Positions 1-64,000 of a DNA stretch of 64,000 nucleotides are shown here, piece after piece. Location of the stretch: the NCBI GenBank assembly GCA_024277355.1, contig JAJRVL010000011.1, positions 34,155 to 98,154 on the forward strand, read 5' to 3'. Positions within the stretch are counted from its first letter, which is position 1; every line of letters starts with the position of its first letter. The notes under the pieces were generated by a model that saw only the letters and a program-made list of their open reading frames with translations, was not told where the DNA came from and made no database searches. This DNA comes from an archaeon (lineage in GTDB: Archaea; Iainarchaeota; Iainarchaeia; Iainarchaeales; 1-14-0-10-31-34). The translations under genes and the position numbers were made by a program.

Positions 1-979
1 CTAATTCAACAGAGATTTGGTTAATATTAAATTTAATTTCGGCTGAAATTTCTTTATTCCTCTGATTTAAAGCAGTTTTATGTTCTGAAATATCTGAAAC
101 TAATCCAGAAAATTCAAATGCAACAGAATTTTCAGGAGACGCAAAATCTCCAAATAAATTGAATAATTCATTTGTAGGCATTGAATTCAAAAGTTTAACA
201 CTTCTTTCCAAATCCACAAAATCAAACAAAAAAGAAAGAACAGAAGAAAAAGTTTTTTTCAGCAAAGGAACATAAAATTTTTTTGATTTAATTAAATTTA
301 ATGCATCTTTCTGATAAAAGCTAATTAAATCATTTGAAGTGAATTCATTTAAATACAAAGAATAAAATCCTGCTTTAGAAGAAAATTCATTGAAATTCCT
401 TGAAGCAGTAAAATAACGTGAAACAAAAGAATCAGATGTCTTGTTTACTTCAGGAGTTGAAAGTTCATTTAAATTCTGGTTTAATAAAATAAAATCATCA
501 AATAACTCTTCTTCTGGAATTAATTCAATTTGCTGTTTGTCAAGGAAATTTTTTTCAATTAAAATAAAAGAAAAAGCATTAAGATTTGCTTTGTCTGTAA
601 ACTCAAACGCTTTTTCTAAAGAAAAAGCTAATTCATTTGTTTTTTCAGGAAGGAAAGAGAAATTATTGTTTTGACATAACTGGTTTATTTGTTTGACAAG
701 AGAAAGAGATTTATTAAAATAAAGCCAAGAAGAAGCCAAATTGTTTTTATAAGAATTTAAGTTGTCTGCTGATTCAAAAGAAAAGTTATTAGGAAAAACA
801 AACAATTGTTTTTCAACTTTATTAAAGCAGTCTTCTTGTGAACTGCATTTAGGTATTTTCTGGAAAGAATAAGAAGTTAAAGAAAGACACGCAGATTTGT
901 ATTCAAATTGTTTTTCCTGAGAAATGCATCCTGAAAAAAAAAGTAAAACAAAAAATAAAGCTAAAATTTTTAGTTTCAT
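1..979 (-). CDS. hypothetical secreted lipoprotein (5' part only; gene runs off the window start)
   Basis: Minus-strand frame is open from ATG at ~977-979 to position 1 with no stop, so it is absent from the ORF track. N-terminus MKLKILALFFVLLFFSGC is a signal peptide plus lipobox Cys. Confidence 0.5.
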   Translation of the reverse strand, partial: MKLKILALFFVLLFFSGCISQEKQFEYKSACLSLTSYSFQKIPKCSSQEDCFNKVEKQLFVFPNNFSFESADNLNSYKNNLASSWLYFNKSLSLVKQINQLCQNNNFSFLPEKTNELAFSLEKAFEFTDKANLNAFSFILIEKNFLDKQQIELIPEEELFDDFILLNQNLNELSTPEVNKTSDSFVSRYFTASRNFNEFSSKAGFYSLYLNEFTSNDLISFYQKDALNLIKSKKFYVPLLKKTFSSVLSFLFDFVDLERSVKLLNSMPTNELFNLFGDFASPENSVAFEFSGLVSDISEHKTALNQRNKEISAEIKFNINQISVEL

Positions 980-1051
980 TCCTGAATTCTTTTTGAAAAC
1001 AAATAAAAAGAATTTTACACGTTAATTGACGAAAAACAATTAATTGTTTTA

Positions 1052-1627
1052 TTGCATAAAGTATTTATGGCAAAACTTTCACAAAAACAAGGAAAAGAAT
1101 TAATTAAATTAGCAAGAAAAAGCATTAAGTATTTTCTTGCTTCAGGACAAATAATGAAAGAAATTTCTCCGGAAGAATTCTCTGAAAAACAAGGAGTGTT
1201 TGTTACATTACATAACAAAAAAGGAGAATTAAGAGGCTGTGTTGGTTTTCCTTACCCAATACTTCCTTTATGGAATGCAGTAATTGAAGCAGGCGTTTCA
1301 GCTGGATTTAATGATTCAAGGTTTAATCAACTAACATTAAAAGAACTTGAAGAAATTAAAATTGAAATTTCTGTTTTAAGTGTTCCGGAAGAAATTACAG
1401 AAAAAAAAGAATTAATTCCAGAAAAAATTGAAACAGGAAAAGATGGTTTAATTGTAAAAATTAATAATCAATCAGGTTTACTTCTGCCTCAGGTGGCAGA
1501 AGAAATGAAATGGAATTCAGAAATATTCTTGGAACAAACTTGTGTTAAAGCAGGATTAAACAAAGAAAACTGGAAAGAAAAAGAATGTAAAATATTTAAG
1601 TTTCAGGCGCAAATATTTAATGAATAA
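1052..1627 (+). CDS. AMMECR1-domain protein
   Basis: 191 aa with the conserved LRGCVGFP motif of the AMMECR1 family. Promoter-like gttaattgacgaaaa sits ~25 bp upstream. Confidence 0.7.
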   Translation: MHKVFMAKLSQKQGKELIKLARKSIKYFLASGQIMKEISPEEFSEKQGVFVTLHNKKGELRGCVGFPYPILPLWNAVIEAGVSAGFNDSRFNQLTLKELEEIKIEISVLSVPEEITEKKELIPEKIETGKDGLIVKINNQSGLLLPQVAEEMKWNSEIFLEQTCVKAGLNKENWKEKECKIFKFQAQIFNE

Positions 1628-1885
1628 TTATGAATTAGAACAGTTTTCAGGATTAATACTATTAGATTTAATACATGAAAGATAATTTGACACTTCTTTG
1701 TCACAGATGCTTCTGCTTGATTCACAGACAGCTAATTTTGATTTAAATGAATCAGAATTATCAAGCAAAGGCTGAACAAACATCAACTGAATTACTGCAC
1801 CTAAAATTAAACCAAAAACAAAAATTAAAATTAATTTACCTGAAATTAATGATTTCTTTTTTTTAGAAAATTCTTCTTTAGGCAT
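1628..1885 (-). CDS. small membrane-anchored Cys-containing hypothetical protein
   Basis: 85 aa with one N-terminal TM helix (LILIFVFGLILGAVIQLMFV). Stop abuts the AMMECR1 stop. Confidence 0.3.
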   Translation of the reverse strand: MPKEEFSKKKKSLISGKLILIFVFGLILGAVIQLMFVQPLLDNSDSFKSKLAVCESSRSICDKEVSNYLSCIKSNSINPENCSNS

Positions 1886-2121
1886 AAACCAAATAATAGG
1901 TTAAACTGATATAAAAAACTGATGTGAAAAAAAGACAAAAAGACAATTATACATAACTAAGGTTTGGTTTTTGGACAAATAACCCGAAGATTCTTAAAAA
2001 AACAAAGAAAATTAGAAACTGAAAAAAGACTATTTTAAAAAAGACAGCTTATGTAGAGTTGTCTTAACGCAATGTTTATAAATATGTTAAGACCTTATTC
2101 ATTATATTAAAATTTAAAGGT

Positions 2122-2394
2122 TTGAAAATGTACAAATACACTGTTGCAAGGCAATTAGCTACAAAAAGAGTTATTACAAACAGAGGAGACGAAGTAGGAA
2201 AATTAACTGATTTACTAGTTAATGAATTAACCGGAGAAATCGAAACATTATTAGTTGAAGTTGACAGAGACAGCAAAGTAATGAGAAGAGTCGGTGCAAA
2301 AGACAGAATCATTAATATTCCTTATTCTGCAGTAACTGCAGTAAGCGACGTCTTTATTGTTGATGAAAGAGAATTAAGCGCAATAGAAGAATAA
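2122..2394 (+). CDS. PRC-barrel domain protein
   Basis: 90 aa. Pattern RGDEVGKLTDLLVN...ETLLVEVDRDS...INIPYSAVTAVSDVFIVD resembles the archaeal PRC-barrel fold. Confidence 0.55.
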   Translation: MKMYKYTVARQLATKRVITNRGDEVGKLTDLLVNELTGEIETLLVEVDRDSKVMRRVGAKDRIINIPYSAVTAVSDVFIVDERELSAIEE

Positions 2395-2397
2395 AAC

Positions 2398-3507
2398 TTA
2401 ATTTTCCCTGAAATCCAATAAAACTTTGTTTTTAGTTAAAGCAATTAACTCTATTTCTTTTTTATTTTGTTTTAAGTAACTATTAATTTTTTCTTTTATT
2501 TCTTTATCATTTAATCCTTTAGAAAAACCTTTTTTTGCTGAATCAATTATGTCCTGAATAATTAAATTATTTGAATAAATTGTTTCTGCTTTTTTCCTGT
2601 ATTCTTCTATTTCTTTTTCAAGTTTTTTTCTATGAGTTAACTGCTGTTCAAAACTATTCTGTAAGGCAATTAGTTTTTTTGGTTTTTTTTCAGGAATTCT
2701 TTGTTTAAAAAATTCTTTTGAATAAAATTCATCTAAAAAAGAATTAACTGAATCTTTTTCTTTAAAGTCTTTAACTAAAGCTAATTTTAACGGAAGAATT
2801 AATTTTTCTTTTCCTTTTTGGATTTCAATTGGATTTGGTTCTTTTAATAAATACATTTTTTTTATTTCATCAAAAACTTTTTTTATTTCTTTTTCAGTTA
2901 TTTTTTCTTTTTTCAGTTTTAACTTAAAAAAAACTTCTTCAGCTAAAATTGATGGAATTTCAATTGACCCCATAACAGAAGAAAAAGCATTATTTTCTTT
3001 CTTTAAATTTTTCTTAAATTTTTCTGTGAATTCTTTAAAAGACATTCCTTTTGGATTAAGTTTTCCTGATTCAGGAAAAACATAAATTTGTTTTTTTTCA
3101 ATTTTTCTTTTTTCTTCTTTTTTTAAGGCAGAAATAATCTCAAGACTTTTATCTGTTAAAATAATATTCTTATTTGCAAAAAATTCAACTATAAGAAAAT
3201 AATCCTGCAGTTCAAATACAACTATTCTGTCAGAATTATGCTGTTCTATTGATGAGATTTTTTTTCCTTCAATTCTTTTCCTTAAAAAAGCACCAAAACC
3301 CGAAGTCTGTTTTCTTGCATCAATCTTGTAATCAGAAAAAAACACTGCTTCAGGGAAAAGTAAAAGATTTTTTGTTCCTTGTTTTGTTCTTAATTTTAAC
3401 TTGAATTTATCTGAATCAAGTTCTTGGAGTTTATTTATATAAGACTCTTTAAGTAAAGGTTTTAATTCCTGCAACAGACAAGTTAAAGTTAAATTCAATA
3501 AGTGCAT
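2398..3507 (-). CDS. NFACT-N (FbpA/Rqc2-like) domain protein, short form
   Basis: 369 aa. N-terminal block ...FGAFLRKRIEGKKISSIEQHNSDRIVVFEL matches the NFACT-N signature (P.F.mLLRK.L.G..I..I.Q...DRI). It lacks the long C-terminal part of canonical Rqc2. Confidence 0.6.
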   Translation of the reverse strand: MHLLNLTLTCLLQELKPLLKESYINKLQELDSDKFKLKLRTKQGTKNLLLFPEAVFFSDYKIDARKQTSGFGAFLRKRIEGKKISSIEQHNSDRIVVFELQDYFLIVEFFANKNIILTDKSLEIISALKKEEKRKIEKKQIYVFPESGKLNPKGMSFKEFTEKFKKNLKKENNAFSSVMGSIEIPSILAEEVFFKLKLKKEKITEKEIKKVFDEIKKMYLLKEPNPIEIQKGKEKLILPLKLALVKDFKEKDSVNSFLDEFYSKEFFKQRIPEKKPKKLIALQNSFEQQLTHRKKLEKEIEEYRKKAETIYSNNLIIQDIIDSAKKGFSKGLNDKEIKEKINSYLKQNKKEIELIALTKNKVLLDFREN

Positions 3508-3642
3508 TTTAGCCCTTTTTTAGTTTTTAAACTGATATAAAACTAAATAAAACAATAAATATAAAAAGAACAAAAACTACAAAACTACTTGTACATAATA
3601 AATATGCATAAACAATAAAATAGTTTAAGAGAGGCGGTAAAA

Positions 3643-4161
3643 TTGAAAAAAATAATCCCAATATTTTTGCTTGCAATAATTTTAATAACAGGTTGTGTAT
3701 TAAATCCTGGAAAATCTGAATCTACAGGGCAAGCAATAGCTTCAAAAACAATTAATTACTCTGAAGAAATGGAAAAATCAATTTTATCTGGAACAAAATT
3801 CCCTTATCTGAAACAAATAACTCAGCCTGGTTTTACTGCAAAAGAAAACTTAATTACCGGAAACATGAATAACACTAATGGAATAAGCTATGAAGTAACT
3901 TTTAGTCCGGGAATTGCTTTTGGAAAAACAACTAAAATTATATGGCTGCAGGAAGAAGCAAAATTAAATGCTTTAAATACAAATATTATTACAATAACTC
4001 AAAAAGGAAAAACAATTACTCTAAAAAACTTCAATAAATACAACGGCAAACTTAACACTGAATTTATTTTTAGTTCAGATGGAAAATTAAACGGAATAAA
4101 AATTTACAATACACAAAAAATAACTGCAAAAGAAGTTTCAGAAATGCTTTATTTCAAATAA
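3643..4161 (+). CDS. hypothetical lipoprotein
   Basis: TTG start. MKKIIPIFLLAIILITGC is a signal peptide plus lipobox. Promoter-like tgtacataataaata lies ~45 bp upstream. Confidence 0.45.
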   Translation: MKKIIPIFLLAIILITGCVLNPGKSESTGQAIASKTINYSEEMEKSILSGTKFPYLKQITQPGFTAKENLITGNMNNTNGISYEVTFSPGIAFGKTTKIIWLQEEAKLNALNTNIITITQKGKTITLKNFNKYNGKLNTEFIFSSDGKLNGIKIYNTQKITAKEVSEMLYFK

Positions 4162-4267
4162 AAAGCATTTTTTCCTTTTTTATTTAAATTTAGTTGGCTG
4201 ACTAAACAAAAAAGAATATTAAAAGTTTTCCTTAAACTAATTACTAATACTAAAACAAGGGAAAATT

Positions 4268-6967
4268 ATGGAAACAGACCACATAAAAATTGCCGAAAAA
4301 TGGCAGGAAAAATGGAAAAAAGAAAAAATTTTTGAAGTTAAATCTGACTTAAAGAAAAAAAAATATTATGTTTTAGAAATGTTTCCATATCCTTCAGGAA
4401 AACTGCATATGGGGCACGTAAGAAATTACTCTATTGGAGATTCTTTAGCCAGATTTAAGAGAATGCAGGGATTTAATGTTTTATATCCTACTGGTTATGA
4501 TGCTTTAGGTTTGCCTGCAGAAAATGCCGCAATAAAAGGCAGAGTTAACCCAAAAAAATGGACTTATGAAAAAATAAACGAAATGAAATCACAGCAAGAA
4601 ATGCTTGGGTTTAGCTATGATTGGAATAGAAGTTTTGCTACAGCCGATACTGATTATTATAAATGGAATCAATGGTTATTCAGAGAATTTTATAAAAAAG
4701 GTTTAGCATACAAAAAAAAATCAAATGTAAATTGGTGTGATGACTGCGGAACAGTTTTGGCAAATGAACAAGTAATTAATGGAAACTGCTGGAGATGTAA
4801 AAATCAAGTTATTGAAAAAGAATTAGACCAATGGTTTTTGAAAATCACAGAGTATGCAGACGAATTGCTTGAAGATTTAAGTAAGCTAAAATACTGGCCT
4901 GAAAGAGTTAAATTAATGCAAAAAAACTGGATTGGAAAAAGTCATGGAATAAATATTTTATTTAAAGTCAAAGATACAGAATTTGTTTTGCCTGCTTTTA
5001 CTACAAGATGCGATACTTTGTTTAGTGTGACTTTTGTTGTTATGGCCCCTGAAAGCCCTTGGGTTGAAAAATTAGTTAAAGGAACAAAATATGAAGAAAA
5101 AATAAAAAAAATAATTGATGAAATAAAAAAACAAACAATAATTGAAAGGACAAGTGAAACAGGAAAAGATAAGATTGGGTGTTTTACAGGAAAATATGCA
5201 GTTAACCCTGCAAATGGAGAAGAAATTCCAATTTGGATTGCAAATTTTGCTGTTGGTTCTTATGGAACAGGAATAGTAATGGCTGATGCTCATGACAAAA
5301 GAGACTTTGAATTTGCAAATAAATATGAAATTCCATTAAAATTTGTTATTTCAAAAGATGGAAAAAAAACTGATGCAGGCAAAGCAAAACAAGCTTATAC
5401 AGAAAACGGAATTTTATTTAATTCAGGAAAATTTTCAGGAATGCAGAATTTAGAAGCATTACCAAAAATAGCTGACTGGCTTGAAGAAACAAAAGGCGGA
5501 AAAAAAACAGTTAATTACAAGTTAAGAGACTGGTTAATTTCAAGGCAGAGGTTTTGGGGAACTCCAATTCCAATAGTTTACTGTAATAAATGCGGAATAC
5601 AATTAGTTCCTGAAAAAGAGCTTCCAGTTAAATTGCCTGAAAACGCTGAATTTACTGGAAAAGGAAATCCTCTTGACAAAGTAAAAGAATTTGTTGAAAC
5701 AAACTGTCCTAAATGCAAAGGAAAAGCCAAAAGAGAAACAGACACAATGGATACTTTTTTTGATTCAAGCTGGTATTATTTAAGATATTGTTCACCTAAA
5801 TCAGACAAAATATTTGACAAAGAAGCAGATTACTGGATGCCTGTAGACCAATATATTGGAGGCATTGAACATGCAATACTTCATTTAATGTATGCAAGAT
5901 TTTTTACTAAAGCAATAAAAGACTTAAAATTACTTAAAATAAATGAACCATTTAAAAGATTATTAACGCAGGGAATGGTGTTAAAAGACGGAAAAGCAAT
6001 GAGTAAAAGTTTAGGAAATGTAGTTGATCCTGGAGAAATAATAACTAAGTTTGGAGCAGATACTGCAAGAGTATTTATTTTATCTGTAAGCAATCCTGAA
6101 AGCGAAATGGAATGGGATGACAAAGGAACTGAAAACATCTATAAATTTTTAAATAAAATTTATTCACTTACAGAAGACAATAAAGAAAAAATAAATAAAA
6201 AAGAAGAAAAAAAAATTCAATTAAATTCAAAGACAAAGCTTTTGCAGTCAAAAATTCAAAGAATTATAAAAAACACAACTAACTTTTTAGAAAAACTGGA
6301 AATGAATAAGGCTGTAGCAGAATTAATGAAATTAACAAACGAATTACATAAATTTAACGAAAAAGAAAGCAAAGTTTTTTCTGACGGAGTTAAAGCATTA
6401 ATTTTAATGCTAAATCCTTTTGCCCCGCATTTAAGCGAAGAATTATGGGAAAAAATTAATGAAAAAAGTTTTTCAAGTTTAGAAAAATGGCCTGAATTTG
6501 ATTTAAAGAAAATTAATTTAACTGCAGAACAACAGGAAGAATTTGCTGAAAACTTAAGAGAAGACATAATCCAAATAAAAGAATTAGTAAAAAAAGACAA
6601 AATTGAAAGAATGAAAATTTTTATTGCTCCTGAATGGAAATGGAGTTTATATAAAAAATTATTTAAAGAAAAAGAAAAAACAAAAAATAAAAGAATTGAG
6701 TTTGGTTTAGCAATGAAAAAAGCAATGGAAACAGAAGAAGGAAAAAAGCATGCAAAAGAAATTAAAGGTTTTGTTCAGGTTTCAGTTAAGAAATTAAATG
6801 AAGCACAGGAATTAACCGAAATAAATGAAGAAAAAACATTAAATGAAAATATTGAAGAATTAAAAAAAGAGTTTAACACAGAAATTGAATTAATTAAAGC
6901 AGAAAAAAGTTCAGAAAAAAAAGCAGGAAATGCTTTTCCATTAAAGCCGGCTATACTAATTGAGTGA
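4268..6967 (+). CDS. leuS: leucyl-tRNA synthetase, bacterial type
   Basis: 899 aa. HIGH motif [19 protein letters not shown] and the KMSKSLGN motif. The N-terminus aligns almost residue for residue with bacterial LeuRS ([20 protein letters not shown]...), not archaeal LeuRS. Confidence 0.9.
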
Positions 6968-7037
6968 TTTTTCTAAATAAATGAGTTGAATTAAAAAACT
7001 TTCTTGTATTAATATTAGTCTGTTTAAGTGATTTCAA

Positions 7038-7526
7038 ATGATTTGTTTTATTGCATTAATTGTTTTTGCGATTTTGGGAATTTTTTCTGCTAAATACAGA
7101 GAATATGCTAAAGAAGCATTTGACTGTGTTTTTAGAAGAGTTACCTTAAGAAAATGCAATACTGCTTTTGATAAAAAAATGAAAATGAAGTTAACAGGGA
7201 AACTAATGAAAATAAGTCCTAAAGCAGGAGGAACTGTATTTAAGCACTTTGAATTAATTTCATGGTTTTTTACTTTGCTTACAATAATAAGTTTTGTCTA
7301 TGCCGCAGCAGGAGTATATAACTTTGTAGTATATGATAACTGTGAAGGGCCAAATGCAACTGCCAGTTGTATTTACTCTGAATTAACCGGAAGTGCTGAA
7401 ACTGTTTCCTGCGGTTCACAGCATTGTGCTGATACAGGATGCAATTGCGATGCAGGATGCGATGAAAGCAATAATTTTGCTGAATGTGATGGGAACTGTG
7501 ATTGTGTTAAAGAGGTTTGCGGCTAA
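7038..7526 (+). CDS. membrane protein with Cys-rich C-terminal (putative metal-binding) tail
   Basis: 162 aa with two TM helices. C-terminus CGSQHCADTGCNCDAGCDESNNFAECDGNCDCVKEVCG. The stop is immediately followed by the ATG of the HypC-like ORF. Confidence 0.4.
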   Translation: MICFIALIVFAILGIFSAKYREYAKEAFDCVFRRVTLRKCNTAFDKKMKMKLTGKLMKISPKAGGTVFKHFELISWFFTLLTIISFVYAAAGVYNFVVYDNCEGPNATASCIYSELTGSAETVSCGSQHCADTGCNCDAGCDESNNFAECDGNCDCVKEVCG

Positions 7527-7751
7527 ATGTGTGTTAATATTCCTGCTTTAATTGAAAAAGACGGAAAAATCGCAGAAGTCAAAATAGGCAAAAAAACAAT
7601 TAAAGTATTTAATTTTATTAAAGCAAAAAAAGGCGATTATGTTTATCTAAACGGCAGCTCAATTGTTGAATTAATTGAAAAAGGAACAGAAAAAGAAATA
7701 ATTAAAGCTTATTCTTTGAAAAGAAAAAAAAAGAAAAAATTACTTAATTGA
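7527..7751 (+). CDS. hypC: HypC/HupF-family small protein
   Basis: 74 aa. N-terminal MCVNIP matches the MC(L/I)(A/G)(I/V)P signature. KKGDYVYLNGSSIVELIEK aligns with GDYVLVHVGFAIEKI of HypC/HybG. Confidence 0.5.
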   Translation: MCVNIPALIEKDGKIAEVKIGKKTIKVFNFIKAKKGDYVYLNGSSIVELIEKGTEKEIIKAYSLKRKKKKKLLN

Positions 7752-8465
7752 ATTTACAAAGTTAATTGAATTTTCAGTGAATTTTTTTAGAGAATTAAAC
7801 TGCTGAATGTTTATTGGCGTACAAAAAACATTCCAATGAAAAGCAATTAAACTTCCTTTAGTAATTTTTTGGTTCCATTCAGGAAAAAAAGAAATTTCCT
7901 TTACAATTTCTTCTCCTAAAAAAAGCTTGTTGTTAACTGAAACAACAGGATAATATTCAACCAGTAATTTTTTTGTTTCTTTGTTTTCCTGCAGAACTTT
8001 TCCAAAAGAAATTTTACAGGAATCCATAAAATCAATTGTTCCTTTAGTTTTATCAGTTAAAGAATGAAATAAAAAAACATGAAAAGAATGATGCAAATCA
8101 GTTTTTTCAGGAAGAACTGAAATTAATTCTTCTGCAGCTTCTTTATTTAAGTAATTTGAATTAACAAGAGAAAAATAAATTTCTTCTAATTCTTTTTTTT
8201 TAAGGTCTTTAATTAAGTTATTCCCTATCCAATAACCTTCAACTATTTTTTCATCTAAAAAATCACAAGAATTCTTTCTGGCTAAAAGAGAAAGATAAGG
8301 AAAAGCCATTTCAAAAGAAGGAATTTTTTTTCTGATTGAATTTTCAAGAGAATTATTGCCGGATAAAAACGCATTAATTAAAGAAGGAAGTTCTTTGCTT
8401 CCGCAGTAATGCAGATTATTTGGAGGAAAAGCAAACTTACAGAAAAGCCTTAATCCATCAATCAT
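7740..8465 (-). CDS. hypothetical protein
   Basis: 241 aa with no recognisable motifs. Its start overlaps the stop of the upstream DMT transporter gene (ATGATTGA). Confidence 0.35.
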   Translation of the reverse strand: MIDGLRLFCKFAFPPNNLHYCGSKELPSLINAFLSGNNSLENSIRKKIPSFEMAFPYLSLLARKNSCDFLDEKIVEGYWIGNNLIKDLKKKELEEIYFSLVNSNYLNKEAAEELISVLPEKTDLHHSFHVFLFHSLTDKTKGTIDFMDSCKISFGKVLQENKETKKLLVEYYPVVSVNNKLFLGEEIVKEISFFPEWNQKITKGSLIAFHWNVFCTPINIQQFNSLKKFTENSINFVNSIK

Positions 8466-9363
8466 TTCTTACACTAAAAAACTTTTTCAAAAAGAAAAAA
8501 TGTTTTTCCTTAGAAATTATCAGCAAAAGTCCTGCAAACATAAAAAAATAACCAAGCAACTGCATTGGAACTAAAGGACTTGATTTAAAAAAGAAATTAA
8601 GCAAAGCAGTTATTGGAAGGCCCAACAACAAAATGCTTACTGCAGTTGAAGCAGGAATTTTTGATAAACCATTATACCAGGTTAAAACATAACCTAAAAG
8701 AAATAAAGAAGTTATTCCAATCCAAAAAAAGTTTTCTAAAGTAAGGGAAAACAAAAAAGAAGTTTTTCCGCTGAATAAAATATAAATTAAAATAAATAAA
8801 GAACCAAAAAACATTCTTCCAAAAGCAACTGCATTAGGTTTAATTGAATTCATTAAATGCTTTGAATAAGTGTTTTCAATACTCCAGAATAAAACTGCAA
8901 TTAAAATCATTAAGTCAGCTGAAGCAAAAGAAGTTATTTTTAATCCAAAAAGCAGGAAAACTGAAGCAAAAAGCAATAACGCACCAACAATAAACTTGGC
9001 ATTTATTTTTTCTTTTAAGAAAATTACTGCTAAAACAGTTACAAACAAAAACATGCTTTTATGAATAAACGCAGAATTAATGGAAGTAGTTGATTTTAAT
9101 GCATTAAAAAACAAAACAAAAGGAATACTCCCTCCAACAAAACCAACTGCAATTAACTGCAAAAAATTCTTTTTTGTTAACTGCTTTAAATAATTAAATT
9201 CTTTAAATAAGACAATTAATGAAAACAAAAAAAGTCCCACAACTAAGTTTTTTAAAAAAGTAAAAACAGTTGCATCAAGCGGTTTAACTGCAAAAGAATT
9301 AACAAAAATTGAAATGCCTGAAATTAAAGCAGTTAATAATACAAGCTGAATTCCTTTATTCAT
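8458..9363 (-). CDS. EamA/DMT-superfamily transporter
   Basis: 301 aa with ~10 predicted TM helices in two repeated halves. ATGA overlap with pgk upstream. Confidence 0.55.
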   Translation of the reverse strand: MNKGIQLVLLTALISGISIFVNSFAVKPLDATVFTFLKNLVVGLFLFSLIVLFKEFNYLKQLTKKNFLQLIAVGFVGGSIPFVLFFNALKSTTSINSAFIHKSMFLFVTVLAVIFLKEKINAKFIVGALLLFASVFLLFGLKITSFASADLMILIAVLFWSIENTYSKHLMNSIKPNAVAFGRMFFGSLFILIYILFSGKTSFLFSLTLENFFWIGITSLFLLGYVLTWYNGLSKIPASTAVSILLLGLPITALLNFFFKSSPLVPMQLLGYFFMFAGLLLIISKEKHFFFLKKFFSVRND

Positions 9364-10592
9364 GAAAAGAAAAAAAGAACAAAATTTATGTAAAGAGTCA
9401 GCTTTGATTGTTTTAATGCTTCAATAGCAATTAATTTTTTTCCTGAAAGGAATTTTAATGACGCTTTTCCGCTTAAAGAAACAAAAGAAAAATCTTCTTT
9501 AGAAAAACCAAGAGAAGATAAAGCAGTTTCAGTATCTCCTCCTCCTAAAAAAGTAAAACCTGAATTTTCTTTCATTGCCTGTAAAATTTCTTTTGTGCCT
9601 TTAGAAAATTCTTTTTCTTCAAAGACTCCTAAAGGACCATTAAATACAATTAATTTTGCTTTGGAAATTTCTTCAGAGAAATCCTTTATTGCATTTTCAC
9701 CTAAATCTTTTGAAATAAAGTCCGCAGGCAAATCAAAAACATTAATATTAGTTCTTTTTCCATTTTCATCTAAAGCAAAATCTTTTGGAAAAAATATTTT
9801 TTCAGAAAACGGTTCATAAATTTCTTTTATTTCCGGAATCAAAGAAAGAAAACCTTTTTCTTCAAAAAACTTTTGTTTTTTGCCAAAATCATAACCTAAA
9901 GAAACAATAATTAATTCTCCTAATAATCCTCCGGCTAAAACTTTGTCTGTTTTGTTTTCTTTTAAGAAAAAAGCCATAGTTTTAAGTGAATCTTCAGGTT
10001 TAGCTCCTCCAAGAATTAATAATTTTGGTTTTTCTTTTGAGTTTAACACTTTTTCAATATTAATTATTTCTGACTCTAATACTTTTCCCATAAAAGAAGG
10101 CATTAAAGGAATAAAACCTACAACTGTCGCATGGCTTCTATGGCTTACACTAAATGCATCTAAAACAAATAAATCAGCTGAATCAGCTAAATTTTTTATT
10201 ATTTCATTTTCAGAATGTTCTTTAGGAGTTTTTTCTTCTGATTCAAAATCAAGAAACCTTGTATTTTCCATTAAAAGAATTTCTTCTTCTTTTAAAGAAA
10301 AAATTTTTTCTTTAAAGTTTTCTTTCCATAAAGAAAACTGAATTTTTTTTCCAGTTAATTTTTCCAGTTCAGGCAAATGATTTTTTAATGAAACAAAATC
10401 TGGTTTCCCTTTTCTTCCTTGGTGAGATAAAACAACAATTTTTGCTTTTTTAGAAGAAAAAAAAGAAATTGTTTTTGCATGCTCTTTTAACCTTGCAGAA
10501 ACAACCGGTTTTCCTTCCTGAATATTTGAATTTAAATCTACTCTTAACAAAATGGTTTTGCCTGAAATGTTTTCGGGAACTGGTTTAAGCAA
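9360..10592 (-). CDS. pgk: phosphoglycerate kinase
   Basis: 410 aa. LLRVDLNS and VLSHQGRKGKP motifs. The HQGR motif is typical of archaeal PGK. Confidence 0.85.
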   Translation of the reverse strand: MLKPVPENISGKTILLRVDLNSNIQEGKPVVSARLKEHAKTISFFSSKKAKIVVLSHQGRKGKPDFVSLKNHLPELEKLTGKKIQFSLWKENFKEKIFSLKEEEILLMENTRFLDFESEEKTPKEHSENEIIKNLADSADLFVLDAFSVSHRSHATVVGFIPLMPSFMGKVLESEIINIEKVLNSKEKPKLLILGGAKPEDSLKTMAFFLKENKTDKVLAGGLLGELIIVSLGYDFGKKQKFFEEKGFLSLIPEIKEIYEPFSEKIFFPKDFALDENGKRTNINVFDLPADFISKDLGENAIKDFSEEISKAKLIVFNGPLGVFEEKEFSKGTKEILQAMKENSGFTFLGGGDTETALSSLGFSKEDFSFVSLSGKASLKFLSGKKLIAIEALKQSKLTLYINFVLFFFS

Positions 10593-10594
10593 TA

Positions 10595-11581
10595 TTACAC
10601 CTTTTTAATTAAATCAAGCAATCTTGCAGAATAACCCCATTCATTGTCATACCAGGACATAACTCTAACCATATTTTTGTTTACTACCTGAGTTAAATCT
10701 GAATCAACAATACTTGAATGAGAATTTCCTAAAATATCATGAGAAACAATTGGAGCAGTAGAATATTCCAGAATTCCTTTCAGATAAGTTTCAGATGCTT
10801 TTTTAAATGCAGCATTAACTTCTTCTTTTGTTGTTTCTTTTTTAACTAAACAAACAAAATCAGTCATTGAACCATTTGGAACAGGAACTCTTAATGAAAC
10901 TCCGTCCATTTTTCCTGCTAATATAGGCAAAACTTTTCCTGCTGCTTTAGTTGCTCCAGTGGTAGTTGGAATAATCGATAAAGAAGCAGCTCTTGCTCTT
11001 CTTAAATCTTTATGGGCAAAATCTAATAATCTTTGGTCATTAGTATAAGCATGAATTGTATTCATCATTCCTGAAACAATGCCAAATTCTTTTTCTAATA
11101 CTGCAGCTACAGGAGCTAAACAATTTGTTGTACAAGAAGCATTAGAATAAGTGTTTTTGTCTTTGGCAATTTTTTCGTCATTTACTCCAAAAACAACTGT
11201 TGCATCAACATCATCTGATGGAGCTGAAACAATTACTTTTTTTGCGCCTGCGTTTAAATGCTGATTAAAGTCTTCTTTTTTCCTGAATCTTCCGGTGCAT
11301 TCTAATACTACATCAATATTTAATTCTTTCCAGGGAAGTTTTTCAGGATCTGCTATTGCAAAAGATTTAATGTTTCTTTTTCCAATTACAATACTTTCAT
11401 CAGTAAAAGAAACTTCTTCTGGATAAACACCATAAACTGAATCATATTTGAATAAATGAGCTAAAGTTTTATTATCAGTTAAGTCATTTATTGCAACCCA
11501 TTCAATATCATTTCTTTTTAGTCCTTCTCTTAAGACAACTCTTCCAATTCTTCCAAAACCATTTATTGCAACTCTAATCAT
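10595..11581 (-). CDS. gap: glyceraldehyde-3-phosphate dehydrogenase, type I (bacterial/eukaryotic type)
   Basis: 328 aa. NGFGRIGR Rossmann motif and ASCTTNCLAP active-site motif. Confidence 0.9.
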   Translation of the reverse strand: MIRVAINGFGRIGRVVLREGLKRNDIEWVAINDLTDNKTLAHLFKYDSVYGVYPEEVSFTDESIVIGKRNIKSFAIADPEKLPWKELNIDVVLECTGRFRKKEDFNQHLNAGAKKVIVSAPSDDVDATVVFGVNDEKIAKDKNTYSNASCTTNCLAPVAAVLEKEFGIVSGMMNTIHAYTNDQRLLDFAHKDLRRARAASLSIIPTTTGATKAAGKVLPILAGKMDGVSLRVPVPNGSMTDFVCLVKKETTKEEVNAAFKKASETYLKGILEYSTAPIVSHDILGNSHSSIVDSDLTQVVNKNMVRVMSWYDNEWGYSARLLDLIKKV

Positions 11582-11763
11582 TTAAAGCCCCCTAAACAAA
11601 AATAATTCTTTAATTCACTTTTTTTAACCCTTTTTTCTTTTGGGCAACTTGCACTTTTCTTTTTCGGAAAAAAGAAAAGGACAGATTCATAAAAATTGTG
11701 AACAATAAGAAAATTAAAGAATAAGTGTTTAAAAACAAAAGGAAGGTGCTACATAATAAATAT

Positions 11764-12672
11764 TTATTCTGCGAATTGCTCGTATTCTTCTGAATTAAAC
11801 CTGTATAAAAATCGCTTGATTTTTGAATTTTTAAAAGAATATTTTTCTATTACTTTTTCTTTTTTTCCTGAGAATTCCTCAAAAGGTGTTTTTTGTGAGG
11901 GGTCAAACAAATAAAAATTATTTTTGTATTCTGTAATTACAAAAGTATGAGTAGATAAATTTTCCAGTTCTGCTACAACAACAAAAGCTTTTTCATCTCC
12001 TAAAGCATAAAGCAAAGTACATAAAAAAACCGCAATGTCTTCATCATCTGCAATTTTATGTCTTAATATTTCTGAAGGAGCCATCCAATAATTGATTTTT
12101 AAATTTGATTCAACAAAAGAAATTTCTTTTACAACAAAGTCAAACGCTTCTTTTGCAATAGTTAAATAATTTTTTTCAAAAGAATAATCAGAAGAAATTA
12201 ATTCAGCTAAAATTGCCTGAATGCTTAAATCATCAGGATCAATTAATCCTTTGATTTCTCCAATAGTTTTCTCTTCTTTTTCATTTATTATTTCAGTGTA
12301 TTTTTCAAGCAAAAAAGAATAAAGCTTGAATTTAAGTTCTTTTTCTTTTTGTTTGTAATCTATTTCTGAAACTGATCCTAAAGCCTGCCTTAATTTAGAA
12401 TATTTTTCATATAAATCATTGTATTGAGATTGTTTTTTTGCTAATTCTAATTCAAAAACAGCAGTTGATTTTTTTGGTTTAGGAAACTGAATTTCATTTA
12501 ACTTTAATTTTAATTTAGCTAATTTAACTTCAAGTTCAGGTTTAGATAAATCATCTGCTTTTTTCAAAGAAGATTCTAATTCTTCAATTTTTTTCCATAA
12601 TTCCTGTTCTTCTATTGCCTTTGATTTAACTGGGAACATTAAATAAAAGCCCACAGAGAATGATTTAAACAT
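11764..12672 (-). CDS. coiled-coil protein with C-terminal transglutaminase-like (Cys-His-Asp) domain
   Basis: 302 aa. Core IAVFLCTLLYALG ... THTFVITEY ... FYLFDP fits the transglutaminase-like cysteine protease fold. Confidence 0.45.
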   Translation of the reverse strand: MFKSFSVGFYLMFPVKSKAIEEQELWKKIEELESSLKKADDLSKPELEVKLAKLKLKLNEIQFPKPKKSTAVFELELAKKQSQYNDLYEKYSKLRQALGSVSEIDYKQKEKELKFKLYSFLLEKYTEIINEKEEKTIGEIKGLIDPDDLSIQAILAELISSDYSFEKNYLTIAKEAFDFVVKEISFVESNLKINYWMAPSEILRHKIADDEDIAVFLCTLLYALGDEKAFVVVAELENLSTHTFVITEYKNNFYLFDPSQKTPFEEFSGKKEKVIEKYSFKNSKIKRFLYRFNSEEYEQFAE

Positions 12673-12793
12673 AACGAAAAGCGAGAAAATTCGTTGATTG
12701 ACGAAAACGGGCTTTAATTGGCGCGGTTTGCTTTTTTAGCTGAAAAGGTTTTTATTAGACAAGTGTGTTCTATTAAAGTAAAATGGTGATTTT

Positions 12794-13192
12794 TTGAAGG
12801 GACAAATTTCAATTGAATATCTTACTTTAACTGCAATTGTTCTCCTTATTGTAGGAGTAATGTTTGTTTTTGCAATAACAACTGTAAATGAAAACGCAAG
12901 ACTTAATTCAGCTTATTATGCTACAAGAGAATTAGCTAATGCAGCAGATGAAGTAAGTACTAGAAATGGAAGCACTATTGTGGTTGAAATTGAACTGCCT
13001 TCAGATGTAACTTCTTTTTCAACTTTTGGGACAGACATTACAATTGAAATGACGTCTCTTTTAAATTCATTTCAGGTTTTTGATTCAAGCAAGGCATCAT
13101 TACAGCCGACAAATTTTTCCACTTCAGAAGGAACTCATTTTATTGCAGTGAATTCAACTGATTCAAATATCACTTTTACTGAACTTAATTAA
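12794..13192 (+). CDS. archaeal type IV pilin-like protein (class III signal peptide)
   Basis: TTG start. MKGQISIEYLTLTAIVLLIVGVMFV has a KG/Q cleavage motif with E at +5, followed by a hydrophobic helix. Confidence 0.6.
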   Translation: MKGQISIEYLTLTAIVLLIVGVMFVFAITTVNENARLNSAYYATRELANAADEVSTRNGSTIVVEIELPSDVTSFSTFGTDITIEMTSLLNSFQVFDSSKASLQPTNFSTSEGTHFIAVNSTDSNITFTELN

Positions 13193-13203
13193 AGGGATTA
13201 TAA

Positions 13204-13560
13204 ATGAAAGGGCAGGTTTCAATGGAAGTAATTATTGGAGCAATAATTTTATTGCTTGTATTGGTTTTTATCTGGATTTACAGTATTCAAACAAATGAAG
13301 GAATTGATGCATTAAAAAATTCAGTTGAATCAAAATCTTACTGCAGAGAAATTGCAGATACAATTAGTTCAGTTTATGCTTCAGGAACAAAAACTACAAT
13401 AGAATTTTATTCAGAAAAAGACTTTAATTTAAGCAATGGAATGGTTGATGTTAATGGTTTTCTCTGCAGTTATTATGCTGAAGCAGAAGAAAAATTTATA
13501 GCAAAAGGAAACATAAGAATAAAAGATTTGAACGGGGTTGTCGTGATTGAAAATATTTAA
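13204..13560 (+). CDS. archaeal type IV pilin-like protein (class III signal peptide)
   Basis: MKGQVSMEVIIGAIILLLVLVFIWI has the same class III signal architecture. Confidence 0.6.
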   Translation: MKGQVSMEVIIGAIILLLVLVFIWIYSIQTNEGIDALKNSVESKSYCREIADTISSVYASGTKTTIEFYSEKDFNLSNGMVDVNGFLCSYYAEAEEKFIAKGNIRIKDLNGVVVIENI

Positions 13561-14116
13561 GAGAAAATGCTCGGCTGAGCAAAGCGAATGCCGTGCACCG
13601 TCACACCCGAGCGGAATCGGGTCGCGAGCGAAATCGCGAGGGCAGTCAAGTTTAATTGATTTAGTTATTGGGTTTTTTATTTTTGCTTTGATTCTTGCTT
13701 CAATTATGGGAACTATAAATAAAAATACAAAAGATTTCACTAGAAATTCAGAAATAGATGAAATAAATCATGATTCTTTTTTTTCAGTAAAAGAATTAAC
13801 TGAAACAAAAGGTTTTCCTGAAAACTGGGAAATATTAGATGAAAATTCAGTTGAAAAAATAGGTTTAATTGAAAGGAGAAATACAATAAGTGAAGACAAA
13901 GTTGTTGCTTTTTCTAATATGACTTACAGCAAAACAAAAGAACTACTTAAAATAGAAGGATATGATTATTATTTTGTATTAAACGGAGTAGATAATATTA
14001 CTGCAGGAATAAATCCTGTTGGGCAAACAAAATATTCAATTATTACTAAAAGAATTGTAAATTATAAAGGAAGTGAAGCTGAAATTGAATTCAGATTATA
14101 TGAACTCTGGGAATAA
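13547..14116 (+). CDS. pilin-like protein with unusual GC-rich 5' segment
   Basis: The ORF reads through a ~80-nt 66%-GC island, then RGQSSLIDLVIGFFIFALILASIMG, a class III signal-like motif. The true start is uncertain (TTG in the track). Confidence 0.4.
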   Translation: MKIFKRKCSAEQSECRAPSHPSGIGSRAKSRGQSSLIDLVIGFFIFALILASIMGTINKNTKDFTRNSEIDEINHDSFFSVKELTETKGFPENWEILDENSVEKIGLIERRNTISEDKVVAFSNMTYSKTKELLKIEGYDYYFVLNGVDNITAGINPVGQTKYSIITKRIVNYKGSEAEIEFRLYELWE

Positions 14117-16820
14117 AGGATTTACTTTTACTTTAGATTCAATTCTTGCCTTGCTTATAGTTTCAGGAATAGTTATTTCTTCAGGATTATTTTTTACTGA
14201 AGAAAAAACTGAAATTAATTTAAGCCAGGAATTAAATGATTCATTTAATGCAATGGAAGAAACAGGTTATTTGATTAGTCAAGTGGATACAAATGTTTCT
14301 GGTTCAGCACAAAATATTTACAATAAATTAATTGGTTTTTTTCCTGACAGAATTGACTTTAATGTAACTGTAAAAGAATTAGACTTAAATAATACAAACT
14401 GCAGAGCAACACCAACTTTTAACGGCTGTTTTACTGATTCAAATGAATTTACTTTTGGTTCAAGTGTTCCAACAGACAAAACAATTTTTTATGGAAAAAA
14501 ATTAATAATAAAAAAACAACCTCCAGGAGAATGCGATACAAATATGCTTGGATTAGCAGAATATCCTTTTACATTTTATGAAAAAAACGATATCTTGTTT
14601 TTTGCGGGATCTGGAGATTTAAATTTTGTTTTTGATGTAAATGTAACTCCTTCAACTGAAATTGAATGCGACCAGAACATTACAATAGATTTAAGTGCAG
14701 CATTTCCTCCGGGTTATAGAAGACCTGTGGACATAATGCTTGTAATAGACAAAAGCGGTTCAATGAGCTGGGGGGGAAGATATGATACAAGCAGTGCAAG
14801 AGGAATAGATTTAGATGGAAATTATGCATATATTGCAGATTATAGCAATGGAATAAGAAGTTTTGATATTAGTGTTCCTTTAGTTCCTCAGTATTTGGAT
14901 AGATATGATACTTACAGAGCATATGATGTTTTTGTTGATGGAAGTGAAGCTTATTTGGCAGATTATTCATCTGGAATACGGTCAATTGATGTAAGCGATC
15001 CAAATAATATGAGTCAGGATGACAGAGTTGATTTATCTGTAAATTATTCTTTTGGAATAACAGTTAATGGAAATTATGCTTTTGCAGGCAATGGTTCAAG
15101 AGGAGTTGATTCCTATGACATAAGCAACCCAAACAACATGAATCAATTAGACAGATATAATACGCCTGGAACTGCAAGAGGAATTGATGCAAACGGAGAC
15201 TATGTTTATGTTGCAGATGGAGGAAGAGGATTAAGAGTATTAAATGCCTCAGATCCAAATGATTTATCTAATGAAGATTCTTTGGATTTAGGAGGATATG
15301 CTTATGATGTAAGAAATGTTGGAGATTATGCTTTTGTTGCAAATGGTTCAAGAGGATTAGATATTTTTGATGTAAGTGATCCTTCAGACATCAGTTCAAG
15401 AGGGCGGTATAATACTGCTGGAACTTCTTATGGAATTGATGTTGTTGGAAATACAGCTTATATTGCTGACGGAGGAGGAGGATTATATTCAATTGATATT
15501 AGTGATGTTGACAATCCTTCTTTAATTAAGAGATATGATACTCCTTATACTTATTATGATGTAAGAGTGAAAAATGGTTATGCTTTTATTGCAGCAGGAA
15601 ACATGGGGTTAATTACTTTGGATTTAACTTCAGGAACAAAAATGGATGCAGTTCATGCTTCAGCTAATGCTTTTGTTGACTTTAATGAATGGACTGATAA
15701 TGATCAAATGGGAATTGCAAGTTTTAATACAAGTTCAACTTTGGATTCACAATTACTAAAATTAGATGACACAAACAAAACACAATTGAAAAATGATATT
15801 AATGCAATAACTCCTGGCGGAGGAACAAACATTGAAGAAGGAATAAGAGAAGCAACAGATGAATTAATTTCAAGCAGAGCAGATCCTTATGCAATAAAAT
15901 TTATGGTGTTGCTTTCAGACGGAGTATCAACTTCAGGAGATTCACTTGATGCAGCACAAGATGCAAATGCAGAAGGAATAACAATTTATACAATTGGATT
16001 TGGCGGAGATGTAAGTGAATCAGAACTGCAGAATATTGCTAATGCAACTGATGGAAATTATTATTTTGCTTCAGATGCAAATACATTAATAGACATCTAT
16101 AATATTATTGCAGATAAAATTCAGGCTCAAGCAACTGATTCAAATGTAACAATTGTTGTTCCAAGTAATGTAACAATAATTAATGACGGAAACGCATCAA
16201 TAATTGACGGCAATTTAGTTTTTGATTCAGGAAATATTACTCCTGATACTCCCTGGCAGGGAAGTTATATCATTAATATTCCTTGTGATTCAAATTTAAG
16301 CTGCGACACTGCTTCAATTACTTTTCCCGGCCAAGGAAGCTTTTTGTCTTATGTTGATGTAAACGGAGTAACACAAACAGTTGACTGGAATAGTTTTACT
16401 GTTCCAATTCCATTTAAGAAAAGAGACATTACAGTTGAAATTACTAGTGGAGAATTGTTATCTGAAACAGATATTTTTATTGATGTAAATGTATCAAATA
16501 TTGGGGATTTAAATACCGGAACAACAGACTTAAATTTTTATTTAGGAAATGATTCAATCTGCAGTATTGGAGCAGGAAGAACTCTTTTGTCAAATCATTA
16601 TTTAGTTCCGGAATTATGCGGAAGCAATGATGAAAACTGTTCTTTTTCTACAACGCTTTATTTGGATGAATATATGTTAAGTCAGGGAATAATTTGTGCT
16701 GAAGTTAATCCTGACAGAAATTTAAAAGAATGTCCAAATAATAATCTTGATTCAATTCACTGTTATTTAGCTCCAAAAACACAGTTTTATGTAATTGAAT
16801 ACAGAGGATGGATTAAATGA
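14100..16820 (+). CDS. large pilin-led cell-surface adhesin: vWA domain interrupted by a 7-blade LVIVD beta-propeller, plus C-terminal CARDB-like beta-sandwich domains
   Basis: Likely start MNSGNKGFTFTLDSILALLIVSG (pilin-like N-terminus; track start is 14073). MIDAS DIMLVIDKSGSMS at ~14730, then 7 LVIVD-type repeats (GIDxxGNYAYIADxxxGIRSFDISDPNN), then the rest of a vWA fold (FMVLLSDG, ITIYTIGFGG). Many N-x-S/T sequons. Confidence 0.7.
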   Translation: MNSGNKGFTFTLDSILALLIVSGIVISSGLFFTEEKTEINLSQELNDSFNAMEETGYLISQVDTNVSGSAQNIYNKLIGFFPDRIDFNVTVKELDLNNTNCRATPTFNGCFTDSNEFTFGSSVPTDKTIFYGKKLIIKKQPPGECDTNMLGLAEYPFTFYEKNDILFFAGSGDLNFVFDVNVTPSTEIECDQNITIDLSAAFPPGYRRPVDIMLVIDKSGSMSWGGRYDTSSARGIDLDGNYAYIADYSNGIRSFDISVPLVPQYLDRYDTYRAYDVFVDGSEAYLADYSSGIRSIDVSDPNNMSQDDRVDLSVNYSFGITVNGNYAFAGNGSRGVDSYDISNPNNMNQLDRYNTPGTARGIDANGDYVYVADGGRGLRVLNASDPNDLSNEDSLDLGGYAYDVRNVGDYAFVANGSRGLDIFDVSDPSDISSRGRYNTAGTSYGIDVVGNTAYIADGGGGLYSIDISDVDNPSLIKRYDTPYTYYDVRVKNGYAFIAAGNMGLITLDLTSGTKMDAVHASANAFVDFNEWTDNDQMGIASFNTSSTLDSQLLKLDDTNKTQLKNDINAITPGGGTNIEEGIREATDELISSRADPYAIKFMVLLSDGVSTSGDSLDAAQDANAEGITIYTIGFGGDVSESELQNIANATDGNYYFASDANTLIDIYNIIADKIQAQATDSNVTIVVPSNVTIINDGNASIIDGNLVFDSGNITPDTPWQGSYIINIPCDSNLSCDTASITFPGQGSFLSYVDVNGVTQTVDWNSFTVPIPFKKRDITVEITSGELLSETDIFIDVNVSNIGDLNTGTTDLNFYLGNDSICSIGAGRTLLSNHYLVPELCGSNDENCSFSTTLYLDEYMLSQGIICAEVNPDRNLKECPNNNLDSIHCYLAPKTQFYVIEYRGWIK
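14794..15640 (+). repeat. seven tandem LVIVD-type repeats (~126 nt each) inside the adhesin gene
   Basis: Repeated peptide pattern Y(A/D)V...G(N/D)YA(Y/F)(I/V)A(D/N)G..G(I/L)...D(I/V)SDP. Confidence 0.6.
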
Positions 16821-17776
16821 AAAATAAAGGAATCTTTTTTCTTTTAATGGGATTAATTCTTTCTCTTTTAGTTTTGGGTTTTGGATTTAAAATAAACCAG
16901 CAGTATCTTGAAGCAGAAAAAAAATCATTTAATTCAAATGCATTACAACAAGTTAAAAACAAATACTCAAATATTAATTCAGTTAAAGACTTTTACAGAG
17001 AAGGAACAATAAAAACTTATTTTGAAAGAATTGTTCCGATTACTTATTCGGTTGATGAAAATACAATAAGCATTACTCAACAGCTTCCGATAAAAAAAGC
17101 TTTAGTGCGAAATTTTTTTGATTTTGTTAATGCATTTGAAATTTTCACTGAAACAACTGATTCATTAGTTTATGACGGAATAGATGTTGAAATTGAAACT
17201 GTTCAAAACAGTTTATGGGGAGGAACAGATGAAAACATTGTTTTAATGATTAAACCTCAATGCAAAAAATATTCAATTACAGATTATAATTCAATGCATT
17301 TTTATGGTTCAAATGAATGCGACAATGCTTTTGATATCAGTTTAATTGAAAGAATTGACATAAATATTACTGTAAGTTCAGATGATGATTTTAACAGATT
17401 ATCCTGTAATTTCGGAGGCGATTTAGTCTGTTATCAGGAAACTTATGTGCCTGCAAACCCAAATCCATTTATTGAAATAAACTTGATTGATTCAGCCTGC
17501 CCTAATTGCGATTTAAATTCAGATACAAGAACAATAAAAAAACATTTTACTCCTACTTCTGCAAACACAGTAATTTTTTCATGTTCAGGAACATGCACTT
17601 CTCTTCCAATAGAAATATTATTTAATGAAAATAATACTGAAATAAGGCATTCAGGAACAACAATAAGTGTTAAAACTGAATTTTTGTTTACAGACAAAAT
17701 AACTGAATTTGAATTAAATGATTTAAACATAAGTTTAACTGACTCAAAATTTAGTATAACAAAAACAAATAAGTGA
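16817..17776 (+). CDS. hypothetical pilus-associated protein with N-terminal hydrophobic anchor (minor pilin-like)
   Basis: 319 aa. MKNKGIFFLLMGLILSLLVLGF N-terminus, Cys-containing body. ATGA overlap with the adhesin. Confidence 0.4.
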   Translation: MKNKGIFFLLMGLILSLLVLGFGFKINQQYLEAEKKSFNSNALQQVKNKYSNINSVKDFYREGTIKTYFERIVPITYSVDENTISITQQLPIKKALVRNFFDFVNAFEIFTETTDSLVYDGIDVEIETVQNSLWGGTDENIVLMIKPQCKKYSITDYNSMHFYGSNECDNAFDISLIERIDINITVSSDDDFNRLSCNFGGDLVCYQETYVPANPNPFIEINLIDSACPNCDLNSDTRTIKKHFTPTSANTVIFSCSGTCTSLPIEILFNENNTEIRHSGTTISVKTEFLFTDKITEFELNDLNISLTDSKFSITKTNK

Positions 17777-17780
17777 AAAA

Positions 17781-18842
17781 ATGAATGCCATGAATTTAAT
17801 TTCAATAATTGCTTCAATAGCAATAATAATTGCAGTGTTTTTTGTCGCTAATGAAAACATTGTTAATTTTGAAAACACAAAAACACAAATAGAAATTCAA
17901 TCAAAAGAAAACTTTGAACAAGGAGAAAATGCAGAATTTATAATAAACATAGAAAGCGGAAAAGAAATAACAAAAATAATTTATATTTCTCCCACAAAAA
18001 GAGAAGAAAAAAATTGCGGAAAAAAAACATGCGTTTTGACTTTTAAGGAAATATTTACAGAAAAAGGAGTTTTTTTTATTGAAATAAAAGTTGAAATAGG
18101 AAAAGAAACATTCAGTGAAAAAAAGAAAGTTTATGTAAATGCCGCAGGAAAAAAATGTTCTGATGGAACTGCTTTTGGGTTATGCTCTTTAAACAAACCA
18201 CAATACTGCAATAACGGCAAACTTGAATATAACTGTGAAAAATGCGGATGTGAACAAGGAGAATGCATTAATAATAAATGCAGTTATTCAGGAACAACTG
18301 AAATTACAGGAATTTCACTTGAAAGAACATTTTTTGAGCCAAATCAGGAAGTGAAAATTAATTTAAATTCAAAAGAAAATAGTTTAGTTAATGTTGTAAT
18401 TGAATGGAAAAAAGACAATAAAACAGAAAAAACAGAAACAAAAAATACTTCATTAAATTATGTTCTGTCAGTTTCTCCGCCAAAAGAAGGAGTATATGAA
18501 TTAAACTTAGTTTTTGAAGAAAAAGTTTTTTCAGTTGAAAACATAACAATAAGAAATGACTCAACACCCCCAAAAACACCTGAAGGAATTATTGCAAGCA
18601 AAAGAAACGGAAAAATACTTATTGCATGGAATCCAAATACTGAAGCTGATTTAATGGAATACAGAATTTACAGGAGTAAAGAAGATAATCAGGCGTTTAC
18701 AACTTATACTATGGCAGAAACTGCATCAAAAAATGAAACCGGGAAAGAACTTGAAATATGGTCAACAAATTATTTTTACATTACTTCAGTTGACTATTAC
18801 GGCAATACATCAAAGCCAAGTGCAATAATTGAAGCAACGTGA
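17781..18842 (+). CDS. hypothetical surface protein, N-terminal TM anchor, Cys-rich middle, FN3-like C-terminal domain
   Basis: 353 aa. C-terminus PPKTPEGIIASKRNGKILIAWNPN...YRIYRS...YFYITSVDYYGNTSKPS resembles a fibronectin type III domain. Confidence 0.4.
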   Translation: MNAMNLISIIASIAIIIAVFFVANENIVNFENTKTQIEIQSKENFEQGENAEFIINIESGKEITKIIYISPTKREEKNCGKKTCVLTFKEIFTEKGVFFIEIKVEIGKETFSEKKKVYVNAAGKKCSDGTAFGLCSLNKPQYCNNGKLEYNCEKCGCEQGECINNKCSYSGTTEITGISLERTFFEPNQEVKINLNSKENSLVNVVIEWKKDNKTEKTETKNTSLNYVLSVSPPKEGVYELNLVFEEKVFSVENITIRNDSTPPKTPEGIIASKRNGKILIAWNPNTEADLMEYRIYRSKEDNQAFTTYTMAETASKNETGKELEIWSTNYFYITSVDYYGNTSKPSAIIEAT

Positions 18843-18888
18843 AAATTAAAAAGAATAAATAACTAAATATAACAACAGGTAATTAAAA

Positions 18889-20655
18889 ATGGAAAAAGAA
18901 CAGCAGAAAAAAAATTTATTAATAAGCAAAATGCTTGAAGCAAAAAGAATAGAATTAGGAATCATAGAAAACCAGTTATTATACAAACTAAAAATTTTAT
19001 TTAAAAAACCTGAAAAAACTAAAAGCCAAAAAATAAATGAACTAAAAAAAAGTCTTGAAAAAAAAGAAACAGACGAACTTGAATTAATGCTTGTTGAAAA
19101 AGAACACGCATTAATAAAACTTGAAACAACAGTAAAAGAAAAAAAAGACAAAGAAAAATTAAAAGAAGTAATAAAACTAGTTGAAAAAATAAAAAACAGT
19201 GAAGGCGAAAGAGGCAAAATAGGAATGGAAATAGGCTTAAAAAGAAAAGAAATAAAAGAACTCAAAAAAGAAGTAGAACAGAAATTAAAAGATATAACCA
19301 GAGAAAAAACTATTCTGACTCCAAAAAAGAAAAAAATTAAGAAAACAGAAATAAAAAAAGGAAAAAAAACTAAAAAGAAAAAAGAAAAGAATTCTTCAAC
19401 TCTTCTAAAAAAAAGAAAAAAAGAAAAAGTTTCAGGTTCATCCAGAAAATTAAAGAAAAAAACTAAAATAGAAATGAAAAAACCAAAAATTTCTTTTTCT
19501 TCACCTGAAGAAGAATTAAAAGCAAAAAGAGAACAAGAAGTAAAAGAAAAAAGGAAAAAAGCCATGGCTGCATTTCATCAGAATTTTACTTCAGGAAACG
19601 AAACTTTAATTAACATTAAAGGAAACGCTCAAATAGTTTCAGGAACAAGAGGCACAGGAACAACAGGAATAAACAATAAAGAAACAGCAAAACAAACTGA
19701 ATATGCTGAAAGCAGAAAAAATGAAGAACTTGAATTTGACATACAGAAAACAAAAGAAAAAATAAAGAACTTAAAATCCGCTTTTTTCCACAGACAAATA
19801 AATGAAGAAACATACAAGAAAAAACAGTTTGAATACCAAGAAGAATTAAGCTCACTTGAAATGGAAAAAAAAAGGCCAAAAAAAAGAAGTTTTGCTCCTG
19901 TTCAAAAAACAGAATCTGTTTCAGCTTATGCAGGATTAAAAACAGTTCAGGATGAAAGCGTTCAGTTTGCAACAAAACACACTCAAAAAAGCAGAGCAAA
20001 AGTAAAAAATGCATTAAAGAGATTTAAAAAAGAATTTAATGCAGGTTCAAAAACAAAAGCCAATTTAGATTCCGAAGAAAAAACACGTGTTAAAACTGAA
20101 CCAGAAGAAATAAAACCAACCGGAATAATAAAAAGACTTGCTCCTGGAACAAGCCAGGAAAAAGAAATGGAAATGGAAAAAAAGCTTTATAGGGTAATGC
20201 AAAAAAATCAGATTGACCAAAGCAGGATTAGAAGAGAATTTGAATTTGTTTCAGCTAAAGATTTAATGAAAAGGTTTGACAAAATACTTGATGTAATTGA
20301 CAACAAGTATTCTCAAACAGAAAAACCTGCAGAAAAAGAAGAAAAGCCATTTGAAGAAGGATTGTATGTAACAAACAAACAAACTTCCCAAAAAACAGGA
20401 GAAATAAGAGACATAAAAGAAAAAATAATAGTAACTGATTTTGACAGATTACTTGAATTAGTAAATAAAAAAGGAAAAGTAAACGAAAAAGAAGCAGAAA
20501 AAACACTTAAATTAAGTCCAGAAAGAATAAAAGAATGTTATACTGTATTAGAAAAGAATGACTTAATTAGAATAGAATACCCTATGTTTGGAGGAACACA
20601 AATTTTTTCAAAAAATTTTGTTGAACCAAAAAAAATTAAAAAGAAAAAAAAGTGA
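18889..20655 (+). CDS. Lys/Glu-rich coiled-coil protein with low-complexity poly-K linker and C-terminal winged-helix-like domain
   Basis: 588 aa. Long KKKK-rich tract. C-terminus IIVTDFDRLLELVNKKGKVNEKEAEKTLKLSPERIKECYTVLEKNDLIRIEY. It lies between pilin genes and the pilus ATPase. Confidence 0.4.
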   Translation: MEKEQQKKNLLISKMLEAKRIELGIIENQLLYKLKILFKKPEKTKSQKINELKKSLEKKETDELELMLVEKEHALIKLETTVKEKKDKEKLKEVIKLVEKIKNSEGERGKIGMEIGLKRKEIKELKKEVEQKLKDITREKTILTPKKKKIKKTEIKKGKKTKKKKEKNSSTLLKKRKKEKVSGSSRKLKKKTKIEMKKPKISFSSPEEELKAKREQEVKEKRKKAMAAFHQNFTSGNETLINIKGNAQIVSGTRGTGTTGINNKETAKQTEYAESRKNEELEFDIQKTKEKIKNLKSAFFHRQINEETYKKKQFEYQEELSSLEMEKKRPKKRSFAPVQKTESVSAYAGLKTVQDESVQFATKHTQKSRAKVKNALKRFKKEFNAGSKTKANLDSEEKTRVKTEPEEIKPTGIIKRLAPGTSQEKEMEMEKKLYRVMQKNQIDQSRIRREFEFVSAKDLMKRFDKILDVIDNKYSQTEKPAEKEEKPFEEGLYVTNKQTSQKTGEIRDIKEKIIVTDFDRLLELVNKKGKVNEKEAEKTLKLSPERIKECYTVLEKNDLIRIEYPMFGGTQIFSKNFVEPKKIKKKKK

Positions 20656-20659
20656 TTAA

Positions 20660-22180
20660 ATGAAAGAAAAAGTTTTAGAAACATATAAAGTAAAATCAAT
20701 TGAAACAGAAATAGAAGTAAATATTATTGAAAGAGAAAAAGAAGTAGTAAGAATTTATTTTTTAAATTTTCCTGAATTTGGAGCAGGAACAAAAGCCGTA
20801 TTAAAAAATTTAAAAAGAAGCATTATAACTGATTCAACAATTCAGGCAGAAAAAATGATGGATCCTAATTTTGTTGATTCACTTAAAAGAAAATTTCAGG
20901 GAAGAGCAGAAAAAATACTTGAAAAAGAACTTCCAAATATAGCTGAAGGCTCAAAAAGTTTGTTAATAGGATTATTATTAGAAGAAATGCTTGGATTAGG
21001 CAAATTAGAGTTTTTATTAAATGACGGAAACATTGAAGAAATAGTTGTAAATACTGCAACTGAACCAGTATGGATTTATCATAAAGGATATGGCTGGCTG
21101 AAAACAAATGTTTTTATTACTCCTGAAAAAGAAATACAAAATTATGCAAGTATTATTGCAAGAAGAATTGGAAAACAAATTACAATATTAAATCCTTTGC
21201 TTGATGCACATTTAATTACAGGAGACAGAGCTAATGCAACTTTATTTCCTATTTCAAGCAAAGGAAACACTATTACAATAAGGCGTTTTAGAAGAGAACC
21301 ATACACTATAACTGATTTTGTTGAAAACCGAACACTTAACACCGATATAATGGCTTTAGTATGGCTTGCAATGGAATATGAATTAAACATTATTTTTTCA
21401 GGAGGAACAGGTTCAGGAAAAACCACTTCATTAAATGTTTGTCTGCCTTTTATTCAGCCAAACCAAAGAATTTTAAGTATAGAGGACACAAGAGAACTTT
21501 CACTTCCAGAATATCTCCACTGGGTTCCATTAACTACAAGAGAACCAAACACTGAAGGAAAAGGCGAAGTAACAATGCTTAATTTATTAGTTAACTCTTT
21601 AAGAATGCGTCCAGACAGGCTGATTGTAGGAGAAATCAGAAGGCAAAGAGAAGCAGAAGTATTATTTGAAGCAATGCATACAGGACATTCAGCTTACACT
21701 ACTTTTCACGCTAACACAGCAGAAGAAACAATCAGAAGATTAGTTAATCCTCCAATTGAAATTCCAAAAACAATGCTTGATTCAGTTCACTTAAATATAG
21801 TAATGTTTAGAAACAGAAGATTAAATGTAAGAAGAGTGCTTCAGGTAGCTGAATATGTAACTGAAAGAAGAGGAGACACAGAAGAAGTAAAAGCAAATAT
21901 TTTATATCGATGGAAAGGAGCAACAGATACAATAGAAAAACATTCTGAAAGCATTAGATTATTTGATGAATTAGGATTACATACAGGTTTAAGCAAACAG
22001 GAAATGAACAATGAATTAAAAACAAAAAAGAAAATTCTTGACTGGATTACATCAAACAAAATTCGTTCAATACAGCATGTTGGAAGGATAATGGCAGATT
22101 ATTATATGAATAAAGACAACATAATTGAATTAGCAGAAAAAAACAAAAAACCAGATTATATTTTTGAGGAGAAAAAATGA
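20660..22180 (+). CDS. type IV pilus/archaellum-type assembly ATPase (FlaI/PilB/TadA family)
   Basis: 506 aa. Walker A FSGGTGSGKTTSLN, Asp box and Walker B region, His box (EAMHTGHSAYTTFHAN), typical of secretion NTPases. Confidence 0.85.
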   Translation: MKEKVLETYKVKSIETEIEVNIIEREKEVVRIYFLNFPEFGAGTKAVLKNLKRSIITDSTIQAEKMMDPNFVDSLKRKFQGRAEKILEKELPNIAEGSKSLLIGLLLEEMLGLGKLEFLLNDGNIEEIVVNTATEPVWIYHKGYGWLKTNVFITPEKEIQNYASIIARRIGKQITILNPLLDAHLITGDRANATLFPISSKGNTITIRRFRREPYTITDFVENRTLNTDIMALVWLAMEYELNIIFSGGTGSGKTTSLNVCLPFIQPNQRILSIEDTRELSLPEYLHWVPLTTREPNTEGKGEVTMLNLLVNSLRMRPDRLIVGEIRRQREAEVLFEAMHTGHSAYTTFHANTAEETIRRLVNPPIEIPKTMLDSVHLNIVMFRNRRLNVRRVLQVAEYVTERRGDTEEVKANILYRWKGATDTIEKHSESIRLFDELGLHTGLSKQEMNNELKTKKKILDWITSNKIRSIQHVGRIMADYYMNKDNIIELAEKNKKPDYIFEEKK

Positions 22181-23070
22181 TTGATAAAAGTGAAATAATT
22201 CCTTTCAATATTCTTCCAGTTCCATTAATAAAAAAACTTTCAATGAAATTTTATGGTACAGGAACAAAATTATCAAAATTTTTTCCTGATTTAAAATTAG
22301 AGTTAGCTCAGGCAGAATTAGCTTACAGCGAAAAAGAATACAGTGCAATAATCATTACAATGGCAGTAATTTACGGTGTTATTGGATTAATAATTGGATT
22401 ATTGTTTGGTTTCAGGCTTTTTCCTGATGGATTTATTTTAGTTGGGTTAGGCGGAGGAGCATTAGTTGGTTTTTTTGTAATGTTTCAGGTTGCTTTTTAT
22501 CCAAAAATAAAAGGAAAAAAGAAAATAAGAGAAATTGAAAGAAATTTAATTTTTGCTTTAAGGACAATGAGTGTAGAAATAAAATCAGGAGTTTCATTAT
22601 TTGATTCACTTAATATTATAGCACAAGGAGATTATGGTGCTTTATCAATTGAATTTGGCAAAGCAGTAAAAGAAATTGAAACAGGAACAATGGAAGAAAA
22701 TGCATTAGAAAAAATTGCAAGATATAATCCTTCATTGTTTTTCAGAAGAAGTATATGGCAGATAATTAATGGAATGAAAGCAGGAGCAGATGTAAGTTCA
22801 GTAATGGAAGAATTAGTTGCAACAATGATAAGAGAAGAAAAATTACAGATAACAAGATACGGTAATTCAATGAAATTACTTTCATTAATGTACATGATGT
22901 TAGGTGTAATAATTCCTTCTTTAGGAATAACTTTTTTGATTATATTATCTTCTTTTCCTCAAATGCAGTTAGGAGAATTATTATTCTGGATGTTATTAGG
23001 AGTTATTATTGTAGGTGAATTTATGTATTTAGGAATATTAAAATCAAAAACACCAAATTTAATGGGATAA
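22177..23070 (+). CDS. TadB/FlaJ-like platform membrane protein (one T2SSF domain)
   Basis: 297 aa. T2SSF-like block LIFALRTMSVEIKSGVSLFDSLNIIAQGDYGALSIEFGKAVKEIETGTMEENALEKIA plus TM helices. Confidence 0.7.
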   Translation: MIDKSEIIPFNILPVPLIKKLSMKFYGTGTKLSKFFPDLKLELAQAELAYSEKEYSAIIITMAVIYGVIGLIIGLLFGFRLFPDGFILVGLGGGALVGFFVMFQVAFYPKIKGKKKIREIERNLIFALRTMSVEIKSGVSLFDSLNIIAQGDYGALSIEFGKAVKEIETGTMEENALEKIARYNPSLFFRRSIWQIINGMKAGADVSSVMEELVATMIREEKLQITRYGNSMKLLSLMYMMLGVIIPSLGITFLIILSSFPQMQLGELLFWMLLGVIIVGEFMYLGILKSKTPNLMG

Positions 23071-23071
23071 A

Positions 23072-23467
23072 ATGTATGAAAAAATTAGTTCAATGATTCC
23101 AAGAAATGTCTTAAAGGCATTTAAAAACGAATTAACATATGCAGGAATAGACTTAGATGAAAAAAACTTTGTTGGTTTTGTGTTTGTTTTTGGTTTTGCA
23201 ACAGCAATTGCAGCAGGATTTGCTTTAAATTTCTTTTTTTCACTTCATTTTTTTATTGGATTTATTACAGGATTTATTTTAACTGTAGGGGGAATTTATT
23301 ACCTGCTTAATCAGGCAGGAGACAGCAAAGCAAGATTTGTAGAAAAAATTCTGCCTGACGCACTTCAATTAATTGCTTCAAACATGAAGTCAGGATTAAC
23401 AACAGAAAAAGCATTATTGGTTTCATCAAGACCTGAATTTGGTGCATTAGCAATAGAATTAAAATAA
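23072..23467 (+). CDS. TadC/FlaJ-like platform protein, N-terminal fragment (ends at an in-frame TAA)
   Basis: 131 aa. Ends ...ILPDALQLIASNMKSGLTTEKALLVSSRPEFGALAIELK* in the middle of a T2SSF domain. It is in the same frame as the next ORF. Confidence 0.5.
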   Translation: MYEKISSMIPRNVLKAFKNELTYAGIDLDEKNFVGFVFVFGFATAIAAGFALNFFFSLHFFIGFITGFILTVGGIYYLLNQAGDSKARFVEKILPDALQLIASNMKSGLTTEKALLVSSRPEFGALAIELK

Positions 23468-23479
23468 GCAAGCAAAAAA

Positions 23480-24055
23480 ATGATGACTGGAGAAAGAACT
23501 GAAACAGCCTTAAAAGAAATGACTTTAAAAATAAGATCAAAAATTTTCAGTAAAACAGTCTGGCTTATAACAGAAGGAATTAATTCAGGCGGAGAAATGG
23601 CTAACTTGCTTTTACAGTTGTCTAATGATTTAAGAGAGCAGAATGCATTACAGGAAGAAGTAAAAGGAAATGTTTCAATGTATGTAATTTTGATTTTTTT
23701 TGCTTCAGTTATTGGCGCACCATTAATGTTTGGAATAAGTTCTTTTATTGTACAGATAATGGCAAAACAAGCAGGTGGTTTATCAGGATTATCAGAAGAA
23801 AGTTTAGCTTTAGCTTCATCTCAAGGAGCATTTTCATCTGGAACAGGAATAAGTATTACAGCTGACTTTATTGTAATGTTTTCAATGATAACTTTGTTTG
23901 TTATTTCAGTTTTTGGTTCACTTACAATAGGAATAATAAGTACTAGAAGTGAAAAAGGCGTAATAAAGAATATTCCTTTAATGTTAATTTCATCTTATGT
24001 GATTTACTTTATTGTTTTAACTGTATTACAATCAACTTTTAGTTCATTGGTTTAA
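23480..24055 (+). CDS. TadC/FlaJ-like platform protein, C-terminal fragment
   Basis: 191 aa. Continues the same T2SSF domain (MMTGERTETALKEMTLK...GINSGGEMANLLLQLSNDLREQ), paralogous to the 22177 ORF, then 3 TM helices. Confidence 0.5.
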   Translation: MMTGERTETALKEMTLKIRSKIFSKTVWLITEGINSGGEMANLLLQLSNDLREQNALQEEVKGNVSMYVILIFFASVIGAPLMFGISSFIVQIMAKQAGGLSGLSEESLALASSQGAFSSGTGISITADFIVMFSMITLFVISVFGSLTIGIISTRSEKGVIKNIPLMLISSYVIYFIVLTVLQSTFSSLV

Positions 24056-24289
24056 AACAAAAATAACGCTAAAAAAAAAGTTAATTAATTCTTAATTCAA
24101 TAAAAACATAAACAACTAAAAGAACAAAAATAATTACAATTAAAAAATAAAAAAAAATACTAATTAAAAATATAAACAACTAAAACAGAAAAATAAATTA
24201 AAATTCAATAAATATCAATAACTAAAAAAAAATAATTATCATTAACTAAAAAATTAAAAAAAAAGAAAAAGAAAAGTGGAAGTTTAAGT

Positions 24290-24724
24290 TTAAACTGTTC
24301 CACTGCAAGTTGTTTTTTCTGATTTGGTTATTCCGCCTGTAACTGTATAATTAATTGTTACGTCTTCTGTAATGTTTCCTGAAAAAGTGTTTCCGCCTAA
24401 AACAAATGTGTTTTCATCTGTTTTTGCAAGCGAGGCATCTCCTGATGCAGAACCGTCTGCCCAAACAATAGTACCAGAACTTCCTGTAAAGCTATTAATG
24501 GTTATTGCATTAGGATTAGTGTTTTTAATTGTCAACTGAATGGTGTCTGCGTTAAAATCATAGTCTTTAATAAACAACTTTCCTCCGGTTGCAGTGCATT
24601 GTTTTGGAGTATTAAACACACCAAAAGCAAATAAGGCTGCAATTACAATTACAATTACAACCAAAGCCCAACCATAAGTCATCAGGTATTCCAATGCAGA
24701 TTGTCCTTTTGTATCTTTAAACAT
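24290..24724 (-). CDS. archaeal type IV pilin (Pilin_N / class III signal peptide)
   Basis: 144 aa. MFKDTKGQSALEYLMTYGWALVVIVIVIAALFAF is the canonical archaeal pilin N-terminal domain. Confidence 0.75.
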   Translation of the reverse strand: MFKDTKGQSALEYLMTYGWALVVIVIVIAALFAFGVFNTPKQCTATGGKLFIKDYDFNADTIQLTIKNTNPNAITINSFTGSSGTIVWADGSASGDASLAKTDENTFVLGGNTFSGNITEDVTINYTVTGGITKSEKTTCSGTV

Positions 24725-24868
24725 TTATCTTCCTCCTTTTAAATTTAAAAAACAATAAATGAATACTATTAGAAGGTTTATTGTATTTAAATGTTTTGTG
24801 GTTTAAGAAAACAAAACCACTGTTTAATAAAAAAAAAATAAATAAAAAAATGTTTAAAACTGAAAGGC

Positions 24869-24885
24869 AGTTATTTTAAATAACT
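24869..24885. promoter_or_regulatory. 17-bp perfect palindrome agttattttaaataact overlapping a TATA-like element, ~40 bp upstream of the KaiC-like gene
   Basis: Inverted repeat read directly from the sequence. Position is typical for an archaeal promoter/operator. Confidence 0.35.
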
Positions 24886-24927
24886 TAAACCTATTTTATT
24901 AGAAGACTTAATTTAAAGTGAAATTTA

Positions 24928-25626
24928 ATGCCAAGATTAACTGACAGAACAAAAACAGGAGTTCCAGGATTAGATGAATTACTGGACGGCGGGATTCCAA
25001 GAGGAAATTTAGTTGTATTAGCAGGAGACCCTGGTTCAGGAAAAACCTGTTTTTGCCTTGAATATCTATACAAAGGAGCATTGGATTACAACGAACCAGG
25101 AATATATATTTCATTAGAAGAAAGCTATGCTGAAATAATACGAAACGGAAGAGAATTTGGATATGAATTAGAAGAATTAATAAAGAAAAAAATGCTGATA
25201 ATTGAAACAGTAGAATTATATGATTTTGAAAAACTGAAAAATTTAATTGAAGATTCAATTCAGATAATTAATGCAAAACGATTAGTAATTGATCCTGGAG
25301 TAATTTTCAGATTATATTTTGATAGAGAATTAGATGCAAGAAAAAGAATAATGAGTTTAGGAAAAATGCTTAAATTAATTGACTGCACTACTATAATAAC
25401 AAATGAAATTAATTTAGACAAAACAAGAAGTTTATTTGGATTAGAAGAATATGTGGCTGACGGAGTGTTGTTGCTGTATCATACAAAAATAGAAAACAGG
25501 TTTGTAAGAAGTTTAGGTGTATTAAAAATGAGAGGAACAAAAATATCAGAAAAACTTCATCCAGTTACAATCGGCCCAACAGGAATAAAAGTTTTATCAA
25601 AACAAGAATTATTTGAGGATATATAA
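24928..25626 (+). CDS. KaiC/RadA-family (RecA-superfamily) ATPase, single domain
   Basis: 232 aa. GLDELLDGGIPRGNLVVLAGDPGSGKTCFCLEYL (Walker A) and Walker B LVIDPG. Confidence 0.75.
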   Translation: MPRLTDRTKTGVPGLDELLDGGIPRGNLVVLAGDPGSGKTCFCLEYLYKGALDYNEPGIYISLEESYAEIIRNGREFGYELEELIKKKMLIIETVELYDFEKLKNLIEDSIQIINAKRLVIDPGVIFRLYFDRELDARKRIMSLGKMLKLIDCTTIITNEINLDKTRSLFGLEEYVADGVLLLYHTKIENRFVRSLGVLKMRGTKISEKLHPVTIGPTGIKVLSKQELFEDI

Positions 25627-26455
25627 AATGAAGAAAAAAAAAGCAAAACAAAAGGTTAAACTGAAAAAAGCAGTTAAAAAACCAAAAAACAAAAAAAAGC
25701 CAAGTTCAATTAAAGAATTAGAAAACTTACTTACAAAACCATTAAAGCAGAAAAGAACTTTTGTGACAAAAGAAGAAAAAAGTATTGTAAAACAAAAAAA
25801 TAAAATAAACAGCAAAATTGAAATGAAAACAAATCTTGAACAAGAAATCCATCCTGATGCTGAATTATCAGAATTAATTGACCCAAAAAGAGGCATTGAC
25901 TTAAAGATATTAAGATATTTAGAAGAACTTCCAAAAGAACAGTTTACTGCATTGCTTTTAGTTGAACCAACAAATTACTCTAAAATAAACTATGAATTAT
26001 TAAGGCTTTTAATAAACCATACAAAAGGAAAAGGAATATATGTAACTTTAAATCGTGCTTATGAATTTGTAGAAGAAACACTAAAAAAAGAAAAAATTGA
26101 TACAGAACAAATAGTTTTCATTGATGCAATAAGCAAAGGAACAGGAAAAAACATTGTATCCAGAGAAAACGTTGAATACATTGAATCCCCAAGAGATTTA
26201 ACTGCATTAAGTGTAATATTAGATGAAACATACCAGAAAATGACAGAAAAACCAAAATTTATGGTGTTTGATTCAATCAGCACTTTATTGATTTACAATG
26301 ATGTTTCTTCAGTTGAAAGATTTACTCATTTAATTATAGGAAAATTAAGGGAATGGCGGATGAAAGGAGTATTATTAATGGTTAAATCAGAAGAACACAG
26401 AGGAGTAGTTAATTCATTAAGCCAGTTCTGCGACAGAATTCTTGAAATAATATAA
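25613..26455 (+). CDS. KaiC-like domain protein lacking Walker A (predicted inactive), poly-K N-terminus
   Basis: 280 aa. RecA-like core (FMVFDSISTLLIYNDVSSVERFTHLIIGKLREWRMKGVLLMV) without a GxxxxGKT P-loop. Paralog of the 54615 ORF. Confidence 0.45.
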   Translation: MRIYKMKKKKAKQKVKLKKAVKKPKNKKKPSSIKELENLLTKPLKQKRTFVTKEEKSIVKQKNKINSKIEMKTNLEQEIHPDAELSELIDPKRGIDLKILRYLEELPKEQFTALLLVEPTNYSKINYELLRLLINHTKGKGIYVTLNRAYEFVEETLKKEKIDTEQIVFIDAISKGTGKNIVSRENVEYIESPRDLTALSVILDETYQKMTEKPKFMVFDSISTLLIYNDVSSVERFTHLIIGKLREWRMKGVLLMVKSEEHRGVVNSLSQFCDRILEII

Positions 26456-26471
26456 AAATCAAAAACAGAAA

Positions 26472-27050
26472 CTATAAATCAAAAACAAAATTCTTTTTCA
26501 CTGAATTAAAAGGAAAAGCAGTTAATTCAACAAACAATTTTTTTTCTTTAACTTCAAAGAAAAAATTATAATCCATCATTTTTTTTATATTCATTAAAAC
26601 AGCATTATCATGCAGTCTTTCATCAATAAAACACACAACTGAATAATTCAGTTCTTTTGCTTTTCTTGTTTCAAAAAACAAAAAAGAATAAACTGCATTA
26701 GAAGGATTAAATGAAAGTAAAGAAGACAAAGAATCAAATAATAAAATTCCTTTGTTTTCTTTTTTGCCTTGAACTGAATGAATTGAAGAAGAAATTTCAG
26801 GAAGAGAAAACCCTTCAATTTCAACTGCTTTTTTTCCAAAACCATATTTTGATATAACAAAAAAGTCATCCATTAAAGAAGAATAATTTGATGGATTAAA
26901 TAAAACTAAAATGTTTTTTTGGTTTTTGTTTTTTTTAAACATTAATTCAATTAGTTTTTTTGCCTGAACTGACTTTCCGGAAAACATAATGCTTGAATTA
27001 GGCTTTACTCCTAATAAATCAAAAGAAAAATTCATAATAAAAAAACACAT
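26472..27050 (-). CDS. degenerate KaiC/RecA-like domain protein
   Basis: 192 aa. Remnant P-loop IMFSGKSVQAKK and Walker-B-like LLFDSLSSLLSF. Confidence 0.35.
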   Translation of the reverse strand: MCFFIMNFSFDLLGVKPNSSIMFSGKSVQAKKLIELMFKKNKNQKNILVLFNPSNYSSLMDDFFVISKYGFGKKAVEIEGFSLPEISSSIHSVQGKKENKGILLFDSLSSLLSFNPSNAVYSFLFFETRKAKELNYSVVCFIDERLHDNAVLMNIKKMMDYNFFFEVKEKKLFVELTAFPFNSVKKNFVFDL

Positions 27051-27066
27051 TAAGCAAATAAAAGGT

Positions 27067-28374
27067 TTATTGCTTAAAAGAAATAATTTTGCCTGAAAAC
27101 TCTGAAAGTTTTTCTTTTAAAGAGTCAGTTAAAGATAAAATTTCATCTGAAATTTTTTTTGAGTTATTTTGCTGTCTTGCAAGTTCTTTTTCTGAATTCT
27201 GCTTTGAATTATTCAAAGAAATTATTTCTTCTTCTAAAGAAGAAATTTTACCTGAAATTTCAGATAAACTGATTTTTCTTTCTATTTCATTAAGTGATTT
27301 CTCTGTTTCAGAAAATTCATTAAACATTAAATCAAAATTATATTCAGTTAATTCATTTAAAACAGCTGTTTTTTTTATTTTTTCTTTTTCTTTTAATGAA
27401 ATTTTTCCTTCAGAAATTAATTCCTGAATATAAGAAAAAATTTTTTTTAAGATTAATGCATTATTGTCTTTTTTTAATGCAAGAAAAGGATTTGAAAGAT
27501 AAGCTTCTAAAAGAGATTTTTCTTCTGGTTTAAGCAAAAAATTCTTTGATTCAGATAACTTGCTTAAAACTTTCATGGATTTTTCAATTGGAAAAAGAAG
27601 TTGAATTAATTTTGTTTTAGTTTCCTGTTTTTTATGGATTAAAACGCTTTTTTCTTCAAAAAAAGATTTCAGTTCTGCTGCTTCAGGAGAAAGTTTTAAT
27701 GAATCTAATCTTTCCTGTAATTCAGTTATTTTTTTATTTAAATCATTATTTCTTTTTTTTATTTCTGTTTCAGATAAAACAGAAGCAGAATTCAATTCAT
27801 TTTTTTTCTTTAATTCAGTAAATTCTTCTTTTATTTCTGAAAGCAGTAAAATTTGTTTTTTTGAATCAAATAATTTTTTTAATTCAGTGAAAACTGAATT
27901 TAATTCATTTATTTTTTCTCCTAATTTTTTCACTGAATCTTTTAAGACAATTCCAGTGTAAGCAATATTTCTTCCAAAAGAATTAATTTCAGATTCAAGT
28001 AATTTTAATGAGTTAATACAGTAAGTATTTAATTCAATAAAATCATTAGAAGAAACAGGAGTTAACTTTGAAATCAAAGGATTCATTTTACTGATTAATG
28101 TTTTCTTGCTTGTCAAAACAATTCTTCTTAATTTAGGGTTTCCTTTGTCTTCTTCTATTTTTTCTTTTTCTAAGTCATTTAAAATTAAATCTAATTCTCT
28201 GATTAAATGCTTGATTTCAGCTAACTTAGAAAAAATTTCTTTTGAAATTTCATTGAATTCTTTTAAATAAAATTCCTCTGCAAAAGAAACAGAATTATTT
28301 AATTCAATAATTAACTCTTCTTTTTTTGGTTTTATTGCTTCTTTTTTTCCAAAAATTTTATCTAAAAAACTCAT
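27067..28374 (-). CDS. coiled-coil hypothetical protein
   Basis: Track ORF 27067..28491 overlaps the GNAT gene. An internal Met (MSFLDKIFGKK...) is the likely start. Heptad-rich E/K/L composition. Confidence 0.4.
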   Translation of the reverse strand: MSFLDKIFGKKEAIKPKKEELIIELNNSVSFAEEFYLKEFNEISKEIFSKLAEIKHLIRELDLILNDLEKEKIEEDKGNPKLRRIVLTSKKTLISKMNPLISKLTPVSSNDFIELNTYCINSLKLLESEINSFGRNIAYTGIVLKDSVKKLGEKINELNSVFTELKKLFDSKKQILLLSEIKEEFTELKKKNELNSASVLSETEIKKRNNDLNKKITELQERLDSLKLSPEAAELKSFFEEKSVLIHKKQETKTKLIQLLFPIEKSMKVLSKLSESKNFLLKPEEKSLLEAYLSNPFLALKKDNNALILKKIFSYIQELISEGKISLKEKEKIKKTAVLNELTEYNFDLMFNEFSETEKSLNEIERKISLSEISGKISSLEEEIISLNNSKQNSEKELARQQNNSKKISDEILSLTDSLKEKLSEFSGKIISFKQ

Positions 28375-28417
28375 ATAAAAAAATAAAAGATTAGAAAGAA
28401 TTAAACGGTTATGCAAA

Positions 28418-28855
28418 TTAAATGCTTTTTTCCATTCTAATATGTTTGATTCCGGTTGGTTTAGTAATAAAATAATCTCCAACTGGAACATAACCTATTT
28501 TTTTGTAAAAACCAACTGCATAATCTCTTGCAATAACAAAAATTTTGTTCTTATTTTTTTCTTTTGCTTTTTTATGCAGAAATTCAATTAATTTTGAACC
28601 AATTCCTTTTCTTTCATGGTCTACATCAGTTAAAATTTTGTCAATTTCCGCTGAATTGTCTTTGTAAACAGTTAATCTTGCAGTTCCAACAATTTTTTTT
28701 AATTCATCATCAAAAGCAATAACAAATTCACTTAAAGATTCTTTTCCGTCTTTTTCACTTCCTTTAGGCAAACCCAAAGGTTTGCGCAGCATTTTCCACA
28801 TTAACAAAAACATTTCTTCAAATTCATTTTTTTCAGGAGTTCTTATTTCAATCAT
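28418..28855 (-). CDS. GNAT-family N-acetyltransferase
   Basis: 145 aa. Motif A region VDHERKGIGSKLIEFLHKKAKEKNKNKIFVIARDYAVGFYKKIGY. Confidence 0.7.
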   Translation of the reverse strand: MIEIRTPEKNEFEEMFLLMWKMLRKPLGLPKGSEKDGKESLSEFVIAFDDELKKIVGTARLTVYKDNSAEIDKILTDVDHERKGIGSKLIEFLHKKAKEKNKNKIFVIARDYAVGFYKKIGYVPVGDYFITKPTGIKHIRMEKSI

Positions 28856-28871
28856 GTTTTCAACAAAAAAA

Positions 28872-29195
28872 TTAAATTTTATTTAACTTAAACAATTCTG
28901 CAAAAATATCTGCTAAAATTTTAGTTTTGGCATATTGAACAGTAAAACGGGCTTTTTTAAGTGCATTTGCCTGCTTCTGCAAAAACTCATAAAAAAAAGT
29001 TAATTGACGGTTATTTTTCTGCATCTTTACTGGAATTGACTTAAAAACCAATTCACTTAATTGATTTTTTACTGCTTGTCTTTGTTTTCCTCCTTCCATT
29101 GTAATATAAGTAGCTAACAAAGACTTTTTTGAAGTCAAAGAAAGTCTTTTAGTTAAATTGCGAAAAATTTCTTTATTTCTTAATTCAGCACGCAT
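28872..29195 (-). CDS. hypothetical basic protein (possibly N-terminally extended to ~29284 through an A7 frameshift)
   Basis: 107 aa. The upstream minus-strand ATG (MLKRSKPIIGVKKRK...) would fuse in frame if the A7 run had one more A. Confidence 0.35.
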   Translation of the reverse strand: MRAELRNKEIFRNLTKRLSLTSKKSLLATYITMEGGKQRQAVKNQLSELVFKSIPVKMQKNNRQLTFFYEFLQKQANALKKARFTVQYAKTKILADIFAELFKLNKI

Positions 29196-29358
29196 TTGAA
29201 CTTGTTTTTCAACTGAAATTTTAATTATTGGCTTTATTTTTTTAGTTTTCGCTTTCTTTTTTTAACTCCAATTATAGGTTTACTTCTTTTAAGCATATAA
29301 TACTTATAAATTTCAGGCTTTAAAAAATTAACATAAAAAGGTTAAGCCTTAAGAAACA

Positions 29359-30771
29359 ATGAAAAAAATAGTTTTTATGGACTTTGAAGAACTAAAAAAA
29401 AGAAACCAGTTAATAGCAGAAGAAATCAAAAAAAGAAATAATTTTGTTATAGTTAACCATCATGATGCAGATGGATTATGTTCCGGAGCAATAATTGCAA
29501 AAGCATTAGAAAGAGAAAACAAAAAATTCAATCAGATTACAGCAAAACAACTTTATTCTGATACAATAAGAGAAATTAAAAATTCAGGAGAAAACTATAT
29601 TTTTGTTGACTTTGGTTCAGGCCAATTAAATTTGCTTGAAGAAATGCTTGAAAAAAACTATTTTGTAATAGACCACCATCAGCCAGTAAAATCTGATTAC
29701 TTATTTCATTCAAATCCTTTTTTGTTTGGGTTTGACGGAGGCAAAGAAGTTTCAGGAGCAGGAATGACTTATTTTTTAGCAAAAGAATTAAATGAAAAAA
29801 ACAAGGATTTAAGTGCATTAGCAATTGTTGGAGCAGTAGGAGACATGCAGGATTATGAAGGCGAATTAACCGGATTAAACCGAAAAATTTTAGCTGATGC
29901 AGAAGAAATGAAATTAATAAAAAAAGAAAAAGATTTGAGGTTATATGGAAAAATTTCAAGGCCTTTAACTCAGTTTCTTTCTTTTTCTTCTAATCCAATT
30001 TTTCCCGGCTTAGCAGCAAATGACAAAGCATGCGTTGACTTTATTTTAAATTCAGGAATTGAATTAAAAGAAAAAAATGCATGGAAAACTTATTCAGATT
30101 TAACTAAAGAAGAAAAAAAAACTTTTACTTCAAATTTAATTGTTTATTCAATTGAAAATGGTTTCAGTGAATGGAAAGCACAAAATATTATTGGAGAAAC
30201 ATACACTTTACTGAAAGAAAACCCAAAAAGCCCTTTAAGAGATGCAAAAGAGTTTGCTACACTTCTTAATTCCTGCGGAAGACACGGAGAAGCACATATA
30301 GGCTTAAAAGTCTGCATGGGAGACAGAATCAACGCATACCAAAATGCAATGGAATTATTATTAGAACATAAAAGACAGTTAAGAGCAGGAATTGAATGGG
30401 TTCATGAACAGGGATTAACAGAAGAAAAAGCATTTTATTTTTTTGATGCAGAAGAAAACATAAAAGAAGAAATTGTAGGAATAATTGCAGGAATGCTTTA
30501 TGGTTCAAATTTAGTTAGCCAAAAAAAACCAATAATTGCTTTTGCAAGACAAAAAGACGGATTAATTAAAGTTAGTGCAAGAGCAACAGATGATTTAATT
30601 AGAAAAGGATTAAATTTAGGAAAAATTTTAAGAGAAACCTGCATGGAATTAGGTTCTGATGCAGAAGGCGGAGGCCATAAAATTGCAGCAGGATGCAGAA
30701 TTAATTTATGGCAGCAGAATTCATTTAAAGAAAAATTAAATAAAAAAATAGCTGACAGCATTAAAATCTGA
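29359..30771 (+). CDS. archaeal RecJ/Cdc45-like DHH-family phosphoesterase (GAN-like nuclease)
   Basis: 470 aa. DHH motifs VNHHDADGLCSGAI and VIDHHQP, plus a DHHA1-like C-terminal region (GGGHKIAAG). Confidence 0.7.
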   Translation: MKKIVFMDFEELKKRNQLIAEEIKKRNNFVIVNHHDADGLCSGAIIAKALERENKKFNQITAKQLYSDTIREIKNSGENYIFVDFGSGQLNLLEEMLEKNYFVIDHHQPVKSDYLFHSNPFLFGFDGGKEVSGAGMTYFLAKELNEKNKDLSALAIVGAVGDMQDYEGELTGLNRKILADAEEMKLIKKEKDLRLYGKISRPLTQFLSFSSNPIFPGLAANDKACVDFILNSGIELKEKNAWKTYSDLTKEEKKTFTSNLIVYSIENGFSEWKAQNIIGETYTLLKENPKSPLRDAKEFATLLNSCGRHGEAHIGLKVCMGDRINAYQNAMELLLEHKRQLRAGIEWVHEQGLTEEKAFYFFDAEENIKEEIVGIIAGMLYGSNLVSQKKPIIAFARQKDGLIKVSARATDDLIRKGLNLGKILRETCMELGSDAEGGGHKIAAGCRINLWQQNSFKEKLNKKIADSIKI

Positions 30772-31159
30772 AAAAGGAAAAGCAAATAAATGTCTAATGC
30801 TTAAATAATTTAATGCCAAAAAGAAAATATACTCCTGGACCAAAAAAAATTACTGTTCAAAAAAAATAATAACAGAAACAGAATACTGGAAATTAATTAA
30901 ACAGGGAAAAAGAATTCCTGCAGGAGCAGAAGTAAAACCAAGAAAAGTCGGAGAAACAACTTTAGGAAAATTAAAAATAAGGTTTCATGCGGACGGTTCA
31001 ATTGAAATTCCAAAATATACAGGAAAAGAAGGCAAACTAAAAAAAAGCACGCTTAGAACAAAAACAATTCCAGAAGGAGTAAGACTAATTTATCATCAAA
31101 TAGAATCAGTTAAAACAAGAATTGGACAGGCAAAAGAAATTTCAAATACAGTTTCAAGA

Positions 31160-32062
31160 ATGCATTATGACTTAGAACATCAATGGAAAAAATTCAATCC
31201 CGCACAAAAAAAATCTTATACAAAATATCTAACAGAGCTGCTTGGAAAATTAACAAAAAACCCGCTTTTATTAAAAGAAGAAAACAAAATTCGTGCAGTT
31301 CAAAGATTTAACAATGCAAAGCAATTATTAGAAAAAGGAAATTTCCCTGCTGCTTCAGCTGTTTTAAGAGGAATAGAAAATGATATGCAGAACTGGTTAA
31401 GAAAAATGAAACTGCAAAGCACAAGACTTGAAAGAAGAAGAAGTTTAGTTGTGGATAAAAAATTCCAGAAAGATGAAAGAATTTTTTCTGCATTAGATTC
31501 AATGATTAATGTGTTTAATCAGTTAAGACAGGGAATTGAACCAAGAGCAAGGCAAAGGGTTGCTGGAACTCTTTCTTCAATTAAAAGAAAATTGTTTGCA
31601 ACAGGGTTGTCAAAATTTAAAAGTGCAGGAATAATTATTGAAAAAGCAGCTGAATTAGTTAAAAAAGGAGAAATAACAAAAGCAAGAAGTTATATAAAAA
31701 ATGCAAACAAAAAAACAGTTGCTGCTGCTTCAGAGATTTCTTCTATTTATCCTGATAAATTGATGAGAATTGGAAAAAGCACAGATTTAAAATTTAAAAC
31801 AACCGTTTTAGCAAATCAAACTTTATTGTTTCACGATATGATGAGTTTATGGTGGATTCCAAAAAACAAGGCAAAAAAAAAATTAATTTTAGAAACAATA
31901 ACAGAACTTTCATCTTTAGCTGAAAGCACAGGAAAAAAAGAAGTAAGCAGAATTATTTTAAATGCAAAAATACAATTAACAGAAAATAAAATACAGGTAT
32001 TTACTGAACTGTTTGAAAAAGCTTTAAATAAATTAGAATCAAAAAAACAGAAACACAAATAA
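31160..32062 (+). CDS. hypothetical protein, probably 5'-extended (see findings)
   Basis: 300 aa. The same frame is open for ~113 codons upstream without a start. An ATG (MPKRKYTPGPKK...) at ~30813 is out of frame by one base across an A8 run. Confidence 0.4.
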   Translation: MHYDLEHQWKKFNPAQKKSYTKYLTELLGKLTKNPLLLKEENKIRAVQRFNNAKQLLEKGNFPAASAVLRGIENDMQNWLRKMKLQSTRLERRRSLVVDKKFQKDERIFSALDSMINVFNQLRQGIEPRARQRVAGTLSSIKRKLFATGLSKFKSAGIIIEKAAELVKKGEITKARSYIKNANKKTVAAASEISSIYPDKLMRIGKSTDLKFKTTVLANQTLLFHDMMSLWWIPKNKAKKKLILETITELSSLAESTGKKEVSRIILNAKIQLTENKIQVFTELFEKALNKLESKKQKHK

Positions 32063-32069
32063 ACTTTTA

Positions 32070-32642
32070 ATGCTTAATTTATTTATGCCGAGAATTCCCA
32101 TTAAAAAAAGAAGAATTGTTCCTGCAAAAAAATCTGGAAAAATCCTGATTAGCGGAAACAAAGGAACTGAATATTTAAATAAATATACTTCTGCAAGGCT
32201 TACAAAACAAACTAAAAATACTTTAATAAAACTTGCAAAAAGAAAACCTAAATTATTTGAACAAAAATATTCAAAAACAAGATTAAATTATCAGGCACTT
32301 TTTGCCAGAACAATAAAAACATTAAAAAAACACGGAATTGAAGTGGACTTTAAAGAATTAAAACACGAAGATGAAATTACCTGGGGGCATAACCACAGGC
32401 ATATTAGAGGAATTTATACTAAAACAGCTGAAAAACAAAAAGTCCAAATGTGGAAGACTGCTGAAAAAATAATGAAAAACGCTGAAAAACAAATAGTGGT
32501 GGCTGAATTATATTTGAAAACATTTTTAGAGATTGCAAAAAGCAATGGAACAACACTTCAGGAATTTCCATCAGATATTGAATCAGGATTTAAAATAATT
32601 TCAAAGTATATTAGAAAACAAGGAGAAACTCTTATTTACTAA
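32070..32642 (+). CDS. hypothetical basic protein
   Basis: 190 aa, Lys-rich, with an internal MPRIPIKKRR. No recognisable domain. Confidence 0.3.
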   Translation: MLNLFMPRIPIKKRRIVPAKKSGKILISGNKGTEYLNKYTSARLTKQTKNTLIKLAKRKPKLFEQKYSKTRLNYQALFARTIKTLKKHGIEVDFKELKHEDEITWGHNHRHIRGIYTKTAEKQKVQMWKTAEKIMKNAEKQIVVAELYLKTFLEIAKSNGTTLQEFPSDIESGFKIISKYIRKQGETLIY

Positions 32643-32681
32643 AAACCTAAATAAATAAATTTAAATCAAGTTAATTTCTAA

Positions 32682-34535
32682 TTGAAAAAGATGTATTTAA
32701 TTAAAGAAAACAAAGACAAAAAATATTTGGTTTTATCAGGGAATAAAGGATTTTATTTAAGGTATTTAGATAATGGATTTAAAACTAAATGGACTGGTTT
32801 ATGGAAAGATTCAGTGAAATATTTAGAATATTTTGCAGTCAAAGGCTTAGAAGAAGAAAAATGCATTAAAACAGAATACACTTATGGAAAAGCAGTTTAT
32901 TATTACAAAGGAATAACAGAAACAAACTTAATTCCAAAAAACAAAACAGGTTTATACATAAAACTTGAGTTTGGGAAAGAAAAACAAACTGAAATAGAAT
33001 TAGCTTTAAATATAAGAAAAAGAGAAGAAAATTTAACTAAAAGAAAATATAAAATAAAATTTAATAAAAAGAAAAAAGAAATAAAAATTTCAAATGAATT
33101 AAGTGCATTAACTTTTTTTTTAATTAAAGGAGAACTTAATTTTCAAGAACAATCTTATGAAAAAATTCATTTTCCTTCAGATGAAAAACAAAACTGCTTT
33201 ATTCCCGGAAAAATTTCAGTTAAAGGAAAAGAAATAATTTTTGGGTTAATCCCAGAAAAAGAAAAAAAATTAAATAAACGAGAAATAGAAAAAGAACTGA
33301 AAAAACAAAAAATTCAAAACAAGAAAACTGAAGAATTAATTAAATGCAGTTCAAAAGAAATAGAAAAAGGATTTATTAATTCAGTTAAGGCAGTTGAACT
33401 GCTTGAAAACAACGGGAATTTTTTTGCTGGTTATCCCTGGTTTCTGCAGTATTGGGGAAGAGATAATTTATGGAGTTTAAATGCATTAATTTCAGCAGGC
33501 AAATTTGAATTAACTGAAAAAGTTTTATTGTATTTCTGGAAAAAAAACAGTAACGGAAAAATACCAAACTTTATTGACGGCAAAAAAGTGTTATTTAATT
33601 CAATTGATGCTTCATTGTTATTTTTAATTTCCCTGCAGAATTATGTTTTTGCTTCAGGAAACAAAAAAATTTTAAAGAAAATTAAATACACTGAAGTGTT
33701 GGATTTTCTTAAATCAAGAGAAGAAAACAAATTGATTTTTCATGAAGGAAATGAAACATGGATGGATTCAATTGAAAGAAAAGGAAAAGCAATTGAAATT
33801 CAAGCACTATATCTTAAAGCACTACATTGTGCAAGGAATTTAATGAAATTAGAAGGAAAAGAAAAAGAAGTTCATTTAACTGAAAAAAAAGCTGTTAACT
33901 TAAACAGGAAAATAATTGAAGAATTTGAAGTTAACGGAGTTTACAGGGATTTAGTTAATGAAAAAAATGAATTCATTAAAACATGCAATCCTTTGGTTTA
34001 TTTAATGGGAAAGAAAGCAGAAGAAAAAGAAATTGCTTTATTTGAATCAGAAGAATTTAATGGACTAAAAGGAATTTTAACAAGAAGCAAAAAAGAACAG
34101 GGATTTGATTCAGAAGGATATCACACAGGATTAAGCTGGAGTTTAATTAACGGCTGGATGAGTTGTGTTGAATTTAAAGCCGAAAAAACAAAAAAAGGAT
34201 TGTTTTATCTACAAAAATTAATTGAAGATTTAAATCAAGATTGTATTGGAGGAATAGGGGAATGCTGGTCTCTTGATGGAAAACTAAAAGGGTGCGGAAT
34301 GCAGTTATGGGGAAATGCTTTTGTAATTAAAATTATCGATGAATTTATGCTAGGAATAAAAATAAATGAATTTGAAAAAAAAGTTTTTTTAAAACCGCAA
34401 TTGCCTGAAAAAATTAATTTAATTAAAAGAAAAATAAGAATTGGAAATACTTGGTTTGAACTTATTGTTGAAAGAAAAAAAAGAAAGGTTTCAGCTAAAA
34501 CAGACAACAAGAAAATTAAAATTGAATTTTATTGA
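32682..34535 (+). CDS. glycogen-debranching-enzyme-like (GDE_C / amylo-alpha-1,6-glucosidase-type) six-hairpin glycoside hydrolase
   Basis: 617 aa. Hallmark GYPWFLQYWGRDNLWSLNAL matches the WF.dWGRDt.Isl motif of the GDE_C family. Confidence 0.6.
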   Translation: MKKMYLIKENKDKKYLVLSGNKGFYLRYLDNGFKTKWTGLWKDSVKYLEYFAVKGLEEEKCIKTEYTYGKAVYYYKGITETNLIPKNKTGLYIKLEFGKEKQTEIELALNIRKREENLTKRKYKIKFNKKKKEIKISNELSALTFFLIKGELNFQEQSYEKIHFPSDEKQNCFIPGKISVKGKEIIFGLIPEKEKKLNKREIEKELKKQKIQNKKTEELIKCSSKEIEKGFINSVKAVELLENNGNFFAGYPWFLQYWGRDNLWSLNALISAGKFELTEKVLLYFWKKNSNGKIPNFIDGKKVLFNSIDASLLFLISLQNYVFASGNKKILKKIKYTEVLDFLKSREENKLIFHEGNETWMDSIERKGKAIEIQALYLKALHCARNLMKLEGKEKEVHLTEKKAVNLNRKIIEEFEVNGVYRDLVNEKNEFIKTCNPLVYLMGKKAEEKEIALFESEEFNGLKGILTRSKKEQGFDSEGYHTGLSWSLINGWMSCVEFKAEKTKKGLFYLQKLIEDLNQDCIGGIGECWSLDGKLKGCGMQLWGNAFVIKIIDEFMLGIKINEFEKKVFLKPQLPEKINLIKRKIRIGNTWFELIVERKKRKVSAKTDNKKIKIEFY

Positions 34536-34620
34536 AAAAAAATAATAGAAATAAAATTGCATTAATCAAAAAAAAGTTAATTAAAATAAAGTGAAATAAA
34601 AAAAAGTTAAAGTAATTTTT

Positions 34621-35988
34621 CTAAAAATCAATTTTAACGCAGTCAAATTCATTTAGTTTCTGCCTGAATTTAGATTTAATTTCCTCTAATTCGTTTTGAG
34701 TTTTTGCTTCAAATCTTAATACTAAAACAGGCTGAGTGTTTGATGCACGAACTAAACCCCATCCATTATCAAATAAAACTCTTGCTCCGTCAATGTCAAT
34801 TACTTTATGATTTTTCTTAAAGTATTCTCCTACTATTTTAACTACTTCAAATTTTTTTTCATCTGAACAATCTACTCTGATTTCAGGAGAAGAAAAATAT
34901 TTTGGGGCATCAGATAATAATTCAGATAATTTTTTATCTGAATTTGAAAGAATTCTTAAAATTCTTGCTGAAGCATAAATTGCATCATCAAAACCAAAAA
35001 ATTCATCTCTGAAAAACATATGCCCTGACATTTCTCCTGCAATTAAAGCATGTTCTTCAATCATTTTTGCTTCAATAATACTGTGCCCAGTTGGAGATAA
35101 AATTGGAATTCCATTATGGTTTTTGATGTCTTCAATTAAAGCCTGAGAGCATTTAACTTCAACTAAAATTTTTGATTCAGGTTTTTTTGCTAATAATTCC
35201 CTTGAAAATAAAATCAATAACTGGTCTCCCCATAAAATTACTCCTTTGTCATCAACTACTCCAATTCTATCTGCATCTCCATCTAATGCAATTCCAATAT
35301 CTGCATTAGAATCTTTTACTTTTTTAATTAAGTCAGTTAAAGTTTCAGGCAAAGTTGGATCAGGATGATGATTAGGAAAAGTGCCGTCAGAAACACAATA
35401 TAATTCCTGTAATTCAACTCCTAAACTGTTTAAGATTTTTGGAGCAATAACAGATCCTACTCCATTACCACAGTCTAAAACTACTTTTAATTTTTTATTT
35501 AAAGAAACTTTTTCTTTAATCATTTCAGCATAAATATCTAAAATTTCTGTTTTTTTTATGCTTCCTTCTCCTTTAAGAAATTCATCTTTTTCCATTAAAT
35601 GCATTATTTTCTGGATTTCTTCTCCAAAAATTGCATGGTTTTCTTTGGAAATCTTAAAACCGTTAAATTCAGATGGGTTATGTGAACCTGTAATCATTAC
35701 TCCTCCTGAAGCCTTAAAATGCACTACAGAAAAATAATAAGCAGGAGTAGGAACTAAACCTACATCAATTACATCAATTCCAGTTGAAACTAATCCACGA
35801 ATTAAATGCTTTGAATAAGAAGGAGAAGAAGGCCTGTTATCATAACCTACAACAGCTGATTTTCCTCCGCTTTTAATTATATAAGTTCCTACAGCTTTAC
35901 CTAAAGCTTCAGCAAAATCCCCATTTAAATCTTTATTGACTAAACCTCTGATATCATATTGCCTGAAAATATTCTGATTAACTTTCAT
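34621..35988 (-). CDS. phosphoglucomutase/phosphomannomutase
   Basis: 455 aa. Active-site ITGSHNPSEFNGFK, Mg-binding DGDADR, sugar-binding GEMSGH. Confidence 0.85.
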   Translation of the reverse strand: MKVNQNIFRQYDIRGLVNKDLNGDFAEALGKAVGTYIIKSGGKSAVVGYDNRPSSPSYSKHLIRGLVSTGIDVIDVGLVPTPAYYFSVVHFKASGGVMITGSHNPSEFNGFKISKENHAIFGEEIQKIMHLMEKDEFLKGEGSIKKTEILDIYAEMIKEKVSLNKKLKVVLDCGNGVGSVIAPKILNSLGVELQELYCVSDGTFPNHHPDPTLPETLTDLIKKVKDSNADIGIALDGDADRIGVVDDKGVILWGDQLLILFSRELLAKKPESKILVEVKCSQALIEDIKNHNGIPILSPTGHSIIEAKMIEEHALIAGEMSGHMFFRDEFFGFDDAIYASARILRILSNSDKKLSELLSDAPKYFSSPEIRVDCSDEKKFEVVKIVGEYFKKNHKVIDIDGARVLFDNGWGLVRASNTQPVLVLRFEAKTQNELEEIKSKFRQKLNEFDCVKIDF

Positions 35989-36031
35989 TCAAAACCAATA
36001 GAAATATAAAAACCAAAGCATTAAAGACATT

Positions 36032-37018
36032 ATGGAAGCAAACGAACTGAGAAAAGATTACTTAATGGATGAATGGTCAATTATATCCAAAAACCGTTCT
36101 TCACGCCCTTTTGATCATAAAACATCAGAAAAATTAAAAGAAACAGAAAAAATTGAAGTGGATGTAAACTGCCCTTTTTGTTTAGGAAATGAAAAACAGA
36201 CTCCTCCTGAAATTTTCAGAACAGGAAGCAAAATTAAATGGAATTTACGGGGATTTGCAAACAAATTTTCTGCAATGCAGACAGAAAAAGAATTTTCAAT
36301 TCAAAAAAAAGGGTTGCTTGAATTTGATGATGCTTTTGGTTATCATGAAGTAATAGTTGAAACAAATAATCATTCAAAAGAATTAGCTGAATTAAATAAA
36401 CAGGAAATGACTGAATTATTTACTGCATACCAAGAAAGAGAAAACAAATTAAAGAAAAGAAAGGGAGTAAAACATGTTTTAATAATAAAAAATTTCGGCA
36501 AAGAATGCGGGGCTTCATTAAGGCATAATCATTCACAATTAATTACTTTTCCTTTTGTTCCTCCAAAAATTGAATTAGAAATAAAAAAAGCAGAAGAATT
36601 TTTTAAAGAAAAAGGAAAAAACGTTTTTTTGGAAATAACTGAAACTGAAAGCAAAACAGAAAGAAAAGTATTTGAAAACGAAAATTTTGTTGCTTTTACT
36701 GCTTTTGCACCTAAATGGACTTATGAAACATGGATTACCCCAAAAAAACAATTTTCTAATTTAAGTGAAATGGATGAAAAAACATTGAAAGATTTAGGAG
36801 AAATAACTGAATTTGTTTTAAAAAAAATAAAGAAAAATTTAGGCAATGCTTCATATAATTATTTTTTGCATGAATCAATGACACAAAATAAAGCTTATTG
36901 TTTTCATTTGAAAATCCAGCCAAACGTCAAAAAAATTTACGGCGGAATAGAAAAAGCTTCAGATATAATTTTAATTGAAGTTTCTCCGGAACAAGCAGCA
37001 GAAGAACTAAGGAAATGA
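36032..37018 (+). CDS. GalT-like (galactose-1-phosphate uridylyltransferase family, HIT superfamily) nucleotidyl transferase/phosphorylase
   Basis: 328 aa. Zn-site CPFCLGNE and catalytic H-x-H-x-Q (LRHNHSQL). Confidence 0.6.
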   Translation: MEANELRKDYLMDEWSIISKNRSSRPFDHKTSEKLKETEKIEVDVNCPFCLGNEKQTPPEIFRTGSKIKWNLRGFANKFSAMQTEKEFSIQKKGLLEFDDAFGYHEVIVETNNHSKELAELNKQEMTELFTAYQERENKLKKRKGVKHVLIIKNFGKECGASLRHNHSQLITFPFVPPKIELEIKKAEEFFKEKGKNVFLEITETESKTERKVFENENFVAFTAFAPKWTYETWITPKKQFSNLSEMDEKTLKDLGEITEFVLKKIKKNLGNASYNYFLHESMTQNKAYCFHLKIQPNVKKIYGGIEKASDIILIEVSPEQAAEELRK

Positions 37019-37087
37019 AAACCTTAATCCATTAAATTTAATAAAAGAAAGAACAGATTATTAGTGGAAAAACTGTTTTGTGATTAA

Positions 37088-38869
37088 ATGGATTATGTTG
37101 TATTAGAAGCAAGCTATGAAGTAGCAAACAAAGTTGGCGGAATACATACAGTTTTAACAAGCAAATCAGCAAGAATGCAGGAAAAAATTCCTGAATTTTA
37201 TGAGATTGGACCTTACTACAAAAAAAAAGCACAAGTAGAATTTGAAGAAAAAGAAATTCCAAATAAATTTCATAAAACTTTTGTTGAAATGGAAAAAGAA
37301 TTAGGAATAAAATGCTATTATGGAAACTGGGTTGTAGCAGAAAAATCTCCAAATTGTATTTTAATTGACCATTTAAACTTAAAGAAAAAAACAAATGAAA
37401 TAAAAAAAGAGTTATGGGATGCATTTAAAATTGATTCAATGGGAACAGACGAATGGTTTAACGAACCGGTAATCTGGAGCAAAGCAGTCGGTTTACTAAT
37501 AGAAAAACTAGAAAAAAATAAAGTTTTTGGAAATAAAAAAATTGTTTCACATTTTCATGAATATTTAAGCGGAACAGGATTACTGCATTTAAAAAAAATT
37601 AAAAGCAAAACAAAAACGGTTTTTACAACTCATGCAACAGTTTTAGGAAGAACAATAGCTGAATCAAGAAAACAGGATTTATATGAATTAATTGAAAAAG
37701 GATTTAAAGAAAAACAAACTGCATCAAATGAATTAGCTTATTCTTATGGAGTTCAGTCAAAACATTTATTAGAAAAAGCATGTGCATTAAATGCTGATGT
37801 ATTTACTTCAGTAAGCAAAGCAGTAGCAAAAGAATCAGAATTTATTTTAGGAAAAAAATGCGATTTAATTCTGCCTAATGGATTAGATTTAGATAAATTT
37901 CCAATAATGGAAGACTTAAGTATTTTACATAAACAATACAGAGACAGAATAAGGCATTTTATTGAAGCATATTTTTATCCATATTATTATTTTGACATAA
38001 AAAAAACTTTGTTTTATTTTATTGCGGGAAGATATGAATTCCACAACAAAGGAATAGACTTGTTTATTGATGCCTTAGGAGAATTAAATAAAGAACTAAA
38101 AAAACAGAAATCAGATTTAAAAATAATTGCTTTTATCTGGATTGCAGAAGAAACAACAGCAAGAAATTTAGCTGTAATGGAAAACATGGTAATACACCAA
38201 ACCATAGAAGATTTAATGGAAAGAGAACTGCCTAATATTCAAAGACAATTATTTAGAAATTTAATGGAAGGCCAAAAACTGGAAACAAATTTATTTGAAA
38301 AAGACTTTTTATTAAATTCAAAAAAAATGGCTTTAAGATTAAAAAGCAAAAAAGAAGTTTTGCCTCCAATAAGTGCATTTGAAACAAGAGAAAATGAAAT
38401 ATTAAAATCAATTAAAAGAAATAATTTATTAAACAAAGAAGAAGACAAAGTCAAAATCATTTATTATCCAACTTATTTAAGTACTGCAGATGGATTAATC
38501 GGATTAAATTATTATGAAGCAATAATCGGATCACATTACGGAATTTTTCCTTCTTATTATGAACCCTGGGGTTATACTCCATTAGAAACTGCTGCTTTAG
38601 CTGTTCCTTCTGTGACAACAGATTTAGGAGGATATGGGCAGTTTATTGAAGAAACATTAGGAAAAAAAGCTGAAGGAAGTATTCAGGTATTAAAAAGAAA
38701 AGGAAAAACATACAAAGAAGAAGTAAAAGAAATGAAAAATAAAATGAAAGATATTTATTTAATGACAAAACAGCAGAGAATGCAGAAAAAAATTAATGCA
38801 AAAGAATATTCTTTTTTGGCTGACTGGCGAAACTTAATTGAAAATTACATTAAAGCATATGAAAGCTAA
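37088..38869 (+). CDS. glycogen synthase, GT3 (eukaryotic-type) family
   Basis: 593 aa. N-terminus VLEASYEVANKVGGIHTVLTSKSARM...FYEIGPYY aligns with eukaryotic glycogen synthase (FEVAWEVANKVGGIYTVL.SKA...LIGP). Confidence 0.65.
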   Translation: MDYVVLEASYEVANKVGGIHTVLTSKSARMQEKIPEFYEIGPYYKKKAQVEFEEKEIPNKFHKTFVEMEKELGIKCYYGNWVVAEKSPNCILIDHLNLKKKTNEIKKELWDAFKIDSMGTDEWFNEPVIWSKAVGLLIEKLEKNKVFGNKKIVSHFHEYLSGTGLLHLKKIKSKTKTVFTTHATVLGRTIAESRKQDLYELIEKGFKEKQTASNELAYSYGVQSKHLLEKACALNADVFTSVSKAVAKESEFILGKKCDLILPNGLDLDKFPIMEDLSILHKQYRDRIRHFIEAYFYPYYYFDIKKTLFYFIAGRYEFHNKGIDLFIDALGELNKELKKQKSDLKIIAFIWIAEETTARNLAVMENMVIHQTIEDLMERELPNIQRQLFRNLMEGQKLETNLFEKDFLLNSKKMALRLKSKKEVLPPISAFETRENEILKSIKRNNLLNKEEDKVKIIYYPTYLSTADGLIGLNYYEAIIGSHYGIFPSYYEPWGYTPLETAALAVPSVTTDLGGYGQFIEETLGKKAEGSIQVLKRKGKTYKEEVKEMKNKMKDIYLMTKQQRMQKKINAKEYSFLADWRNLIENYIKAYES

Positions 38870-38880
38870 TAATTTTTAAT

Positions 38881-38990
38881 AAAACCTTTTTGAAAAGTTT
38901 GTTTTTGCAAAGCAAACTAATTTTTGATAAACCTTTTTTTTTAAAAAGATTTTTTTGATAAAACTTTTTCTGAAAAAGTTTTTTATTCAG
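38881..38990. promoter_or_regulatory. cluster of T-rich dyad-symmetric elements (cttttt-N-aaaaag x3) between convergent genes; probable bidirectional terminator or binding sites
   Basis: cctttttgaaaagttt, acctttttttttaaaaagatttttt and actttttctgaaaaagtttttt read directly from the sequence. Confidence 0.3.
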
Positions 38991-39177
38991 TTAAATAAAA
39001 CTTGTTTTTTGAGATTCCAATTTTTCCTTCTCTTGCAAGCCAGCCTAAAGCAGCAAAAACATGTTCTGATTTAAGTTTAGTTGCTTTTTTTAACTGAACT
39101 GCATTCATTGGTTTTTTGTTGTTTAATACATTCCATACAGTTCCTGCTTTGCTTCCAAAATATTCATTTGATTCCAT
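38983..39177 (-). CDS. small winged-helix DNA-binding protein
   Basis: 64 aa. KPMNAVQLKKATKLKSEHVFAALGWLAREGKI is a wHTH-like recognition helix and wing. Confidence 0.4.
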   Translation of the reverse strand: MESNEYFGSKAGTVWNVLNNKKPMNAVQLKKATKLKSEHVFAALGWLAREGKIGISKNKFYLTE

Positions 39178-39234
39178 TTTATGCCCTCCTAAGAAAGTTA
39201 ATTCATTAATATTGTAAAAAATAAATTATTAAAT

Positions 39235-40404
39235 CTATTGCAATCTTTGCTTTAAATCAGCTAAAACATTAGCATAATTCAAAAAAGATTCATAAGGAGA
39301 ATCATAAGGATTGAAATATTTATGCACGTCTCCGTCAGCAAACCATTTAGTGCACATATAATAAAAATGATCTGAAATCTGCAGTTTTCTCCAGTCCTGA
39401 ATTAACTTTGGGTTTCTTGAAGCTAAAATTTTTTCTTCTAAAGATTTAATTTCGTTAAATGCCTGCTGCTGCATTTGATTTTCAAGCCATGCAGATAAAT
39501 CTCTGTCAACATCAGCCCAAGAAGAAATATAAGGAACATCAAATTCTCCTACAACAGGAAAATCATTAATTATTTCTGAAGCAGTAGCAAACTCTAATTT
39601 TTTTGTTTTAAACATTTCTTTTGGAAGATGCTTTAAAAAATTAAATATTCCTGTTGACTCCCATTGATGTTCACCAAAAGTTTCATAATCCATAAATAAA
39701 TTAATGCAATGCCCTTTGTTTTGTGAAAGCCATAAAGCATATTTATCAGCAGTTAAAGGCCATTCATTCCAGTCTCTTGAAGAAAAACGAAAAGCAATAT
39801 CATCTGAAAGCTTGTAATTTCTTAACAAAACTTTAATATTTGAATTTTTAGCTTTGTAAACATAATTAGGGGAACGCCAACCTAAAACAGAAGTTAAACC
39901 TTCAGATACAATTCCTTTAAAATTCATTTCTTCTGCTGCTTTAGCTATTTCATTTGAATACATTGCTTCAGTGTTACGGAAAATTTTTGGTTTAACTCTA
40001 AAAACTTTCTTGAATTTCTTTGAATGCATTTTAACTTGTTTTACAAATTCTTTTTGTGAAACTAAATAAGCTAAAGAATGATAATAAGTTTCATCAAATA
40101 ATTCAACGTTCCCGGAATCAACTAATTTCTGAAATGATTCAACTACTTCAGGAAAATGTTCTTCTAATTGATCTAAAAAAACTCCTGTAATGCTGAAACA
40201 AAATTTAAATTTGTCTCCGTGTTTTTCAATTAAATCCAGTAAAATTTTGTTTGTTGGGAGATAACATTTATTTGAAACTCTTTCTAAATAAAATTTATTT
40301 GCCAAATCATCAAAATAATTATTGTTTTTTCCTATGTCAAACAAAGAATAATTCCTTAAACGCAAAGGCTGATGAACATGAAAATAAAGACAAACTGCAG
40401 GCAT
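39235..40404 (-). CDS. glycoside hydrolase family 57 (alpha-glucan-active) enzyme
   Basis: 389 aa. N-terminal LYFHVHQPLRL is typical of GH57. Confidence 0.65.
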   Translation of the reverse strand: MPAVCLYFHVHQPLRLRNYSLFDIGKNNNYFDDLANKFYLERVSNKCYLPTNKILLDLIEKHGDKFKFCFSITGVFLDQLEEHFPEVVESFQKLVDSGNVELFDETYYHSLAYLVSQKEFVKQVKMHSKKFKKVFRVKPKIFRNTEAMYSNEIAKAAEEMNFKGIVSEGLTSVLGWRSPNYVYKAKNSNIKVLLRNYKLSDDIAFRFSSRDWNEWPLTADKYALWLSQNKGHCINLFMDYETFGEHQWESTGIFNFLKHLPKEMFKTKKLEFATASEIINDFPVVGEFDVPYISSWADVDRDLSAWLENQMQQQAFNEIKSLEEKILASRNPKLIQDWRKLQISDHFYYMCTKWFADGDVHKYFNPYDSPYESFLNYANVLADLKQRLQ

Positions 40405-41654
40405 TAAACAACCTCTTTGTAAATTTCAAGGCATTGATCTGCAACAGAACCCCAACTAAAAGACTGAAGTTCAGTAAAAGCATTATGTTTTAGTTCATGC
40501 GAAAGAGAACCATGTTCTAATACCCCAATTATTTTATTTGTTAATTGATTTACATCCCAAAAATCAACTTTAAAGCAATGATTAATCACTTCACTTACTC
40601 CTGATTGTTTTGAAATAATCACAGGATTCTTAGAAGCCATTGCCTCTAATGCAGTCAAACCAAAAGGCTCTGAAACAGAAGGCATAACAAACAAATCTGC
40701 AATAGAATAAAATTGTTTTACATTGTCTTGAAAACCAGAAAAAGAAATTTTATCTGAAATGCCCATTGCAATAGCTTTATTGATTAAAGAAGAAAGCATG
40801 TCTCCGTCTCCAACAATAACAAAACGAGTATTAGGTTTAAATTGAAGAACTTGATATGCTGCTTCAAGAAACCAGTCAGGACCTTTTTGAATAGTTAATC
40901 TTCCTAAAAACAAAACAACTTTTTCATTTAAAGCAAAATTAGAATTATCCACGATATAACTTGATTTATCTATTCCATTGTATACTACTTGAATTTTTTG
41001 TTCAGGAATATTATATCTTTCAATTAACTGGTTTTTCATGTAATTGCTTATTGTAATTACTTTATCTGCTTCAATTAAGCCGTTTCTTTCAACTTTACAG
41101 ATTTTTTCATTAGGAAACTGATTTCCTGTCCTGTCAAATTCAGTTGAATGAATAGTAACAATTAAGGGCTTGTTTTTTGCTTTTTTTAATGCAATTCCTG
41201 CAGGAAAAGTCATCCAATCATGACAATGGATTACATCACAAGGTTTTGAAGTCATTTTTTTCACTGCAGAAACAGTATAACTTTTAACTTTAGAGAAAAA
41301 ATCCATTCCATAAGCATTAATGTTTTTTTCAGCTTCATGCCTTTCAAGATCACTTTTAACTTCCTCAGAATAAATAATGTTATTTGAAGGAGAATAAGGA
41401 TGAAAATCAAAGCCTTCAATTTCAATTAAATCTAAATGAGCATAATCTTCTGCCTGAACAACTTCAATAAAACCCGGATTAATTTTTACGCCAGTAGAAG
41501 GCATAACAAAAGTAACTTTAGTTCCTTTTTTAGATAAAGCTTTAGTAAAACCAAATAAATAAGTGCCTAAACCTCCAGATTTAAATGGAGGAAACTCCCA
41601 ACCAAGCATTAAAACATTCATATAATCAACCACTAACCTGCATGATTTTCTCAT
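40404..41654 (-). CDS. GT-B glycosyltransferase, archaeal/bacterial-type glycogen (starch) synthase-like (GT5/GT4)
   Basis: 416 aa. The likely start is the internal MNVLMLGWEFPPFKSGGLGT (K-x-GGL motif). C-terminal SEPFGLTALEAMASKNPVI. Confidence 0.6.
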   Translation of the reverse strand: MRKSCRLVVDYMNVLMLGWEFPPFKSGGLGTYLFGFTKALSKKGTKVTFVMPSTGVKINPGFIEVVQAEDYAHLDLIEIEGFDFHPYSPSNNIIYSEEVKSDLERHEAEKNINAYGMDFFSKVKSYTVSAVKKMTSKPCDVIHCHDWMTFPAGIALKKAKNKPLIVTIHSTEFDRTGNQFPNEKICKVERNGLIEADKVITISNYMKNQLIERYNIPEQKIQVVYNGIDKSSYIVDNSNFALNEKVVLFLGRLTIQKGPDWFLEAAYQVLQFKPNTRFVIVGDGDMLSSLINKAIAMGISDKISFSGFQDNVKQFYSIADLFVMPSVSEPFGLTALEAMASKNPVIISKQSGVSEVINHCFKVDFWDVNQLTNKIIGVLEHGSLSHELKHNAFTELQSFSWGSVADQCLEIYKEVV

Positions 41655-41775
41655 AATTGTGCAGTTGGGTTACTAAAAAAACACAAGTCAATACTGCAAG
41701 GTAATATATGGGCTTAAGTTAAATAAAAGAGTTTGTGTTTGGAAAAATTAACCAAAAAAATAAAACAAAAAAAGA

Positions 41776-41788
41776 TTTATACATAATT
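41776..41788 (+). promoter_or_regulatory. promoter-like TATA/BRE motif tttatacataatt ~45 bp upstream of the PfkB kinase gene
   Basis: One of >=10 copies of the TTTATACATAA(T/C) motif found upstream of gene starts in this window. Confidence 0.4.
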
Positions 41789-41831
41789 TTACACAAAAAC
41801 AATAAATACAATTACTTCGTATTCTTAAAGA

Positions 41832-42788
41832 ATGAAACCAAAAATTGCTTGTATTGGTTCTGCTACAGAAGACATTTTTGTTAAAACAGATGAATTTCAT
41901 TTCAGAAAAGACAAAACCCATAAAGGAACAGATTTATGCCTTAAATTAGGCAAAAAATTTGATATAGATGAAATTCACTTTGATTTTGGCGGAGGGGCAT
42001 TAAATACTTCTTTAGGATTTAAAAAAATGGGTTTTGACACAAATGTACTGGTTTCTTTAGGAAATGATTCAACTGCAAAAAAAATTGAAATAATTCTTAA
42101 AATGGAAAAAATTAATTTAATTAAAGTTCAGTCAGACAAAGAAACCGGTTTTTCAATTATATTCAGGAAACCTAAAGGAGACAGAACAATAATGACTTAC
42201 CGAGGAGCAAACAATAAATGGAATGAAAAAGAAGTTGAATGGAATAAACTAAAAAAAATGAACTGGATTTACCTTTGTTCATTTGGAACTAATATTAAGT
42301 TTTTAGAAAAAATTGCTTTTTTCTGCAAAAAACACAAAATCAAATTAGTCTTTAATCCTGGTTTATCTCAAAGAAAACTTAAATTAGACAAAATGAAAAA
42401 CATAGTAAAAAACTGTTATTCAATAATTTTGAATAAAGAAGAAATAACTGAATGGACAAAAAAAAGAAATGAAATGGATGCAATGAGAGAATTAAATGAA
42501 TTAGGAACAAAAATTATTGTGACAACAGACGGAAGAAAAGGAAGTTCTGCTTTTAATGGAAAAAAGTTTTTTAAACAAAAAGGATTTGATGTAAAAAGAG
42601 AAGATGTAACAGGAGCAGGAGATGCTTTTTCTGTTGGATTTATTGCAGGAATGGAAAAGAAAAAAAACATTAAAGACGCATTAAAAATTGGAACAGCTAA
42701 TGCCTGTTCAACTATAACTAAAATCGGCGCACACAACGGAATATTATCTTTTCCTAAATCAGAAGAATTTGTAAAAAAACATCAATGA
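41832..42788 (+). CDS. PfkB-family carbohydrate kinase
   Basis: 318 aa. C-terminal VTGAGDAFSVGFIAGM is the PfkB signature 2. N-terminal IGSATEDIFV. Confidence 0.7.
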   Translation: MKPKIACIGSATEDIFVKTDEFHFRKDKTHKGTDLCLKLGKKFDIDEIHFDFGGGALNTSLGFKKMGFDTNVLVSLGNDSTAKKIEIILKMEKINLIKVQSDKETGFSIIFRKPKGDRTIMTYRGANNKWNEKEVEWNKLKKMNWIYLCSFGTNIKFLEKIAFFCKKHKIKLVFNPGLSQRKLKLDKMKNIVKNCYSIILNKEEITEWTKKRNEMDAMRELNELGTKIIVTTDGRKGSSAFNGKKFFKQKGFDVKREDVTGAGDAFSVGFIAGMEKKKNIKDALKIGTANACSTITKIGAHNGILSFPKSEEFVKKHQ

Positions 42789-43072
42789 CGTTTTGGTTTT
42801 ATTGGATTTCGTATTCTGGAAATTGTTCTTTTTAATTTTAAGTTATATGCTTTGTGTTTTCTTTTTAAATAAATTTTATAATCAATTTTATTTAAATGTT
42901 TCTGAAACCATTGCTCTTTTGCAAAAGCTATTGAATGATTTTTGTTTTTTGCATTCCATCGGAATTCATTGAATTCTTTTTCAAACGCTTCTTTTGTAGG
43001 CCATGTTTTTTTGTCTGCCCCATATTTAAAAAAAGGTGCAAAAACTTTTTTTCCATTTAATTTAACATACAT
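42782..43072 (-). CDS. hypothetical basic protein
   Basis: 96 aa. No recognisable motifs. Confidence 0.3.
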   Translation of the reverse strand: MYVKLNGKKVFAPFFKYGADKKTWPTKEAFEKEFNEFRWNAKNKNHSIAFAKEQWFQKHLNKIDYKIYLKRKHKAYNLKLKRTISRIRNPIKPKRH

Positions 43073-43164
43073 TAAAATAAATTATTGACTTGAAAATTTA
43101 AATGTTTTTCGAATATCTTCCAGAAAAATTTAAATAGTAAAAGAATAATAGTATTAGTGATTAA

Positions 43165-43563
43165 ATGAAATTCTTTGAAGATTTAATTAAAAAACTAAAA
43201 AAAGAAACTAAATTTTTGTTTAACGGAATGAATACATATGAACTGCAGAGAACTAAAGGAAGCGAGTGTGCTGCAGTATTGTTAAGCGAAGTAAAACATT
43301 CTGATCATTATTTTTATTTGGATTCCAGTATTGCAATTAAAAGTTTATGCGAATTATCCGACCATTTACAGGAAATGGATGCAGAAACATTCAGTAAACA
43401 TGTAAATGAAGAAAAAAATGATTTTAGTGCGTGGGTTTCAAATACAATTGGCGACAAGACTTTAGGAAAAAAAATGAATGAATTAAAAGAACAGGATGAA
43501 ATTGCCAAAGCAGTTGAAATTAGAGTTAATTACATTAAAAGAAGAGCACAAAATAATTACTGA
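43165..43563 (+). CDS. hypothetical protein
   Basis: 132 aa. No recognisable motifs. Confidence 0.3.
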   Translation: MKFFEDLIKKLKKETKFLFNGMNTYELQRTKGSECAAVLLSEVKHSDHYFYLDSSIAIKSLCELSDHLQEMDAETFSKHVNEEKNDFSAWVSNTIGDKTLGKKMNELKEQDEIAKAVEIRVNYIKRRAQNNY

Positions 43564-43568
43564 TTTTT

Positions 43569-43841
43569 ATGCATTTAATGCTGAAAGAAAAAGAAATTCT
43601 TGTAAGTATTTTAGATGAACCAAAAACAATTGAAGAAATACAATTAAAAGTTTTTTTAAGTTTTGGAGAAACAAGAGAATTAATAAGAAAACTAATTAAA
43701 GAAAAAAAAATTTCAAGAGAAAAAAGTTTTCCTGTAAAATATTCAGTTAAAAAAGAATTAAGAAAAAGCATTAAAGAAATTAAAAGAAAACTTGACTGGA
43801 CTGAATTAGTTTCTGATGCGTGTTTTGTTTGTGATTACTAA
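43569..43841 (+). CDS. small winged-helix-like protein
   Basis: 90 aa. KTIEEIQLKVFLSFGETRELIRKLIKEKKI and C-terminal CFVCDY. Confidence 0.3.
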   Translation: MHLMLKEKEILVSILDEPKTIEEIQLKVFLSFGETRELIRKLIKEKKISREKSFPVKYSVKKELRKSIKEIKRKLDWTELVSDACFVCDY

Positions 43842-43968
43842 AAAGTGAATTCAATGACTGAAGAATTTGAAAACCAATTAAAAAAATTAGATGAAAGAAT
43901 TAAAAAAGACTTAAAAAAAGAAAAGTCAATTCCTTCCTGCATTAGATGCTGTAAATAAAAAAAATAGT

Positions 43969-46602
43969 TTACTTTTTTTCTTTTATTTTTGCCTGAGCTG
44001 CAGCTAATCTTGCAATTGGAACCCTAAAAGGCGAACAAGAAACATAACTTAAACCTAAAGAATGACAGAATTCAATTGAAGCAGGATCTCCTCCGTGTTC
44101 CCCGCAGATTCCTAACTTAATATTTTCTTTTGCTTTTTTTGCATGACCTACTGCAATTTCCATTAATTTTCCTACTCCTGAAATATCAACTGAAACAAAA
44201 GGAGAAACAGAAAAAATTTTTTCTTCAAAATATTTATTGAAAAATTTTCCTTCAACATCGTCTCTAGAAAAACCAAAAGTAGTCTGAGTTAAATCATTTG
44301 TTCCAAAAGAAAAAAAATCCGCATGCTCTGCAATTTCATCTGCAGTTAAAGCAGCTCTAGGTAATTCAATCATTGTCCCAATAGGAATATTATTTTCAGG
44401 AATTAAATCAGATAAAACTTTTTCTACTTTTTTTCTTGACAATTCAAGTTCTTTTGCTATTCCAACTAAAGGAATCATTATTTCAGGTTTAGGTGAAAGC
44501 CCTTTATTTTTCAAATTTAATGCAGCTTCAGCTATTGCTCTGGTTTGCATTTCAATTATTTCAGGATAAACTATTCCAATCCTGCATCCTCTAAAACCAA
44601 GCATTGGGTTAACTTCATGTAATTCTTTTATTTTAATTAATAAAGCTTTTTTTACTGCAATTTCTTCTAAAACGTCAGAGTTATTTAAATCTCTTTTTCT
44701 TTTTAATCGGTTTATTTCTCTTAATAATTTTTCTTTTGAAGGCAAAAATTCATGTAAAGGAGGATCAATTAAACGAATTGTAACAGGAAAGCCATCCATT
44801 GCCTCAAAAATTTCTTCAAAATCTTTTCTCTGCATTTTTTCTAATTCATCTAAATGTTTTTTTCTTTCATCAAAAGAAGAACTTAAAATCATTTTCTGAA
44901 CAATAGGAAGTCTTTTAGCGTCAAAAAACATGTGTTCAGTTCTGCATAAGCCGATTCCTTTAGCTCCTAATTCAACTGCTTTTTTTGCGTCTTTTGGAGT
45001 ATCAGCATTAGTTCTTACTCCTAAAGTTTTAATTTCATCACTCCATTCAAGAATAGTAGAAAAAAACTTATATGGTTCAGGTTCAATTAATTTAATTTCC
45101 CCTAAAAAAACTTTTCCTGTTGTACCGTCAATTGAAATAAAATCTCCTTGATTTAATTCAGTTCCCTCAACTTTAAGGGTTTTAGTTGAATAATCAATTT
45201 TTATTTCTTCGCATCCAACAACACAAGGTTTGCCCATTCCTCTTGCAACAACAGCAGCATGAGAAGTGTTTCCTCCTCTGCAAGTTAAAATTCCTTTTGA
45301 TGCAATCATTCCATGAATATCTTCAGGAGAAGTTTCATGTCTGACTAAAATTACGTTTCCTTTTTCGCTTTCTTTTTCAGCTGTATTTGCATCAAAAAAC
45401 ATTCTCCCTGATGCAGCCCCGGGAGAAGCATTTAACCCTAAAGCAATTTCATTTAATTTTTGTTTTGGGTCAATTCTTTTATGGAGCAGTTGATTTAAAT
45501 CTAAAGGATTAATTCTCAGTAAAGCTTCTTGTTTTGAAATTAGTTTTTCTTCAACTAATTCAACTGCAATTCTAACTGCTGCCTGACCGGTTCTTTTTCC
45601 GTTTCTGGTCTGCAGTAAAAATAATTTTTTGTCTTCAATAGTAAATTCAGTGTCCTGCATGTCTTTGTAGTGTTTTTCTAATTTTTCGCATACAGACTTA
45701 AATTCTTCAAAAACTTCAGGCATTACTTCATTTAATTCAGCAATTATTCTTGGAGTACGGATTCCTGCAACAACATCCTCGCCTTGAGCATTTAACAAAA
45801 ATTCTCCATATAATTTTTTTATTCCATTAGAAGGGTTTCTGGTAAAACACACTCCTGTCCCTGAAGTTTCGCCTAAATTTCCAAAAACCATTTCCTGAAT
45901 TACTACTCCAGTTCCCCATGAATCAGGAATTTTATTTAATTTACGATAAGTTATTGCTCGTTTATTATTCCATGAATTAAATACAGCCTTAACCGCTAAA
46001 ATTAATTGTTGTTTTGGTTCTTCAGGAAAAGTGTTTTTTGTTTCTTGTTCAACTAAATTTTTGTATTCTTTAATTATTTTTTTTAGTGATTCAGCAGTTA
46101 AATCACAGTCTTTTGTTGTTTCTGTATTTTGTTTTTCTTTTTCTAAGATTTCTTCAAATTTATCGTGTTCTAAATTTAATACAACATTAGAAAACATCTG
46201 AATAAATCTTCTGTAAGAATCTAATACAAATCTTTCATTTTTTGTTTTTTCAATCATTGATTTAATTGTTTTTTCATTTAATCCAAGATTTAATACTGTA
46301 TCCATCATTCCAGGCATTGAGGTTCTTGCACCACTTCTAACTGAAACTAATAAGGGGTTTTCTCCTGAAAACTGTTTTTTTGTTTGTTTTTCTAATTGCA
46401 TTAAAGAGTCATTTAATTCTTGTTCTAATCCTTCAGGGAAATCATTTGAATCAAAAAAATTAATACAAGCTTGAGTTGAAATCACAAAACCTTTAGGGAC
46501 AGGCAAACCTAATTTAGTCATTTCACATAAATTGCTTCCTTTTCCTCCTAAAAGGTTTTTCATTTCTTTGCTTCCTTCCTCAAAAAAATAAATATACTTC
46601 AA
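43969..46602 (-). CDS. ppdK: pyruvate, phosphate dikinase
   Basis: 877 aa. N-terminal LLGGKGSNLCEM, phospho-His domain GGNTSHAAVVARGMGKPCVVG, C-terminal PEP-utilising TIM barrel with CGE. Confidence 0.9.
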   Translation of the reverse strand: MKYIYFFEEGSKEMKNLLGGKGSNLCEMTKLGLPVPKGFVISTQACINFFDSNDFPEGLEQELNDSLMQLEKQTKKQFSGENPLLVSVRSGARTSMPGMMDTVLNLGLNEKTIKSMIEKTKNERFVLDSYRRFIQMFSNVVLNLEHDKFEEILEKEKQNTETTKDCDLTAESLKKIIKEYKNLVEQETKNTFPEEPKQQLILAVKAVFNSWNNKRAITYRKLNKIPDSWGTGVVIQEMVFGNLGETSGTGVCFTRNPSNGIKKLYGEFLLNAQGEDVVAGIRTPRIIAELNEVMPEVFEEFKSVCEKLEKHYKDMQDTEFTIEDKKLFLLQTRNGKRTGQAAVRIAVELVEEKLISKQEALLRINPLDLNQLLHKRIDPKQKLNEIALGLNASPGAASGRMFFDANTAEKESEKGNVILVRHETSPEDIHGMIASKGILTCRGGNTSHAAVVARGMGKPCVVGCEEIKIDYSTKTLKVEGTELNQGDFISIDGTTGKVFLGEIKLIEPEPYKFFSTILEWSDEIKTLGVRTNADTPKDAKKAVELGAKGIGLCRTEHMFFDAKRLPIVQKMILSSSFDERKKHLDELEKMQRKDFEEIFEAMDGFPVTIRLIDPPLHEFLPSKEKLLREINRLKRKRDLNNSDVLEEIAVKKALLIKIKELHEVNPMLGFRGCRIGIVYPEIIEMQTRAIAEAALNLKNKGLSPKPEIMIPLVGIAKELELSRKKVEKVLSDLIPENNIPIGTMIELPRAALTADEIAEHADFFSFGTNDLTQTTFGFSRDDVEGKFFNKYFEEKIFSVSPFVSVDISGVGKLMEIAVGHAKKAKENIKLGICGEHGGDPASIEFCHSLGLSYVSCSPFRVPIARLAAAQAKIKEKK

Positions 46603-46743
46603 TTCAAATCCCCCTTAAACAAAATCATGTAAAACTTCATAAAAAGTATGAAAACTTAGATAAAGAAAGCTTTTAAACCAAATGTTTAACTAAAAAAAGC
46701 AATTCATTTAAACTATTAAGAACTGAATATTACAGGAGATTAA

Positions 46744-47760
46744 ATGAAAAAAATAAGTATTTTAGGTTCAACCGGAAGCATCGGAACACAGACTTTAGAT
46801 GTAGTAAGACAGCATTCTGATGAATTCAAAGTTTTAGGGTTAGCTGCGTTTAATGAAATAGACAAAATAATTGAACAAATTAATGAATTTAAGCCGGAAA
46901 AAGTCTGTTTGTTTGATGAAAAATCAGCTGAAGAGTTAGCAAAAAAAACTGATGTTGAAGTTGTTTCAGGGATGCAGGGATTAAAAGAAATTGCAGTAAT
47001 AGAAGAAATTGAGCAGACAATTGTTTCAGTTGTAGGTGCAATAGGAATTGAGCCGACAATGCATGCAATAAAAAAAGGAAAAAATATTGCTTTAGCAAAT
47101 AAAGAAACTTTAGTTTCAGCAGGACAGCCAATAATGAAAGAAGTCAAAAAACAAGGAATTGTATTAATGCCAATTGATTCAGAGCATTCAGCTATATTTC
47201 AATGTTTGAATGGAGAGGAAAGAAAAAAAGTTTCAAAAGTTTTAATTACTTGTTCTGGCGGGCCGTTTAGAGGGAAAAAAATTTCTGATTTTTATAATGC
47301 AACTCCTGAACAGGCTTTAGGACATCCAACATGGAGTATGGGTTCAAAAATTACAATTGATTCTTCAACTTTAATGAATAAAGGCCTGGAAGTATTGGAA
47401 GCAAAATGGCTGTATGATTTAGAATTAGAAGAAATTGAAGTAGTAATTCATCCTCAAAGTTTAATTCATTCAATGGTTGAATTTACTGACGGGAGTATTA
47501 TGGCTCAAATTGGAACACACGATATGCGTACTCCCATCCAATATGCTTTAACTTATCCAAAAAGATTAACAAATGAATTTCCAAGATTAAATTTATTTGA
47601 AAACAATAATTTAACTTTTGAAAAACCTGATTACAAAAATTTTCCGTGTTTAGGTTTTGCTTTTGAAGCAGGAAAACAAAAAGGAACTTTAGCTTCAGCA
47701 ATGAATGCAGCAAATGAAATTGCTGTCTGGAGTTTTTTAGATAAAAAAATCAAGTACTGA
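46744..47760 (+). CDS. dxr: 1-deoxy-D-xylulose 5-phosphate reductoisomerase, interrupted by an in-frame TGA (C-terminal 41 codons continue to 47889)
   Basis: ILGSTGSIGTQTLDV NADPH motif. NAANEIAVWSFLDKKIKY*EIPEIIKQVMDLHK aligns across the stop with E. coli Dxr [32 protein letters not shown]. Confidence 0.75.
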   Translation: MKKISILGSTGSIGTQTLDVVRQHSDEFKVLGLAAFNEIDKIIEQINEFKPEKVCLFDEKSAEELAKKTDVEVVSGMQGLKEIAVIEEIEQTIVSVVGAIGIEPTMHAIKKGKNIALANKETLVSAGQPIMKEVKKQGIVLMPIDSEHSAIFQCLNGEERKKVSKVLITCSGGPFRGKKISDFYNATPEQALGHPTWSMGSKITIDSSTLMNKGLEVLEAKWLYDLELEEIEVVIHPQSLIHSMVEFTDGSIMAQIGTHDMRTPIQYALTYPKRLTNEFPRLNLFENNNLTFEKPDYKNFPCLGFAFEAGKQKGTLASAMNAANEIAVWSFLDKKIKY

Positions 47761-47998
47761 GAAATCCCGGAAATAATTAAACAAGTAATGGATTTACATA
47801 AAAATACTTTAAATCCTTCTTTAGAGGATTCACTTGAAGCAGATAAAAAAGCAAGAGAAACAGCAAAAAAAATAATAGAAGAAAAATGAGAAAAAATGAA
47901 AAAACAGCAGAGTATTCAGTTATTCAGTAATTGATAATTTAATAAACAAAACAAAAAGAAATTTAAGCATTAAAAGAGTTTAATTACAAAGTGATGAA

Positions 47999-48688
47999 AT
48001 GAATTATGCAGTAATTTGTGCCGGCGGAAAAGGAATAAGAATGGACGCCGGAAAAAACAAAGTGTTCTTAAAAATTAAAGGCAAAGAAATAATTGCAAAA
48101 ACTATTTTAGTGTTTGAAAAAGCAAAAGAAATAAACGGAATAATTATTTCAATTGGAAAGAATGACATAAAAGAAATACAGGAAATAATTGAAAAAGAAA
48201 AATTTGAAAAAATTAAAGCAGTAATTGAAGGTGGAAAAGAAAGACAGGATTCCGTTTATAATGGAATAAAAAAATTACAGGAATTTGCAGAAAAAGATGA
48301 CGTGATTTTAATTCATAATGCAGCAAACCCTTTTGTAAAAGAAGAAACAATAAACAACTGCATTAAAGCAGCAAAAGAATTTGGAGCAAGTGTTGCAGCA
48401 CAAAAAGTAAAAGACACAATAAAAAAAGTTGATGAAGATTTATTAGTTAAAAAAACATTAAACCGAAAAGAATTATGGCAAATGCAGACTCCGCAGGCAA
48501 TAATTAACCACATTGCATTAAAAGCATTTGAAAAAGCTTATTCAGAAAACTTTTATGGAACAGATGACGTTCAGTTAGTTGAAAGAATTCATGGAAAAAT
48601 AAAAATAGTTGAATGTTCATATAAAAACATTAAAATTACAACAAAAGAAGATATAGAATTAGCAGAAAGAATTTTAGATGAAAACTGA
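47999..48688 (+). CDS. ispD: 2-C-methyl-D-erythritol 4-phosphate cytidylyltransferase
   Basis: 229 aa. N-terminal AVICAGGKGIRMDAGKNKVFLKIKGKEII matches the IspD P-loop (AAGxGxRM...K.FL). Confidence 0.75.
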   Translation: MNYAVICAGGKGIRMDAGKNKVFLKIKGKEIIAKTILVFEKAKEINGIIISIGKNDIKEIQEIIEKEKFEKIKAVIEGGKERQDSVYNGIKKLQEFAEKDDVILIHNAANPFVKEETINNCIKAAKEFGASVAAQKVKDTIKKVDEDLLVKKTLNRKELWQMQTPQAIINHIALKAFEKAYSENFYGTDDVQLVERIHGKIKIVECSYKNIKITTKEDIELAERILDEN

Positions 48689-48703
48689 TTAAAATGAAAA
48701 AAA

Positions 48704-49555
48704 TTGTCAGGAAATTGTTTAAAAGAAAAAAAAACCCCTAAAAAAATAAATATTCCCAGAAGAAAGTTTCTCAAAACCATAACTATCGGAACTACATCAA
48801 TATCTTTAGCTTATCTTTTGAGCTGTTTTCCAATTAAGCTATCTAAACTGCCTATAGAAAAAACCCATCAAACTACATTACTTGGAATGATTCATTTTAC
48901 AGACATGAAATCAAGCAAACAAGAAATTATTAATAAAACAAAAACCAATAAAAATACTTTAAAAAGCTACAATAAAGCACTTGAAGCCATTAAAAGACTG
49001 CCTGCTGGTTCAAGAATATTAATTGAAGATGCTACTCCTTTTTCAGTTAACGGAAAAAAGTATTACAGTATTTTTTCTGTTTTATCTGAAAAAGCAAGAG
49101 CAAAAGGATTAATAGTTGAAAATTATCTTCCAAGAAAAGCAATATTCAGGAGAATTGACGCATACAGTTATTTGATTGAAACATTTTATAAAAATAAAAA
49201 TCCAGAAATAATTAAAGCAAGAAAAAAAGAACTAGCTAAAAAATACAATCTTAGTTCAATAAAAAACATTAATTCTGTTGAAGAAGCAAGCACAAAATTA
49301 TATCAATATTTTGAACATATGACAAATTTTTTAATTAAATCTTACAGAAAAAAACCAGCATTAATTATTGCAGGAGATTTACATGTTGCTGCATCAAAAA
49401 AATGGCTGAAAAATGCTGAAGATATAACTCCTAAAAACACCAGAAAATACACTGAAAAAATCATGGCAAATTCAAAACAAGAATTTAAAGAACTAGTTGA
49501 ATTATTTGAAAAACACAGAGAAAAAATGGTTAAAAAATTAAAAGTTAACGGATGA
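48704..49555 (+). CDS. hypothetical Tat-signal lipoprotein
   Basis: N-terminus contains PRRKFLKTITIGTTSISLAYLLSC, a twin-arginine motif (RRxFLK) plus lipobox. Start is uncertain (TTG in track; upstream ATG at 48694 is out of frame by one across an A9 run). Confidence 0.4.
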   Translation: MSGNCLKEKKTPKKINIPRRKFLKTITIGTTSISLAYLLSCFPIKLSKLPIEKTHQTTLLGMIHFTDMKSSKQEIINKTKTNKNTLKSYNKALEAIKRLPAGSRILIEDATPFSVNGKKYYSIFSVLSEKARAKGLIVENYLPRKAIFRRIDAYSYLIETFYKNKNPEIIKARKKELAKKYNLSSIKNINSVEEASTKLYQYFEHMTNFLIKSYRKKPALIIAGDLHVAASKKWLKNAEDITPKNTRKYTEKIMANSKQEFKELVELFEKHREKMVKKLKVNG

Positions 49556-49597
49556 ATTAATAGTTAGATAAAAAAAAAAGCAACAATATAAAAAGGA

Positions 49598-49611
49598 TTT
49601 TATACATAATT
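49598..49611 (+). promoter_or_regulatory. promoter-like motif ttttatacataatt ending ~13 bp before the ispF ATG (leaderless-type spacing)
   Basis: TATA-like element begins 25 nt upstream of ATG 49624. Confidence 0.45.
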
Positions 49612-49623
49612 TTAGTGAGAGTT

Positions 49624-50145
49624 ATGCCATTTAGAGTAGGATTAGGACAAGATTCCCATAGGTTTTCTCACGTGCATGAAAAAAGACCTTTGATTTTAGG
49701 CGGAATAGAAATTAAAGATTGTTTGGGTTTAAAGGGAAATTCAGATGCAGATGTAATACTTCATGCATTATTTAATTCTCTTGCACAATTAATTGGCTGG
49801 AAAAGTTTAGGAAGCCATGCAGACAAAATGGTTAAAGAACAAGGAATAACTGATTCAAAAGAATACTTAAAAGAACCATTAAAAAAACTAAAAGAAATGA
49901 ATTATGAAATTACAACTGTAAGCATCACACTTGAATGCAAAAAACCAAAAATTGATCCGGTATCAAATGAAATAAGAACAAGTGTTGCAAAAATTCTTGG
50001 AATAAAAAAAGAACAAGTAGGAATAATTGCAACAACAGGAGAAAGATTAACTGCTTTTGGAAGAGGGGAAGGAATACAAGCATTTACAGTGATAACAGCA
50101 ATACATAAAGACATCAAAAAATTTACAGGAAAAAAAAATAAATAA
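49624..50145 (+). CDS. ispF: 2-C-methyl-D-erythritol 2,4-cyclodiphosphate synthase
   Basis: MPFRVGLGQDSHRF...LILGGIEI...GNSDADVILHAL matches the IspF metal-binding motifs (D.H..H ... SDADV.LHA). Track start is GTG at 49615. ATG at 49624 is preferred. Confidence 0.85.
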   Translation: MPFRVGLGQDSHRFSHVHEKRPLILGGIEIKDCLGLKGNSDADVILHALFNSLAQLIGWKSLGSHADKMVKEQGITDSKEYLKEPLKKLKEMNYEITTVSITLECKKPKIDPVSNEIRTSVAKILGIKKEQVGIIATTGERLTAFGRGEGIQAFTVITAIHKDIKKFTGKKNK

Positions 50146-50238
50146 ATAAATTCGTTCTTTGACGTAATATGCTTGTTAAATCAACGTAAGGTTTAAATAG
50201 TTTGAGCTATAATATTGGTATTTCGGGAAAAGATTTTT

Positions 50239-52038
50239 ATGGATAAAAATGAATTAAATTTTGGAAAATTACTGGAAAAAATTGATTCTCCAGCAGACTT
50301 AAAAAAACTAAAAGTTGAAGAATTAGAAGAATTGTCTAAAGAAGTAAGAGAAGTTTTAATTAAAACCTGTTCAGCTAACGGAGGACATATTGGGGCAAAT
50401 TTAGGAGTAGTTGAATTAAGCATTGCATTGCATTATGTTTTTAATTCTCCTCAAGACAAATTTTTGTTTGATACAAGCCATCAAAGTTATACTCACAAAT
50501 TATTGACTGGAAGGAAAAAAGATTTCCATACAATCTGCACTCCAAAAGGAATTCCAAGATTTACAGTAAGAAATGAAACTCCATTTGATAACTGGAGTGC
50601 AGGCCATGCTTCAACTGCATTAAGCGGAGCAATGGGAATGGCTGAAGCAAGAAAAACAAACAAACAAGAATATGAAGTAGTAGCAGTAACAGGCGACGGA
50701 GCATTAACCGGCGGAATGTGTTATGAAGCACTAAATAATATCGGGTATAACCAGACAGATGTAATTTTAATTTTAAATGACAACAAAATGAGCATTTCTC
50801 CTAATGTAGGTGCAATGTATAAACATTTGAAAAAGCTGTCAATGTTTGCAGACGAAAAAATTCCACGAAGAGAAGTAGGAACAATATTTGAAAAATTAGG
50901 AATTCAATATTACGGGCCGGTTGACGGCCATAACGTAAAAAAATTAGTTGAAGAATTAGAAAATTTAAAAGACTTAAAAGGACCAAAATTGCTTCATGTA
51001 TTAACCATTAAAGGAAAAGGAATGGAATACATGGAAAACGATAAAGCAACATGGCATGAGCACCCTGCATTTGATGTTGAAACCGGCCAGCCAATAAAAA
51101 AAGGACCTGCAAAAATAGAAAAAATTGCAGTTCAGGCTTTAATGGAATTAGCAGAACAAGATAAATCAATTGTGGGAATTACAGCAGCAATGCCTGCAGG
51201 AACCGCTTTAATTGAATTCAGCAAAAAATTCCCTGACAGATTTTATGATGTAGGAATAGCAGAAGAACACGCAGTTACTTTTGCAGCAGGATTAGCTGCA
51301 GAAAAAACAAAACCTTTTGTAGTAATTTACAGTCCTTTTTTGCAGAGAGCTTTTGATCAGGTAGCACATGATGTTGCATTACAGGATTTGCCGGTAAAAT
51401 TATTGGTTCCAAAAGCAGCAATAACCGGAGACGGCCCAACACAAGGAGGAATCCTTGACTTCAGTTATCTGAGAATTATTCCAAACTTAATTGTAATGGC
51501 GCCAAAAGATGAAAACGAATTAAGACATATGATTAAAACCGCACAAGAATACAATAAAGGACCAATTAGTGTCAGATACCCAAAAGGAAATGCTTTAGGA
51601 GTAGAATTAGATAAAGAAATGAAATCAATTGAAATAGGAAAAGCTGAAATGATTAAAGAAGGAAAAGACATTTCTTTGATTAGTATTGGATTTATGTTAA
51701 AAGAAACAGTTGAAGCTGCTGAGATTTTAAAGAAAGAAGGGATTGATGCTGAAGTAATTAATTCAAGGTTTGTTAAACCATTAGATAGAAAAATGATTTC
51801 TGAAAGCCTGAAAAAAACAGGAAAAGGAATCACAATAGAAGAAAATATTCTTCCCGGAGGGTTTGGTTCAGCTGTCTTGGAAATGCTTGAAGCTAAAGGA
51901 CTAAATGAAGTTGTATTGCAGAGAATAGGCGCACCAGACGAATATATTGGTTATGACAGTCCAAATGAAATCAAAAAACAGTTTGGAATGGATGCAGAAA
52001 GCATAGTAAAAAAAGTTAAAAAAATGCTTGGAAAATAA
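50239..52038 (+). CDS. dxs: 1-deoxy-D-xylulose-5-phosphate synthase
   Basis: GGHIGANLGVVELSIALHYVFNSPQDKFLFDTSHQSYTHKLLTGRK aligns closely with bacterial DXS. TPP-binding GDGALTGG. Track start is TTG at 50215. ATG at 50239 is preferred. Confidence 0.9.
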   Translation: MDKNELNFGKLLEKIDSPADLKKLKVEELEELSKEVREVLIKTCSANGGHIGANLGVVELSIALHYVFNSPQDKFLFDTSHQSYTHKLLTGRKKDFHTICTPKGIPRFTVRNETPFDNWSAGHASTALSGAMGMAEARKTNKQEYEVVAVTGDGALTGGMCYEALNNIGYNQTDVILILNDNKMSISPNVGAMYKHLKKLSMFADEKIPRREVGTIFEKLGIQYYGPVDGHNVKKLVEELENLKDLKGPKLLHVLTIKGKGMEYMENDKATWHEHPAFDVETGQPIKKGPAKIEKIAVQALMELAEQDKSIVGITAAMPAGTALIEFSKKFPDRFYDVGIAEEHAVTFAAGLAAEKTKPFVVIYSPFLQRAFDQVAHDVALQDLPVKLLVPKAAITGDGPTQGGILDFSYLRIIPNLIVMAPKDENELRHMIKTAQEYNKGPISVRYPKGNALGVELDKEMKSIEIGKAEMIKEGKDISLISIGFMLKETVEAAEILKKEGIDAEVINSRFVKPLDRKMISESLKKTGKGITIEENILPGGFGSAVLEMLEAKGLNEVVLQRIGAPDEYIGYDSPNEIKKQFGMDAESIVKKVKKMLGK

Positions 52039-52173
52039 TTACAAAAAGAATAACAGCTAATTATAAAAGAATAAAAATAATAGAAATAAAAAATTAAGGA
52101 AAAAAATAAAACTAATAAATTACTAATTAATCAAAAACTAATTAAAAAAAAGAAAAGTTGATTGCTAAAGCAA

Positions 52174-52425
52174 TCAAACACCAATTTTTAATTTTGAAGG
52201 CTGAATAATAAAACCCCAATCAGCTACTGTAAATTTTAATGGAGAACCGCCATCTCCGCCACCCATCAAAATTACAGGAACAGAATTGCTTTCTTCGTCA
52301 TCTTTAGGAACAGATGTTACTCCATCTTCAATTTCATCCCCAACAACACCAATTTGATTCCACACTGCAGAAGTAAACCCTGCAAAAGCAATTAACAAAA
52401 CTGCTAAAATTAATAATTTTTTCAT
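52174..52425 (-). CDS. small secreted hypothetical protein
   Basis: 83 aa. Signal peptide MKKLLILAVLLIAFAGFTSA, then an acidic/Gly-rich body. Confidence 0.4.
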   Translation of the reverse strand: MKKLLILAVLLIAFAGFTSAVWNQIGVVGDEIEDGVTSVPKDDEESNSVPVILMGGGDGGSPLKFTVADWGFIIQPSKLKIGV

Positions 52426-52490
52426 TTAATAAAACCTCCAAATAAACAAAACAATTAGTATATGTGTGTTTTACTTTAAAAAGTTTTAGT

Positions 52491-53330
52491 TTACAAAAAA
52501 TCCCTTGATTTTTTCCATTCAATTTCAGCTTTCTCACAAAAAGAAATAATTTTTTGTTTTTGTTCTGAAACTAAACCTTTCCAGTCAAACAAAACAAAAT
52601 CAACTTTTTCAGAAGTCTGTTTAATCATTTGTTCAAATAAAACAAAATCAACTTCATTAACATAATATTTAGATAAAATATGAGAAACCGCAATATCTGT
52701 TCTGGCCATTACTTTAGAAAAAGAAGGACAATAATGGGTTCCGCCTACTCCAATTGCTGTCTTGAAATTTGAATTAAAATTAAAAAAAGAATCCATAATA
52801 GAAAAAGCAATTATTTTTCCTGCCTGCTTATTTTTCCATTCGGTTTCATTGCTTCCAATTTCAATAAAAACTGCAGGTTTAGACAAAAAAGGGCCGTGAT
52901 GAGTTTGCTCCATTAAAACAGGCCAGTCAAAATTTTCTTTTTTTGTTTGTTCAAGTAAATTCAAAAAAAAGTTTTTCATTACTAAAGAAGAAACTGAAAC
53001 TAAAGTTTTTTCTTTTCCGCCTAAATCAGCTTTACTAAAATTTCCTATTGGGTGAACAGAAAAAGTTTTTTGTCCTGATTCACTTGAATGCTTTGAAGCA
53101 AAAATAAACAAATCAGTTTCTAATTCATCTAAAAAATCTGCGGTAACTTGTTTTTCATTAATTAAAATTAAATCAAAAATTTGTTTTTCATTAGAAAAAG
53201 AATAAATTGAATTTGAATTAAATTGTTTTTCTGTTTTCTTAAAATCAAAGCATTCAATTAAATTAGAATAAATGTTTAATCCTGCTAAATCTGTTTTAGA
53301 AACAATAATTGAAATTTTATTAAAGTTCAT
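52491..53330 (-). CDS. dtdA: D-aminoacyl-tRNA deacylase, archaeal type
   Basis: 279 aa. Overall collinear similarity to DtdA (…SKTDLAGLNI...LIECFDF...IFASKHSS...TFSVHPIGN...EQTHHGP...). Confidence 0.65.
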   Translation of the reverse strand: MNFNKISIIVSKTDLAGLNIYSNLIECFDFKKTEKQFNSNSIYSFSNEKQIFDLILINEKQVTADFLDELETDLFIFASKHSSESGQKTFSVHPIGNFSKADLGGKEKTLVSVSSLVMKNFFLNLLEQTKKENFDWPVLMEQTHHGPFLSKPAVFIEIGSNETEWKNKQAGKIIAFSIMDSFFNFNSNFKTAIGVGGTHYCPSFSKVMARTDIAVSHILSKYYVNEVDFVLFEQMIKQTSEKVDFVLFDWKGLVSEQKQKIISFCEKAEIEWKKSRDFL

Positions 53331-53347
53331 AAGAAAAAAACAAATAA

Positions 53348-53818
53348 TTATTTTTTATAACTTAAGGATAACTGGCCAAAAACATCTTCTAAATTATTTA
53401 AAGTTTGAATTAAGTTTTTTGTAACGTAATGATTGAAAGATGCTTTGAGGTCATCTCGTTCAGCAAAAGGCGCAGGATTAAATAAATACGCCTGTTTTTT
53501 TCTAACTAATAAATCAAATTCTTTCATTCGGTTTAAATGATATCTTAAAAGTTTTTCAGAGATTTTTTTTGAATTCTTTTTTTTAATATAAGACTGGATG
53601 TTTGGAACAGTAGGAAGCGTTTTAGAAAAATTCAAATAAAATAATGCATCTAATACATCTAAAACAGTGGTTCTGGATTCTTTTTCTGAAAGCAAACCAA
53701 AAGACAAAGCAAACCACCTTAACATTGAACGTTTAGTTAATTTTACATTAGGGGGGAAATCCATTGATTTAATTATGAAAGTTTTTCTAACTAAACAGCT
53801 TTCAGGTAATTCAGACAA
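53348..53818 (-). CDS. putative winged-helix DNA-binding protein
   Basis: 156 aa. KISEKLLRYHLNRMKEFDLLVRKK is an HTH-like segment. Confidence 0.3.
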   Translation of the reverse strand: MSELPESCLVRKTFIIKSMDFPPNVKLTKRSMLRWFALSFGLLSEKESRTTVLDVLDALFYLNFSKTLPTVPNIQSYIKKKNSKKISEKLLRYHLNRMKEFDLLVRKKQAYLFNPAPFAERDDLKASFNHYVTKNLIQTLNNLEDVFGQLSLSYKK

Positions 53819-53951
53819 TTTAACACCAAAACATTATTTCCTTTTCAAATAGATTATTCTCATTGATTTATTTAAGTTTTTTGGTTAAATTAAGCAAAAA
53901 TTGAATAAACGTTTAAAATAAGTTAATGTCATATAATTTTACTGATTCTAT

Positions 53952-54314
53952 ATGAGTATTTCAATTAATACAAGCTTTCTTCCATTCAAGCTTGACTTAA
54001 AAGAAAAAAAGCCTGTAAGAATGGATATTGAAGTAATAAACAGATATGATAAACCAAAAAAAGTTATTTTAGAGTTATTAGCTTCAAGTCAGATTGGATT
54101 TAACAAGACAAGCGCAACAAAAGAAAAATATGAAATTGGATTGCTTGAACCAGGACAAAGCAAAAACATCAAAATAGATATTTTTCCTAAAAATTTTGCA
54201 ATAAAAAGAGAAGAAGTAATTTCAATTACTGCAACAGAAATAACTATTGAAGATTCAGGTTATAGTTTTCCTTCAAAAAAATTCAAGAAAAACGTCGGCT
54301 TAGAAATAAAATAA
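53952..54314 (+). CDS. hypothetical protein
   Basis: 120 aa. No recognisable motifs. Confidence 0.3.
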   Translation: MSISINTSFLPFKLDLKEKKPVRMDIEVINRYDKPKKVILELLASSQIGFNKTSATKEKYEIGLLEPGQSKNIKIDIFPKNFAIKREEVISITATEITIEDSGYSFPSKKFKKNVGLEIK

Positions 54315-54315
54315 T

Positions 54316-54519
54316 TCACTTTTTTTTAGTTTTTTTTATTTCTTTTTTTTCTTCTTTTAGTTCTTCCTGAAATTCTTCTCGGTCTTCGTCATCTAAGCCT
54401 AATTGTTTAAGCATTTTATCATGGTCTTGCGGAGTAAGCTTGTCATACCATTCATTCCATATTTTATCTTCGGCTTTAGAAACGATTTTTCCTTCTATAG
54501 GTTTTTTTCGTTTAGGCAT
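54316..54519 (-). CDS. small acidic/basic hypothetical protein (MPKRKK N-terminus)
   Basis: 67 aa. Confidence 0.3.
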   Translation of the reverse strand: MPKRKKPIEGKIVSKAEDKIWNEWYDKLTPQDHDKMLKQLGLDDEDREEFQEELKEEKKEIKKTKKK

Positions 54520-54614
54520 AAATAAAAAAATCCTTGAATAATATTTAAAATACTTTCCTATAAATCAAAAAATCAATAAAAGTATTTAAAGGAATTAACT
54601 CATTAATCAATAAA

Positions 54615-55223
54615 ATGAGCAAAATTATTTCAAATCCTGACAAAAACCAGAATATAATTCTGATTGTTCCTGAAGAAAAATACCAGAATACAATTCAAGC
54701 ATTACTAAAAGAACTGGTTTCAGCAAAAAAAACAATTGTTTTTATTTCAGTTAATAAAACAAAAAAAGCATTAGAAAAAGAATTAAAAGAAAATAAAATT
54801 TCAACAGAAAAAATTTATTTTGTTGACTGTGTAAGCAAAAGTATTTCAAAAGGAAAAATTTCATGGAGCGACGAAAAAAACCAATATGTCGATAACCCAA
54901 CTTCTTTAACTCAAATAAGCCTTGCAGTATTTAAATTATTTGACCAGACAAAAATGGATTATTTAGTTTTAGATTCAATTAACACTTTGCTGATATATAA
55001 TGAAGAAAAAGAAGTGTTGAAATTTGTACATCACACAACAGGCAAACTAAAAGAAAACAACAAAACCGGTGTGTTTGTTTATTTAAAGGAAGAAATGAAT
55101 CAAACTTTGCTGAAAAAGTTTTCTCAGTTTTCCGATAAAATAATTGAAGCAAATCCCCCTGAAAAAAAAGAATTTATTAGAAAAAAAGGTTCAATGAATT
55201 CATTTGAAGAAATAAAGCTTTAA
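54615..55223 (+). CDS. KaiC-like domain protein lacking Walker A (paralog of 25613..26455)
   Basis: 202 aa. YLVLDSINTLLIYNEEKEVLKFVHHTTGKLKENNKTGVFV aligns with FMVFDSISTLLIYNDVSSVERFTHLIIGKLREWRMKGVLL of the 25613 ORF. Confidence 0.45.
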   Translation: MSKIISNPDKNQNIILIVPEEKYQNTIQALLKELVSAKKTIVFISVNKTKKALEKELKENKISTEKIYFVDCVSKSISKGKISWSDEKNQYVDNPTSLTQISLAVFKLFDQTKMDYLVLDSINTLLIYNEEKEVLKFVHHTTGKLKENNKTGVFVYLKEEMNQTLLKKFSQFSDKIIEANPPEKKEFIRKKGSMNSFEEIKL

Positions 55224-56558
55224 TCAAAAATTAAAATATTTTTTTAACTCCCATTCAGAAACCTGAGTATTATATTCAAGACATTCAGCTTTTTTTGCTT
55301 TTATAAAGCTTTCAAAGATTTTTTCGCCTAAAACATTTTTAATTAATTCATCTTTTTCTAATTCATTTAATGCTTCAGACAAAGAAGAAGGAAGTTTTTC
55401 AATTTTTAATTCACTCATTTTTTCTTCAGAAAAACCATAAACATCTTCTTCAACTGCATCAGGTGGAAAAAGATTTTTTTCTATTCCGTTTAATCCTGCT
55501 TCAAGCATTACAGCAAAAGCCAAATAAGGATTAGAAGAAGGGTCAGGGCAGCGTAATTCAATTCTTGCAGCTTTTTCTTTTTCCTTAAAAATTCTTGGAA
55601 CACGGATTAAAGCAGAACGATTAGTTGTAGCCCAGCAGATGTTTACTGGGGCTTCAAAACCAGAAACAAGTCTTTTATAAGAATTAATTGTTGGAGAAAG
55701 AACTGCGCTCATGGCTTTAATGTGTTTTAACTGCCCTGCAATAAAATTCATTGCTAAATCTGAAAGATTATGCTTAAAAGAAAAATCACAAAAAAGATTT
55801 TTTCCATTTAAGTCAAATAAAGATTGATGAACATGCATTCCTGAACCATTAATTCCAAAAACAGGTTTAGGCATAAAAGAAGCAAACAAATCAAAAGAAG
55901 ACGCAACAGATTTTACAGTCTGCTTAAAAGTTATGGCTCTGTCAGCAGTAATTAAAGCATCTCCATATTCAAAATCAATTTCATGCTGGCCAAAAGCAAC
56001 TTCATGATGAGAAGATTCAACTTTAACCCCTAACTCCAATAAAAAAGAAACAATTCTGCTTCTGACATTAGTTGCTAAATCTTTAGAAGAAAAATCAAAA
56101 TAAGAACCAGTGTCATGAGGAACAGGCCTAATATCTCCGTTAGGCTTTTCAAACAAAAAAAATTCTAATTCAGGCCCTGTATTAAAAATAAATCCTTTTA
56201 CTTTTGCTTTTTCAATTGTTTTTTTTAAAATAAATCTTGGGTCTCCTTCAAAAGGTTTCCCTTCAGGAGAAAAAACATCACAAATAAATCTTGCAGTTTT
56301 TTTATCCCAAGGCAAAACAGCATAAGTTGATGCATCAGGTTTAAGATACATGTCTGACTCATGAATTCTGGCAAAACCTTCAATAGAAGAACCATCAAAC
56401 CAAGTCCCTGTTTCTAAAGAATTCTTTAATTGAGCAGCAGGAAAATAAACGCTTTTAATGTTTCCAATTATATCCGTGAACTGAAGAACAATTTCTTCTA
56501 TTTTATCTTCTTTAACTTTATTTAAAATATTATCAAAATCAACCATAAAAAAAGACAA
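55224..56558 (-). CDS. glnA: glutamine synthetase, type I
   Basis: 444 aa. The GS beta-grasp and catalytic domains are collinear (FDGSSIEGF, MHVHQSLF, ATP-binding region). Confidence 0.85.
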   Translation of the reverse strand: MSFFMVDFDNILNKVKEDKIEEIVLQFTDIIGNIKSVYFPAAQLKNSLETGTWFDGSSIEGFARIHESDMYLKPDASTYAVLPWDKKTARFICDVFSPEGKPFEGDPRFILKKTIEKAKVKGFIFNTGPELEFFLFEKPNGDIRPVPHDTGSYFDFSSKDLATNVRSRIVSFLLELGVKVESSHHEVAFGQHEIDFEYGDALITADRAITFKQTVKSVASSFDLFASFMPKPVFGINGSGMHVHQSLFDLNGKNLFCDFSFKHNLSDLAMNFIAGQLKHIKAMSAVLSPTINSYKRLVSGFEAPVNICWATTNRSALIRVPRIFKEKEKAARIELRCPDPSSNPYLAFAVMLEAGLNGIEKNLFPPDAVEEDVYGFSEEKMSELKIEKLPSSLSEALNELEKDELIKNVLGEKIFESFIKAKKAECLEYNTQVSEWELKKYFNF

Positions 56559-56653
56559 TTTTGTTTATTTATATAGCTTTGCGGAAAAAAAGTAAACAAA
56601 AATTTAGGAAATAAGGAAAATAATAAAAACTTGTTTATACTTTAATTGATTTT

Positions 56654-57103
56654 ATGAATAAAAGTAAAAAAACGTTTAGCGAAAATTCAAGTAAAAGAGT
56701 TCTTAATGCATTAATTGAGAACTCAAGAATGTCATCAAGAGAAATCGCAAAAAAAGTCAATTTAAGCACTGCCACAGTAATAAAAAAAATAAACGAAATG
56801 AAGAAAAAAGGAATTATTAAAGGCTTTACTGCAAAAGTTGATTTTGAGAAATTAGGCTATGATTTTCCTGCTTTAATTGAAATAAGAGTTTCAAAAGGAA
56901 AATTGACTGAAGTCGAAAACAAAATAGCAAAAGACAAAAATGTAAAAGCAGTTTATGACATTACAGGGCAATTTGATGCTGCAATTTTAGCTGATTTTAA
57001 AAAAAGAAAAGAACTAAATGATTTTCTTAAAAAACTGCAAAAAATTGAATTTGTTGAACGAACTGAAGCAAAATTAATTCTGAATAAAGTAAAAGAAGAA
57101 TAG
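56654..57103 (+). CDS. Lrp/AsnC-family transcriptional regulator
   Basis: 149 aa. HTH ALIENSRMSSREIAKKVNLSTATVIKKINEMKKKGII plus a RAM domain. Confidence 0.8.
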   Translation: MNKSKKTFSENSSKRVLNALIENSRMSSREIAKKVNLSTATVIKKINEMKKKGIIKGFTAKVDFEKLGYDFPALIEIRVSKGKLTEVENKIAKDKNVKAVYDITGQFDAAILADFKKRKELNDFLKKLQKIEFVERTEAKLILNKVKEE

Positions 57104-57104
57104 T

Positions 57105-57116
57105 TTTATACATAAC
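57105..57116 (+). promoter_or_regulatory. promoter-like motif ttttatacataa upstream of the 57151 gene
   Basis: Same recurring motif, ~35-45 bp upstream of the start. Confidence 0.35.
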
Positions 57117-57150
57117 GAAAGGTTTTTATTAAAACAAATTTATTATTTGT

Positions 57151-57984
57151 TTGATGACTAGAAGAAGACACTTTAAAAGAAGCCCTGCAGGCGCTTTTGG
57201 AAAAAAACCTACTCATGGAACAGAGCTTTCTGTTGACAGGAAAATAGGCGGAGCTATAGGAAAACTAATTAAACAAAGAAAACAAGAACAAAGAAAACAA
57301 GATAAAAGAATGGCACAATTAAAAAAAATTTCAAAAACAAAACTTACTCTTGCAGAAGAACTTGAGTTAATTAAACTAAATTTAATTAAATACCAAAAAT
57401 TATTAGGAGATACTTCAAAAGGAGTAGTTACATTAAACCTTGCAGGAATAGGAAAAAAAAGGAATCTTTCTGAAAAACAACTAAAACAAATTTCAAAACT
57501 GCTTTATGAAGGAAATATTGAAGAAATAAGAAATTACAAGATAGAAACTTTAACAGAAAAAAAAAGCACTCAACTAAAAACAATAATAAAAAAATATCCT
57601 GCAAAATTAATCCCTAAACCTAAATCTTTTACTCATTTGCCTTCAGGAAACATGCTTGCAAGAATTTCAGTTGAATTAAAAATAATTAAACCAAGAAAAC
57701 AAGTACAGCAAGTAAATAAATATGGCTCCAGAATAGGAAAACCAAAGCAAATAACAGAAGAAATTGAAACTACTAGCACAGAATTATTAGTTGAATATAA
57801 TTTGAATAGTCTGCCTTCAAGAAAAAAGAAAGGAAACTTAAGAATTCAGACAATTGATGGAAAAGGAAAAGTTGGATTAATTCCTGACAGTGTTGTTTCA
57901 ATAGTAAGTCAAATAAGACAAATGCACGAAGGAAAAACAGGAACTACTCTTTTTCTTCAGGGAACTTTAACTAAAGCAAACTGA
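57151..57984 (+). CDS. hypothetical highly basic protein
   Basis: 277 aa. MMTRRRHFKRSPAGAFGKKPTHG... No recognisable domain. Confidence 0.3.
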   Translation: MMTRRRHFKRSPAGAFGKKPTHGTELSVDRKIGGAIGKLIKQRKQEQRKQDKRMAQLKKISKTKLTLAEELELIKLNLIKYQKLLGDTSKGVVTLNLAGIGKKRNLSEKQLKQISKLLYEGNIEEIRNYKIETLTEKKSTQLKTIIKKYPAKLIPKPKSFTHLPSGNMLARISVELKIIKPRKQVQQVNKYGSRIGKPKQITEEIETTSTELLVEYNLNSLPSRKKKGNLRIQTIDGKGKVGLIPDSVVSIVSQIRQMHEGKTGTTLFLQGTLTKAN

Positions 57985-57985
57985 T

Positions 57986-58792
57986 TTATTTTTCATTAAT
58001 TATTTTTAGTAAAGCTTCATGCACTAAACTATTTGAAGCAAAGCAGTCAATTGGCAAAGGCTTTAATTCTGTTTCAGAATCAGGATCAGAAACTTTTCCG
58101 CCGGCTTCCTGAACTAATAAAGCACCAGCACATAAATCCCATGGCTTTAAATGATATTCAAGATAGGCATCAACCCTTCCGCAAGCAATATAAGCTAAAT
58201 CTAATGCAGCCGAACCGCTTCTTCTGATATCTTTAATTTTATACAACAGTCTTCTTACTGCATTTAAAGTGAATTCCATTTTTTCTCCTCTATTATAAGA
58301 AAAACCAGTGTTAAGCAAAATGCGGATTAATTCAGAATTCTGAGAAACAGAAATTTTGTTTCCGTTCAAAAAAGCACCTTTTCCTTTTTCTGCAGTAAAT
58401 AATTCATTTAAAACCGGATCAAAAATTACTCCAAGAATTGTTTGTTCTTTTTTCTTTAAAGCAATTGAAACACAAAAATGAGGATAATTATGTGCAAAGT
58501 TTACTGTTCCATCTAAAGGATCAACAACCCACAAAAAATCAGCTAATTCATAGCCTCTAGGAGTTTCTTCAGCTAAAATTTCATGCGAAGGAAAAGCTTT
58601 CAGAATTGTTTCTTTAATTATTTTTTCTGCTTCAAAATCCGCTTTAGTTACAATATCCCTTTTGCCTTTGTATTTAACTTTATTTAAGTCAGTGAATTTT
58701 CCCCTGTAAGACAAAATTACAGTTCCTGCTTTTTTTGCTGCAAGAACTGCTGTTTTCATAAACTCTGACTGCATAACAAAACAAAAGAACAA
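57986..58792 (-). CDS. suhB: inositol monophosphatase family protein (archaeal IMPase/FBPase-like)
   Basis: 268 aa. Metal-binding WVVDPLDGTVNFAHNYP and EE motifs. Confidence 0.8.
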   Translation of the reverse strand: MFFCFVMQSEFMKTAVLAAKKAGTVILSYRGKFTDLNKVKYKGKRDIVTKADFEAEKIIKETILKAFPSHEILAEETPRGYELADFLWVVDPLDGTVNFAHNYPHFCVSIALKKKEQTILGVIFDPVLNELFTAEKGKGAFLNGNKISVSQNSELIRILLNTGFSYNRGEKMEFTLNAVRRLLYKIKDIRRSGSAALDLAYIACGRVDAYLEYHLKPWDLCAGALLVQEAGGKVSDPDSETELKPLPIDCFASNSLVHEALLKIINEK

Positions 58793-59818
58793 AAGGAATT
58801 AAAAATAAATTCTGCTTGGTCAAGAAATAGCTTTAAGAAACAAACTGTTATGTAGACAGAATATACATAATTATTAGTCTTTTTTGGCCAAAAAAGAGCC
58901 CTCAACATACTAAAACCCTTTATTTCAGCCAGATAAGCCAATATAGCCAAACCCATCAAAAATGGCTTTAAATATGCCTTAAAAAAACTCTGCTAAAAAA
59001 ATCTTATTTTAGAGTATTTCGTTAATTTAAGCCAAATTAAACTGAATTTAATAGATTTACTGGCTTTTCTTATAGATCGGCAAAGCAATTCAACCCCTCA
59101 CAGATTTCCAAAAACCTCTTTGGAAATTTCCTTGATTTTTCTGGGTTTTTTCTTTATTTTTTCAACTATTTCTAATTAAGGAATTTTTTGTTTATTTTTG
59201 TTTTTTCTTAGAAGTTTTCCAGAAAATTTTTGAAAAGTTTTATTTTTTTAAGCCACTTCGCAAACTCCCTTTCTGGATTTTTTGAGCCACATCTGACTCC
59301 GCCTATTTTGTATACATAACTCTTGATCTTGCTGGCTTCTCCAAACAACCAACTTACCCGCCCCCACACTTCCACTAAAGTTCAGTTTTTCACACTTTTC
59401 AACAAAGTCCCCTCTATGAAAACACGGATAATGTAGATTATACGTGGATTCATGAGTAAATAAAGGCTCAAACAAACGCTTTAATCAACCAAACTAAACC
59501 GCTCGCCTTAAAGATAAGCGATTTTAACGGGTTTTAAGCCAGTTTTTGGTTTTGCTGCCTAAAAATTAGAAGTTAACTTTGAATAGTTAATTTTGTTTTT
59601 GATCTGTTAGAGGAACACAGACAATAACTTATCAAAACCAGAGTTATGTATAAGACTAAATTTGTTTTAGGTTTCTATATGTTTTACACACAATTTTGCT
59701 TTAATTGCTATAATATTATGTTTTTGTGTTTTATTTAAATCAGCAAATCAATTCCACAAAATTATCTGTAAATTGAATTTTTATCTAAAAATTGAAATAA
59801 AAGAACTATGAAAATAAA

Positions 59819-59837
59819 TGCGCTTGCGCGCGCGCCG
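59819..59837. other. GC-only alternating-purine/pyrimidine element gcgcttgcgcgcgcgccg in an AT-rich intergenic context
   Basis: Read directly from the sequence. Located just 3' of the XRE gene. Confidence 0.3.
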
Positions 59838-59864
59838 AAAATTTAGGGTTAGTTTAAGCAACCA

Positions 59865-60062
59865 TTATAACTCAAAAATAGCTTCTATATCCTCATTAAA
59901 CACTTTAGCTATATTATAAGCTAATTTTAAAGAAGGATTATATTTCCCTTGCTCTAAAAAGACAATTGTTTCTCTTCGAACTTTAACGATTTTAGCTAAT
60001 TGTTCCTGTGTTAAATTGTATTTTGCTCTGAATTCTTTGATTTTTGTCTTCATTTGATTCAC
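59865..60062 (-). CDS. XRE-family (Cro/C1-type) HTH transcriptional regulator
   Basis: 65 aa. [39 protein letters not shown] is the classic HTH_3 pattern. Confidence 0.7.
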
Positions 60063-60238
60063 TTATTTAAAATCAAATTTAAGTTAGAAATAATTAACCT
60101 TATGTTAGAATTACATAACAACTAATATTTAAGATTTTGCATTAAGCAGCAAATATCAAAAAAACCAACAAATACTTGAAAAGCAAAAAACCTGTCTAAT
60201 TCAATATAATTTAAAAGAAAAAGAAACTAAACAATATT

Positions 60239-60997
60239 ATGAAAAAATTGTTTATTTTATTGATTTTATTGGTTTTTATTTTTGGATGTATTAATTCTCC
60301 AGAGCCAATAAAAGATTCATTCAAATTAGGCGAAACATTTACTATAAAAGAAAATCAAACTTTAACTGAAGAAAAAGAAAAATTCATTGTCAAAGTAGTT
60401 TCTTTTGTTGATTCAAGATGCCCTGCAGAAGTTAAATGTATCTGGGAAGGAGAATTAGGAGTTGATTTGTTAATTGTTAGCAGTTTAGGAGAACAAGAAA
60501 TTTATTTAGGCGCAACAACAGTCTCTAAAGAAAATTTTTCTTTATATAATTCTTATGAAATTGAATTACTTTCAATTGATTTTGAAACAAAAACTGCTGA
60601 ATTAAAAATAACTGAAATTGATTCAAATACAAAAACATGGTTTTCAATTAAACCAATTCAATGCAAAGGAAACAACTGGAATACCTGGCCTGCTTCTGCA
60701 ACAATGAAATTTGAAAACGAATTATCTTTAATTAAAAACTGGTTCGATATTGAACATAACATAAAAGTTTATGAAATTAAATCAAAACAAATTTATGAAG
60801 CAGTATGCAGTGCTTGTTCTTGTTCCAGAGGAGACAAAATCGCAGTTTTAGTTGATGTAAAAAATAAAGAAAAAACATTAGATCTTGGTTGGGAAGAAAT
60901 GATTATTGAATGCGCTGAAGAAACAAAACAATGCCCTAACGGTTCAATAACAGCAAGAATTAATCCATTTTGTGATTTTGAAAAATGCTCACAATAA
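60239..60997 (+). CDS. hypothetical Cys-rich lipoprotein
   Basis: 252 aa. MKKLFILLILLVFIFGC is a signal peptide plus lipobox. 12 Cys in the body. Confidence 0.45.
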   Translation: MKKLFILLILLVFIFGCINSPEPIKDSFKLGETFTIKENQTLTEEKEKFIVKVVSFVDSRCPAEVKCIWEGELGVDLLIVSSLGEQEIYLGATTVSKENFSLYNSYEIELLSIDFETKTAELKITEIDSNTKTWFSIKPIQCKGNNWNTWPASATMKFENELSLIKNWFDIEHNIKVYEIKSKQIYEAVCSACSCSRGDKIAVLVDVKNKEKTLDLGWEEMIIECAEETKQCPNGSITARINPFCDFEKCSQ

Positions 60998-61134
60998 ACA
61001 AATTATGTATAAACTGTTTTTTGTTGAGTTAATTCTGATTTAACTTTAATTTGTTATTTTAATCAATTCTCTTTAAATTTAATTCCTACACAGTTTTTTA
61101 GTGAAGTTTATACTTAATTTAACAGGAAATTATT

Positions 61135-62133
61135 ATGTTTGCATCTGAAATAAATAAATTATTAAATTTAGTTTCCAGAAGCTTTACGCTTTGTATTCCG
61201 CGTCTTCCAAAACAAGTCAGAAACGAAGTAGGAAACTTTTATCTTTTATGCAGGTATGCAGACTCAATCGAAGACTCAAAAATTTCATTTACTGACAAAA
61301 AAAAGTACTTTAAAAGGTATTTAACCTGCCTTAAACAAGAAGACTTAAACAAAATGAACACGTTATCGGCTGAATTAACTCCTAAAATTCTAAACAAAAA
61401 TGATCAAAAAATGTTTAAGCGGTTTTCTAAAGTATTTAAGCAGTTTGTGGGTTTTGACGAAAAATCAAAAAAAATTGCTTTAAAATGGCTAAAAGAAATG
61501 ACTAAAGGAATGGCTAAATACTCTAAAAAAGAAATTGAAAATTTTTTGGATTTAGATAATTATTGTTATTATGTTGCAGGCACAGTTGGTTTTTATATTA
61601 CGCAAATCACCGACCATAAATTTAATTTACATAAATATGATTTTTTGTTATCTAAATGCGAAGATTTTGGTTTATTACTTCAGAAAGTAAATATTATACG
61701 GGATTTTTCAAAAGACTATGAAAATGGAAAAACCTTCTGGCCTAAATCACTTTTTAAAAAACACAACATGGAAATAAAAGATGCATTTAAAAATAAAAAT
61801 GACTTAAAAAGAAAACAAATTTTGTCTGAAATGATTAAAAGCACTGAACCGCATATTAAAAATACGCTTGAATACTTAAAAAATTTGCCTGCTGAATTAA
61901 AATTTGTCTGGGCAATTCCTTTTTATATGGCAATTCCAACACTGTTAAAGTGTTATGGTAACGACGAAATTTTTGATCCGCAAAAAAAAGTAAAAATTGG
62001 AAAAATCCAGACAACTCAAATAATTTCATCTTTAAACAAAAAAATTTCTTCAGAACAATTTTTTGAAGAATATCTTATTGCTTTAAATGAAAAAAACTCA
62101 CAAGGACTAAATTTAAATCTTCAACTAAAATAA
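61135..62133 (+). CDS. squalene/phytoene synthase-family (head-to-head trans-isoprenyl diphosphate) enzyme
   Basis: 332 aa. YLLCRYADSIED (first Asp-rich region) and YCYYVAGTVG...NIIRDFSKD (second region) match the SQS_PSY family. Confidence 0.65.
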   Translation: MFASEINKLLNLVSRSFTLCIPRLPKQVRNEVGNFYLLCRYADSIEDSKISFTDKKKYFKRYLTCLKQEDLNKMNTLSAELTPKILNKNDQKMFKRFSKVFKQFVGFDEKSKKIALKWLKEMTKGMAKYSKKEIENFLDLDNYCYYVAGTVGFYITQITDHKFNLHKYDFLLSKCEDFGLLLQKVNIIRDFSKDYENGKTFWPKSLFKKHNMEIKDAFKNKNDLKRKQILSEMIKSTEPHIKNTLEYLKNLPAELKFVWAIPFYMAIPTLLKCYGNDEIFDPQKKVKIGKIQTTQIISSLNKKISSEQFFEEYLIALNEKNSQGLNLNLQLK

Positions 62134-62205
62134 CTTTTTGTTTGCTTCAGACTAATAAAGCAAAACTATAAATTAAGCTAATTCTTTAATTATTTAAGGG
62201 ATTTT

Positions 62206-62682
62206 ATGCCTGCAGGAAAAAAATATAAGCCTTCAAGTAAATTAAAAAGAAAATGGAGAAACAGTTCAGCTGGAAAAATTACTAAAGGATTATTCGGCCC
62301 AAGCAGGAAAACAATTGAAAGAGTTAAAACAGGATTAACTTTAAGAGAAACAAAAAAACACATTAGTTTAGCCGAGGCTGTTGATTTATTAGAAAAATTA
62401 GAAAACAAAAAAATAAATGCTTCTAAATCAATGGCAATAAAATACTCTTTAGACGCCATCAATGTAAAAAACTTAAAAAAAAGACAACAAATAATAGCTG
62501 CAATAAAAAAAGCTGATAGACAAGTAAGCTTTGCTAACATGCATGGAAAAGGCGTGCCTGTGACTACTTTAAAAGAAATGACTCGTGTTTTTGTTGAAAA
62601 TTTAGGTCCAATTAAAGCGCGTTTGTTTTTTAAAATTATTACCAAAAAACAAAAAAACATCAGAATAAAAATGACGGATTAA
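62206..62682 (+). CDS. hypothetical basic protein, paralog A (MPAGKKYK N-terminus)
   Basis: 158 aa. Shares MAIKYSLDAINVKN with MGIKIALDAVGIKN of the next ORF. Confidence 0.4.
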   Translation: MPAGKKYKPSSKLKRKWRNSSAGKITKGLFGPSRKTIERVKTGLTLRETKKHISLAEAVDLLEKLENKKINASKSMAIKYSLDAINVKNLKKRQQIIAAIKKADRQVSFANMHGKGVPVTTLKEMTRVFVENLGPIKARLFFKIITKKQKNIRIKMTD

Positions 62683-62734
62683 AGCAAAAGAAATAATATA
62701 AGATAGACTCATTGAATATTCAAGAGATAATTTT

Positions 62735-63211
62735 ATGCCTGCAAAAAAAAACAACACTAGTTTTTCTTATAAAAAAGTTTTAGCTGGTTTTGTGCTTAAA
62801 CCAAAAAGAAAAGTAATTAAAGCAACAAGAAAAGGATTAAAAAAAAGCAAAAAAAACCTTGACCAGACTGCTAAGTTAATGGGAATAAAAATTGCTTTAG
62901 ATGCCGTTGGAATTAAAAACCCTGCAACAAGAAAAAAATTAAAAAATATTTTATTAAATCATTTTGGGCAAATCGCATTAATGGTTAAACCAGGAAAAAA
63001 AACTTTAAAAGAAAAAGCAAATGATGCAAACACAATATTTAGATTAAAAGCCCGTGTAACAAATCGGTTAATAGAAGAACTTGGAAGAGAACAAGGCAAA
63101 AAAATAAGTGTGCTTTTGGCTTTAACAGAAAGTAAAAGAGATGTAATCTATCAAGAATTAATAAAAAAAGACCCGTTAATTACAAGAGCAATTAAGAAAA
63201 TAAAAAAATAA
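62735..63211 (+). CDS. hypothetical basic protein, paralog B (MPAKKNN N-terminus)
   Basis: 158 aa. Same length as and similar to the preceding ORF. Confidence 0.4.
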   Translation: MPAKKNNTSFSYKKVLAGFVLKPKRKVIKATRKGLKKSKKNLDQTAKLMGIKIALDAVGIKNPATRKKLKNILLNHFGQIALMVKPGKKTLKEKANDANTIFRLKARVTNRLIEELGREQGKKISVLLALTESKRDVIYQELIKKDPLITRAIKKIKK

Positions 63212-63322
63212 ATTTATTCTAATTTTTTATAATAACATTCTTTTGTCTATTTAAGTTTTTGGAGTGTTTTGATGTCTAAAAAAACCAATAATTATGTATA
63301 AGCTAAGTTTTTTTAAGTTTAA

Positions 63323-63682
63323 ATGAGTTTTTTGTTTGTGTTTTCAGTTAATTTTATTTTAAGTGTATTGCTTGATATTGTAGTTTTATTTTATGCTGCA
63401 AGATTTTTTCGTGTTCCAAGAAACTCTGCTCAAAAAGCATTAATTATAACTGTCATTGCTTCTTTGTTTGGTTTTTTTATTGGAGATGTTTTAATTAAAC
63501 TTATTTTGTCTCCGTTTCTTTCATTATTGCTGTTGTTTGCTCCGTTGGTTTTAATTACGGTGATTTTTATTAGATTATTTATCATTAAATTTGTTTATAG
63601 AATTAGTTTTAGTAAATCTTTTATTATTTGGATTTTGTCTGCTGTGGTTTCAGTTTTAGTTTCAAGGTTTTTGCCTTTTTAA
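63323..63682 (+). CDS. hypothetical small membrane protein
   Basis: 119 aa with 3-4 predicted TM helices. Confidence 0.35.
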   Translation: MSFLFVFSVNFILSVLLDIVVLFYAARFFRVPRNSAQKALIITVIASLFGFFIGDVLIKLILSPFLSLLLLFAPLVLITVIFIRLFIIKFVYRISFSKSFIIWILSAVVSVLVSRFLPF

Positions 63683-63720
63683 CTGGAAAAGAATTTAAAT
63701 TCCAAACACATTAATTTTTT

Positions 63721-64000
63721 ATGCCGCCAAGAAAACCGTATTTCAGAAAGCACAGAAAAAGAAACACCAAGCACGCTAATTCCGATAAAAAAATTATTTT
63801 GAATCAGGTTAAACCTGGAGAAAAATTTAATTCAAAAAAACATGAAGAGAGAAGAAACAGACAATTTGGAGTTATGGTTAAACCTTCAGGCAATGAAAAA
63901 AAAAGAAGATTTTTTGTTTCAAAAAATGAATTAGATTTATTAATTAAGCATAATCAGAATTTACCTGAATTAGCAGGCTCAAATAAAGGAAAATACCCTT
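63721..64000 (+). CDS. hypothetical basic protein (5' part; runs off window end)
   Basis: MPPRKPYFRKHRKRNTKH... frame is open to the window end, so it is absent from the ORF track. Confidence 0.35.
   Translation, partial: MPPRKPYFRKHRKRNTKHANSDKKIILNQVKPGEKFNSKKHEERRNRQFGVMVKPSGNEKKRRFFVSKNELDLLIKHNQNLPELAGSNKGKYP

Follow-up and report, generated by a model that had tools for sequence, protein, structure and literature searches.

Introduction

Stem-loops located between cistrons, including REP-type hairpins, set differential expression within operons such as pap, other fimbrial operons, and malEFG. RNA structures and pseudoknots that stimulate readthrough or frameshifting are found approximately 5–9 nt after the recoding site. 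In the case of bacterial type IVb pilins, the leaders are 15–30 aa in length. Rickettsia palindromic elements (RPEs) are approximately 150 bp in length and carry a conserved peptide; they form multicopy dispersed families, of which R. conorii has 44 insertions (PMC10969869).

In the present study, a GC-rich island at the 5' end of a pilin-like gene was analyzed in a 64-kb stretch of archaeal DNA, which is referred to as the window. On comparative sequence evidence, the island is a hairpin-forming insertion of approximately 78 bases that is translated in frame and carried by a small DPANN archaeal clade. As in type IVb pilins, the prepilin leader at this locus is several-fold longer than usual and ends in a Gly cleavage motif. 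However, the long leader of type IVb pilins is a family trait, whereas the one described here is an insertion confined to a small clade of its family.

Composition of the island and its operon

The GC content of the island at 13569-13647 was 65.8%, compared with 28.1% across the 64-kb window (z=6.2), and its 100-nt flanks had GC contents of 30% and 22%. It was the most GC-rich 79-nt stretch of the 64 kb, the runner-up having a GC fraction of 0.51 at 7386. Moreover, 12 CpG dinucleotides were counted in its 79 nt, compared with 8.5 per kb window-wide. The preliminary description of this DNA had reported a GC-rich outlier in a background below 30% GC, which was confirmed, and the island was the only one of its kind in the 64 kb. 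The GC content of about 66% given there is correct for 13569-13647 and not for the longer span 13566-13650, in which it was 62.4%.

The island is located in a type IV pilus-like (TFF) operon (12794..24055, + strand), which was delimited by Pfam and NCBIfam scans and comprises pilin-like genes 1–3, a gene for a 915-aa VWA/LVIVD protein, unknown genes, an assembly ATPase gene, and a split platform protein. The FlaI-like T2SSE-type ATPase is encoded at 20660-22180 (+; T2SSE match, 4e-37), and the two parts of the platform protein at 22177-23070 (+; T2SSF, 2e-16) and 23480-24055 (+; UpsF-like). An archaeal prepilin is expected in a locus with a T2SSE-type ATPase and a T2SSF-type platform protein, and both were present here. 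The gene order of the operon was the same in relatives, and no prepilin peptidase gene was identified in the 64-kb window.

According to the ORF list, pilin-like gene 2 (13204..13560, +) encodes 118 aa starting with MKGQVSMEV and ends with the TAA stop codon at 13558-13560 (+). It was kept as a 118-aa gene at every orthologous locus. The ORF of pilin-like gene 3 (13547..14116, +) encodes a precursor of 189 aa, and its TTG start (13547) overlaps gene 2 by 14 nt. This TTG, located within ATTGAAAA, was kept in 10 of the 11 distinct orthologs and yields MKTVKGQ or MKTFRGQ in those without an insert; the same start was annotated by NCBI in PIN98555.1. From TTG 13547, the frame is open across the island as far as RGQSSLIDLVIG.

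In class III signal peptides, [KR]-G precedes a small or polar residue, after which comes a hydrophobic helix of approximately 20 residues. In gene 3, the protein alignment A1 placed the cleavage motif ([KR]G↓Q) at the Arg-Gly-Gln codons CGA GGG CAG (13637..13645, +), and the same motif was found in pilin-like genes 1 and 2 (MKGQ). Both the [KR]-G motif and the hydrophobic helix were present in pilin 3 (...SRG↓QSSLIDLVIGFFIFALILASIMG), of which the mature form begins at Q33 (QSSLIDLVIGFFIF...). The structure predicted for it (pLDDT 42; indicative only) has a long helix spanning residues 36-69 and, after it, beta strands. Gene 3 gave no Pfam match, PF04021 (Class_IIIsignal) included, and gene 1 scored 23.2 bits against PF04021, slightly below the 23.7-bit cut-off.

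Leader of the third pilin-like protein

Relative to the orthologs without an insert, the extra DNA in the window spans 13559..13636 (+), that is, 78 nt or 26 codons with edges uncertain by approximately 3 nt, and it extends the leader of pilin 3. The leader is encoded by 96 nt in the window and by 18 nt in two insert-less loci, L010 and L014. Up to the Gly, it consists of 32 aa, compared with 6-7 aa in the insert-less orthologs (MKTVKG↓Q). In the wider family (>1000 homologs), almost every one of the top 150 representatives had 2-7 aa upstream of the KGQ motif. Thus, pilin 3, with its 32-aa leader, departs from the short leader of class III signal peptides. That the leader is unusually long and in frame with the class III motif had been anticipated in the preliminary description, whose estimate of about 35 aa was slightly too high.

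As the extra DNA was always a multiple of 3 in length and free of stop codons, which was the case in all 11 leader variants, the element is translated as a long leader. All of the leaders were hydrophilic, with a high content of Ser, Arg, and Ala. Their lengths ranged from 13 to 52 aa, amino-acid conservation was absent, and the nucleotide block CGCGAG was read in different frames between lineages (xCG CGA GGG versus GCG AGA GGG). Given the class III motif and established prepilin processing, the long leader should be removed by prepilin peptidase, and the mature pilin should thus be unchanged. The island explains why the 189-aa gene call looks odd and has an aberrant N-terminus, and annotators are advised to treat the TTG start and the long leader as real.

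Orthologous loci

Orthologous loci were obtained from >10 independent assemblies (JGI, NCBI, and Logan). Genome and metagenome scans for further orthologs yielded 3 and 7 loci, mostly duplicates, and the clade is small, with little room for stronger covariation statistics from public data. Inserts of 21-138 nt between MKxx and RGQ were found in the window, L001, L002/3, L004-7/L017, L008/L018, L009, L011/12, and L025. No insert was found in L010 and L014/15/26, and L016 had only one extra codon. The L004-type insert was seen in four JGI samples and in PFAI01000036, the L002 insert in two JGI samples, the L008 insert in a JGI sample and in JAHJUD010000101, and the L001 and L009 inserts in Logan runs. 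The insert-less relatives share an identical overlapping gene arrangement, which indicates that the element is dispensable.

Two of the possibilities raised earlier were decided by these loci. A small inserted sequence is supported by the comparison with insert-less orthologs, and an assembly chimera is contradicted by the same kind of insert in independent JGI, NCBI, and Logan assemblies. A fragment acquired from a GC-rich host, which had also been proposed, does not agree with an orthologous site that is occupied clade-wide and evolves in place. Moreover, blastn gave no match in plasmids or phages, so that host-derived or foreign DNA was rejected, and the viral contigs, scanned twice by pattern, yielded either no match or only chance matches in GC-rich contigs.

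The island was the foremost GC outlier in each locus with a GC-rich insert. The fourfold degenerate sites contained 9.7% GC, yet the insert contained 55-67% GC in five lineages. Among the lineages with this 55-67% GC element, the fourfold sites were just 56-77% identical (equilibrium 42%). Tandem units were present in L009 and L002, while the AT-rich insert of L011 and the short insert of L025 look like products of decay after loss of constraint. The tree is consistent with a single gain of the element.

Hairpin architecture and covariation

The GC-rich unit is composed of hairpin A, a linker with the sequence RCCGUUAC, and hairpin B with an NCGRAA loop. A spacer of 8 nt (13561..13568, +) separates the gene 2 stop from hairpin A (13569..13596, +), in which the arms GCUCGGC (13569-75) and GCCGUGC (13590-96) enclose the apical part UGAGC-AAA-GCGAAU. 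In alignment A4 (columns 1-7 with 22-28), 84% of the cells of hairpin A were paired, with changes on both sides in five of the seven pairs, and the helix was also predicted by RNAalifold. The linker ACCGUCACA (13597..13605, +; consensus RCCGUUAC-A/U in alignments A2 and A4) is followed by hairpin B (13606..13621, +; CCCGA-GCGGAA-UCGGG). In the case of hairpin B (columns 38-42 with 49-53), 80% of the cells were paired and both sides had changed in three of the five pairs. Its NCGRAA loop was constant while the stems differed, for example, CUCGCGG/CCGCGAG in L008 and GCCGA/UCGGC in L004.

An extra hairpin, B' (13622..13639, +; UCGCGA-GCGAAA-UCGCGA), appeared in the MFE fold as a perfect 6-bp palindrome. 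Its 3' arm shares nucleotides with the Ser and Arg codons directly before Gly-Gln, and its counterpart in L001 is CUUGCGCU-CGAA-AGCGCGAG. Across lineages, NCGRAA, CCGUUAC, and the purine-rich apical loop remained unchanged while the stems were replaced. The linker bases CCG 13598-13600 may also pair with CGG 13612-13614 in a small, weakly supported pseudoknot, for which 75% of the cells were paired and one pair covaried. The score of covariance model R1 at the element of the window was 70.7 bits.

Three inverted repeats had been listed in the preliminary description. The TCGCGA-GCGAAA-TCGCGA repeat corresponds to hairpin B' and has counterparts in relatives, and the GTGCAC palindrome was found in the island. 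The gctcgg/ccgagc repeat (13569-74 with 13607-12) exists in the window, but the relatives back the pairing of hairpin A described above instead.

In the window, L004, L009, and L002, the gene 2 stop and the hairpin were 8 nt apart; the distance was 9 nt in L011 and 5 nt in L001, and it reached 29 nt in L008. It was thus 8-9 nt in five of the seven lineages despite differing spacer sequences. This regularity may be mere inheritance, L001 and L008 being the exceptions.

Covariation was evaluated with 8 units from 6 distinct loci. With the alignment and the structure chosen by the analyst and a shuffle control that ignores phylogeny, 82% of the cells were paired, compared with 66% in shuffles, and none of the 500 shuffles reached 82%. 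When the stem pairing was slid, 19-46% of the cells were paired. Changes on both sides were found in 8 of the 12 stem pairs, and RNAalifold independently returned both hairpins A and B, with 9 of the 12 pairs compensatory. Base pairs rather than residues are preserved by coupled changes, for example, CAC to CAG together with GGG to GGC.

The fold of the window alone was no better than those of GC-matched shuffles (z -1.2 on + and -1.3 on -), and the evidence for structure is for this reason comparative. In each of the seven inserts, the + strand folded at least as well as shuffles (z -0.9 to -4.95), and the - strand folded about equally well in several lineages. The wobble pairs leave the strand ambiguous, with 1-3 G-U pairs on + and approximately 4 A-C mismatches that correspond to G-U on -.

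Covariation alone is no proof of host benefit, as selfish palindromes keep their stems and template-switch repair of quasi-palindromes can mimic covariation. Selfish palindromic elements such as the yeast GC42 likewise preserve stems (PMC4478555).

Searches for copies and known families

With covariance model R1 and the filters turned off, one match was obtained in the 64-kb window, that is, no second copy, and no copy away from the orthologous site was found in 54 kb of DNA from relatives. A common genomic repeat, as had been considered, is thus not supported in the DNA searched. Dispersed palindromic elements form hairpins and are present in multiple copies. The former property was found here, as two covarying hairpins and a third perfect 6-bp palindrome, and the latter was not found in the 64 kb and 54 kb searched. 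No transposase or HUH nuclease was detected by Pfam among the approximately 50 ORFs of the window. Moreover, no terminal inverted repeats or target-site duplication were seen on inspection of the junctions, both of which an old insertion could lose.

Rfam 15 gave no gathering-level match in the window and nothing overlapping the element at E<=10 in a 401-nt sub-window. In a 90-nt sub-window, the sole match was a chance one of 19 nt to sR11 (E=3.9, 10.9 bits versus a gathering score of 39), and the loci of the relatives gave no match. The idea of a structured or regulatory non-coding RNA, as put forward earlier, is reasonable in view of the conserved, covarying hairpins, but membership in a known Rfam family is not supported.

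Other identities were also rejected. A tRNA, split tRNA, or tRNA-like structure was not found by ARAGORN in the window and six relatives, and the loop of hairpin B has 6 nt without a T-loop sequence. For the CUGA...GAA motif, the core positions of hammerhead, K-turn, C/D, and H/ACA RNAs did not fit on inspection, and Rfam gave no support. The sequence CCGUCACACC in the window is identical to the conserved 10-mer of the 16S rRNA decoding site. A 16S rRNA fragment or mimic was rejected since the clade has CCGUUAC as its consensus and none of the SSU models gave a match, and the resemblance of CCGUCACACC was taken as coincidence. An intrinsic terminator on the + strand was rejected as well, as the scan gave no + site at the element and no U-tract directly follows the hairpins. 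The nearest T-run (13665-13676) begins 25 nt past the last hairpin and codes for the conserved GFFIF motif; counterparts of it are present in the orthologs without an insert.

Interpretation

The explanation that we favor, with a confidence that falls a little short of even, is that the island works in cis as an mRNA structure, specific to the clade and inherited vertically, inside the coding region of the class III leader. The element would act in cis on the polycistronic operon mRNA, and as the structure begins 8 nt past the gene 2 stop, a ribosome terminating there would have it at its mRNA entrance. The most likely role of the element would be that of a stem-loop between cistrons by which the levels of the downstream minor pilins, adhesin, and assembly genes are uncoupled from those of the upstream pilins. 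A possible route is an exonuclease barrier or a processing site, and the structure could also, alone or in addition, modulate termination-reinitiation at the weak overlapping TTG start. Because the genes of the operon overlap, the cleaved leader would be the sole free coding space in which an RNA structure could be placed without damage to the protein.

A more specific form of this explanation, which we regard as rather improbable, is that the double hairpin, possibly with a pseudoknot, is an undescribed archaeal cis-regulatory RNA in a signal-peptide coding sequence that sets the ratio of major to minor pilins. It would control the frequency of ribosome reinitiation at the TTG or mark a boundary of processing or stability. 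If the element acts on the mRNA, a genome of overlapping genes with almost no non-coding DNA still hosts regulatory RNA, in a stretch of protein that is discarded. Cleaved signal-peptide leaders would then join the list of places in which to seek regulatory RNAs, and a handle would be gained on pilus subunit stoichiometry in uncultivated DPANN archaea.

The main rival to the cis-acting mRNA structure is a selfish or neutral palindromic GC cluster (a MITE, an RPE, an element like the mitochondrial GC clusters, or an IS200/IS605-type miniature) that landed once and has no host function, which we consider unlikely while taking it seriously. Such a cluster would persist and expand locally as the cleaved leader tolerates any in-frame sequence, and its stems would be kept by the needs of the element itself or by template-switch repair. 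The conserved GUUAC 5' of the hairpin loosely resembles TTAC, which is the target of IS608. Dispensability, seen from the insert-less relatives, and the decayed or shrunken inserts of L011 and L025 also point in this direction. The in-frame position within an ORF of an AT-rich reduced genome is like that of RPEs (PMC10969869), and the GC-rich palindromic modules merge, duplicate, and shuffle like the yeast mitochondrial GC42 (PMC4478555). However, the single copy in 64 kb, together with the absence of any copy beyond the orthologous site in the 54 kb from relatives, argues against a selfish cluster, as does the lack of an encoded transposase or HUH nuclease in the window and of visible terminal repeats or a target-site duplication. 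Moreover, the tree fits one ancient gain and not repeated insertion, and a GC content of 55-67% was maintained against a background of 10% over substantial divergence. Should the island be a selfish GC cluster after all, archaea would have in it a rare equivalent of Rickettsia RPEs and mitochondrial GC clusters, and it would illustrate a "safe harbour" for such elements.

We give little credence to a role of the peptide, in which the long, hydrophilic, positively charged leader would slow or regulate processing or export of the minor pilin, the GC content being a by-product. The reading frame kept in 11 of 11 variants, the Ser/Arg/Ala-rich hydrophilic character of all leaders, and the retained [KR]G↓Q motif agree with such a role. 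In contrast, it is opposed by leaders of 13 to 52 aa without amino-acid conservation, by the CGCGAG block read in different frames, and by the paired CAC to CAG and GGG to GGC changes that keep pairing at the expense of the residue. In addition, 65% GC is not needed by a peptide.

The chance is also slight, and somewhat smaller, that the overlap with the leader is fortuitous and the island is a small RNA gene of its own, on one strand or the other, or a site that acts at the DNA level, such as a protein-binding palindrome or a cruciform. The GC islands of AT-rich archaeal genomes are typically RNA genes, which favors this reading, as do the comparable folding of the - strand in several lineages and a terminator-like hairpin with a T-run on the - strand at 13581-13568. 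However, a small RNA is opposed by the lack of any Rfam, tRNA, C/D, or H/ACA-type match, and no archaeal promoter context was conserved in the relatives, in which the 5' flank is coding and variable. The complete turnover of the stem sequences speaks against sequence-specific binding to double-stranded DNA.

It is very improbable that a short, ATG-started leader is restored by removal or recoding at the RNA level, that is, by a bulge-helix-bulge intron, bypass, or frameshift. An ATG is located at 13567-69, 6 nt after the gene 2 stop, it is followed by an immediate stop (ATG CTC GGC TGA), and L001 shares it. Joining this ATG to CGA GGG CAG requires excision of 67 nt. However, the ATG is absent at this position in L004, L008, L009, and L002, and removal is unneeded as the frame from the TTG is open in every variant (11 of 11). 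A bulge-helix-bulge is defined by two 3-nt bulges with a 4-bp helix between them at the exon-intron junctions, whereas the internal loop of hairpin A (UGA/GAAU) has, on inspection, directly opposed bulges. A fusion of genes 2 and 3 by a +1 frameshift or bypass was rejected since the frame is already open and the ATG and the slippery sites are not conserved, none of the latter being at the right distance; the fusion protein would, in addition, have the wrong membrane topology. Finally, an assembly chimera or a recent fragment from a GC-rich host or contaminant, for which the compositional contrast is the only support, is effectively refuted by the homologous inserts at the same site in independent assemblies, with no plasmid or phage match and only chance pattern matches in viral contigs.

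Comparison with known systems

Compared with RPEs, the present element is shorter (57-78 nt), single copy in 64 kb, and restricted to one orthologous site. It is also far GC-richer than the genome, encodes no conserved peptide, and is located in a protein segment that is lost by cleavage. The resemblance to the mitochondrial GC clusters of yeast (GC42) and other mitochondrial hairpin elements lies in a GC-rich palindrome within an extremely AT-rich genome, with constrained stems, variable loops, and modules that merge and shuffle (PMC4478555, PMC2800124). However, the mitochondrial GC clusters are abundant, mobile, and mostly intergenic, whereas no second copy of the present element was found in the 64 kb and 54 kb searched, and its distribution fits a single gain with vertical descent. 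As for structures that stimulate recoding near a stop codon, the element similarly starts 8 nt past a stop codon and possibly includes a small H-type pseudoknot. Unlike these structures, readthrough would add 5 codons only, no slippery site is conserved, and translation of the downstream gene has a conserved start codon of its own. As with the pap-type stem-loops, the stop of an upstream (major subunit) gene is directly followed by a stable hairpin, in both cases within a pilus or fimbrial operon. While the pap-type stem-loops are found in bacterial non-coding spacers, the present one is archaeal, lies within the signal-peptide coding sequence of the next gene, and has a putative effect on the mRNA.

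Pilus operon and neighboring genes

The GC-rich island sits within a type IV pilus-like operon, with DPANN MAGs labelled Candidatus Diapherotrites and "Micrarchaeota" as the nearest named relatives. The operon comprises pilin-like gene 1 (12794-13192, class III-type N-terminus MKGQISIEYL), gene 2 (13204-13560, MKGQVSMEV), the small gene 3 (13547-14116), also with a class III-type N-terminus, a gene for a 915-aa VWA/LVIVD protein (14073-16820), a FlaI/T2SSE-type ATPase (20660-22180), a split T2SSF platform protein (22177-23070 and 23480-24055, the second part being UpsF C-terminal-like), and several unknown genes. The genes abut or overlap, and hardly any intergenic space is left. Split platform proteins are described in the systems of some DPANN in a preprint on archaeal TFF (10.64898/2026.04.22.720090).

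The 915-aa protein, with five LVIVD repeats and a VWA domain, was present in all orthologous loci and is likely a pilus-tip adhesin. The start of its gene overlaps the end of pilin 3; if translation starts at the ATG near 14098, the N-terminus is class III-like (MNSGNKG followed by FTFTLDSILALLIV). Downstream of the operon lies a KaiC-like ATPase pair (24928-25626 and 25613-26455), and a third KaiC/DUF7504-like gene was found at 54615-55223. The small AT-rich genome also carries a glycogen/starch metabolism cluster at 32682-41654 (amylo-alpha-1,6-glucosidase-like, phosphoglucomutase, GalT-like, glycogen synthase, GH57, and GT4/GT5 starch synthase-like). Moreover, bacterial-type MEP/DOXP isoprenoid genes lie in a row on the plus strand (46744-52038) of this otherwise DPANN-looking contig, namely, DXR (46744-47760), IspD (47999-48688), an unassigned 283-aa ORF in what might be the IspE position (48704-49555), IspF/YgbB (49615-50145), and DXS (50215-52038). 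As the mevalonate route is normal for Archaea, this run suggests horizontal acquisition.

Composition of the island

The island reported in the preliminary description at 13566-13650 was confirmed, and the 79-mer quoted there was placed at 13569-13647. The GC content was 65.8% over the 79-mer and 62.4% over the wider interval, compared with 28.1% for the 64-kb window and 22-30% in the flanks. The island was the top 79-nt GC stretch of the window (z = 6.2), the second-best reaching only 0.51, and CpG was enriched approximately 18-fold. The island is a clear compositional anomaly. The window yielded neither a tRNA nor, at the gathering threshold, an Rfam family, and permissive Rfam searches of the surrounding 401 nt and 90 nt produced no meaningful match. 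Compared with shuffles of matched GC, the island sequence alone showed no better folding on the plus or the minus strand (z about -1.2), and a claim of structure cannot rest on this one sequence.

Orthologous loci and leader lengths

A protein search returned just 11 ortholog clusters, and their DNA was taken from JGI, NCBI, and Logan assemblies. All orthologous loci shared the gene order GAPDH, DUF553-like, pilin 1, 118-aa pilin 2, pilin 3, and VWA protein. Three lineages were without a substantial insert (none in L010 and L014/15/26, one extra codon in L016). Their pilin 3 starts at a TTG within the conserved ATTGAAAA, 14 nt ahead of the pilin 2 end, and their leaders are ordinary (MKTFRG, MKTVKG, and MKTSETA, each followed by Q). 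The window, which shares this TTG at 13547, and seven further lineages carry additional DNA between the first 4-5 codons and the Arg/Lys-Gly-Gln motif, amounting to 78 nt in the window, 60 nt in L001, 57 nt in the L004 type, 75 nt in the L008 type, 138 nt in L009, 126 nt in L002, 54 nt in L011, and 21 nt in L025. All leader lengths were multiples of three, none contained a stop codon, and the NCBI annotation of a relative (PIN98555.1) starts pilin 3 at the equivalent TTG; therefore, the insert is translated.

The leader of the window pilin 3 precursor is 32 aa long, with SRG immediately before Q. In the wider family (1114 homologs at E<=1e-3), the KGQ motif was located at residues 2-7 in nearly all of the best 150 family representatives; thus, the long leader is peculiar to a small clade. 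In a neighbor-joining tree of mature pilin 3, all insert-bearing sequences clustered together to the exclusion of the insert-less ones, a topology consistent with a single gain that may have been followed by remodelling.

Hairpin anatomy and covariation

Alignment of the inserts exposed a repeated unit of hairpin A (13569-13596 in the window), a linker (13597-13605), and hairpin B (13606-13621). In hairpin A, GC opens the 5' arm and GC closes the 3' arm; the linker is a conserved RCCGUUAC(A/U), the hairpin B loop is NCGRAA, and (A)GGGCAG downstream of hairpin B codes for Gly-Gln. A further perfect hairpin, UCGCGA-GCGAAA-UCGCGA, follows at 13622-13639. L001 was without the window's hairpin B and kept the last hairpin, while L009 and L002 carried two units each in tandem.

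Complementarity was held across lineages although the stem sequences were wholly different. The arm pairs were GCUCGGC/GCCGUGC, GCACACC/GGUGUGC, GCAGGACU/AGUCAUGC, and GUGCUAUC/GAUAGCAC in hairpin A, and CCCGA/UCGGG, GCCGA/UCGGC, CUCGCGG/CCGCGAG, and CUUGCGCU/AGCGCGAG in hairpin B. Paired cells reached 82%, compared with 66% in column shuffles (0 of 500 matched the observed value), and 8 of 12 pairs had changed on both sides. When partners were shifted by 1-3 columns as a control, pairing fell to 19-46%. Without a supplied structure, RNAalifold recovered both helices, with compensatory changes in 9 of 12 pairs. Structure, as suggested in the preliminary description, was supported by this comparison across relatives. 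The linker CCG and a loop CGG could possibly form a 3-bp pseudoknot, and L001 has UUCG with CGAA in their place.

The codon phase of the conserved block CGCGAG differed between lineages, and a CAC to CAG change was paired with GGG to GGC, preserving the base pair, not the residue. Therefore, the constraint is on the nucleic acid, not the peptide. At the L009 locus (logan ERR14790950_27436, 150-300), a 17-nt stretch, GGAATCGGCTCGCGAG(T/G), is directly repeated alongside the two tandem units; CTG has replaced the conserved TTG start, and the called start is a GTG within the second hairpin A's loop. The upstream unit contains mismatches and is seemingly decaying.

Retention of GC content

Four-fold degenerate sites of the window genome had 9.7% GC, and identity between lineages at such sites was 56-77% vs 42% expected at equilibrium. 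By a rough calculation, the divergence between the window and L008 would be expected to bring a neutral 65% GC sequence to less than about 40% GC; element GC was still 55-67% in five lineages. L011 (54 nt, 38% GC, only a hairpin-A-like stem retained) and L025 (an AT-rich remnant of 21 nt) represent what relaxed constraint looks like. The GC kept against an AT-rich background argues that a stable structure is being maintained and does not indicate the beneficiary.

Possible role of the element

Our leading explanation, a tentative one, is a cis-acting mRNA structure. Genes 2 and 3 leave no spacer, and the gene 3 leader, presumably cleaved off, would be the sole protein-unconstrained stretch near their junction. 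The gene 2 stop and hairpin A are separated by 8 nt in the window, L004, L009, and L002, by 9 nt in L011, by 5 nt in L001, and by 29 nt in L008, and the intervening sequence varies among lineages. A structure 8 nt past a stop codon lies at the mRNA entrance of the terminating ribosome. Hairpin A would occupy this position for a ribosome terminating on gene 2, and would stand just outside the footprint of one initiating at TTG 13547.

We infer that stem-loop protection or reinitiation control is most likely. An intercistronic stem-loop could shield the upstream pilin 1-pilin 2 message from exonucleases or, alternatively, the downstream message after cleavage, and major and minor subunits would be set at different levels, as in bacterial fimbrial operons. 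The element could also modulate termination-reinitiation at the weak overlapping TTG. The insert-less relatives show that it is dispensable.

A classical intrinsic terminator was rejected, there being no U-run after the element on the plus strand. Oligo-T tracts are archaeal termination signals, and T6-A-T5 occurs at 13665-13676 inside pilin 3, 25 nt past the last hairpin, coding FFIF of the conserved GFFIF motif. Similar T-rich tracts were present in all orthologs, including insert-less ones, so this tract is not element-specific. A minus-strand terminator-like site (13581-13568; hairpin TGCTC-AGCC-GAGCA, then TTTTCTCTTA) is composed of the element's 5' end and the A-rich spacer; as no convergent minus-strand gene ends there, it is probably due to chance. 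A 3-codon mini-ORF, ATG CTC GGC TGA (13567-13578), lies 6 nt past the gene 2 stop, out of the pilin 3 frame; its ATG is shared with L001 and absent from the remaining lineages. In addition, CCGUCACACC (13598-13607) is identical to what we take to be a universally conserved 16S rRNA decoding-site stretch. The relatives have CCGUUAC there, SSU models gave no match, and the likeness is probably coincidental.

Rather than a cis-acting mRNA structure, the element might be a selfish or neutral palindromic cluster, and yeast mitochondrial selfish GC clusters likewise retain stems (PMC4478555). We consider this the main rival, but less likely. With filters off, the covariance model of the unit gave one match (70.7 bits) in the 64-kb window, about 6% of the ~1-Mb genome, and, across 54 kb from relatives, only orthologous sites. 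Among the approximately 50 window ORFs scanned with Pfam, housekeeping and pilus genes were recognized and no transposase. A single copy without a transposase in the window does not fit mobile families with dispersed copies, such as RPEs (PMC10969869) and the GC clusters of mitochondria, although the genome may yet contain a low-copy family. Other readings, even combined, are improbable. Many independent assemblies carry homologous inserts at the orthologous site, which excludes an assembly chimera and a recently captured fragment of host or foreign DNA, and searches of plasmids, phages, and viral contigs gave no match to the island. Accordingly, insertion and structure stood from the earlier interpretation, while the host fragment, the chimera, and, with no second copy in the window, the common repeat were discarded.

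Comparison with known systems

What emerges is a reproducible and clean oddity, restricted to one tiny clade, that is backed by comparison and yields a testable hypothesis. The element resembles Rickettsia palindromic elements in being a palindromic, in-frame insertion into an ORF of an AT-rich, reduced genome, mitochondrial GC clusters in its GC-rich hairpins within AT-rich DNA and its module shuffling, intercistronic/REP-type hairpins of bacterial operons in its position after a subunit gene, and type IVb pilin leaders in leader length. However, mobile families are defined by a multicopy state, which was not observed in the 64-kb window and 54 kb of relatives; unlike the bacterial operon hairpins, the element is translated, and no Rfam family matches it. 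Therefore, it was classed as a conserved hairpin element, of RNA or DNA, lodged in a signal-peptide leader that is disposable.

Follow-up and report, generated by a model that had tools for sequence, protein, structure and literature searches.

A predicted glycogen synthesis and turnover locus with GT3 and GlgA-like transferases in a DPANN archaeon

Positions 32682-42788 of the window (the whole 64-kb stretch of DNA analysed here) probably form, judging from the encoded protein families, a locus for the synthesis and turnover of glycogen (an alpha-1,4/1,6-glucan) in a tiny DPANN archaeon related to Micrarchaeota/Iainarchaeota. The predicted operon-like core consists of a GlgA-like transferase, a GH57 enzyme, one or more DUF5752 proteins, a GT3 synthase, a GalT-like enzyme and a GDE-like hydrolase. 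This core is common to many DPANN archaea and CPR bacteria, and the cluster is of a known kind, with predicted biochemistry: both the GT3 glycogen synthases of DPANN archaea and the GT4-GH57-GH133 clusters of other archaea are already in the literature. No enzyme of the module has been assayed from any DPANN or CPR organism (PMC11046441), and cultured nanohaloarchaea express enzymes for glycogen synthesis and catabolism (10.1101/794461).

An earlier note on this DNA had described seven carbohydrate-enzyme ORFs from a DPANN archaeon and read them as a glycogen/alpha-glucan cluster. All seven are present at these positions, and the HMM-based family assignment that it proposed, carried out with Pfam and NCBIfam, gives carbohydrate-enzyme domains in each of them; the domain calls for all genes bear out the metabolic reading. 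The DPANN origin is likewise supported by the nearest GT3 homologues, which are named Micrarchaeota and Diapherotrites, and by archaeal markers in the window (DTD2, a DHH-CID GAN-like nuclease and KaiC-like ATPases).

The module across DPANN and CPR genomes

The surroundings of GT3 genes were compared in 54 related DPANN/CPR loci, with 26 GT3 loci of Planctomycetota, Bacteroidota and Leptospiraceae as a contrast; two close relatives of the window, L081 and L082, were counted apart from the 54. This synteny comparison, suggested by the earlier note, shows that the exact gene order is kept in L081 (80% identity between the GT3 proteins) and that the core recurs beside GT3 in most of the 54 loci. 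The clustering is therefore not due to chance. Genes for GH57 and GT4/5 proteins occur near GT3 in 36 loci each, followed by GDE (31), DUF5752 (22) and GalT (17), while the 26 contrast loci contain none of these five genes, except for one weak GT4/5-like match (L080). Carrying two synthase types side by side had been considered unusual; within DPANN/CPR it is the rule, as GT3 adjoins the transferase-GH57 pair in 36 of the 54 loci. The gap between transferase and GH57 genes is at most 10 nt in 12 of 25 loci, and in related loci the GalT-like gene lies directly downstream of GT3, with a median gap of 12 nt. Further recurrent neighbours are glycogen-related or glycolytic: NTP_transferase (5 loci), GH15 (7) and TIM (6).

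Comparable arrangements are found outside this group. In Picrophilus torridus, as in the window, the gene of a GT4-annotated transferase has a GH57 gene and one for a GH133-type hydrolase as neighbours, and in Methanoculleus a GT4 gene is nested among glgB and GH57 genes; the authors describing these clusters offer the speculation that GT4 encodes a glycogen synthase still to be characterised (PMC11046441). The Rv3032/Rv3031 pair of Mycobacterium tuberculosis, in which a GT4-annotated transferase again adjoins a GH57 gene, provides a precedent for a GT4 alpha-1,4-glucosyltransferase in this setting (PMC2674218). The likeness to these three systems is one of arrangement, and the window module differs in that DUF5752 proteins, a GalT-like enzyme and a GT3 synthase also belong to it.

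Two synthase-type transferases and their GH57 partner

Sequence and structure comparison shows the GT3 protein (37088..38869, plus strand) to be homologous to eukaryotic glycogen synthase over its full length, with the catalytic site intact. The GT3 call of the earlier note is firm: PF05693 matches with 452.6 bits (3e-135) over profile positions 1-578 of 639, and the glycogen synthases of C. elegans, human and yeast are matched over their full length (1e-100 to 1e-94). The protein has >5000 homologues. Compared with human GYS1, yeast Gsy2p and C. elegans GSY-1 it is collinear (residues 4-590 against human 28-608, 1e-99), and it shares the donor and catalytic motifs K-V-G-G-I, HxHE, TTHAT-LGR, GRYEFxNKG and E-X7-E. 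Invariant residues among 18 DPANN homologues are K15, G17, G18, H155, H157, E158, T180, T181, H182, R315, K321, E492 and E500. R582 and R586 of the human glucose-6-phosphate-sensing arginine cluster correspond to R564 and K568 of the window protein; in the yeast structure the residues at these two positions contact glucose-6-phosphate. Unlike its eukaryotic counterparts, the window protein (593 aa) is without phosphoregulatory tails at either terminus and has four of the six cluster arginines replaced (by K, Q, N and E), and its gene shares an operon-like module with those of a second transferase, a GH57 enzyme and a GalT-like enzyme. The other closest system is the uncharacterised DPANN 'GlgA-GT3' group, and DPANN archaea are not known to have glycogenin (PMC11046441).

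The second transferase (40404..41618, minus strand, in an ORF extending to 41654) probably starts at ATG 41618, giving 404 aa, because its homologues are ~395-405 aa long and span 96-97% of the ORF. It had been labelled GT5. Its nature as a retaining GT-B enzyme is shown by sequence and structure comparison (PF00534, PF13439, PF08323), whereas membership of GT5 is not secure, the protein lying at the GT4/GT5 border. Nor are the two synthases non-homologous, as had been stated, since hhalign aligns their families with 95.5% probability over 278 columns. The nearest systems are the Pyrococcus abyssi glycogen synthase (GT5; PDB 2bis/3fro), which has the highest identity among structures (29%), and the mycobacterial maltose-1-phosphate synthase GlgM (GT4; 6tvp). 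These are also the top matches of the family profile, the best being the true glycogen synthase, at full length. Both characterised relatives form alpha-1,4-glucosidic bonds from an NDP-glucose donor, and the protein is a putative alpha-1,4-glucosyltransferase.

The product of Rv3032 is specialised oligoglucans rather than bulk glycogen (PMC4981310), an observation that counts against a glycogen reading of the module. By analogy with Rv3032/Rv3031, the GlgA-like/GH57 pair could make something other than bulk glycogen, such as short or branched specialised oligoglucans, a glucosylated solute or a surface glycan, and stand beside GT3 only through a common use of NDP-glucose. We regard this as improbable: many loci have the pair on the GT3 strand, upstream of that gene, the family profile prefers a true glycogen synthase, and the recurrent neighbours are GT3, GDE, GH15, PGM and NTP-transferase, with no recurrent genes for methyltransferases, acyltransferases or glucosyl-3-phosphoglycerate in the loci.

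The partner of this transferase, the GH57 protein (39235..40404, minus strand; PF03065, 269.7 bits), shows the fold of GH57 together with its catalytic residues, and its fingerprint is that of the 'alpha-amylase' subfamily, whose type member is the Methanocaldococcus jannaschii alpha-amylase (Martinovicova & Janecek 2018, PMC6037648). It resembles this subfamily in its conserved sequence regions (CSR position 1 Q/E, 12 Arg, 23 Thr, 35-36 Tyr-Tyr) and its complete catalytic Glu/Asp pair, is 389 aa long where the subfamily averages 414, and differs from the type in always having a GT-B transferase as its partner. A phmmer search against PDB sequences returned no match, and identity to any solved GH57 structure is at most 20%. 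Both branching-enzyme fingerprints of GH57, HxHLP and ELF(Y)GHW (PMC9291813), are absent, so that a branching role is speculative and simple amylase activity equally possible; the protein is a candidate for either activity. Whether the branching enzyme missing from archaea is to be sought in the GH57 alpha-amylase subfamily has been raised as a question (PMC11046441).

The subfamily fingerprint, which is that of amylases and not of branching enzymes (PMC6037648; PMC9291813), also fits an unlikely alternative, in which both transferases do the same work as glycogen synthases but draw on different donors (GT3 on UDP-glucose, say, and the GlgA-like protein on ADP- or GDP-glucose) and GH57 is a degradative amylase only. 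If this were true, a nucleotide-scavenging symbiont could polymerise any NDP-glucose that it is able to produce. Archaeal GlgA enzymes indeed take ADP-, UDP- and even GDP-glucose, while eukaryotic GT3 enzymes take UDP-glucose (PMC11046441, section 3.4.1), and some loci have the GalT-like enzyme plus NTP_transferase. However, neither translational coupling to a synthase gene nor the highest conservation within the module, equalled by GT4/5, is expected of a purely degradative amylase, and knockout of the GH57 amylase in S. acidocaldarius led to loss rather than accumulation of glycogen (PMC11046441, section 3.4.2). We favour a glycogen pathway in which GT3 would elongate alpha-1,4 chains, and the translationally coupled GlgA-like transferase and GH57 enzyme would represent the older archaeal 'synthase plus GH57' unit, providing primers, a second means of elongation or both, and remodelling or branching the glucan.

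Links to sugar phosphates and central metabolism

Upstream of polymerisation, the PGM/PMM-type alpha-D-phosphohexomutase (34621..35988, minus strand; four PGM/PMM Pfam domains) would interconvert glucose-6-phosphate and glucose-1-phosphate. It scores 495 bits for NCBIfam PgmG, where the cutoff is 600, and 410 bits for Arch_GlmM, where it is 439, so that its sugar specificity is not fixed; besides L081 and L082, six of the 54 loci have such a gene near GT3. The class I GalT-family HIT enzyme (36032..37018, plus strand; GalT N- and C-terminal domains PF01087 and PF02744, and HIT) may then join the glucose-1-phosphate and NDP-glucose pools, most likely by catalysing G1P + NDP <-> NDP-glucose + Pi, the reversible reaction of an NDP-glucose phosphorylase. 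Sequence and structure comparison shows it to be nearest to Arabidopsis At5g18200 (1z84, 8e-49, full length), ahead of the GalT proteins of P. aerophilum (2e-30) and E. coli (2e-19) and human GALT (2e-11). At5g18200 acts as an ADP-glucose phosphorylase, according to McCoy 2006 as cited in PMC6329318. The two proteins have in common the zinc-site cysteines (CxxC) and, in the active site, an HxHxQ motif (H165, H167 and Q169 in the window protein, kept in 94% of 18 homologues). The window protein also scores above the cutoff of NCBIfam galT_1 (TIGR00209, 115 bits against 102), so it may be a true uridylyltransferase. Its gene lies next to a glycogen synthase gene, whereas that of the plant enzyme has no glycogen or starch synthase gene beside it. 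Neither galK nor galE was found among the window ORFs or the recurrent neighbours of related loci. Some two thirds of the 54 loci lack the GalT-like gene, which accompanies NTP_transferase in two of the five loci having the latter. The view being limited to 64 kb, glgC/galU, glgP and glgB may lie elsewhere in the genome.

In degradation, alpha-1,6 stubs would be taken off by the GDE_C/GH133-like hydrolase (32691..34535, plus strand, in an ORF opening with TTG at 32682), which probably starts at ATG 32691 to give 614 aa, the length of the L081 copy. PF06202 matches (105.7 bits, 3e-30) over profile positions 16-222 of 367 only, TIGR01561 gde_arch scores 59 bits, far under its cutoff of 364, and weak PDB matches are to the glucosidase domain of eukaryotic debranching enzyme (5d06, 4e-6). 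Across 31 homologues W250, F251, W255, R257, D258, D306, W357, D359, Y477, H478, W483 and E524 are invariant.

These enzymes could also be arranged into a mainly catabolic route, in which alpha-glucans or nucleotide sugars from a host or the environment pass through GH57 amylase, GDE, NDP-glucose phosphorylase, PGM and kinase to glycolysis, with the transferases playing a minor part. The recurrence of GDE-like, GH15 and PGM genes is in line with it, as are the nanohaloarchaeal amylase and glucoamylases acting on external starch or glycogen (10.1101/794461) and the phosphorolytic direction of the At5g18200-type reaction, yielding G1P and NDP (PMC6329318). It is nonetheless very improbable: the most constant module members are the two synthase-type transferases, and the GH57 and GDE-like translations open directly in conserved catalytic-domain sequence with no leader obvious on inspection.

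In the favoured synthesis-and-turnover reading, PfkB, PPDK, GAPDH, PGK and IMPase/FBPase would tie the polymer to glycolysis and gluconeogenesis in this lineage, and gluconeogenesis feeding glucan storage, as the earlier note suggested, is plausible. Its context genes are all confirmed in the window: PPDK (43969..46602; TIGR01828, 1343.8 bits against a cutoff of 843), pgk (9360-10592), gap (10595-11581) and IMPase (57986-58792), all on the minus strand. PPDK, which adjoins the cluster in L081 too and gives one weak match in the other 54 loci, is context outside the conserved module. The PfkB-family sugar kinase (41832..42788, plus strand; PF00294, 140 bits) is under every NCBIfam cutoff, finds its best PDB matches in a fructokinase (3hj6, 8e-16) and ribokinases, and occupies this cluster position in L081 and L082 and in none of the 54 other loci. 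Having PPDK and PfkB beside the module is a trait of these close relatives alone.

Two small genes of the cluster had been overlooked in the earlier reading. The first (38983-39177, minus strand) encodes a 64-aa DUF2582 winged-helix protein (PF10771, 64.4 bits), a possible local regulator, with a homologue of equal length in the same place in L081. The second (43165-43563, plus strand) encodes a small DUF5752-like protein (PF19027, 23.7 bits, cutoff 23), a putative accessory of the module, and PF19027 is matched by 28 of its 32 homologues from the loci. Those 22 loci with DUF5752 hold 37 copies, 1-3 per locus and mostly between GH57 and GT3. The domain is present in 2035 cluster representatives and is fused to KaiC-like ATPases in some.

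The glycogen locus and its counterparts in DPANN and CPR genomes

The cluster at 32682-42788 is a locus for glycogen synthesis and turnover. The seven carbohydrate-metabolism genes that the earlier note had listed here, on both strands, are present as ORFs, and Pfam and NCBIfam confirm the gene list: a GDE_C protein (PF06202, 3e-30), a PGM/PMM with four domains, a GalT-family protein, a GT3 glycogen synthase (PF05693, 3e-135, nearly the full profile), a GH57 protein (PF03065, 4e-80), a GT-B transferase (40404-41618, minus strand; matches to Glycos_transf_1, Glyco_transf_4 and Glyco_transf_5) and a PfkB kinase, whose substrate was not fixed by NCBIfam and PDB comparisons. Two small genes had been overlooked: a 64-aa DUF2582 winged-helix gene (38983-39177, minus strand), which lies where the GT3 and GH57 genes converge, and a DUF5752-like gene (43165-43563). 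The nearby PPDK, gap, pgk and IMPase-family genes are likewise confirmed in the window, with PPDK passing its equivalog model TIGR01828 at 1343.8 bits (cutoff 843.45). No glgC-, glgP- or glgB-like ORF was found in the window, where every ORF of at least 300 aa was scanned. The window has a G+C content of about 28%, and tRNA and Rfam scans of it gave no matches. Hits in a sigma-70 promoter/terminator scan were fewer or no more numerous than in shuffled sequence, and the sigma-70 model is not meaningful for an archaeon.

Glycogen is thought to free ultra-small symbionts (DPANN archaea, CPR bacteria) temporarily from their hosts. Scanning species-representative genomes with a GT3 alignment gave 80 loci, 54 of them in DPANN archaea and CPR bacteria and the other 26 in Planctomycetota, Bacteroidota and one Leptospiraceae genome. 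Neighbours of GT3 belonging to the gene families of the window were counted by tblastn and ORF clustering. The GlgA-like transferase and GH57 are each found near GT3 in 36 of the 54 DPANN/CPR loci, followed by the GDE-like protein (31/54), DUF5752-like proteins (22/54, 37 copies), the GalT-like protein (17/54) and PGM (6/54). The 26 other bacterial loci showed no member of these families, save for one weak GT4/5-like match (L080). The side-by-side arrangement of two synthases, which had been considered unusual, is therefore common in DPANN and CPR genomes, and the cluster in the window is a typical example rather than an exception.

The usual order, on a single strand, is transferase, GH57, DUF5752 (one or two copies), GT3, GalT and GDE. 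The genes are tightly packed: the gap between transferase and GH57 is at most 10 nt in 12 of 25 loci, the stop codon of the former and the start codon of the latter overlap in the window (TAATG), and the median gap between GT3 and GalT is 12 nt across loci. Other recurring neighbours are GH15 (7 loci), TIM (6 loci), NTP_transferase (5 loci) and winged-helix regulators. Comparison with related genomes, which the earlier note had proposed as a check, bears out the synteny: a close relative of the window locus, L081 (80% GT3 identity), is fully syntenic, including the PfkB, PPDK and MEP genes, and a second one, L082, also retains PfkB and DUF5752 beside the transferase-GH57 pair.

DPANN-type GT3 genes also occur in nine CPR/Patescibacteria loci. 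The order transferase-GH57-GT3-GDE is complete in five of these and partial in the remaining four. In rough neighbour-joining trees, most CPR GT3 and GH57 sequences fall within Woesearchaeota diversity, which suggests that the whole module has moved between archaea and bacteria. Eight further loci come from MAGs labelled Methanosarcinales or Campylobacterales. Their modules are DPANN-type and group with Woesearchaeota or Nanoarchaeota sequences; errors of binning or annotation have probably led to wrong taxonomic labels here.

The two glycosyltransferases

The GT3 assignment is firm, with a full-length family match and conserved motifs. The protein scores 452.6 bits against PF05693 (cutoff 27; residues 7-590, profile positions 1-578 of 639) and aligns end to end with the C. 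elegans, human and yeast glycogen synthases (1e-100 to 1e-94). We examined three catalytic and donor-binding motifs, namely K-x-G-G, the R/K pair and E-X7-E. The corresponding residues (K15, G17 and G18; R315 and K321; E492 and E500) are invariant among 18 DPANN GT3 homologues and line up with the human, yeast and worm enzymes. In contrast to the eukaryotic enzymes, the window GT3 lacks the N- and C-terminal phosphorylation tails (its residues 4-590 correspond to human 28-608). The human arginine cluster R579/580/582/586/588/591 reads K/Q/R/K/N/E, and of these six positions only the equivalents of R582 and R586 (R564 and K568) were counted as basic. The alignment thus gives no sign of eukaryote-style regulation by tails and a six-arginine G6P cluster. 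These features define the eukaryotic regulatory mode, not membership of the GT3 family, in which no archaeal enzyme has been characterised (PMC11046441).

The second transferase had been called GT5, an assignment that is not firm. Its N-terminal region matches the GT5 model PF08323 (83.7 bits, profile positions 1-227 of 239), but the GT4 model PF13439 scores alike (88.5 bits, 59-168 of 170). PF13439 and PF00534 are both above their cutoffs, giving a GT4 architecture, an assignment that rests on Pfam and homologue names. The curated NCBIfam glgA models are missed by a wide margin (TIGR02095, 105.9 vs 328.45 bits; PRK00654 models, 52-64 vs 459-616). Homologues are labelled 'glycosyltransferase family 4 protein' by NCBI and, for some, 'glycogen(starch) synthase' by JGI. 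A profile of the 29-sequence family ranks the GT5 glycogen synthase of P. abyssi first (124 bits, full length), with the GT4 maltose-1-phosphate synthase GlgM next (120 bits); E. coli GlgA is absent among the 60 matches listed. The window protein carries K-S-G-G-L in the K-X-G-G-L region. We rejected this as proof of GT5, because the Lys position varies (K/S/T/N/I/V) across the family and only GGLGT is invariant. Given the similar Pfam scores, missed glgA cutoffs, mixed labels, profile ranking and variable Lys, the enzyme lies, as far as sequence can place it, on the GT4/GT5 border; fold comparison did not separate the two families.

The two synthases had further been described as non-homologous. 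This does not hold, as hhalign relates their families at 95.5% probability over 278 columns with shared motifs aligned. Both nearest characterised relatives of the second transferase form alpha-1,4-glucosidic bonds from NDP-glucose. We hold with lower confidence that the two enzymes are redundant synthases with different donors. In our preferred reading, GT3 would lengthen glucan chains and the second transferase would act together with its coupled partner GH57.

Partner enzymes and a proposed route for glycogen

The GH57 protein has the features of its family, namely a (beta/alpha)7 barrel with helical bundle, five conserved sequence regions (CSRs), a Glu nucleophile and an Asp proton donor. 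A phmmer search of the PDB with the protein found no match, and the family profile reached only 1k1w (8e-7); the profile alignment places E146, the glutamate of FRNTE, opposite E123, which is the nucleophile of the T. litoralis 4-alpha-glucanotransferase. E146, D239, E241, D345 and H346 are invariant in the family. Its CSRs, (Q/H)VHQP, RNTEAM, FMDYETFGEH and LQ(I/T)SDHFYY, fit the 'alpha-amylase' subfamily logo (position 1, E/Q; 12, R/E and not aromatic; 23, T; 35-36, Y-Y) at all four diagnostic positions, with Q/E, R, T and Y-Y (PMC6037648). Neither fingerprint of GH57 branching enzymes, HxHLP in CSR-I and ELF(Y)GHW in CSR-IV (PMC9291813), is present: the protein has HVHQP, with Q for L, and ETFGEHQW, with an additional E and Q. 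An assignment as branching enzyme was set aside since the published fingerprints point to the alpha-amylase subfamily (PMC6037648, PMC9291813). The mismatches lower the claim for a GH57-type branching enzyme, and a branching activity may still be present; fold comparison did not settle the specificity. According to a 2024 review (PMC11046441, section 3.4.2), the alpha-amylase subfamily is kept in all archaea without a classical branching enzyme and a knockout in Sulfolobus loses its glycogen; the review asks whether the missing branching enzyme is to be found in this subfamily. We propose that the transferase and GH57, as a coupled pair, would serve in priming, co-elongation and/or remodelling of the glucan. 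A pair making a separate oligoglucan, as for Rv3032/Rv3031 (PMC2674218, PMC4981310), is an alternative that we give lower confidence.

The GalT-like protein is, judged by PDB scores, much closer to Arabidopsis At5g18200 (1z84; 169.6 bits, 8e-49, full length) than to the true GalTs of P. aerophilum (6k5z, 108.9 bits), E. coli (1hxp, 73) or human (46). According to PMC6329318, At5g18200 works as an ADP-glucose phosphorylase. The HxHxQ motif (H165-N-H167-S-Q169) is found in 94% of 18 homologues, H105 in all, and the window protein has the zinc-site C-P-F-C. It also passes TIGR00209 galT_1 (115.1 vs 102.1 bits), so sequence does not by itself settle between phosphorylase and uridylyltransferase activity. 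Neither galK nor galE, expected near a true Leloir-pathway GalT, was found among the scanned window ORFs or the families that recur across the 54 loci. In five loci, a PF00483 sugar-1-phosphate nucleotidyltransferase with a left-handed beta-helix tail lies directly 5′ of the GDE-like gene; two of these loci have both this gene and the GalT-like one, so neither strictly stands in for the other. The GDE-like protein matches PF06202 at 105.7 bits (cutoff 21) over 56% of the profile and TIGR01561 at 59.4 vs 364, and the conserved acidic and aromatic residues of the family are present.

From these identities we infer a route in which PGM would supply glucose-1-phosphate and the GalT-like enzyme, most likely as a reversible phosphorylase, would connect it with NDP-glucose for chain growth. 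The GDE_C hydrolase would provide the debranching step. We have lower confidence in the module being mainly catabolic.

Across the loci, DUF5752-like proteins occur in one to three copies each, mostly between GH57 and GT3. Their core motif is F..HHVN..KNDF..W; some locus copies have Lys-rich N-termini, and about ten a C-terminal transmembrane helix. We found no mention of DUF5752 in the literature. The domain turns up in 2035 cluster representatives, in some cases as a fusion with KaiC-like ATPases and other proteins, and we downgraded the idea of a glycogen-specific primer or scaffold because of this wide occurrence and these fusions. The DUF2582 gene is conserved in L081, and in other loci the transferase gene is accompanied by small wHTH genes of other kinds; together these are candidate local regulators.

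A more far-reaching and, in our estimate, rather improbable proposal is that the DPANN/CPR operon runs a eukaryote-type GT3 independently of glycogenin. Here, the GlgA-like GT4/5 enzyme would make the primers, the coupled GH57 'alpha-amylase' would be the branching enzyme long sought in archaea, the At5g18200-like HIT enzyme would make NDP-glucose from glucose-1-phosphate and NDP without NTP cost, and DUF5752 proteins, some of them membrane-anchored, would have an organising or regulatory part in the complex. That DPANN metabolise glycogen is established (10.1101/794461), and both their GT3 synthases and, in other archaea, a GT4 gene adjoining GH57 and GH133 have been described (PMC11046441). 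We found no description of how far the module extends across DPANN and CPR, nor of its regular At5g18200-like and DUF5752 genes, and these make the open priming and branching questions testable. For three questions left open in the Chemical Reviews survey of 2024, the module offers concrete candidates: the priming of a prokaryotic GT3 synthase in the absence of glycogenin, the function of the 'GT4' gene adjoining GH57, and the possible role of GH57 'alpha-amylases' as the branching enzyme that archaea seem to lack.

The source genome and other genes in the window

The closest GT3 relatives, at 80-84% identity, bear the label Micrarchaeota or 'archaeon'; next come Diapherotrites at 63% and after them Aenigmarchaeota, Altiarchaeota, Woesearchaeota and Nanoarchaeota. 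The window also holds the archaeal markers DTD2-type deacylase, DHH-CID (GAN-like) nuclease, KaiC-like ATPases and AMMECR1. On these grounds the DPANN assignment stands, despite the bacterial MEP isoprenoid pathway in the window (dxr, ispD, ispF and dxs; 46744-52038). A 283-aa ORF without Pfam match (48704-49555) occupies the expected place of ispE, and a squalene/phytoene synthase lies at 61135-62133. The MEP genes are syntenic in L081, and the genome here is Micrarchaeota/Iainarchaeota-like. The pathway is already known in DPANN, mainly from one Woesearchaeota clade (PMC8204110).

Further bacterial-looking genes in this archaeal genome are a GAPDH of the type I (bacterial/eukaryotic) kind (10595-11581; PF02800, 2.6e-63) and a LeuRS carrying the PF13603 editing domain (4268-6967). 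Finally, the region 14073-23070 encodes a 915-aa LVIVD-repeat and VWA protein and three ORFs without Pfam match (319, 353 and 588 aa), after which come type IV pilus-like ATPase (T2SSE) and membrane (T2SSF) genes; it may be a surface or attachment locus.

Follow-up and report, generated by a model that had tools for sequence, protein, structure and literature searches.

The dxr gene in the stretch of DNA analysed in this study (64 kb, hereafter the window) is interrupted by an in-frame TGA. This is a commonplace nonsense change of one base, in a gene and a pathway that are both known, and it involves no new decoding phenomenon. One base has been substituted in a codon that ancestrally specified Gly, the coding sequence beyond the stop is undecayed, and TGA serves as a normal stop codon elsewhere in the window. 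On balance, the stop is better regarded as an artefact or as an unfixed or rare allele than as a fixed feature of the lineage, an opinion that we hold with little more than even confidence.

Direct reading of the sequence places the start of dxr at the ATG at 46744, followed by 338 codons and by the TGA as codon 339; beyond it, 42 in-frame sense codons lead to a second TGA. Read through the first TGA, the frame comprises 381 codons, which is the normal size of a Dxr, the closest homologs having 381–389 aa. The 338 codons as written carry matches to PF02670 (residues 4–127), PF08436 (141–224), and PF13288 (256–338), and the last of these, the DXPR_C model, is covered only from profile position 1 to 80 of 115 (105 bits); adding the tail extended the match to positions 1–114 and raised the score by 33 bits. 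The read-through protein scored 146.6, 131.6, and 138.5 bits for the three domains, respectively, far above the curated cut-offs, and aligned collinearly over its full length with Dxr structures that have been solved, that of E. coli (1k5h) among them. The NADPH-binding motif GSTGSIG (G8–G14) and residues D145, S146, E147, H148, and E216 occupy columns that are invariant among the window protein and 17–39 homologs. The region of D145, E147, and E216 presumably corresponds to the metal- and substrate-binding residues D150, E152, and E231 of E. coli Dxr. By each criterion tested, the gene belongs to the Dxr family, except for the last two helices, which lie beyond the stop as written. The in-frame TGA with the true C-terminus of Dxr beyond it, and the collinearity of the residues after the stop with E. 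coli Dxr, had been claimed in a sequence-only reading and were borne out by these data; the count of 41 residues after the stop given there should be 42. The features are collected in Table 1.

Table 1. Location of dxr, its premature stop, the neighbouring MEP genes, and the second interrupted gene in the window.
Feature	Position	Strand	Remarks
TadC/FlaJ-like T2SSF gene with fresh in-frame stop	23072–24055	+	TAA at 23465–23467, codon 132
Shine-Dalgarno-like AGGAG	46734–46738	+	5 nt upstream of the dxr ATG; read from the sequence
dxr codons 1–338	46744–47757	+	NADPH-binding and catalytic domains, linker, and helices 1 and 2 of the C-terminal bundle
Premature TGA, codon 339	47758–47760	+	T at 47758, putatively G>T of an ancestral GGA (Gly) codon
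Undecayed in-frame dxr tail, codons 340–381	47761–47886	+	Encodes the third and fourth helices of the bundle
Natural dxr stop, TGA	47887–47889	+	Relatives end within a few residues of the same point
Rest of the MEP cluster	47999–52038	+	All intact; full-length Pfam matches for ispD, ispF, and dxs
ispD	47999–48688	+	Pfam IspD
Unknown ORF between ispD and ispF	48704–49555	+	283 aa, TTG start, no Pfam match
ispF	49615–50145	+	Pfam YgbB
dxs	50215–52038	+	Pfam DXP_synthase_N, Transket_pyr, and Transketolase_C

The ancestral state of codon 339 is evident from the relatives. The nearest homologs are full-length Dxr proteins, 77–84% identical to the window protein, from MAGs that carry the label "archaeon" or "Candidatus Diapherotrites archaeon". 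All 12 close relatives have Gly at the position of the stop (KIKY-G-EIPEII), Leu or Tyr occurs in homologs that are more distant, and E. coli Dxr has T. In the seven relatives with DNA available, the Gly codon is GGA in five, GGC in one, and GGG in one, and GGA is also the main Gly codon of the present genome (353 of 525). The Gly in the relatives and the prevalence of GGA among their codons indicate that the stop arose by a single G>T transversion at 47758.

A closer point of comparison was provided by a 161-aa Dxr fragment (P0242), encoded on a 655-bp ENA contig from an independent sample, which clusters with the window protein at an identity of at least 90% and matches its residues 199–359 at 150 of 161 positions (94%). 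This fragment reads ...FLDKKIKYGEIPEIIKQVMDLHKNTLNPS and thus has Gly at codon 339; the 20 residues after the Gly are all identical to the window tail, including L351 and T355, which are absent from the other relatives. A search with the C-terminal 122 residues of Dxr found nothing besides this fragment above 72% identity and no protein ending at KIKY. The alignment to orthologs of close relatives, which had been called for earlier, therefore gave Gly in all 13 (the 12 relatives and the fragment), and none of the 13 has a stop at codon 339.

The region beyond the stop has retained the character of a functional coding sequence. The tail has 12 positions at which the 12 relatives are invariant, and the window keeps every one of them; the residues unique to the window (4 of 42) fall within the range of intact relatives (0–6 of 42). 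The dN/dS of the tail between the window and its relatives was 0.09–0.27, the same range as between intact relatives, with synonymous sites near saturation. The gene has one disabling lesion only and does not have the features of a decaying pseudogene. Since the tail is undecayed, the stop must be far younger than the split from the 94%-identical strain, and an old pseudogenization of dxr is excluded. The sequence-only reading had offered nonsense mutation or pseudogenization, error, and read-through side by side; the event is now narrowed to G>T of a GGA codon, old pseudogenization has been eliminated, and nothing favours read-through.

Concerning the structural consequence, an AlphaFold2 model of the Dxr of a relative (P0001, 84% identical to and collinear with the window protein; pLDDT 94.7) has a C-terminal four-helix bundle formed by helices 302–312, 316–332, 340–351, and 360–382. 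The loop joining helices 2 and 3 contains codon 339, and the truncated product thus loses half of the bundle. The earlier suggestion to check a 338-aa Dxr for missing C-terminal elements led to the same answer: on this model, it is without helices 3 and 4, so that a complete bundle in one polypeptide is not encoded as written, the two missing helices being encoded intact past the stop. Dxr's C-terminal domain forms a four-helix bundle, which shifts together with the catalytic domain upon substrate binding, and the shortest natural Dxr has 356 aa (review PMC9782300). No relevant experiments in which Dxr was truncated at the C-terminus turned up in a search of the literature. Judging from the modelled structure, the 338-aa protein would probably be inactive or unstable.

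A scan of the whole window for stops with coding-like sequence on both sides identified two true cases, dxr and, 24 kb away, a T2SSF gene interrupted by TAA. Translated through the TAA, the latter contains one T2SSF domain (profile positions 2–121 of 125), of which each fragment alone has only a part, and the sequence is undecayed on both sides of the stop. Its 14 close relatives (70–84% identity) are intact proteins of 311–330 aa with Glu (11), Gln (2), or Lys (1) at the site. As most relatives have Glu, and the codon is GAA in the Glu-containing relative for which DNA is available (L092), the simplest change is GAA>TAA, which is also a first-position G>T. Codons one G>T step from a stop (GGA, GAA, and GAG) make up about 13% of the codons of this genome. 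Because the two stop codons differ, a UGA-specific mechanism cannot explain both genes. A technical or very recent process accounts better than gradual decay or codon-specific recoding for two undecayed stops, each with a different stop codon, among about 55 genes.

Other candidates from the scan were rejected. The stop near 7524 is immediately followed by the start of a separate HypC-like gene: an ORF for a Cys-rich membrane protein (7038–7526, plus strand) ends with TAA, and the same frame continues with a 74-aa HypC/HupF-like ORF (7527–7751, plus strand) that starts with MCVNIP and has a weak Pfam match below the cut-off (E = 4.6e-4), so that these look like two genes and not one broken gene. 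At 4159, only junk follows the stop. A short NFACT-family gene (2398–3507, minus strand; 369 aa) has no downstream continuation; it covers positions 3–361 of the 456-position NFACT_N profile, is abutted by a gene on the opposite strand, and is probably a naturally short form.

In the reading that we favour, a G>T change at 47758 has turned the conserved Gly-339 codon GGA into TGA in an otherwise intact dxr, in an event effectively instantaneous on the evolutionary scale. With TGA decoded as a stop, the sequence as written encodes a 338-aa Dxr without helices 3 and 4 of the bundle. The stop itself would be a consensus error, introduced by sequencing, damage, or assembly, or else an allele in the minority that the assembler picked up, and the natural population would make the normal 381-aa Dxr. 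The undecayed sequence downstream, together with the Gly and the identical tail of the closest relative, makes it most likely that the stop is not fixed in the lineage. The presence of intact dxs, ispD, and ispF next to dxr also supports this reading, as it indicates that the pathway is not being lost, and so does the second, equally fresh first-position nonsense change in the otherwise fully conserved T2SSF gene. In microbial assemblies, many "pseudogenes" with internal stops are artefacts of the assembly, linked with coverage and with the assembler used (Cooley & Wright 2024, PMC11017572). The present case, a putative artefact, resembles these in that an isolated stop occurs in an otherwise perfectly conserved dxr, as a single-base difference from the nearest strain, with a second stop nearby; it differs from them in that frameshifts and other signs of poor assembly do not accompany it.

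Some of the data run against an artefact. Besides the two stops, no frameshifts or other lesions were found in the approximately 55 genes checked, which speaks against an assembly of poor quality overall. The single-base amino-acid changes specific to the lineage, scored in eight genes, had no excess of G:C>T:A (6 of 84, versus 25 for G:C>A:T) and hence no broad signature of damage, in a comparison that is insensitive to recent events because of the long branch to the relatives. Searches for further copies of the locus were also made. According to a protein cluster look-up, one 111,364-bp NCBI contig is the sole location of the 338-aa Dxr, of IspD, and of the two T2SSF fragments, and exact-protein look-ups for the 338-aa Dxr, IspD, and a further protein (P0135) gave no contig. 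No other copy was found in JGI metagenome contigs, either with an exact 31-mer in which the stop base was left free or with the codon-degenerate peptide DKKIKY?EIPEIIKQVMD, and a protein search of genome contigs returned, among the matches listed, only distant bacterial Dxr of at most 54% identity.

The main alternative, which we regard as possible, though rather less than an even chance, is a genuine and very young loss of function, in which the population carries the TGA and its Dxr is truncated and probably inactive, either as a first step of pseudogenization or as a segregating null allele. DPANN archaea are thought to be host-dependent, and a real loss of dxr could therefore be tolerated, which argues against an artefact; on this account, the host-dependent archaeon can scavenge lipids or isoprenoids. 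The deposited sequence itself says that the gene is broken, and the rest of the assembly is clean. Moreover, G:C>T:A changes are a normal part of AT-biased mutation in a genome of 28% GC, and a nonsense allele in a pilus- or archaellum-type T2SSF gene could result from relaxed selection and drift acting on the reduced genome of a symbiont. However, the complete lack of decay downstream, the Gly of the closest strain, and the intact dxs, ispD, and ispF next door all weigh against such a loss, and the two stops are equally fresh, whereas ongoing gene decay should give lesions of mixed age. If the stop is real, the committed step of the bacterial-type MEP pathway has only just gone from this strain, with dxs, ispD, and ispF still in place, and the case would provide a small data point on the loss of lipid-precursor synthesis in host-dependent DPANN archaea.

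A site-specific read-through or recoding of the UGA, by which near-cognate Trp, Cys, or Arg, or else Gly as in code 25, would be inserted and enough full-length functional Dxr produced, appears unlikely. The perfectly preserved tail would be expected under it, and the site lies in an inter-helix loop whose residue varies in distant homologs (G, L, or Y; T in E. coli), so that any inserted residue would probably be tolerated. In addition, the premature TGA is the only TGA stop in the window followed by G, besides the natural stop of dxr (also TGA-G); the bases after the other 17 are A (8), T (8), and C (1). The recent origin of the change, however, accounts equally well for the preserved tail, and the stop is not conserved, with a sense Gly codon in 13 of 13 close relatives. 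Folding of the RNA downstream of the stop (z = −0.12 and −0.39) and in the 3′ UTR (z = +0.24) was no better than that of shuffled sequence, which speaks against a stable stimulatory fold. Rfam scans at gathering and permissive thresholds gave only chance snoRNA and lncRNA matches (E > 2) and no SECIS family, and no tRNA gene, including suppressors, was found in the 64 kb. Finally, the second broken gene has a TAA, to which such a UGA-specific mechanism cannot extend. A general leakiness of termination, by which both nonsense alleles (the TGA of dxr and the TAA of the T2SSF gene) would still yield enough protein for purifying selection to act, would account for both genes being pristine downstream of their stops, but we consider it quite improbable. 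All of the readings other than an artefact or unfixed allele, a young null allele, and read-through carry, even taken together, a very small probability.

It is very hard to credit that dxr is a split gene, in which a tail peptide reassembles with the 338-aa body, or that it encodes a selenoprotein with UGA read as selenocysteine. An ATG (Met349) does occur at 47788, 10 codons past the stop; against its use as a start, no Shine-Dalgarno-like motif precedes it, unlike the start of dxr, the resulting peptide would begin inside helix 3 (340–351) and lack most of it, and no relative has a split dxr. As to selenocysteine, the homologous residue is Gly and not Cys, its position falls in a surface loop distant from the active site, and no SECIS-like element was found.

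The use of TGA throughout the window bears on the last alternative, a genome-wide reassignment of this codon. The 55 non-overlapping ORFs of at least 120 aa end with TAA (33), TAG (4), or TGA (18). At the 17 TGA stops other than that of dxr, the genes terminate where homologs and domain models expect, Pfam models being matched up to the last positions, and the frame then stays open for only 2–27 further, non-protein-like codons; dxr is the sole case in the window of a TGA flanked by homologous coding sequence on both sides. No internal TGA was found in the long genes (PPDK, 877 aa; LeuRS, 899 aa; others of 915, 617, 593, and 588 aa). The ATGA overlaps at 9360, 16817, and 22177, which had been cited as evidence that TGA is a genuine stop, proved to be real gene junctions, and the accompanying judgement that genome-wide recoding is unlikely agrees with both the census and the long genes. 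The genetic code 25, in which UGA means Gly, is known from Gracilibacteria and Absconditabacteria, and the present case is like it in having UGA where homologs have Gly in an AT-rich, reduced genome. It differs in being a single instance, in that TGA is a true terminator in about a third of the genes, and in that the organism is archaeal by its nearest homologs. A reassignment of TGA (to Gly as in code 25, for which the alignment with Gly and the GC content of 28% might be quoted, or to Trp as in code 4) has next to no probability and is refuted within the window by the stop-codon census, since TGA read as sense would also fuse ispD with the next gene and add nonsense to many proteins, while GGA>TGA is a plain single-step route from the commonest Gly codon of the family.

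With regard to annotation, the dxr entry should be flagged as carrying an internal stop that is possibly an error, and the data give no evidence for an alternative code or for a split or novel Dxr. The two fresh nonsense changes of the G>T type within 64 kb suggest caution in metabolic reconstruction from this assembly.

The genomic context of dxr is well known. The gene order PPDK (minus strand), dxr, ispD, ORF, ispF, dxs, and DtdA (43969–53330 in the window) is common to the relatives L082–L089. Within a monophyletic, Woesearchaeota-type DPANN clade, the genes of the MEP pathway occur widely and lie together (Castelle et al. 2021, PMC8204110), and the presence in a DPANN-like genome of a bacterial-type MEP cluster with PPDK and an archaeal-type DtdA next to it is thus already on record (PMC8204110). 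The window Dxr resembles the Dxr of that clade (IspC, EC 1.1.1.267; PMC8204110) in its three-domain architecture, its bacterial type, and its 77–84% identity to the proteins of relatives; it differs in that the window copy alone has a stop at codon 339, all relatives being full length. The Pfam-scanned ORFs of the window did not include ispE, ispG, or ispH. The archaeal, DPANN-like nature of the window is apparent from an archaeal-type D-aminoacyl-tRNA deacylase, KaiC/DUF7504, a FlaI-type ATPase with two T2SSF genes, AMMECR1, and NFACT; glycogen-metabolism genes are also present, and the closest homologs belong to MAGs with the labels archaeon, Diapherotrites, or Micrarchaeota.

Several minor observations were made on the window and its relatives. 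In most relatives, the gap between ispD and ispF is occupied by an unannotated ORF of 138–150 aa. The dxr genes of L084 (5001–6149) and L086 (5001–6146) have identical DNA over the first 338 codons and about six differences in the last 42, and L086 has an extra 145-aa ORF (6153–6590) between dxr and ispD, as do L083, L087, L088, and L089; this ORF is absent from L082, L084, and the window. To judge from the sequences, the 3′ end of dxr in these relatives resembles a junction left by recombination or insertion.

A gene of the squalene/phytoene synthase family (61135–62133, plus strand) with a full-length SQS_PSY match lies downstream of the MEP cluster, at a distance of about 9 kb, and may possibly consume the product of the MEP pathway. 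Between the two, within a 1.4-kb stretch without a substantial ORF, a GC island on the minus strand (about 59250–59550) reaches 41–43% GC compared with 28% for the window; it is strongly G-rich on that strand, where its folding is somewhat better than that of shuffled sequences (z = −2.2, compared with −0.47 on the plus strand), matches no Rfam family or tRNA, and is possibly an unrecognised structured RNA. The FlaI/T2SSE ATPase is a 1000-aa protein with an intein (Intein_splicing and LAGLIDADG_3) in L090 and L091 (1–2091), and the orthologs in the window (20660–22180, 506 aa) and in L092 (508 aa) are without it.

Follow-up and report, generated by a model that had tools for sequence, protein, structure and literature searches.

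A bacterial-type MEP gene cluster with an interrupted dxr gene in the genome of a DPANN-like archaeon

A cluster of bacterial-type MEP pathway genes on a contig with archaeal hallmarks raises the question of whether these genes belong to the archaeal chromosome, where they came from, and what an in-frame stop codon in dxr means for the pathway. The locus was analyzed within a window of 64 kb, the whole stretch of DNA considered here, and compared with the corresponding loci of related genomes.

The four MEP genes and an inserted reading frame

The cluster starts with dxr (46744..47889, forward strand) encoding the DXP reductoisomerase Dxr. With the stop codon scored as X, Dxr reached 492.7 bits against the NCBIfam equivalog model TIGR00243 (cut-off 315.7); the match continued across the stop and spanned profile positions 1-383 of 389, and all three Dxr Pfam domains (PF02670, PF08436, PF13288) were found. 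The MEP cytidylyltransferase gene ispD (47999..48688, forward strand) is independent of ispF rather than fused to it, and its product scored 206.5 bits against TIGR00453 (cut-off 181.3) and matched PF01128 at 8e-59. The MEcPP synthase gene ispF (49624..50145, forward strand) gave 152.4 bits against TIGR00151 (cut-off 116.45), and the DXP synthase gene dxs (50239..52038, forward strand) 721.9 bits against TIGR00204 (cut-off 465.95), with the TPP and transketolase domains PF13292, PF02779, and PF02780. The mechanically called ORF of ispF begins with GTG at 49615, whereas the relatives point to ATG at 49624; for dxs, the mechanical start is TTG at 50215, and alignment to relatives favours ATG at 50239. 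Identity to related proteins was 77-84% for Dxr (full-length archaeal proteins P0001-P0012), 75-78% for IspD, and 78-81% for Dxs (relatives of 592-599 aa). The sequence-only reading had recognized four clustered MEP enzymes from their motifs; coordinates, strand, and quoted motifs were verified, and the Pfam matches agree with the equivalog assignments.

Like the bacterial enzymes (E. coli Dxs, Dxr/IspC, IspD, and IspF, and their Firmicutes homologues), all four proteins pass the equivalog thresholds and retain the expected cofactor and metal motifs, namely GSTGSIG and DSEH in Dxr and D/H/H in IspF. The Asp, His, and His zinc ligands of IspF align with D8, H10, and H42 of the E. coli protein. 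Unlike their bacterial counterparts, the genes reside in an archaeal host and a stop codon breaks the reading frame of dxr; furthermore, IspF lacks the bacterial GDIGK.FPDTD segment, a change conserved in both archaeal clades described below.

As had been stated from the sequence, ispE, ispG, and ispH were not found in the 64-kb window, and the relatives' loci L001, L002, L083, and L085 likewise lacked them up to 10 kb from the cluster. A search for IspH with a Woesearchaeota query returned only the Woesearchaeota clade. In the proposed pathway, Dxs would form DXP from pyruvate and glyceraldehyde-3-phosphate, Dxr would convert DXP to MEP, and IspD would make CDP-ME; after phosphorylation of CDP-ME by IspE, whose gene is not in the window, IspF would make MEcPP, and IspG and IspH would complete the synthesis of IPP/DMAPP for archaeal isoprenoid lipids. 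We infer both the activity of the pathway and the location of ispE, ispG, and ispH elsewhere in the genome. A gene of the squalene/phytoene synthase family (61135..62133, forward strand; PF00494 at 1.2e-43) could act downstream by using isoprenoid precursors and might thereby be tied to the cluster.

Between ispD and ispF lies an ORF of 283 aa (48704..49555, forward strand) which does not encode a MEP enzyme; it is an inserted gene of a rare family unrelated to the MEP pathway, and it gave no Pfam or NCBIfam match. Its N-terminal region (...IPRRKFLKTITIGTTSISLAYLLSC...) contains RRKFLK, which fits the twin-arginine consensus, and LLSC, an atypical lipobox; "Tat lipoprotein" is thus a fair reading of a predicted signal. 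The homologue P0122 carries RRTF...LEGC in this region, and five other homologues (P0123-P0127) are devoid of a signal region. An AlphaFold2 model gave ChaN, HopBA1, and a TraB-family protein as best structural matches, the fold match being weak; ChaN is itself a lipoprotein. In the alignment of the family, the positions G..H, E, R, and G..H are conserved, as in the ChaN/TraB/Tiki/erythromycin-esterase-like superfamily.

Host identity and integrity of the contig

The archaeal hallmarks reported for this contig were largely confirmed. A RecJ-family nuclease gene (29359..30771, forward strand), used as host-identity marker, reached 530 bits against NF053576 (RecJ_archaeal, cut-off 360). Relatives of this RecJ that bear a name are labelled Ca. 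Diapherotrites, Ca. Micrarchaeota, or "archaeon", and one near relative with 75% identity was deposited as a Ca. Micrarchaeota archaeon; in this the host differs from Woesearchaeota, a label absent from the best 120 RecJ matches. The RecJ relatives P0251 and P0254 are located on contigs of 364,048 and 103,231 bp, equal in size to the contigs that carry the MEP loci L002 and L085. Additional archaeal markers are DtdA (PF04414), KaiC-like ATPases (PF06745), and class III signal peptide and T2SSE/T2SSF pilus genes, the pilins with class III signal being accompanied by FlaI/TadC-like genes. The phosphoglycerate kinase had to be withdrawn from the archaeal markers: its sole Pfam match is the generic PF00162, and among NCBIfam models it came closest to one of bacterial type, below the cut-off.

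A bacterial/archaeal mis-assembly or binning error, which had been considered as an alternative, could account for the several bacterial-type genes on the contig, i.e. the MEP genes, a LeuRS (TIGR00396), and a type I GAPDH. The latter two are in keeping with the mosaic gene repertoire that has been reported for DPANN, and the gene order around the cluster speaks against a chimera. The cluster is flanked on the left by a pyruvate, phosphate dikinase gene (PPDK; 43969..46602, reverse strand; TIGR01828, 1343.8 bits) and on the right by the gene for an archaeal DtdA-type D-aminoacyl-tRNA deacylase (52491..53330, reverse strand; PF04414 at 5.6e-62). The order PPDK-dxr-ispD-ispF-dxs-DtdA, with archaeal genes on either side, is common to five independent assemblies from different projects (GCA_043819075.1, GCA_964608675.1 with its 364-kb contig, GCA_043824355.1, Logan SRR26275509, and JGI 3300038380). 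PPDK keeps its position in L001, L002, L083, L084, and L085, and DtdA directly 3' of dxs in L001, L002, L083, and L085. Furthermore, the MEP segment of 5.3 kb does not stand out in composition (tetranucleotide distance 0.0143, mean of the window 0.0146, r = 0.989), and no GC or tetranucleotide break was seen across it within the window. The MEP genes also diverge in step with their surroundings, showing 75-82% identity to relatives as compared to 65-77% for flanking genes. Hence, the chimeric contig was refuted by the shared gene order and the uniform composition, and a mis-assembly is now barely conceivable.

Selection, origin, and relation to other MEP systems

The four MEP genes are under purifying selection in this lineage, as are the flanking genes: pN/pS was 0.16-0.33 for dxr, ispD, ispF, and dxs, and 0.23-0.44 for PPDK and DtdA. 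In a rough neighbor-joining tree of Dxr with 200 bootstraps, the clade of the window protein and the Woesearchaeota/Nanoarchaeota clade were each recovered at 100%, and both fell into one presumed all-archaeal clade at 94.5% (189/200), the archaeal origin of several members being assumed; a grouping with Clostridia obtained 5%. Dxr thus groups with DPANN and not with one bacterial group. The Dxr proteins of near relatives are already deposited as archaeal. Among named non-archaeal sequences, Firmicutes gave the best matches to Dxr (55-59% identity), which agrees with the affinity of dxr to Firmicutes published in PMC8421398.

Tree, synteny, and archaeal markers together support the proposed horizontal acquisition of bacterial-type MEP genes by a DPANN-like archaeal genome. 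Its novelty had been overstated: MEP genes in DPANN archaea have been known since 2018, and the sole oddity here is the premature stop in dxr. Such genes were described in PMC6107057 (2018), PMC8204110 and PMC8421398 (2021), and PMC12892359 (2025), with Woesearchaeota and Micrarchaeota as hosts; PMC8204110 and PMC8421398 both cite Castelle & Banfield 2018. PMC12892359 reports a complete MEP pathway in the Micrarchaeota orders Norongarragalinales, Zaosheniarchaeales, and Micrarchaeales. Like the organism studied here, these lineages are DPANN archaea that do not belong to Woesearchaeales and acquired their MEP genes horizontally, whereas some near relatives of the window are deposited as Ca. 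Diapherotrites or plain "archaeon".

The clusters of Woesearchaeota (Woesearchaeales, placed in Nanoarchaeota by GTDB) likewise contain bacterial-type Dxs, Dxr, IspD, and IspF among archaeal chromosomal genes. In the Woesearchaeota MAG GCA_016185755.1, all seven MEP genes are grouped next to one another, flanked by genes for archaeal ribosomal proteins, in the order dxs-ispG...dxr-ispDF...ispE-ispH, with ispD and ispF fused. In contrast, the window holds four genes only (dxr-ispD-ispF-dxs), with ispD and ispF separated by a variable ORF and ispE, ispG, and ispH elsewhere or absent. Protein identity between the two is 46-57%; IspD and the matching half of the fused IspDF are 46% identical. Assignment to the Woesearchaeota subgroup J type, with its fused ispDF and seven-gene cluster (PMC8421398), was rejected on account of the separate ispD and ispF and the four clustered genes. 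IspF of the window and the fused IspDF of the Woesearchaeota MAG have a common derived motif, HALFN..IG.KSLG.[HY]AD.[ML]...G[IV]T[DN]SKEYL. It replaces the GDIGK.FPDTD segment of bacterial IspF, as seen in the E. coli sequence.

Very probably, the four bacterial-type MEP genes form a genuine block that has long resided in the chromosome of a DPANN archaeon of low GC content, where purifying selection maintains them, and the dxr stop is a recent mutation, a variant, or an error. The genes entered DPANN archaea by horizontal transfer, presumably from a bacterial donor; today they form part of an archaeal Dxr/IspF clade shared with Woesearchaeota/Nanoarchaeota MAGs and are fully adapted to the host composition. 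A rather unlikely variant is that they came from another DPANN archaeon and not directly from bacteria, that the cluster was then broken up by splitting of ispDF and separation of ispE, ispG, and ispH, and that the pathway is now being lost through the G-to-T nonsense mutation in dxr. Such a transfer between DPANN lineages is suggested by RecJ, which points to Diapherotrites/Micrarchaeota labels, yet Dxr and the derived IspF type fall together with Woesearchaeota in one archaeal clade.

The in-frame stop in dxr

The stop noted in dxr is present: codon 339 (47758..47760, forward strand) reads TGA, and dxr here lacks an uninterrupted full-length frame. Gly occupies this position in each of the 12 close relatives, encoded by GGA in the five with DNA, and their Dxr proteins are full length (381-389 aa, one of 424 aa). 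The stop arises from a single G-to-T change found in this assembly alone. Beyond it the frame continues for 42 conserved codons up to a second TGA at 47887-47889; the TGA would thus remove the last 42 residues of Dxr (codons 340-381). If it is real, Dxr ends before its C-terminal helical domain is complete, and the organism may have no active pathway. A pilus gene about 23 kb upstream contains another in-frame stop, where a G-to-T change at 23465 converts GAA to TAA as compared to all relatives; this could signal real gene decay. Frameshifts were not seen where gene lengths are comparable with relatives (about 37-58 kb).

Full-length Dxr could be made if TGA were decoded, either as Gly as in genetic code 25, as selenocysteine, or by programmed readthrough. 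The Gly of relatives sits exactly at the TGA and the downstream frame is conserved, as decoding would demand. However, TGA terminates 21 of the 72 long ORFs, among them ispD and pfkB at lengths matching those of relatives, and it occurs in overlapping ATGA gene junctions; its use at the relatives' gene ends led us to reject code 25. The second interrupted gene carries TAA and not TGA, relatives have Gly and not Cys, which makes selenocysteine unlikely, and GGA to TGA is just one of the single-base changes that yield a stop. Decoding is therefore highly improbable. The single G-to-T changes, the normal use of TGA as terminator, and the lack of frameshifts in the comparable stretch suggest that the stops are very recent nonsense mutations or base-call errors; the change in dxr would be a very recent mutation, a variant within the population, or an error of base calling or consensus, and not recoding.

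Real and recent nonsense mutations, marking a population that begins to lose de novo isoprenoid precursor synthesis, have a little under an even chance. Such loss would be expected in a DPANN cell that depends on a host and experiences weak selection together with AT-biased (G-to-T) mutation pressure. Two independent stops within 64 kb, each G-to-T relative to all relatives, point in this direction; the absence of frameshifts in the comparable stretch (about 37-58 kb) argues against a generally poor assembly, and the GC content of 28% in the window versus 31-35% in relatives is consistent with strong GC-to-AT pressure. On the other hand, each gene has just one lesion, and the 42 codons 3' of the dxr stop are equally constrained (pN/pS 0.30-0.53 versus 0.34 in intact relatives), devoid of excess non-synonymous change. 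Furthermore, ispD, ispF, and dxs of the same genome are intact and constrained like those of relatives. Alternatively, and with a probability that likewise falls somewhat short of one half, both stops are sequencing or consensus artefacts, caused for example by G-to-T oxidative damage at low coverage or by a minority variant in the consensus; dxr would then be intact and the pathway functional. G-to-T changes are a signature of 8-oxoguanine damage, and both stops belong to this class. Consensus substitution errors are, however, rare in assemblies free of indel errors, and two stop-creating errors would imply several further silent or missense errors within 64 kb. Apart from the single changed codons, dxr and the pilus gene are conserved and in frame, as expected for an artefact.

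MEP gene cluster and its archaeal surroundings

Five ORFs are encoded on the plus strand between positions 46,744 and 52,038, and four of them were identified as enzymes of the bacterial-type isoprenoid-precursor (MEP) pathway with scores above the NCBI curated equivalog cut-offs: Dxr (TIGR00243, 492.7 bits; cut-off 315.7), IspD (TIGR00453, 206.5 bits; cut-off 181.3), IspF (TIGR00151, 152.4 bits; cut-off 116.45), and Dxs (TIGR00204, 721.9 bits; cut-off 465.95). Pfam matches agreed with these identities, and the motifs quoted in the sequence-only reading were present in the translations; hence, the cluster proposed there is real. Alignment to relatives suggests that translation of ispF begins at ATG 49,624 and not at the first GTG, and that of dxs at ATG 50,239 and not at the first TTG. 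The genes ispE, ispG, and ispH had been placed outside the window; indeed, none of them was found in the 64 kb, nor in the 10-kb flanks of the cluster in the loci of the relatives. When IspH was searched for with a query from a Woesearchaeota locus, the best 120 matches all belonged to that clade, with at least 73% identity, and none came from the lineage of the window. A gene of the squalene/phytoene synthase family (61135-62133, plus strand; PF00494, 1.2e-43) is located 9 kb downstream of the MEP genes; its product is a possible consumer of isoprenoid precursors.

Uncorrected pN/pS values were 0.16-0.27 for dxr upstream of its internal stop codon, 0.17-0.33 for ispD, 0.17-0.32 for ispF, and 0.17-0.27 for dxs; the flanking genes gave 0.23-0.33 (pyruvate, phosphate dikinase, PPDK) and 0.29-0.44 (DtdA). 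Values for pairs including the window resembled those for pairs among intact relatives. Judged by these ratios, the MEP genes are under purifying selection across the lineage.

The GC content of the window is about 28% throughout. That the contig is archaeal was borne out by a DtdA-type D-aminoacyl-tRNA deacylase (PF04414) encoded directly after dxs, an archaeal RecJ-family nuclease upstream of the cluster (NF053576, 530 bits; cut-off 360), a KaiC-type ATPase, and a pilus locus comprising class-III-signal-peptide proteins, a FlaI-like ATPase, and two T2SSF membrane genes. An archaeal PGK, also named in the sequence-only reading, received no confirmation from profile searches. The named RecJ relatives are labelled Ca. 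Diapherotrites, Ca. Micrarchaeota or "archaeon"; a Woesearchaeota label was absent among the best 120 RecJ matches. The nearest Dxr proteins, with 77-84% identity, bear the names "archaeon" and "Ca. Diapherotrites archaeon CG10..." in the database.

The possibility that the contig is chimeric, raised in the same reading, was refuted by synteny and nucleotide composition. The order PPDK (minus strand), dxr, ispD, ispF, dxs, DtdA (minus strand) is common to five independent assemblies. Three of them are NCBI MAGs, in which the contigs measure 146, 364, and 83 kb; the other two are a Logan assembly and a 103-kb contig of a JGI metagenome. RecJ relatives are located on contigs of 364,048 and 103,231 bp, lengths identical to those of two contigs carrying the MEP cluster. 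Tetranucleotide composition is unbroken: the distance of the MEP segment was 0.0143 as compared to a window mean of 0.0146, and a deviation as large or larger was seen in 36% of the segments of equal size. Furthermore, protein identity to the relatives was 75-82% for the MEP enzymes, in step with that of the flanking PPDK (75-77%) and DtdA (65-71%).

Two bacterial-type genes were also observed on this archaeal contig. LeuRS (4268-6967, plus strand) matched the bacterial model TIGR00396 (970 bits) and not the archaeal TIGR00395, and GAPDH (10595-11581, minus strand) is of type I (TIGR01534) and not of the archaeal type II. The 64-kb window contains no tRNA gene, and none of its matches to Rfam families reached the gathering threshold.

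Origin of the MEP genes

A neighbour-joining tree of Dxr with 200 bootstraps, a rough method, was rooted with bacterial sequences from a genome-contig scan with Dxr, in which the matches listed were from bacteria only. Dxr of the window and 12 close relatives formed one clade with 100% bootstrap support; a second clade, also supported by 100%, consisted of sequences deposited as Woesearchaeota or Nanoarchaeota. In 189 of the 200 bootstraps both clades and two intermediate sequences fell into a single, presumably archaeal group, several members of which carry no taxon name. Placement of Clostridia as sister of this group was not supported (bootstrap value of 5%).

For comparison, a MEP locus of a Woesearchaeota MAG (GCA_016185755.1) was analyzed. 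It contains all seven MEP genes together in the order dxs, ispG, dxr, fused ispDF, ispE, ispH and is flanked by archaeal ribosomal protein genes. IspF of the window and the IspF half of the Woesearchaeota protein have a derived segment in common, HALFN..IG.KSLG.[HY]AD.[ML]...G[IV]T[DN]SKEYL, with the zinc ligands retained; it replaces the GDIGK.FPDTD that is usual in bacteria such as E. coli. The MEP genes of the window are therefore assigned to the same archaeal MEP stock as those of the Woesearchaeota locus. Unlike the latter, the window contains four genes only, ispD and ispF are unfused, and variable ORFs are located between them. The earlier interpretation of the cluster as horizontally acquired MEP genes in a DPANN-like archaeon was right in substance.

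The presence of MEP enzymes in a small number of DPANN archaea has been noted and explained by horizontal transfer (Hoshino & Gaucher 2018; PMC6107057). Among 52 Woesearchaeota genomes that form one clade, the pathway was found to be widespread, with co-located genes (Castelle et al. 2021, citing Castelle & Banfield 2018; PMC8204110); the supplementary tables of PMC8204110 contained no KEGG numbers for MEP genes. A fused ispDF and a relationship of dxr and ispG to Firmicutes were reported by Huang et al. (2021; PMC8421398). In a study from 2024, MEP was reported for MAGs of Woesearchaeota and Nanoarchaeota, and the mevalonate pathway for Iainarchaeota (PMC10936187); in a study from 2025, the MEP pathway was described as complete in three orders of Micrarchaeota (PMC12892359). 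In view of these reports the phenomenon is already known, and the window is one more DPANN instance with a gene arrangement unlike the Woesearchaeota type; it adds such an instance in a lineage whose relatives carry Diapherotrites or Micrarchaeota labels. Archaeal MEP genes are relevant to the "lipid divide" and to the extent to which DPANN cells rely on their hosts for lipids, as has been argued in the literature since 2018.

Stop codons in dxr and in a pilus gene

The in-frame stop noticed earlier in dxr was verified as a TGA at 47,758-47,760. Beyond it the frame stays open for 42 codons and ends at another TGA (47,887-47,889), and Dxr profiles match through the first TGA as far as profile position 383 of 389. 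At the codon of the first TGA, Gly is present in all 12 close relatives, encoded by GGA in each of the five with DNA. Selenocysteine was rejected because of this Gly. Recoding of UGA was likewise excluded, since TGA is an ordinary terminator here: of 72 long ORFs, 21 stop at a TGA, among them ispD and pfkB, whose lengths equal those in relatives.

Scanning the window for further interrupted frames revealed one more besides dxr. The second T2SSF/TadC-like pilus membrane gene (23072-24055, plus strand) is split by a TAA at 23465-23467, through which the Pfam T2SSF domain reads; seven metagenomic relatives carry GAA (six) or CAA (one) at this position. Based on the codons of the relatives, the first base of the codon has changed from G to T in both stops, a single change in the case of dxr. 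Frameshifts were not seen in the part of the window (about 37-58 kb) in which gene lengths could be checked against those of relatives.

Both stops may be real mutations of very recent date, or variants within the population, in a genome subject to strong pressure from GC to AT; alternatively, they may be G-to-T base errors in the consensus. For the 42 codons after the dxr stop, uncorrected pN/pS was 0.30-0.53 as compared to 0.34 between two intact relatives, values that do not point to drift following inactivation. We rate mutation and consensus error as about equally likely, for dxr as for the T2SSF gene. If the dxr stop is real, it would provide a small natural example of a MEP pathway switched off in one population.

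Inserted ORFs and further features of the window

The fifth ORF of the cluster (283 aa; 48,704-49,555, plus strand) had no Pfam or NCBIfam match and is not part of the MEP pathway. It had been described as a Tat lipoprotein. Its N-terminus contains PRRKFLK, then a hydrophobic stretch, and then LLSC, which would fit a putative twin-arginine signal with an atypical lipobox; the signal region recurs in the best homologue only (35% identical; RRTF...LEGC), other family members being without it. In relatives the corresponding slot is either empty or occupied by an unrelated lysine-rich ORF (147-150 aa), and further unrelated ORFs of 145 aa are located between dxr and ispD in two relatives. In the relatives' own coordinates, inserted ORFs lie at 11153-11590 and 12339-12791 (L001), 11179-11616 (L002), 11957-12409 (L083), and 11991-12434 (L085). 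Within each slot they are homologous (39-43% and 27% identity). A single family for all inserted ORFs was rejected, as no significant similarity was detected across the 283-aa, ispD-ispF-slot, and dxr-ispD-slot classes. The gaps within the MEP cluster are occupied by different small, mostly lysine-rich ORFs from genome to genome; thus, they act as variable sites of insertion and appear to be hotspots of insertion or turnover.

Very basic, lysine-rich ORFs elsewhere in the window are similar in style to the small insertions in the clusters of the relatives: two adjacent ones at 62206-62682 and 62735-63211 (plus strand) both begin with MPA.KK, and others are found at 57151-57984 and 32070-32642.

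An ORF-poor stretch of about 1 kb (58793-59864) adjoins a small XRE-type HTH ORF (59865-60062, minus strand). Its core, about 59192-59595, is conserved at the nucleotide level in two relatives (L083, 20566-20969, 69-83%; L002, 20254-20414, 79%), where no or only tiny genes were called. Neither RNase P RNA nor SRP RNA was supported as its identity: Rfam gave no matches to the core at E values up to 10 in the window or L083, and folding energies were no better than those of shuffled sequences (z of -0.13 and -1.08).

The most deviant tetranucleotide composition in the window was observed at 11000-19300 (distance 0.034 as compared to a mean of 0.015), a region that includes class-III-signal pilin-like genes and the gene for a surface protein of 915 aa (14073-16820). 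Upstream of PPDK, a glycogen or sugar metabolism block (34621-41654) is conserved with relatives and encodes a PGM/PMM-type mutase, a GalT-like protein, a glycogen synthase-like protein, a GH57 protein, and a GT4/GT5 glycosyltransferase.
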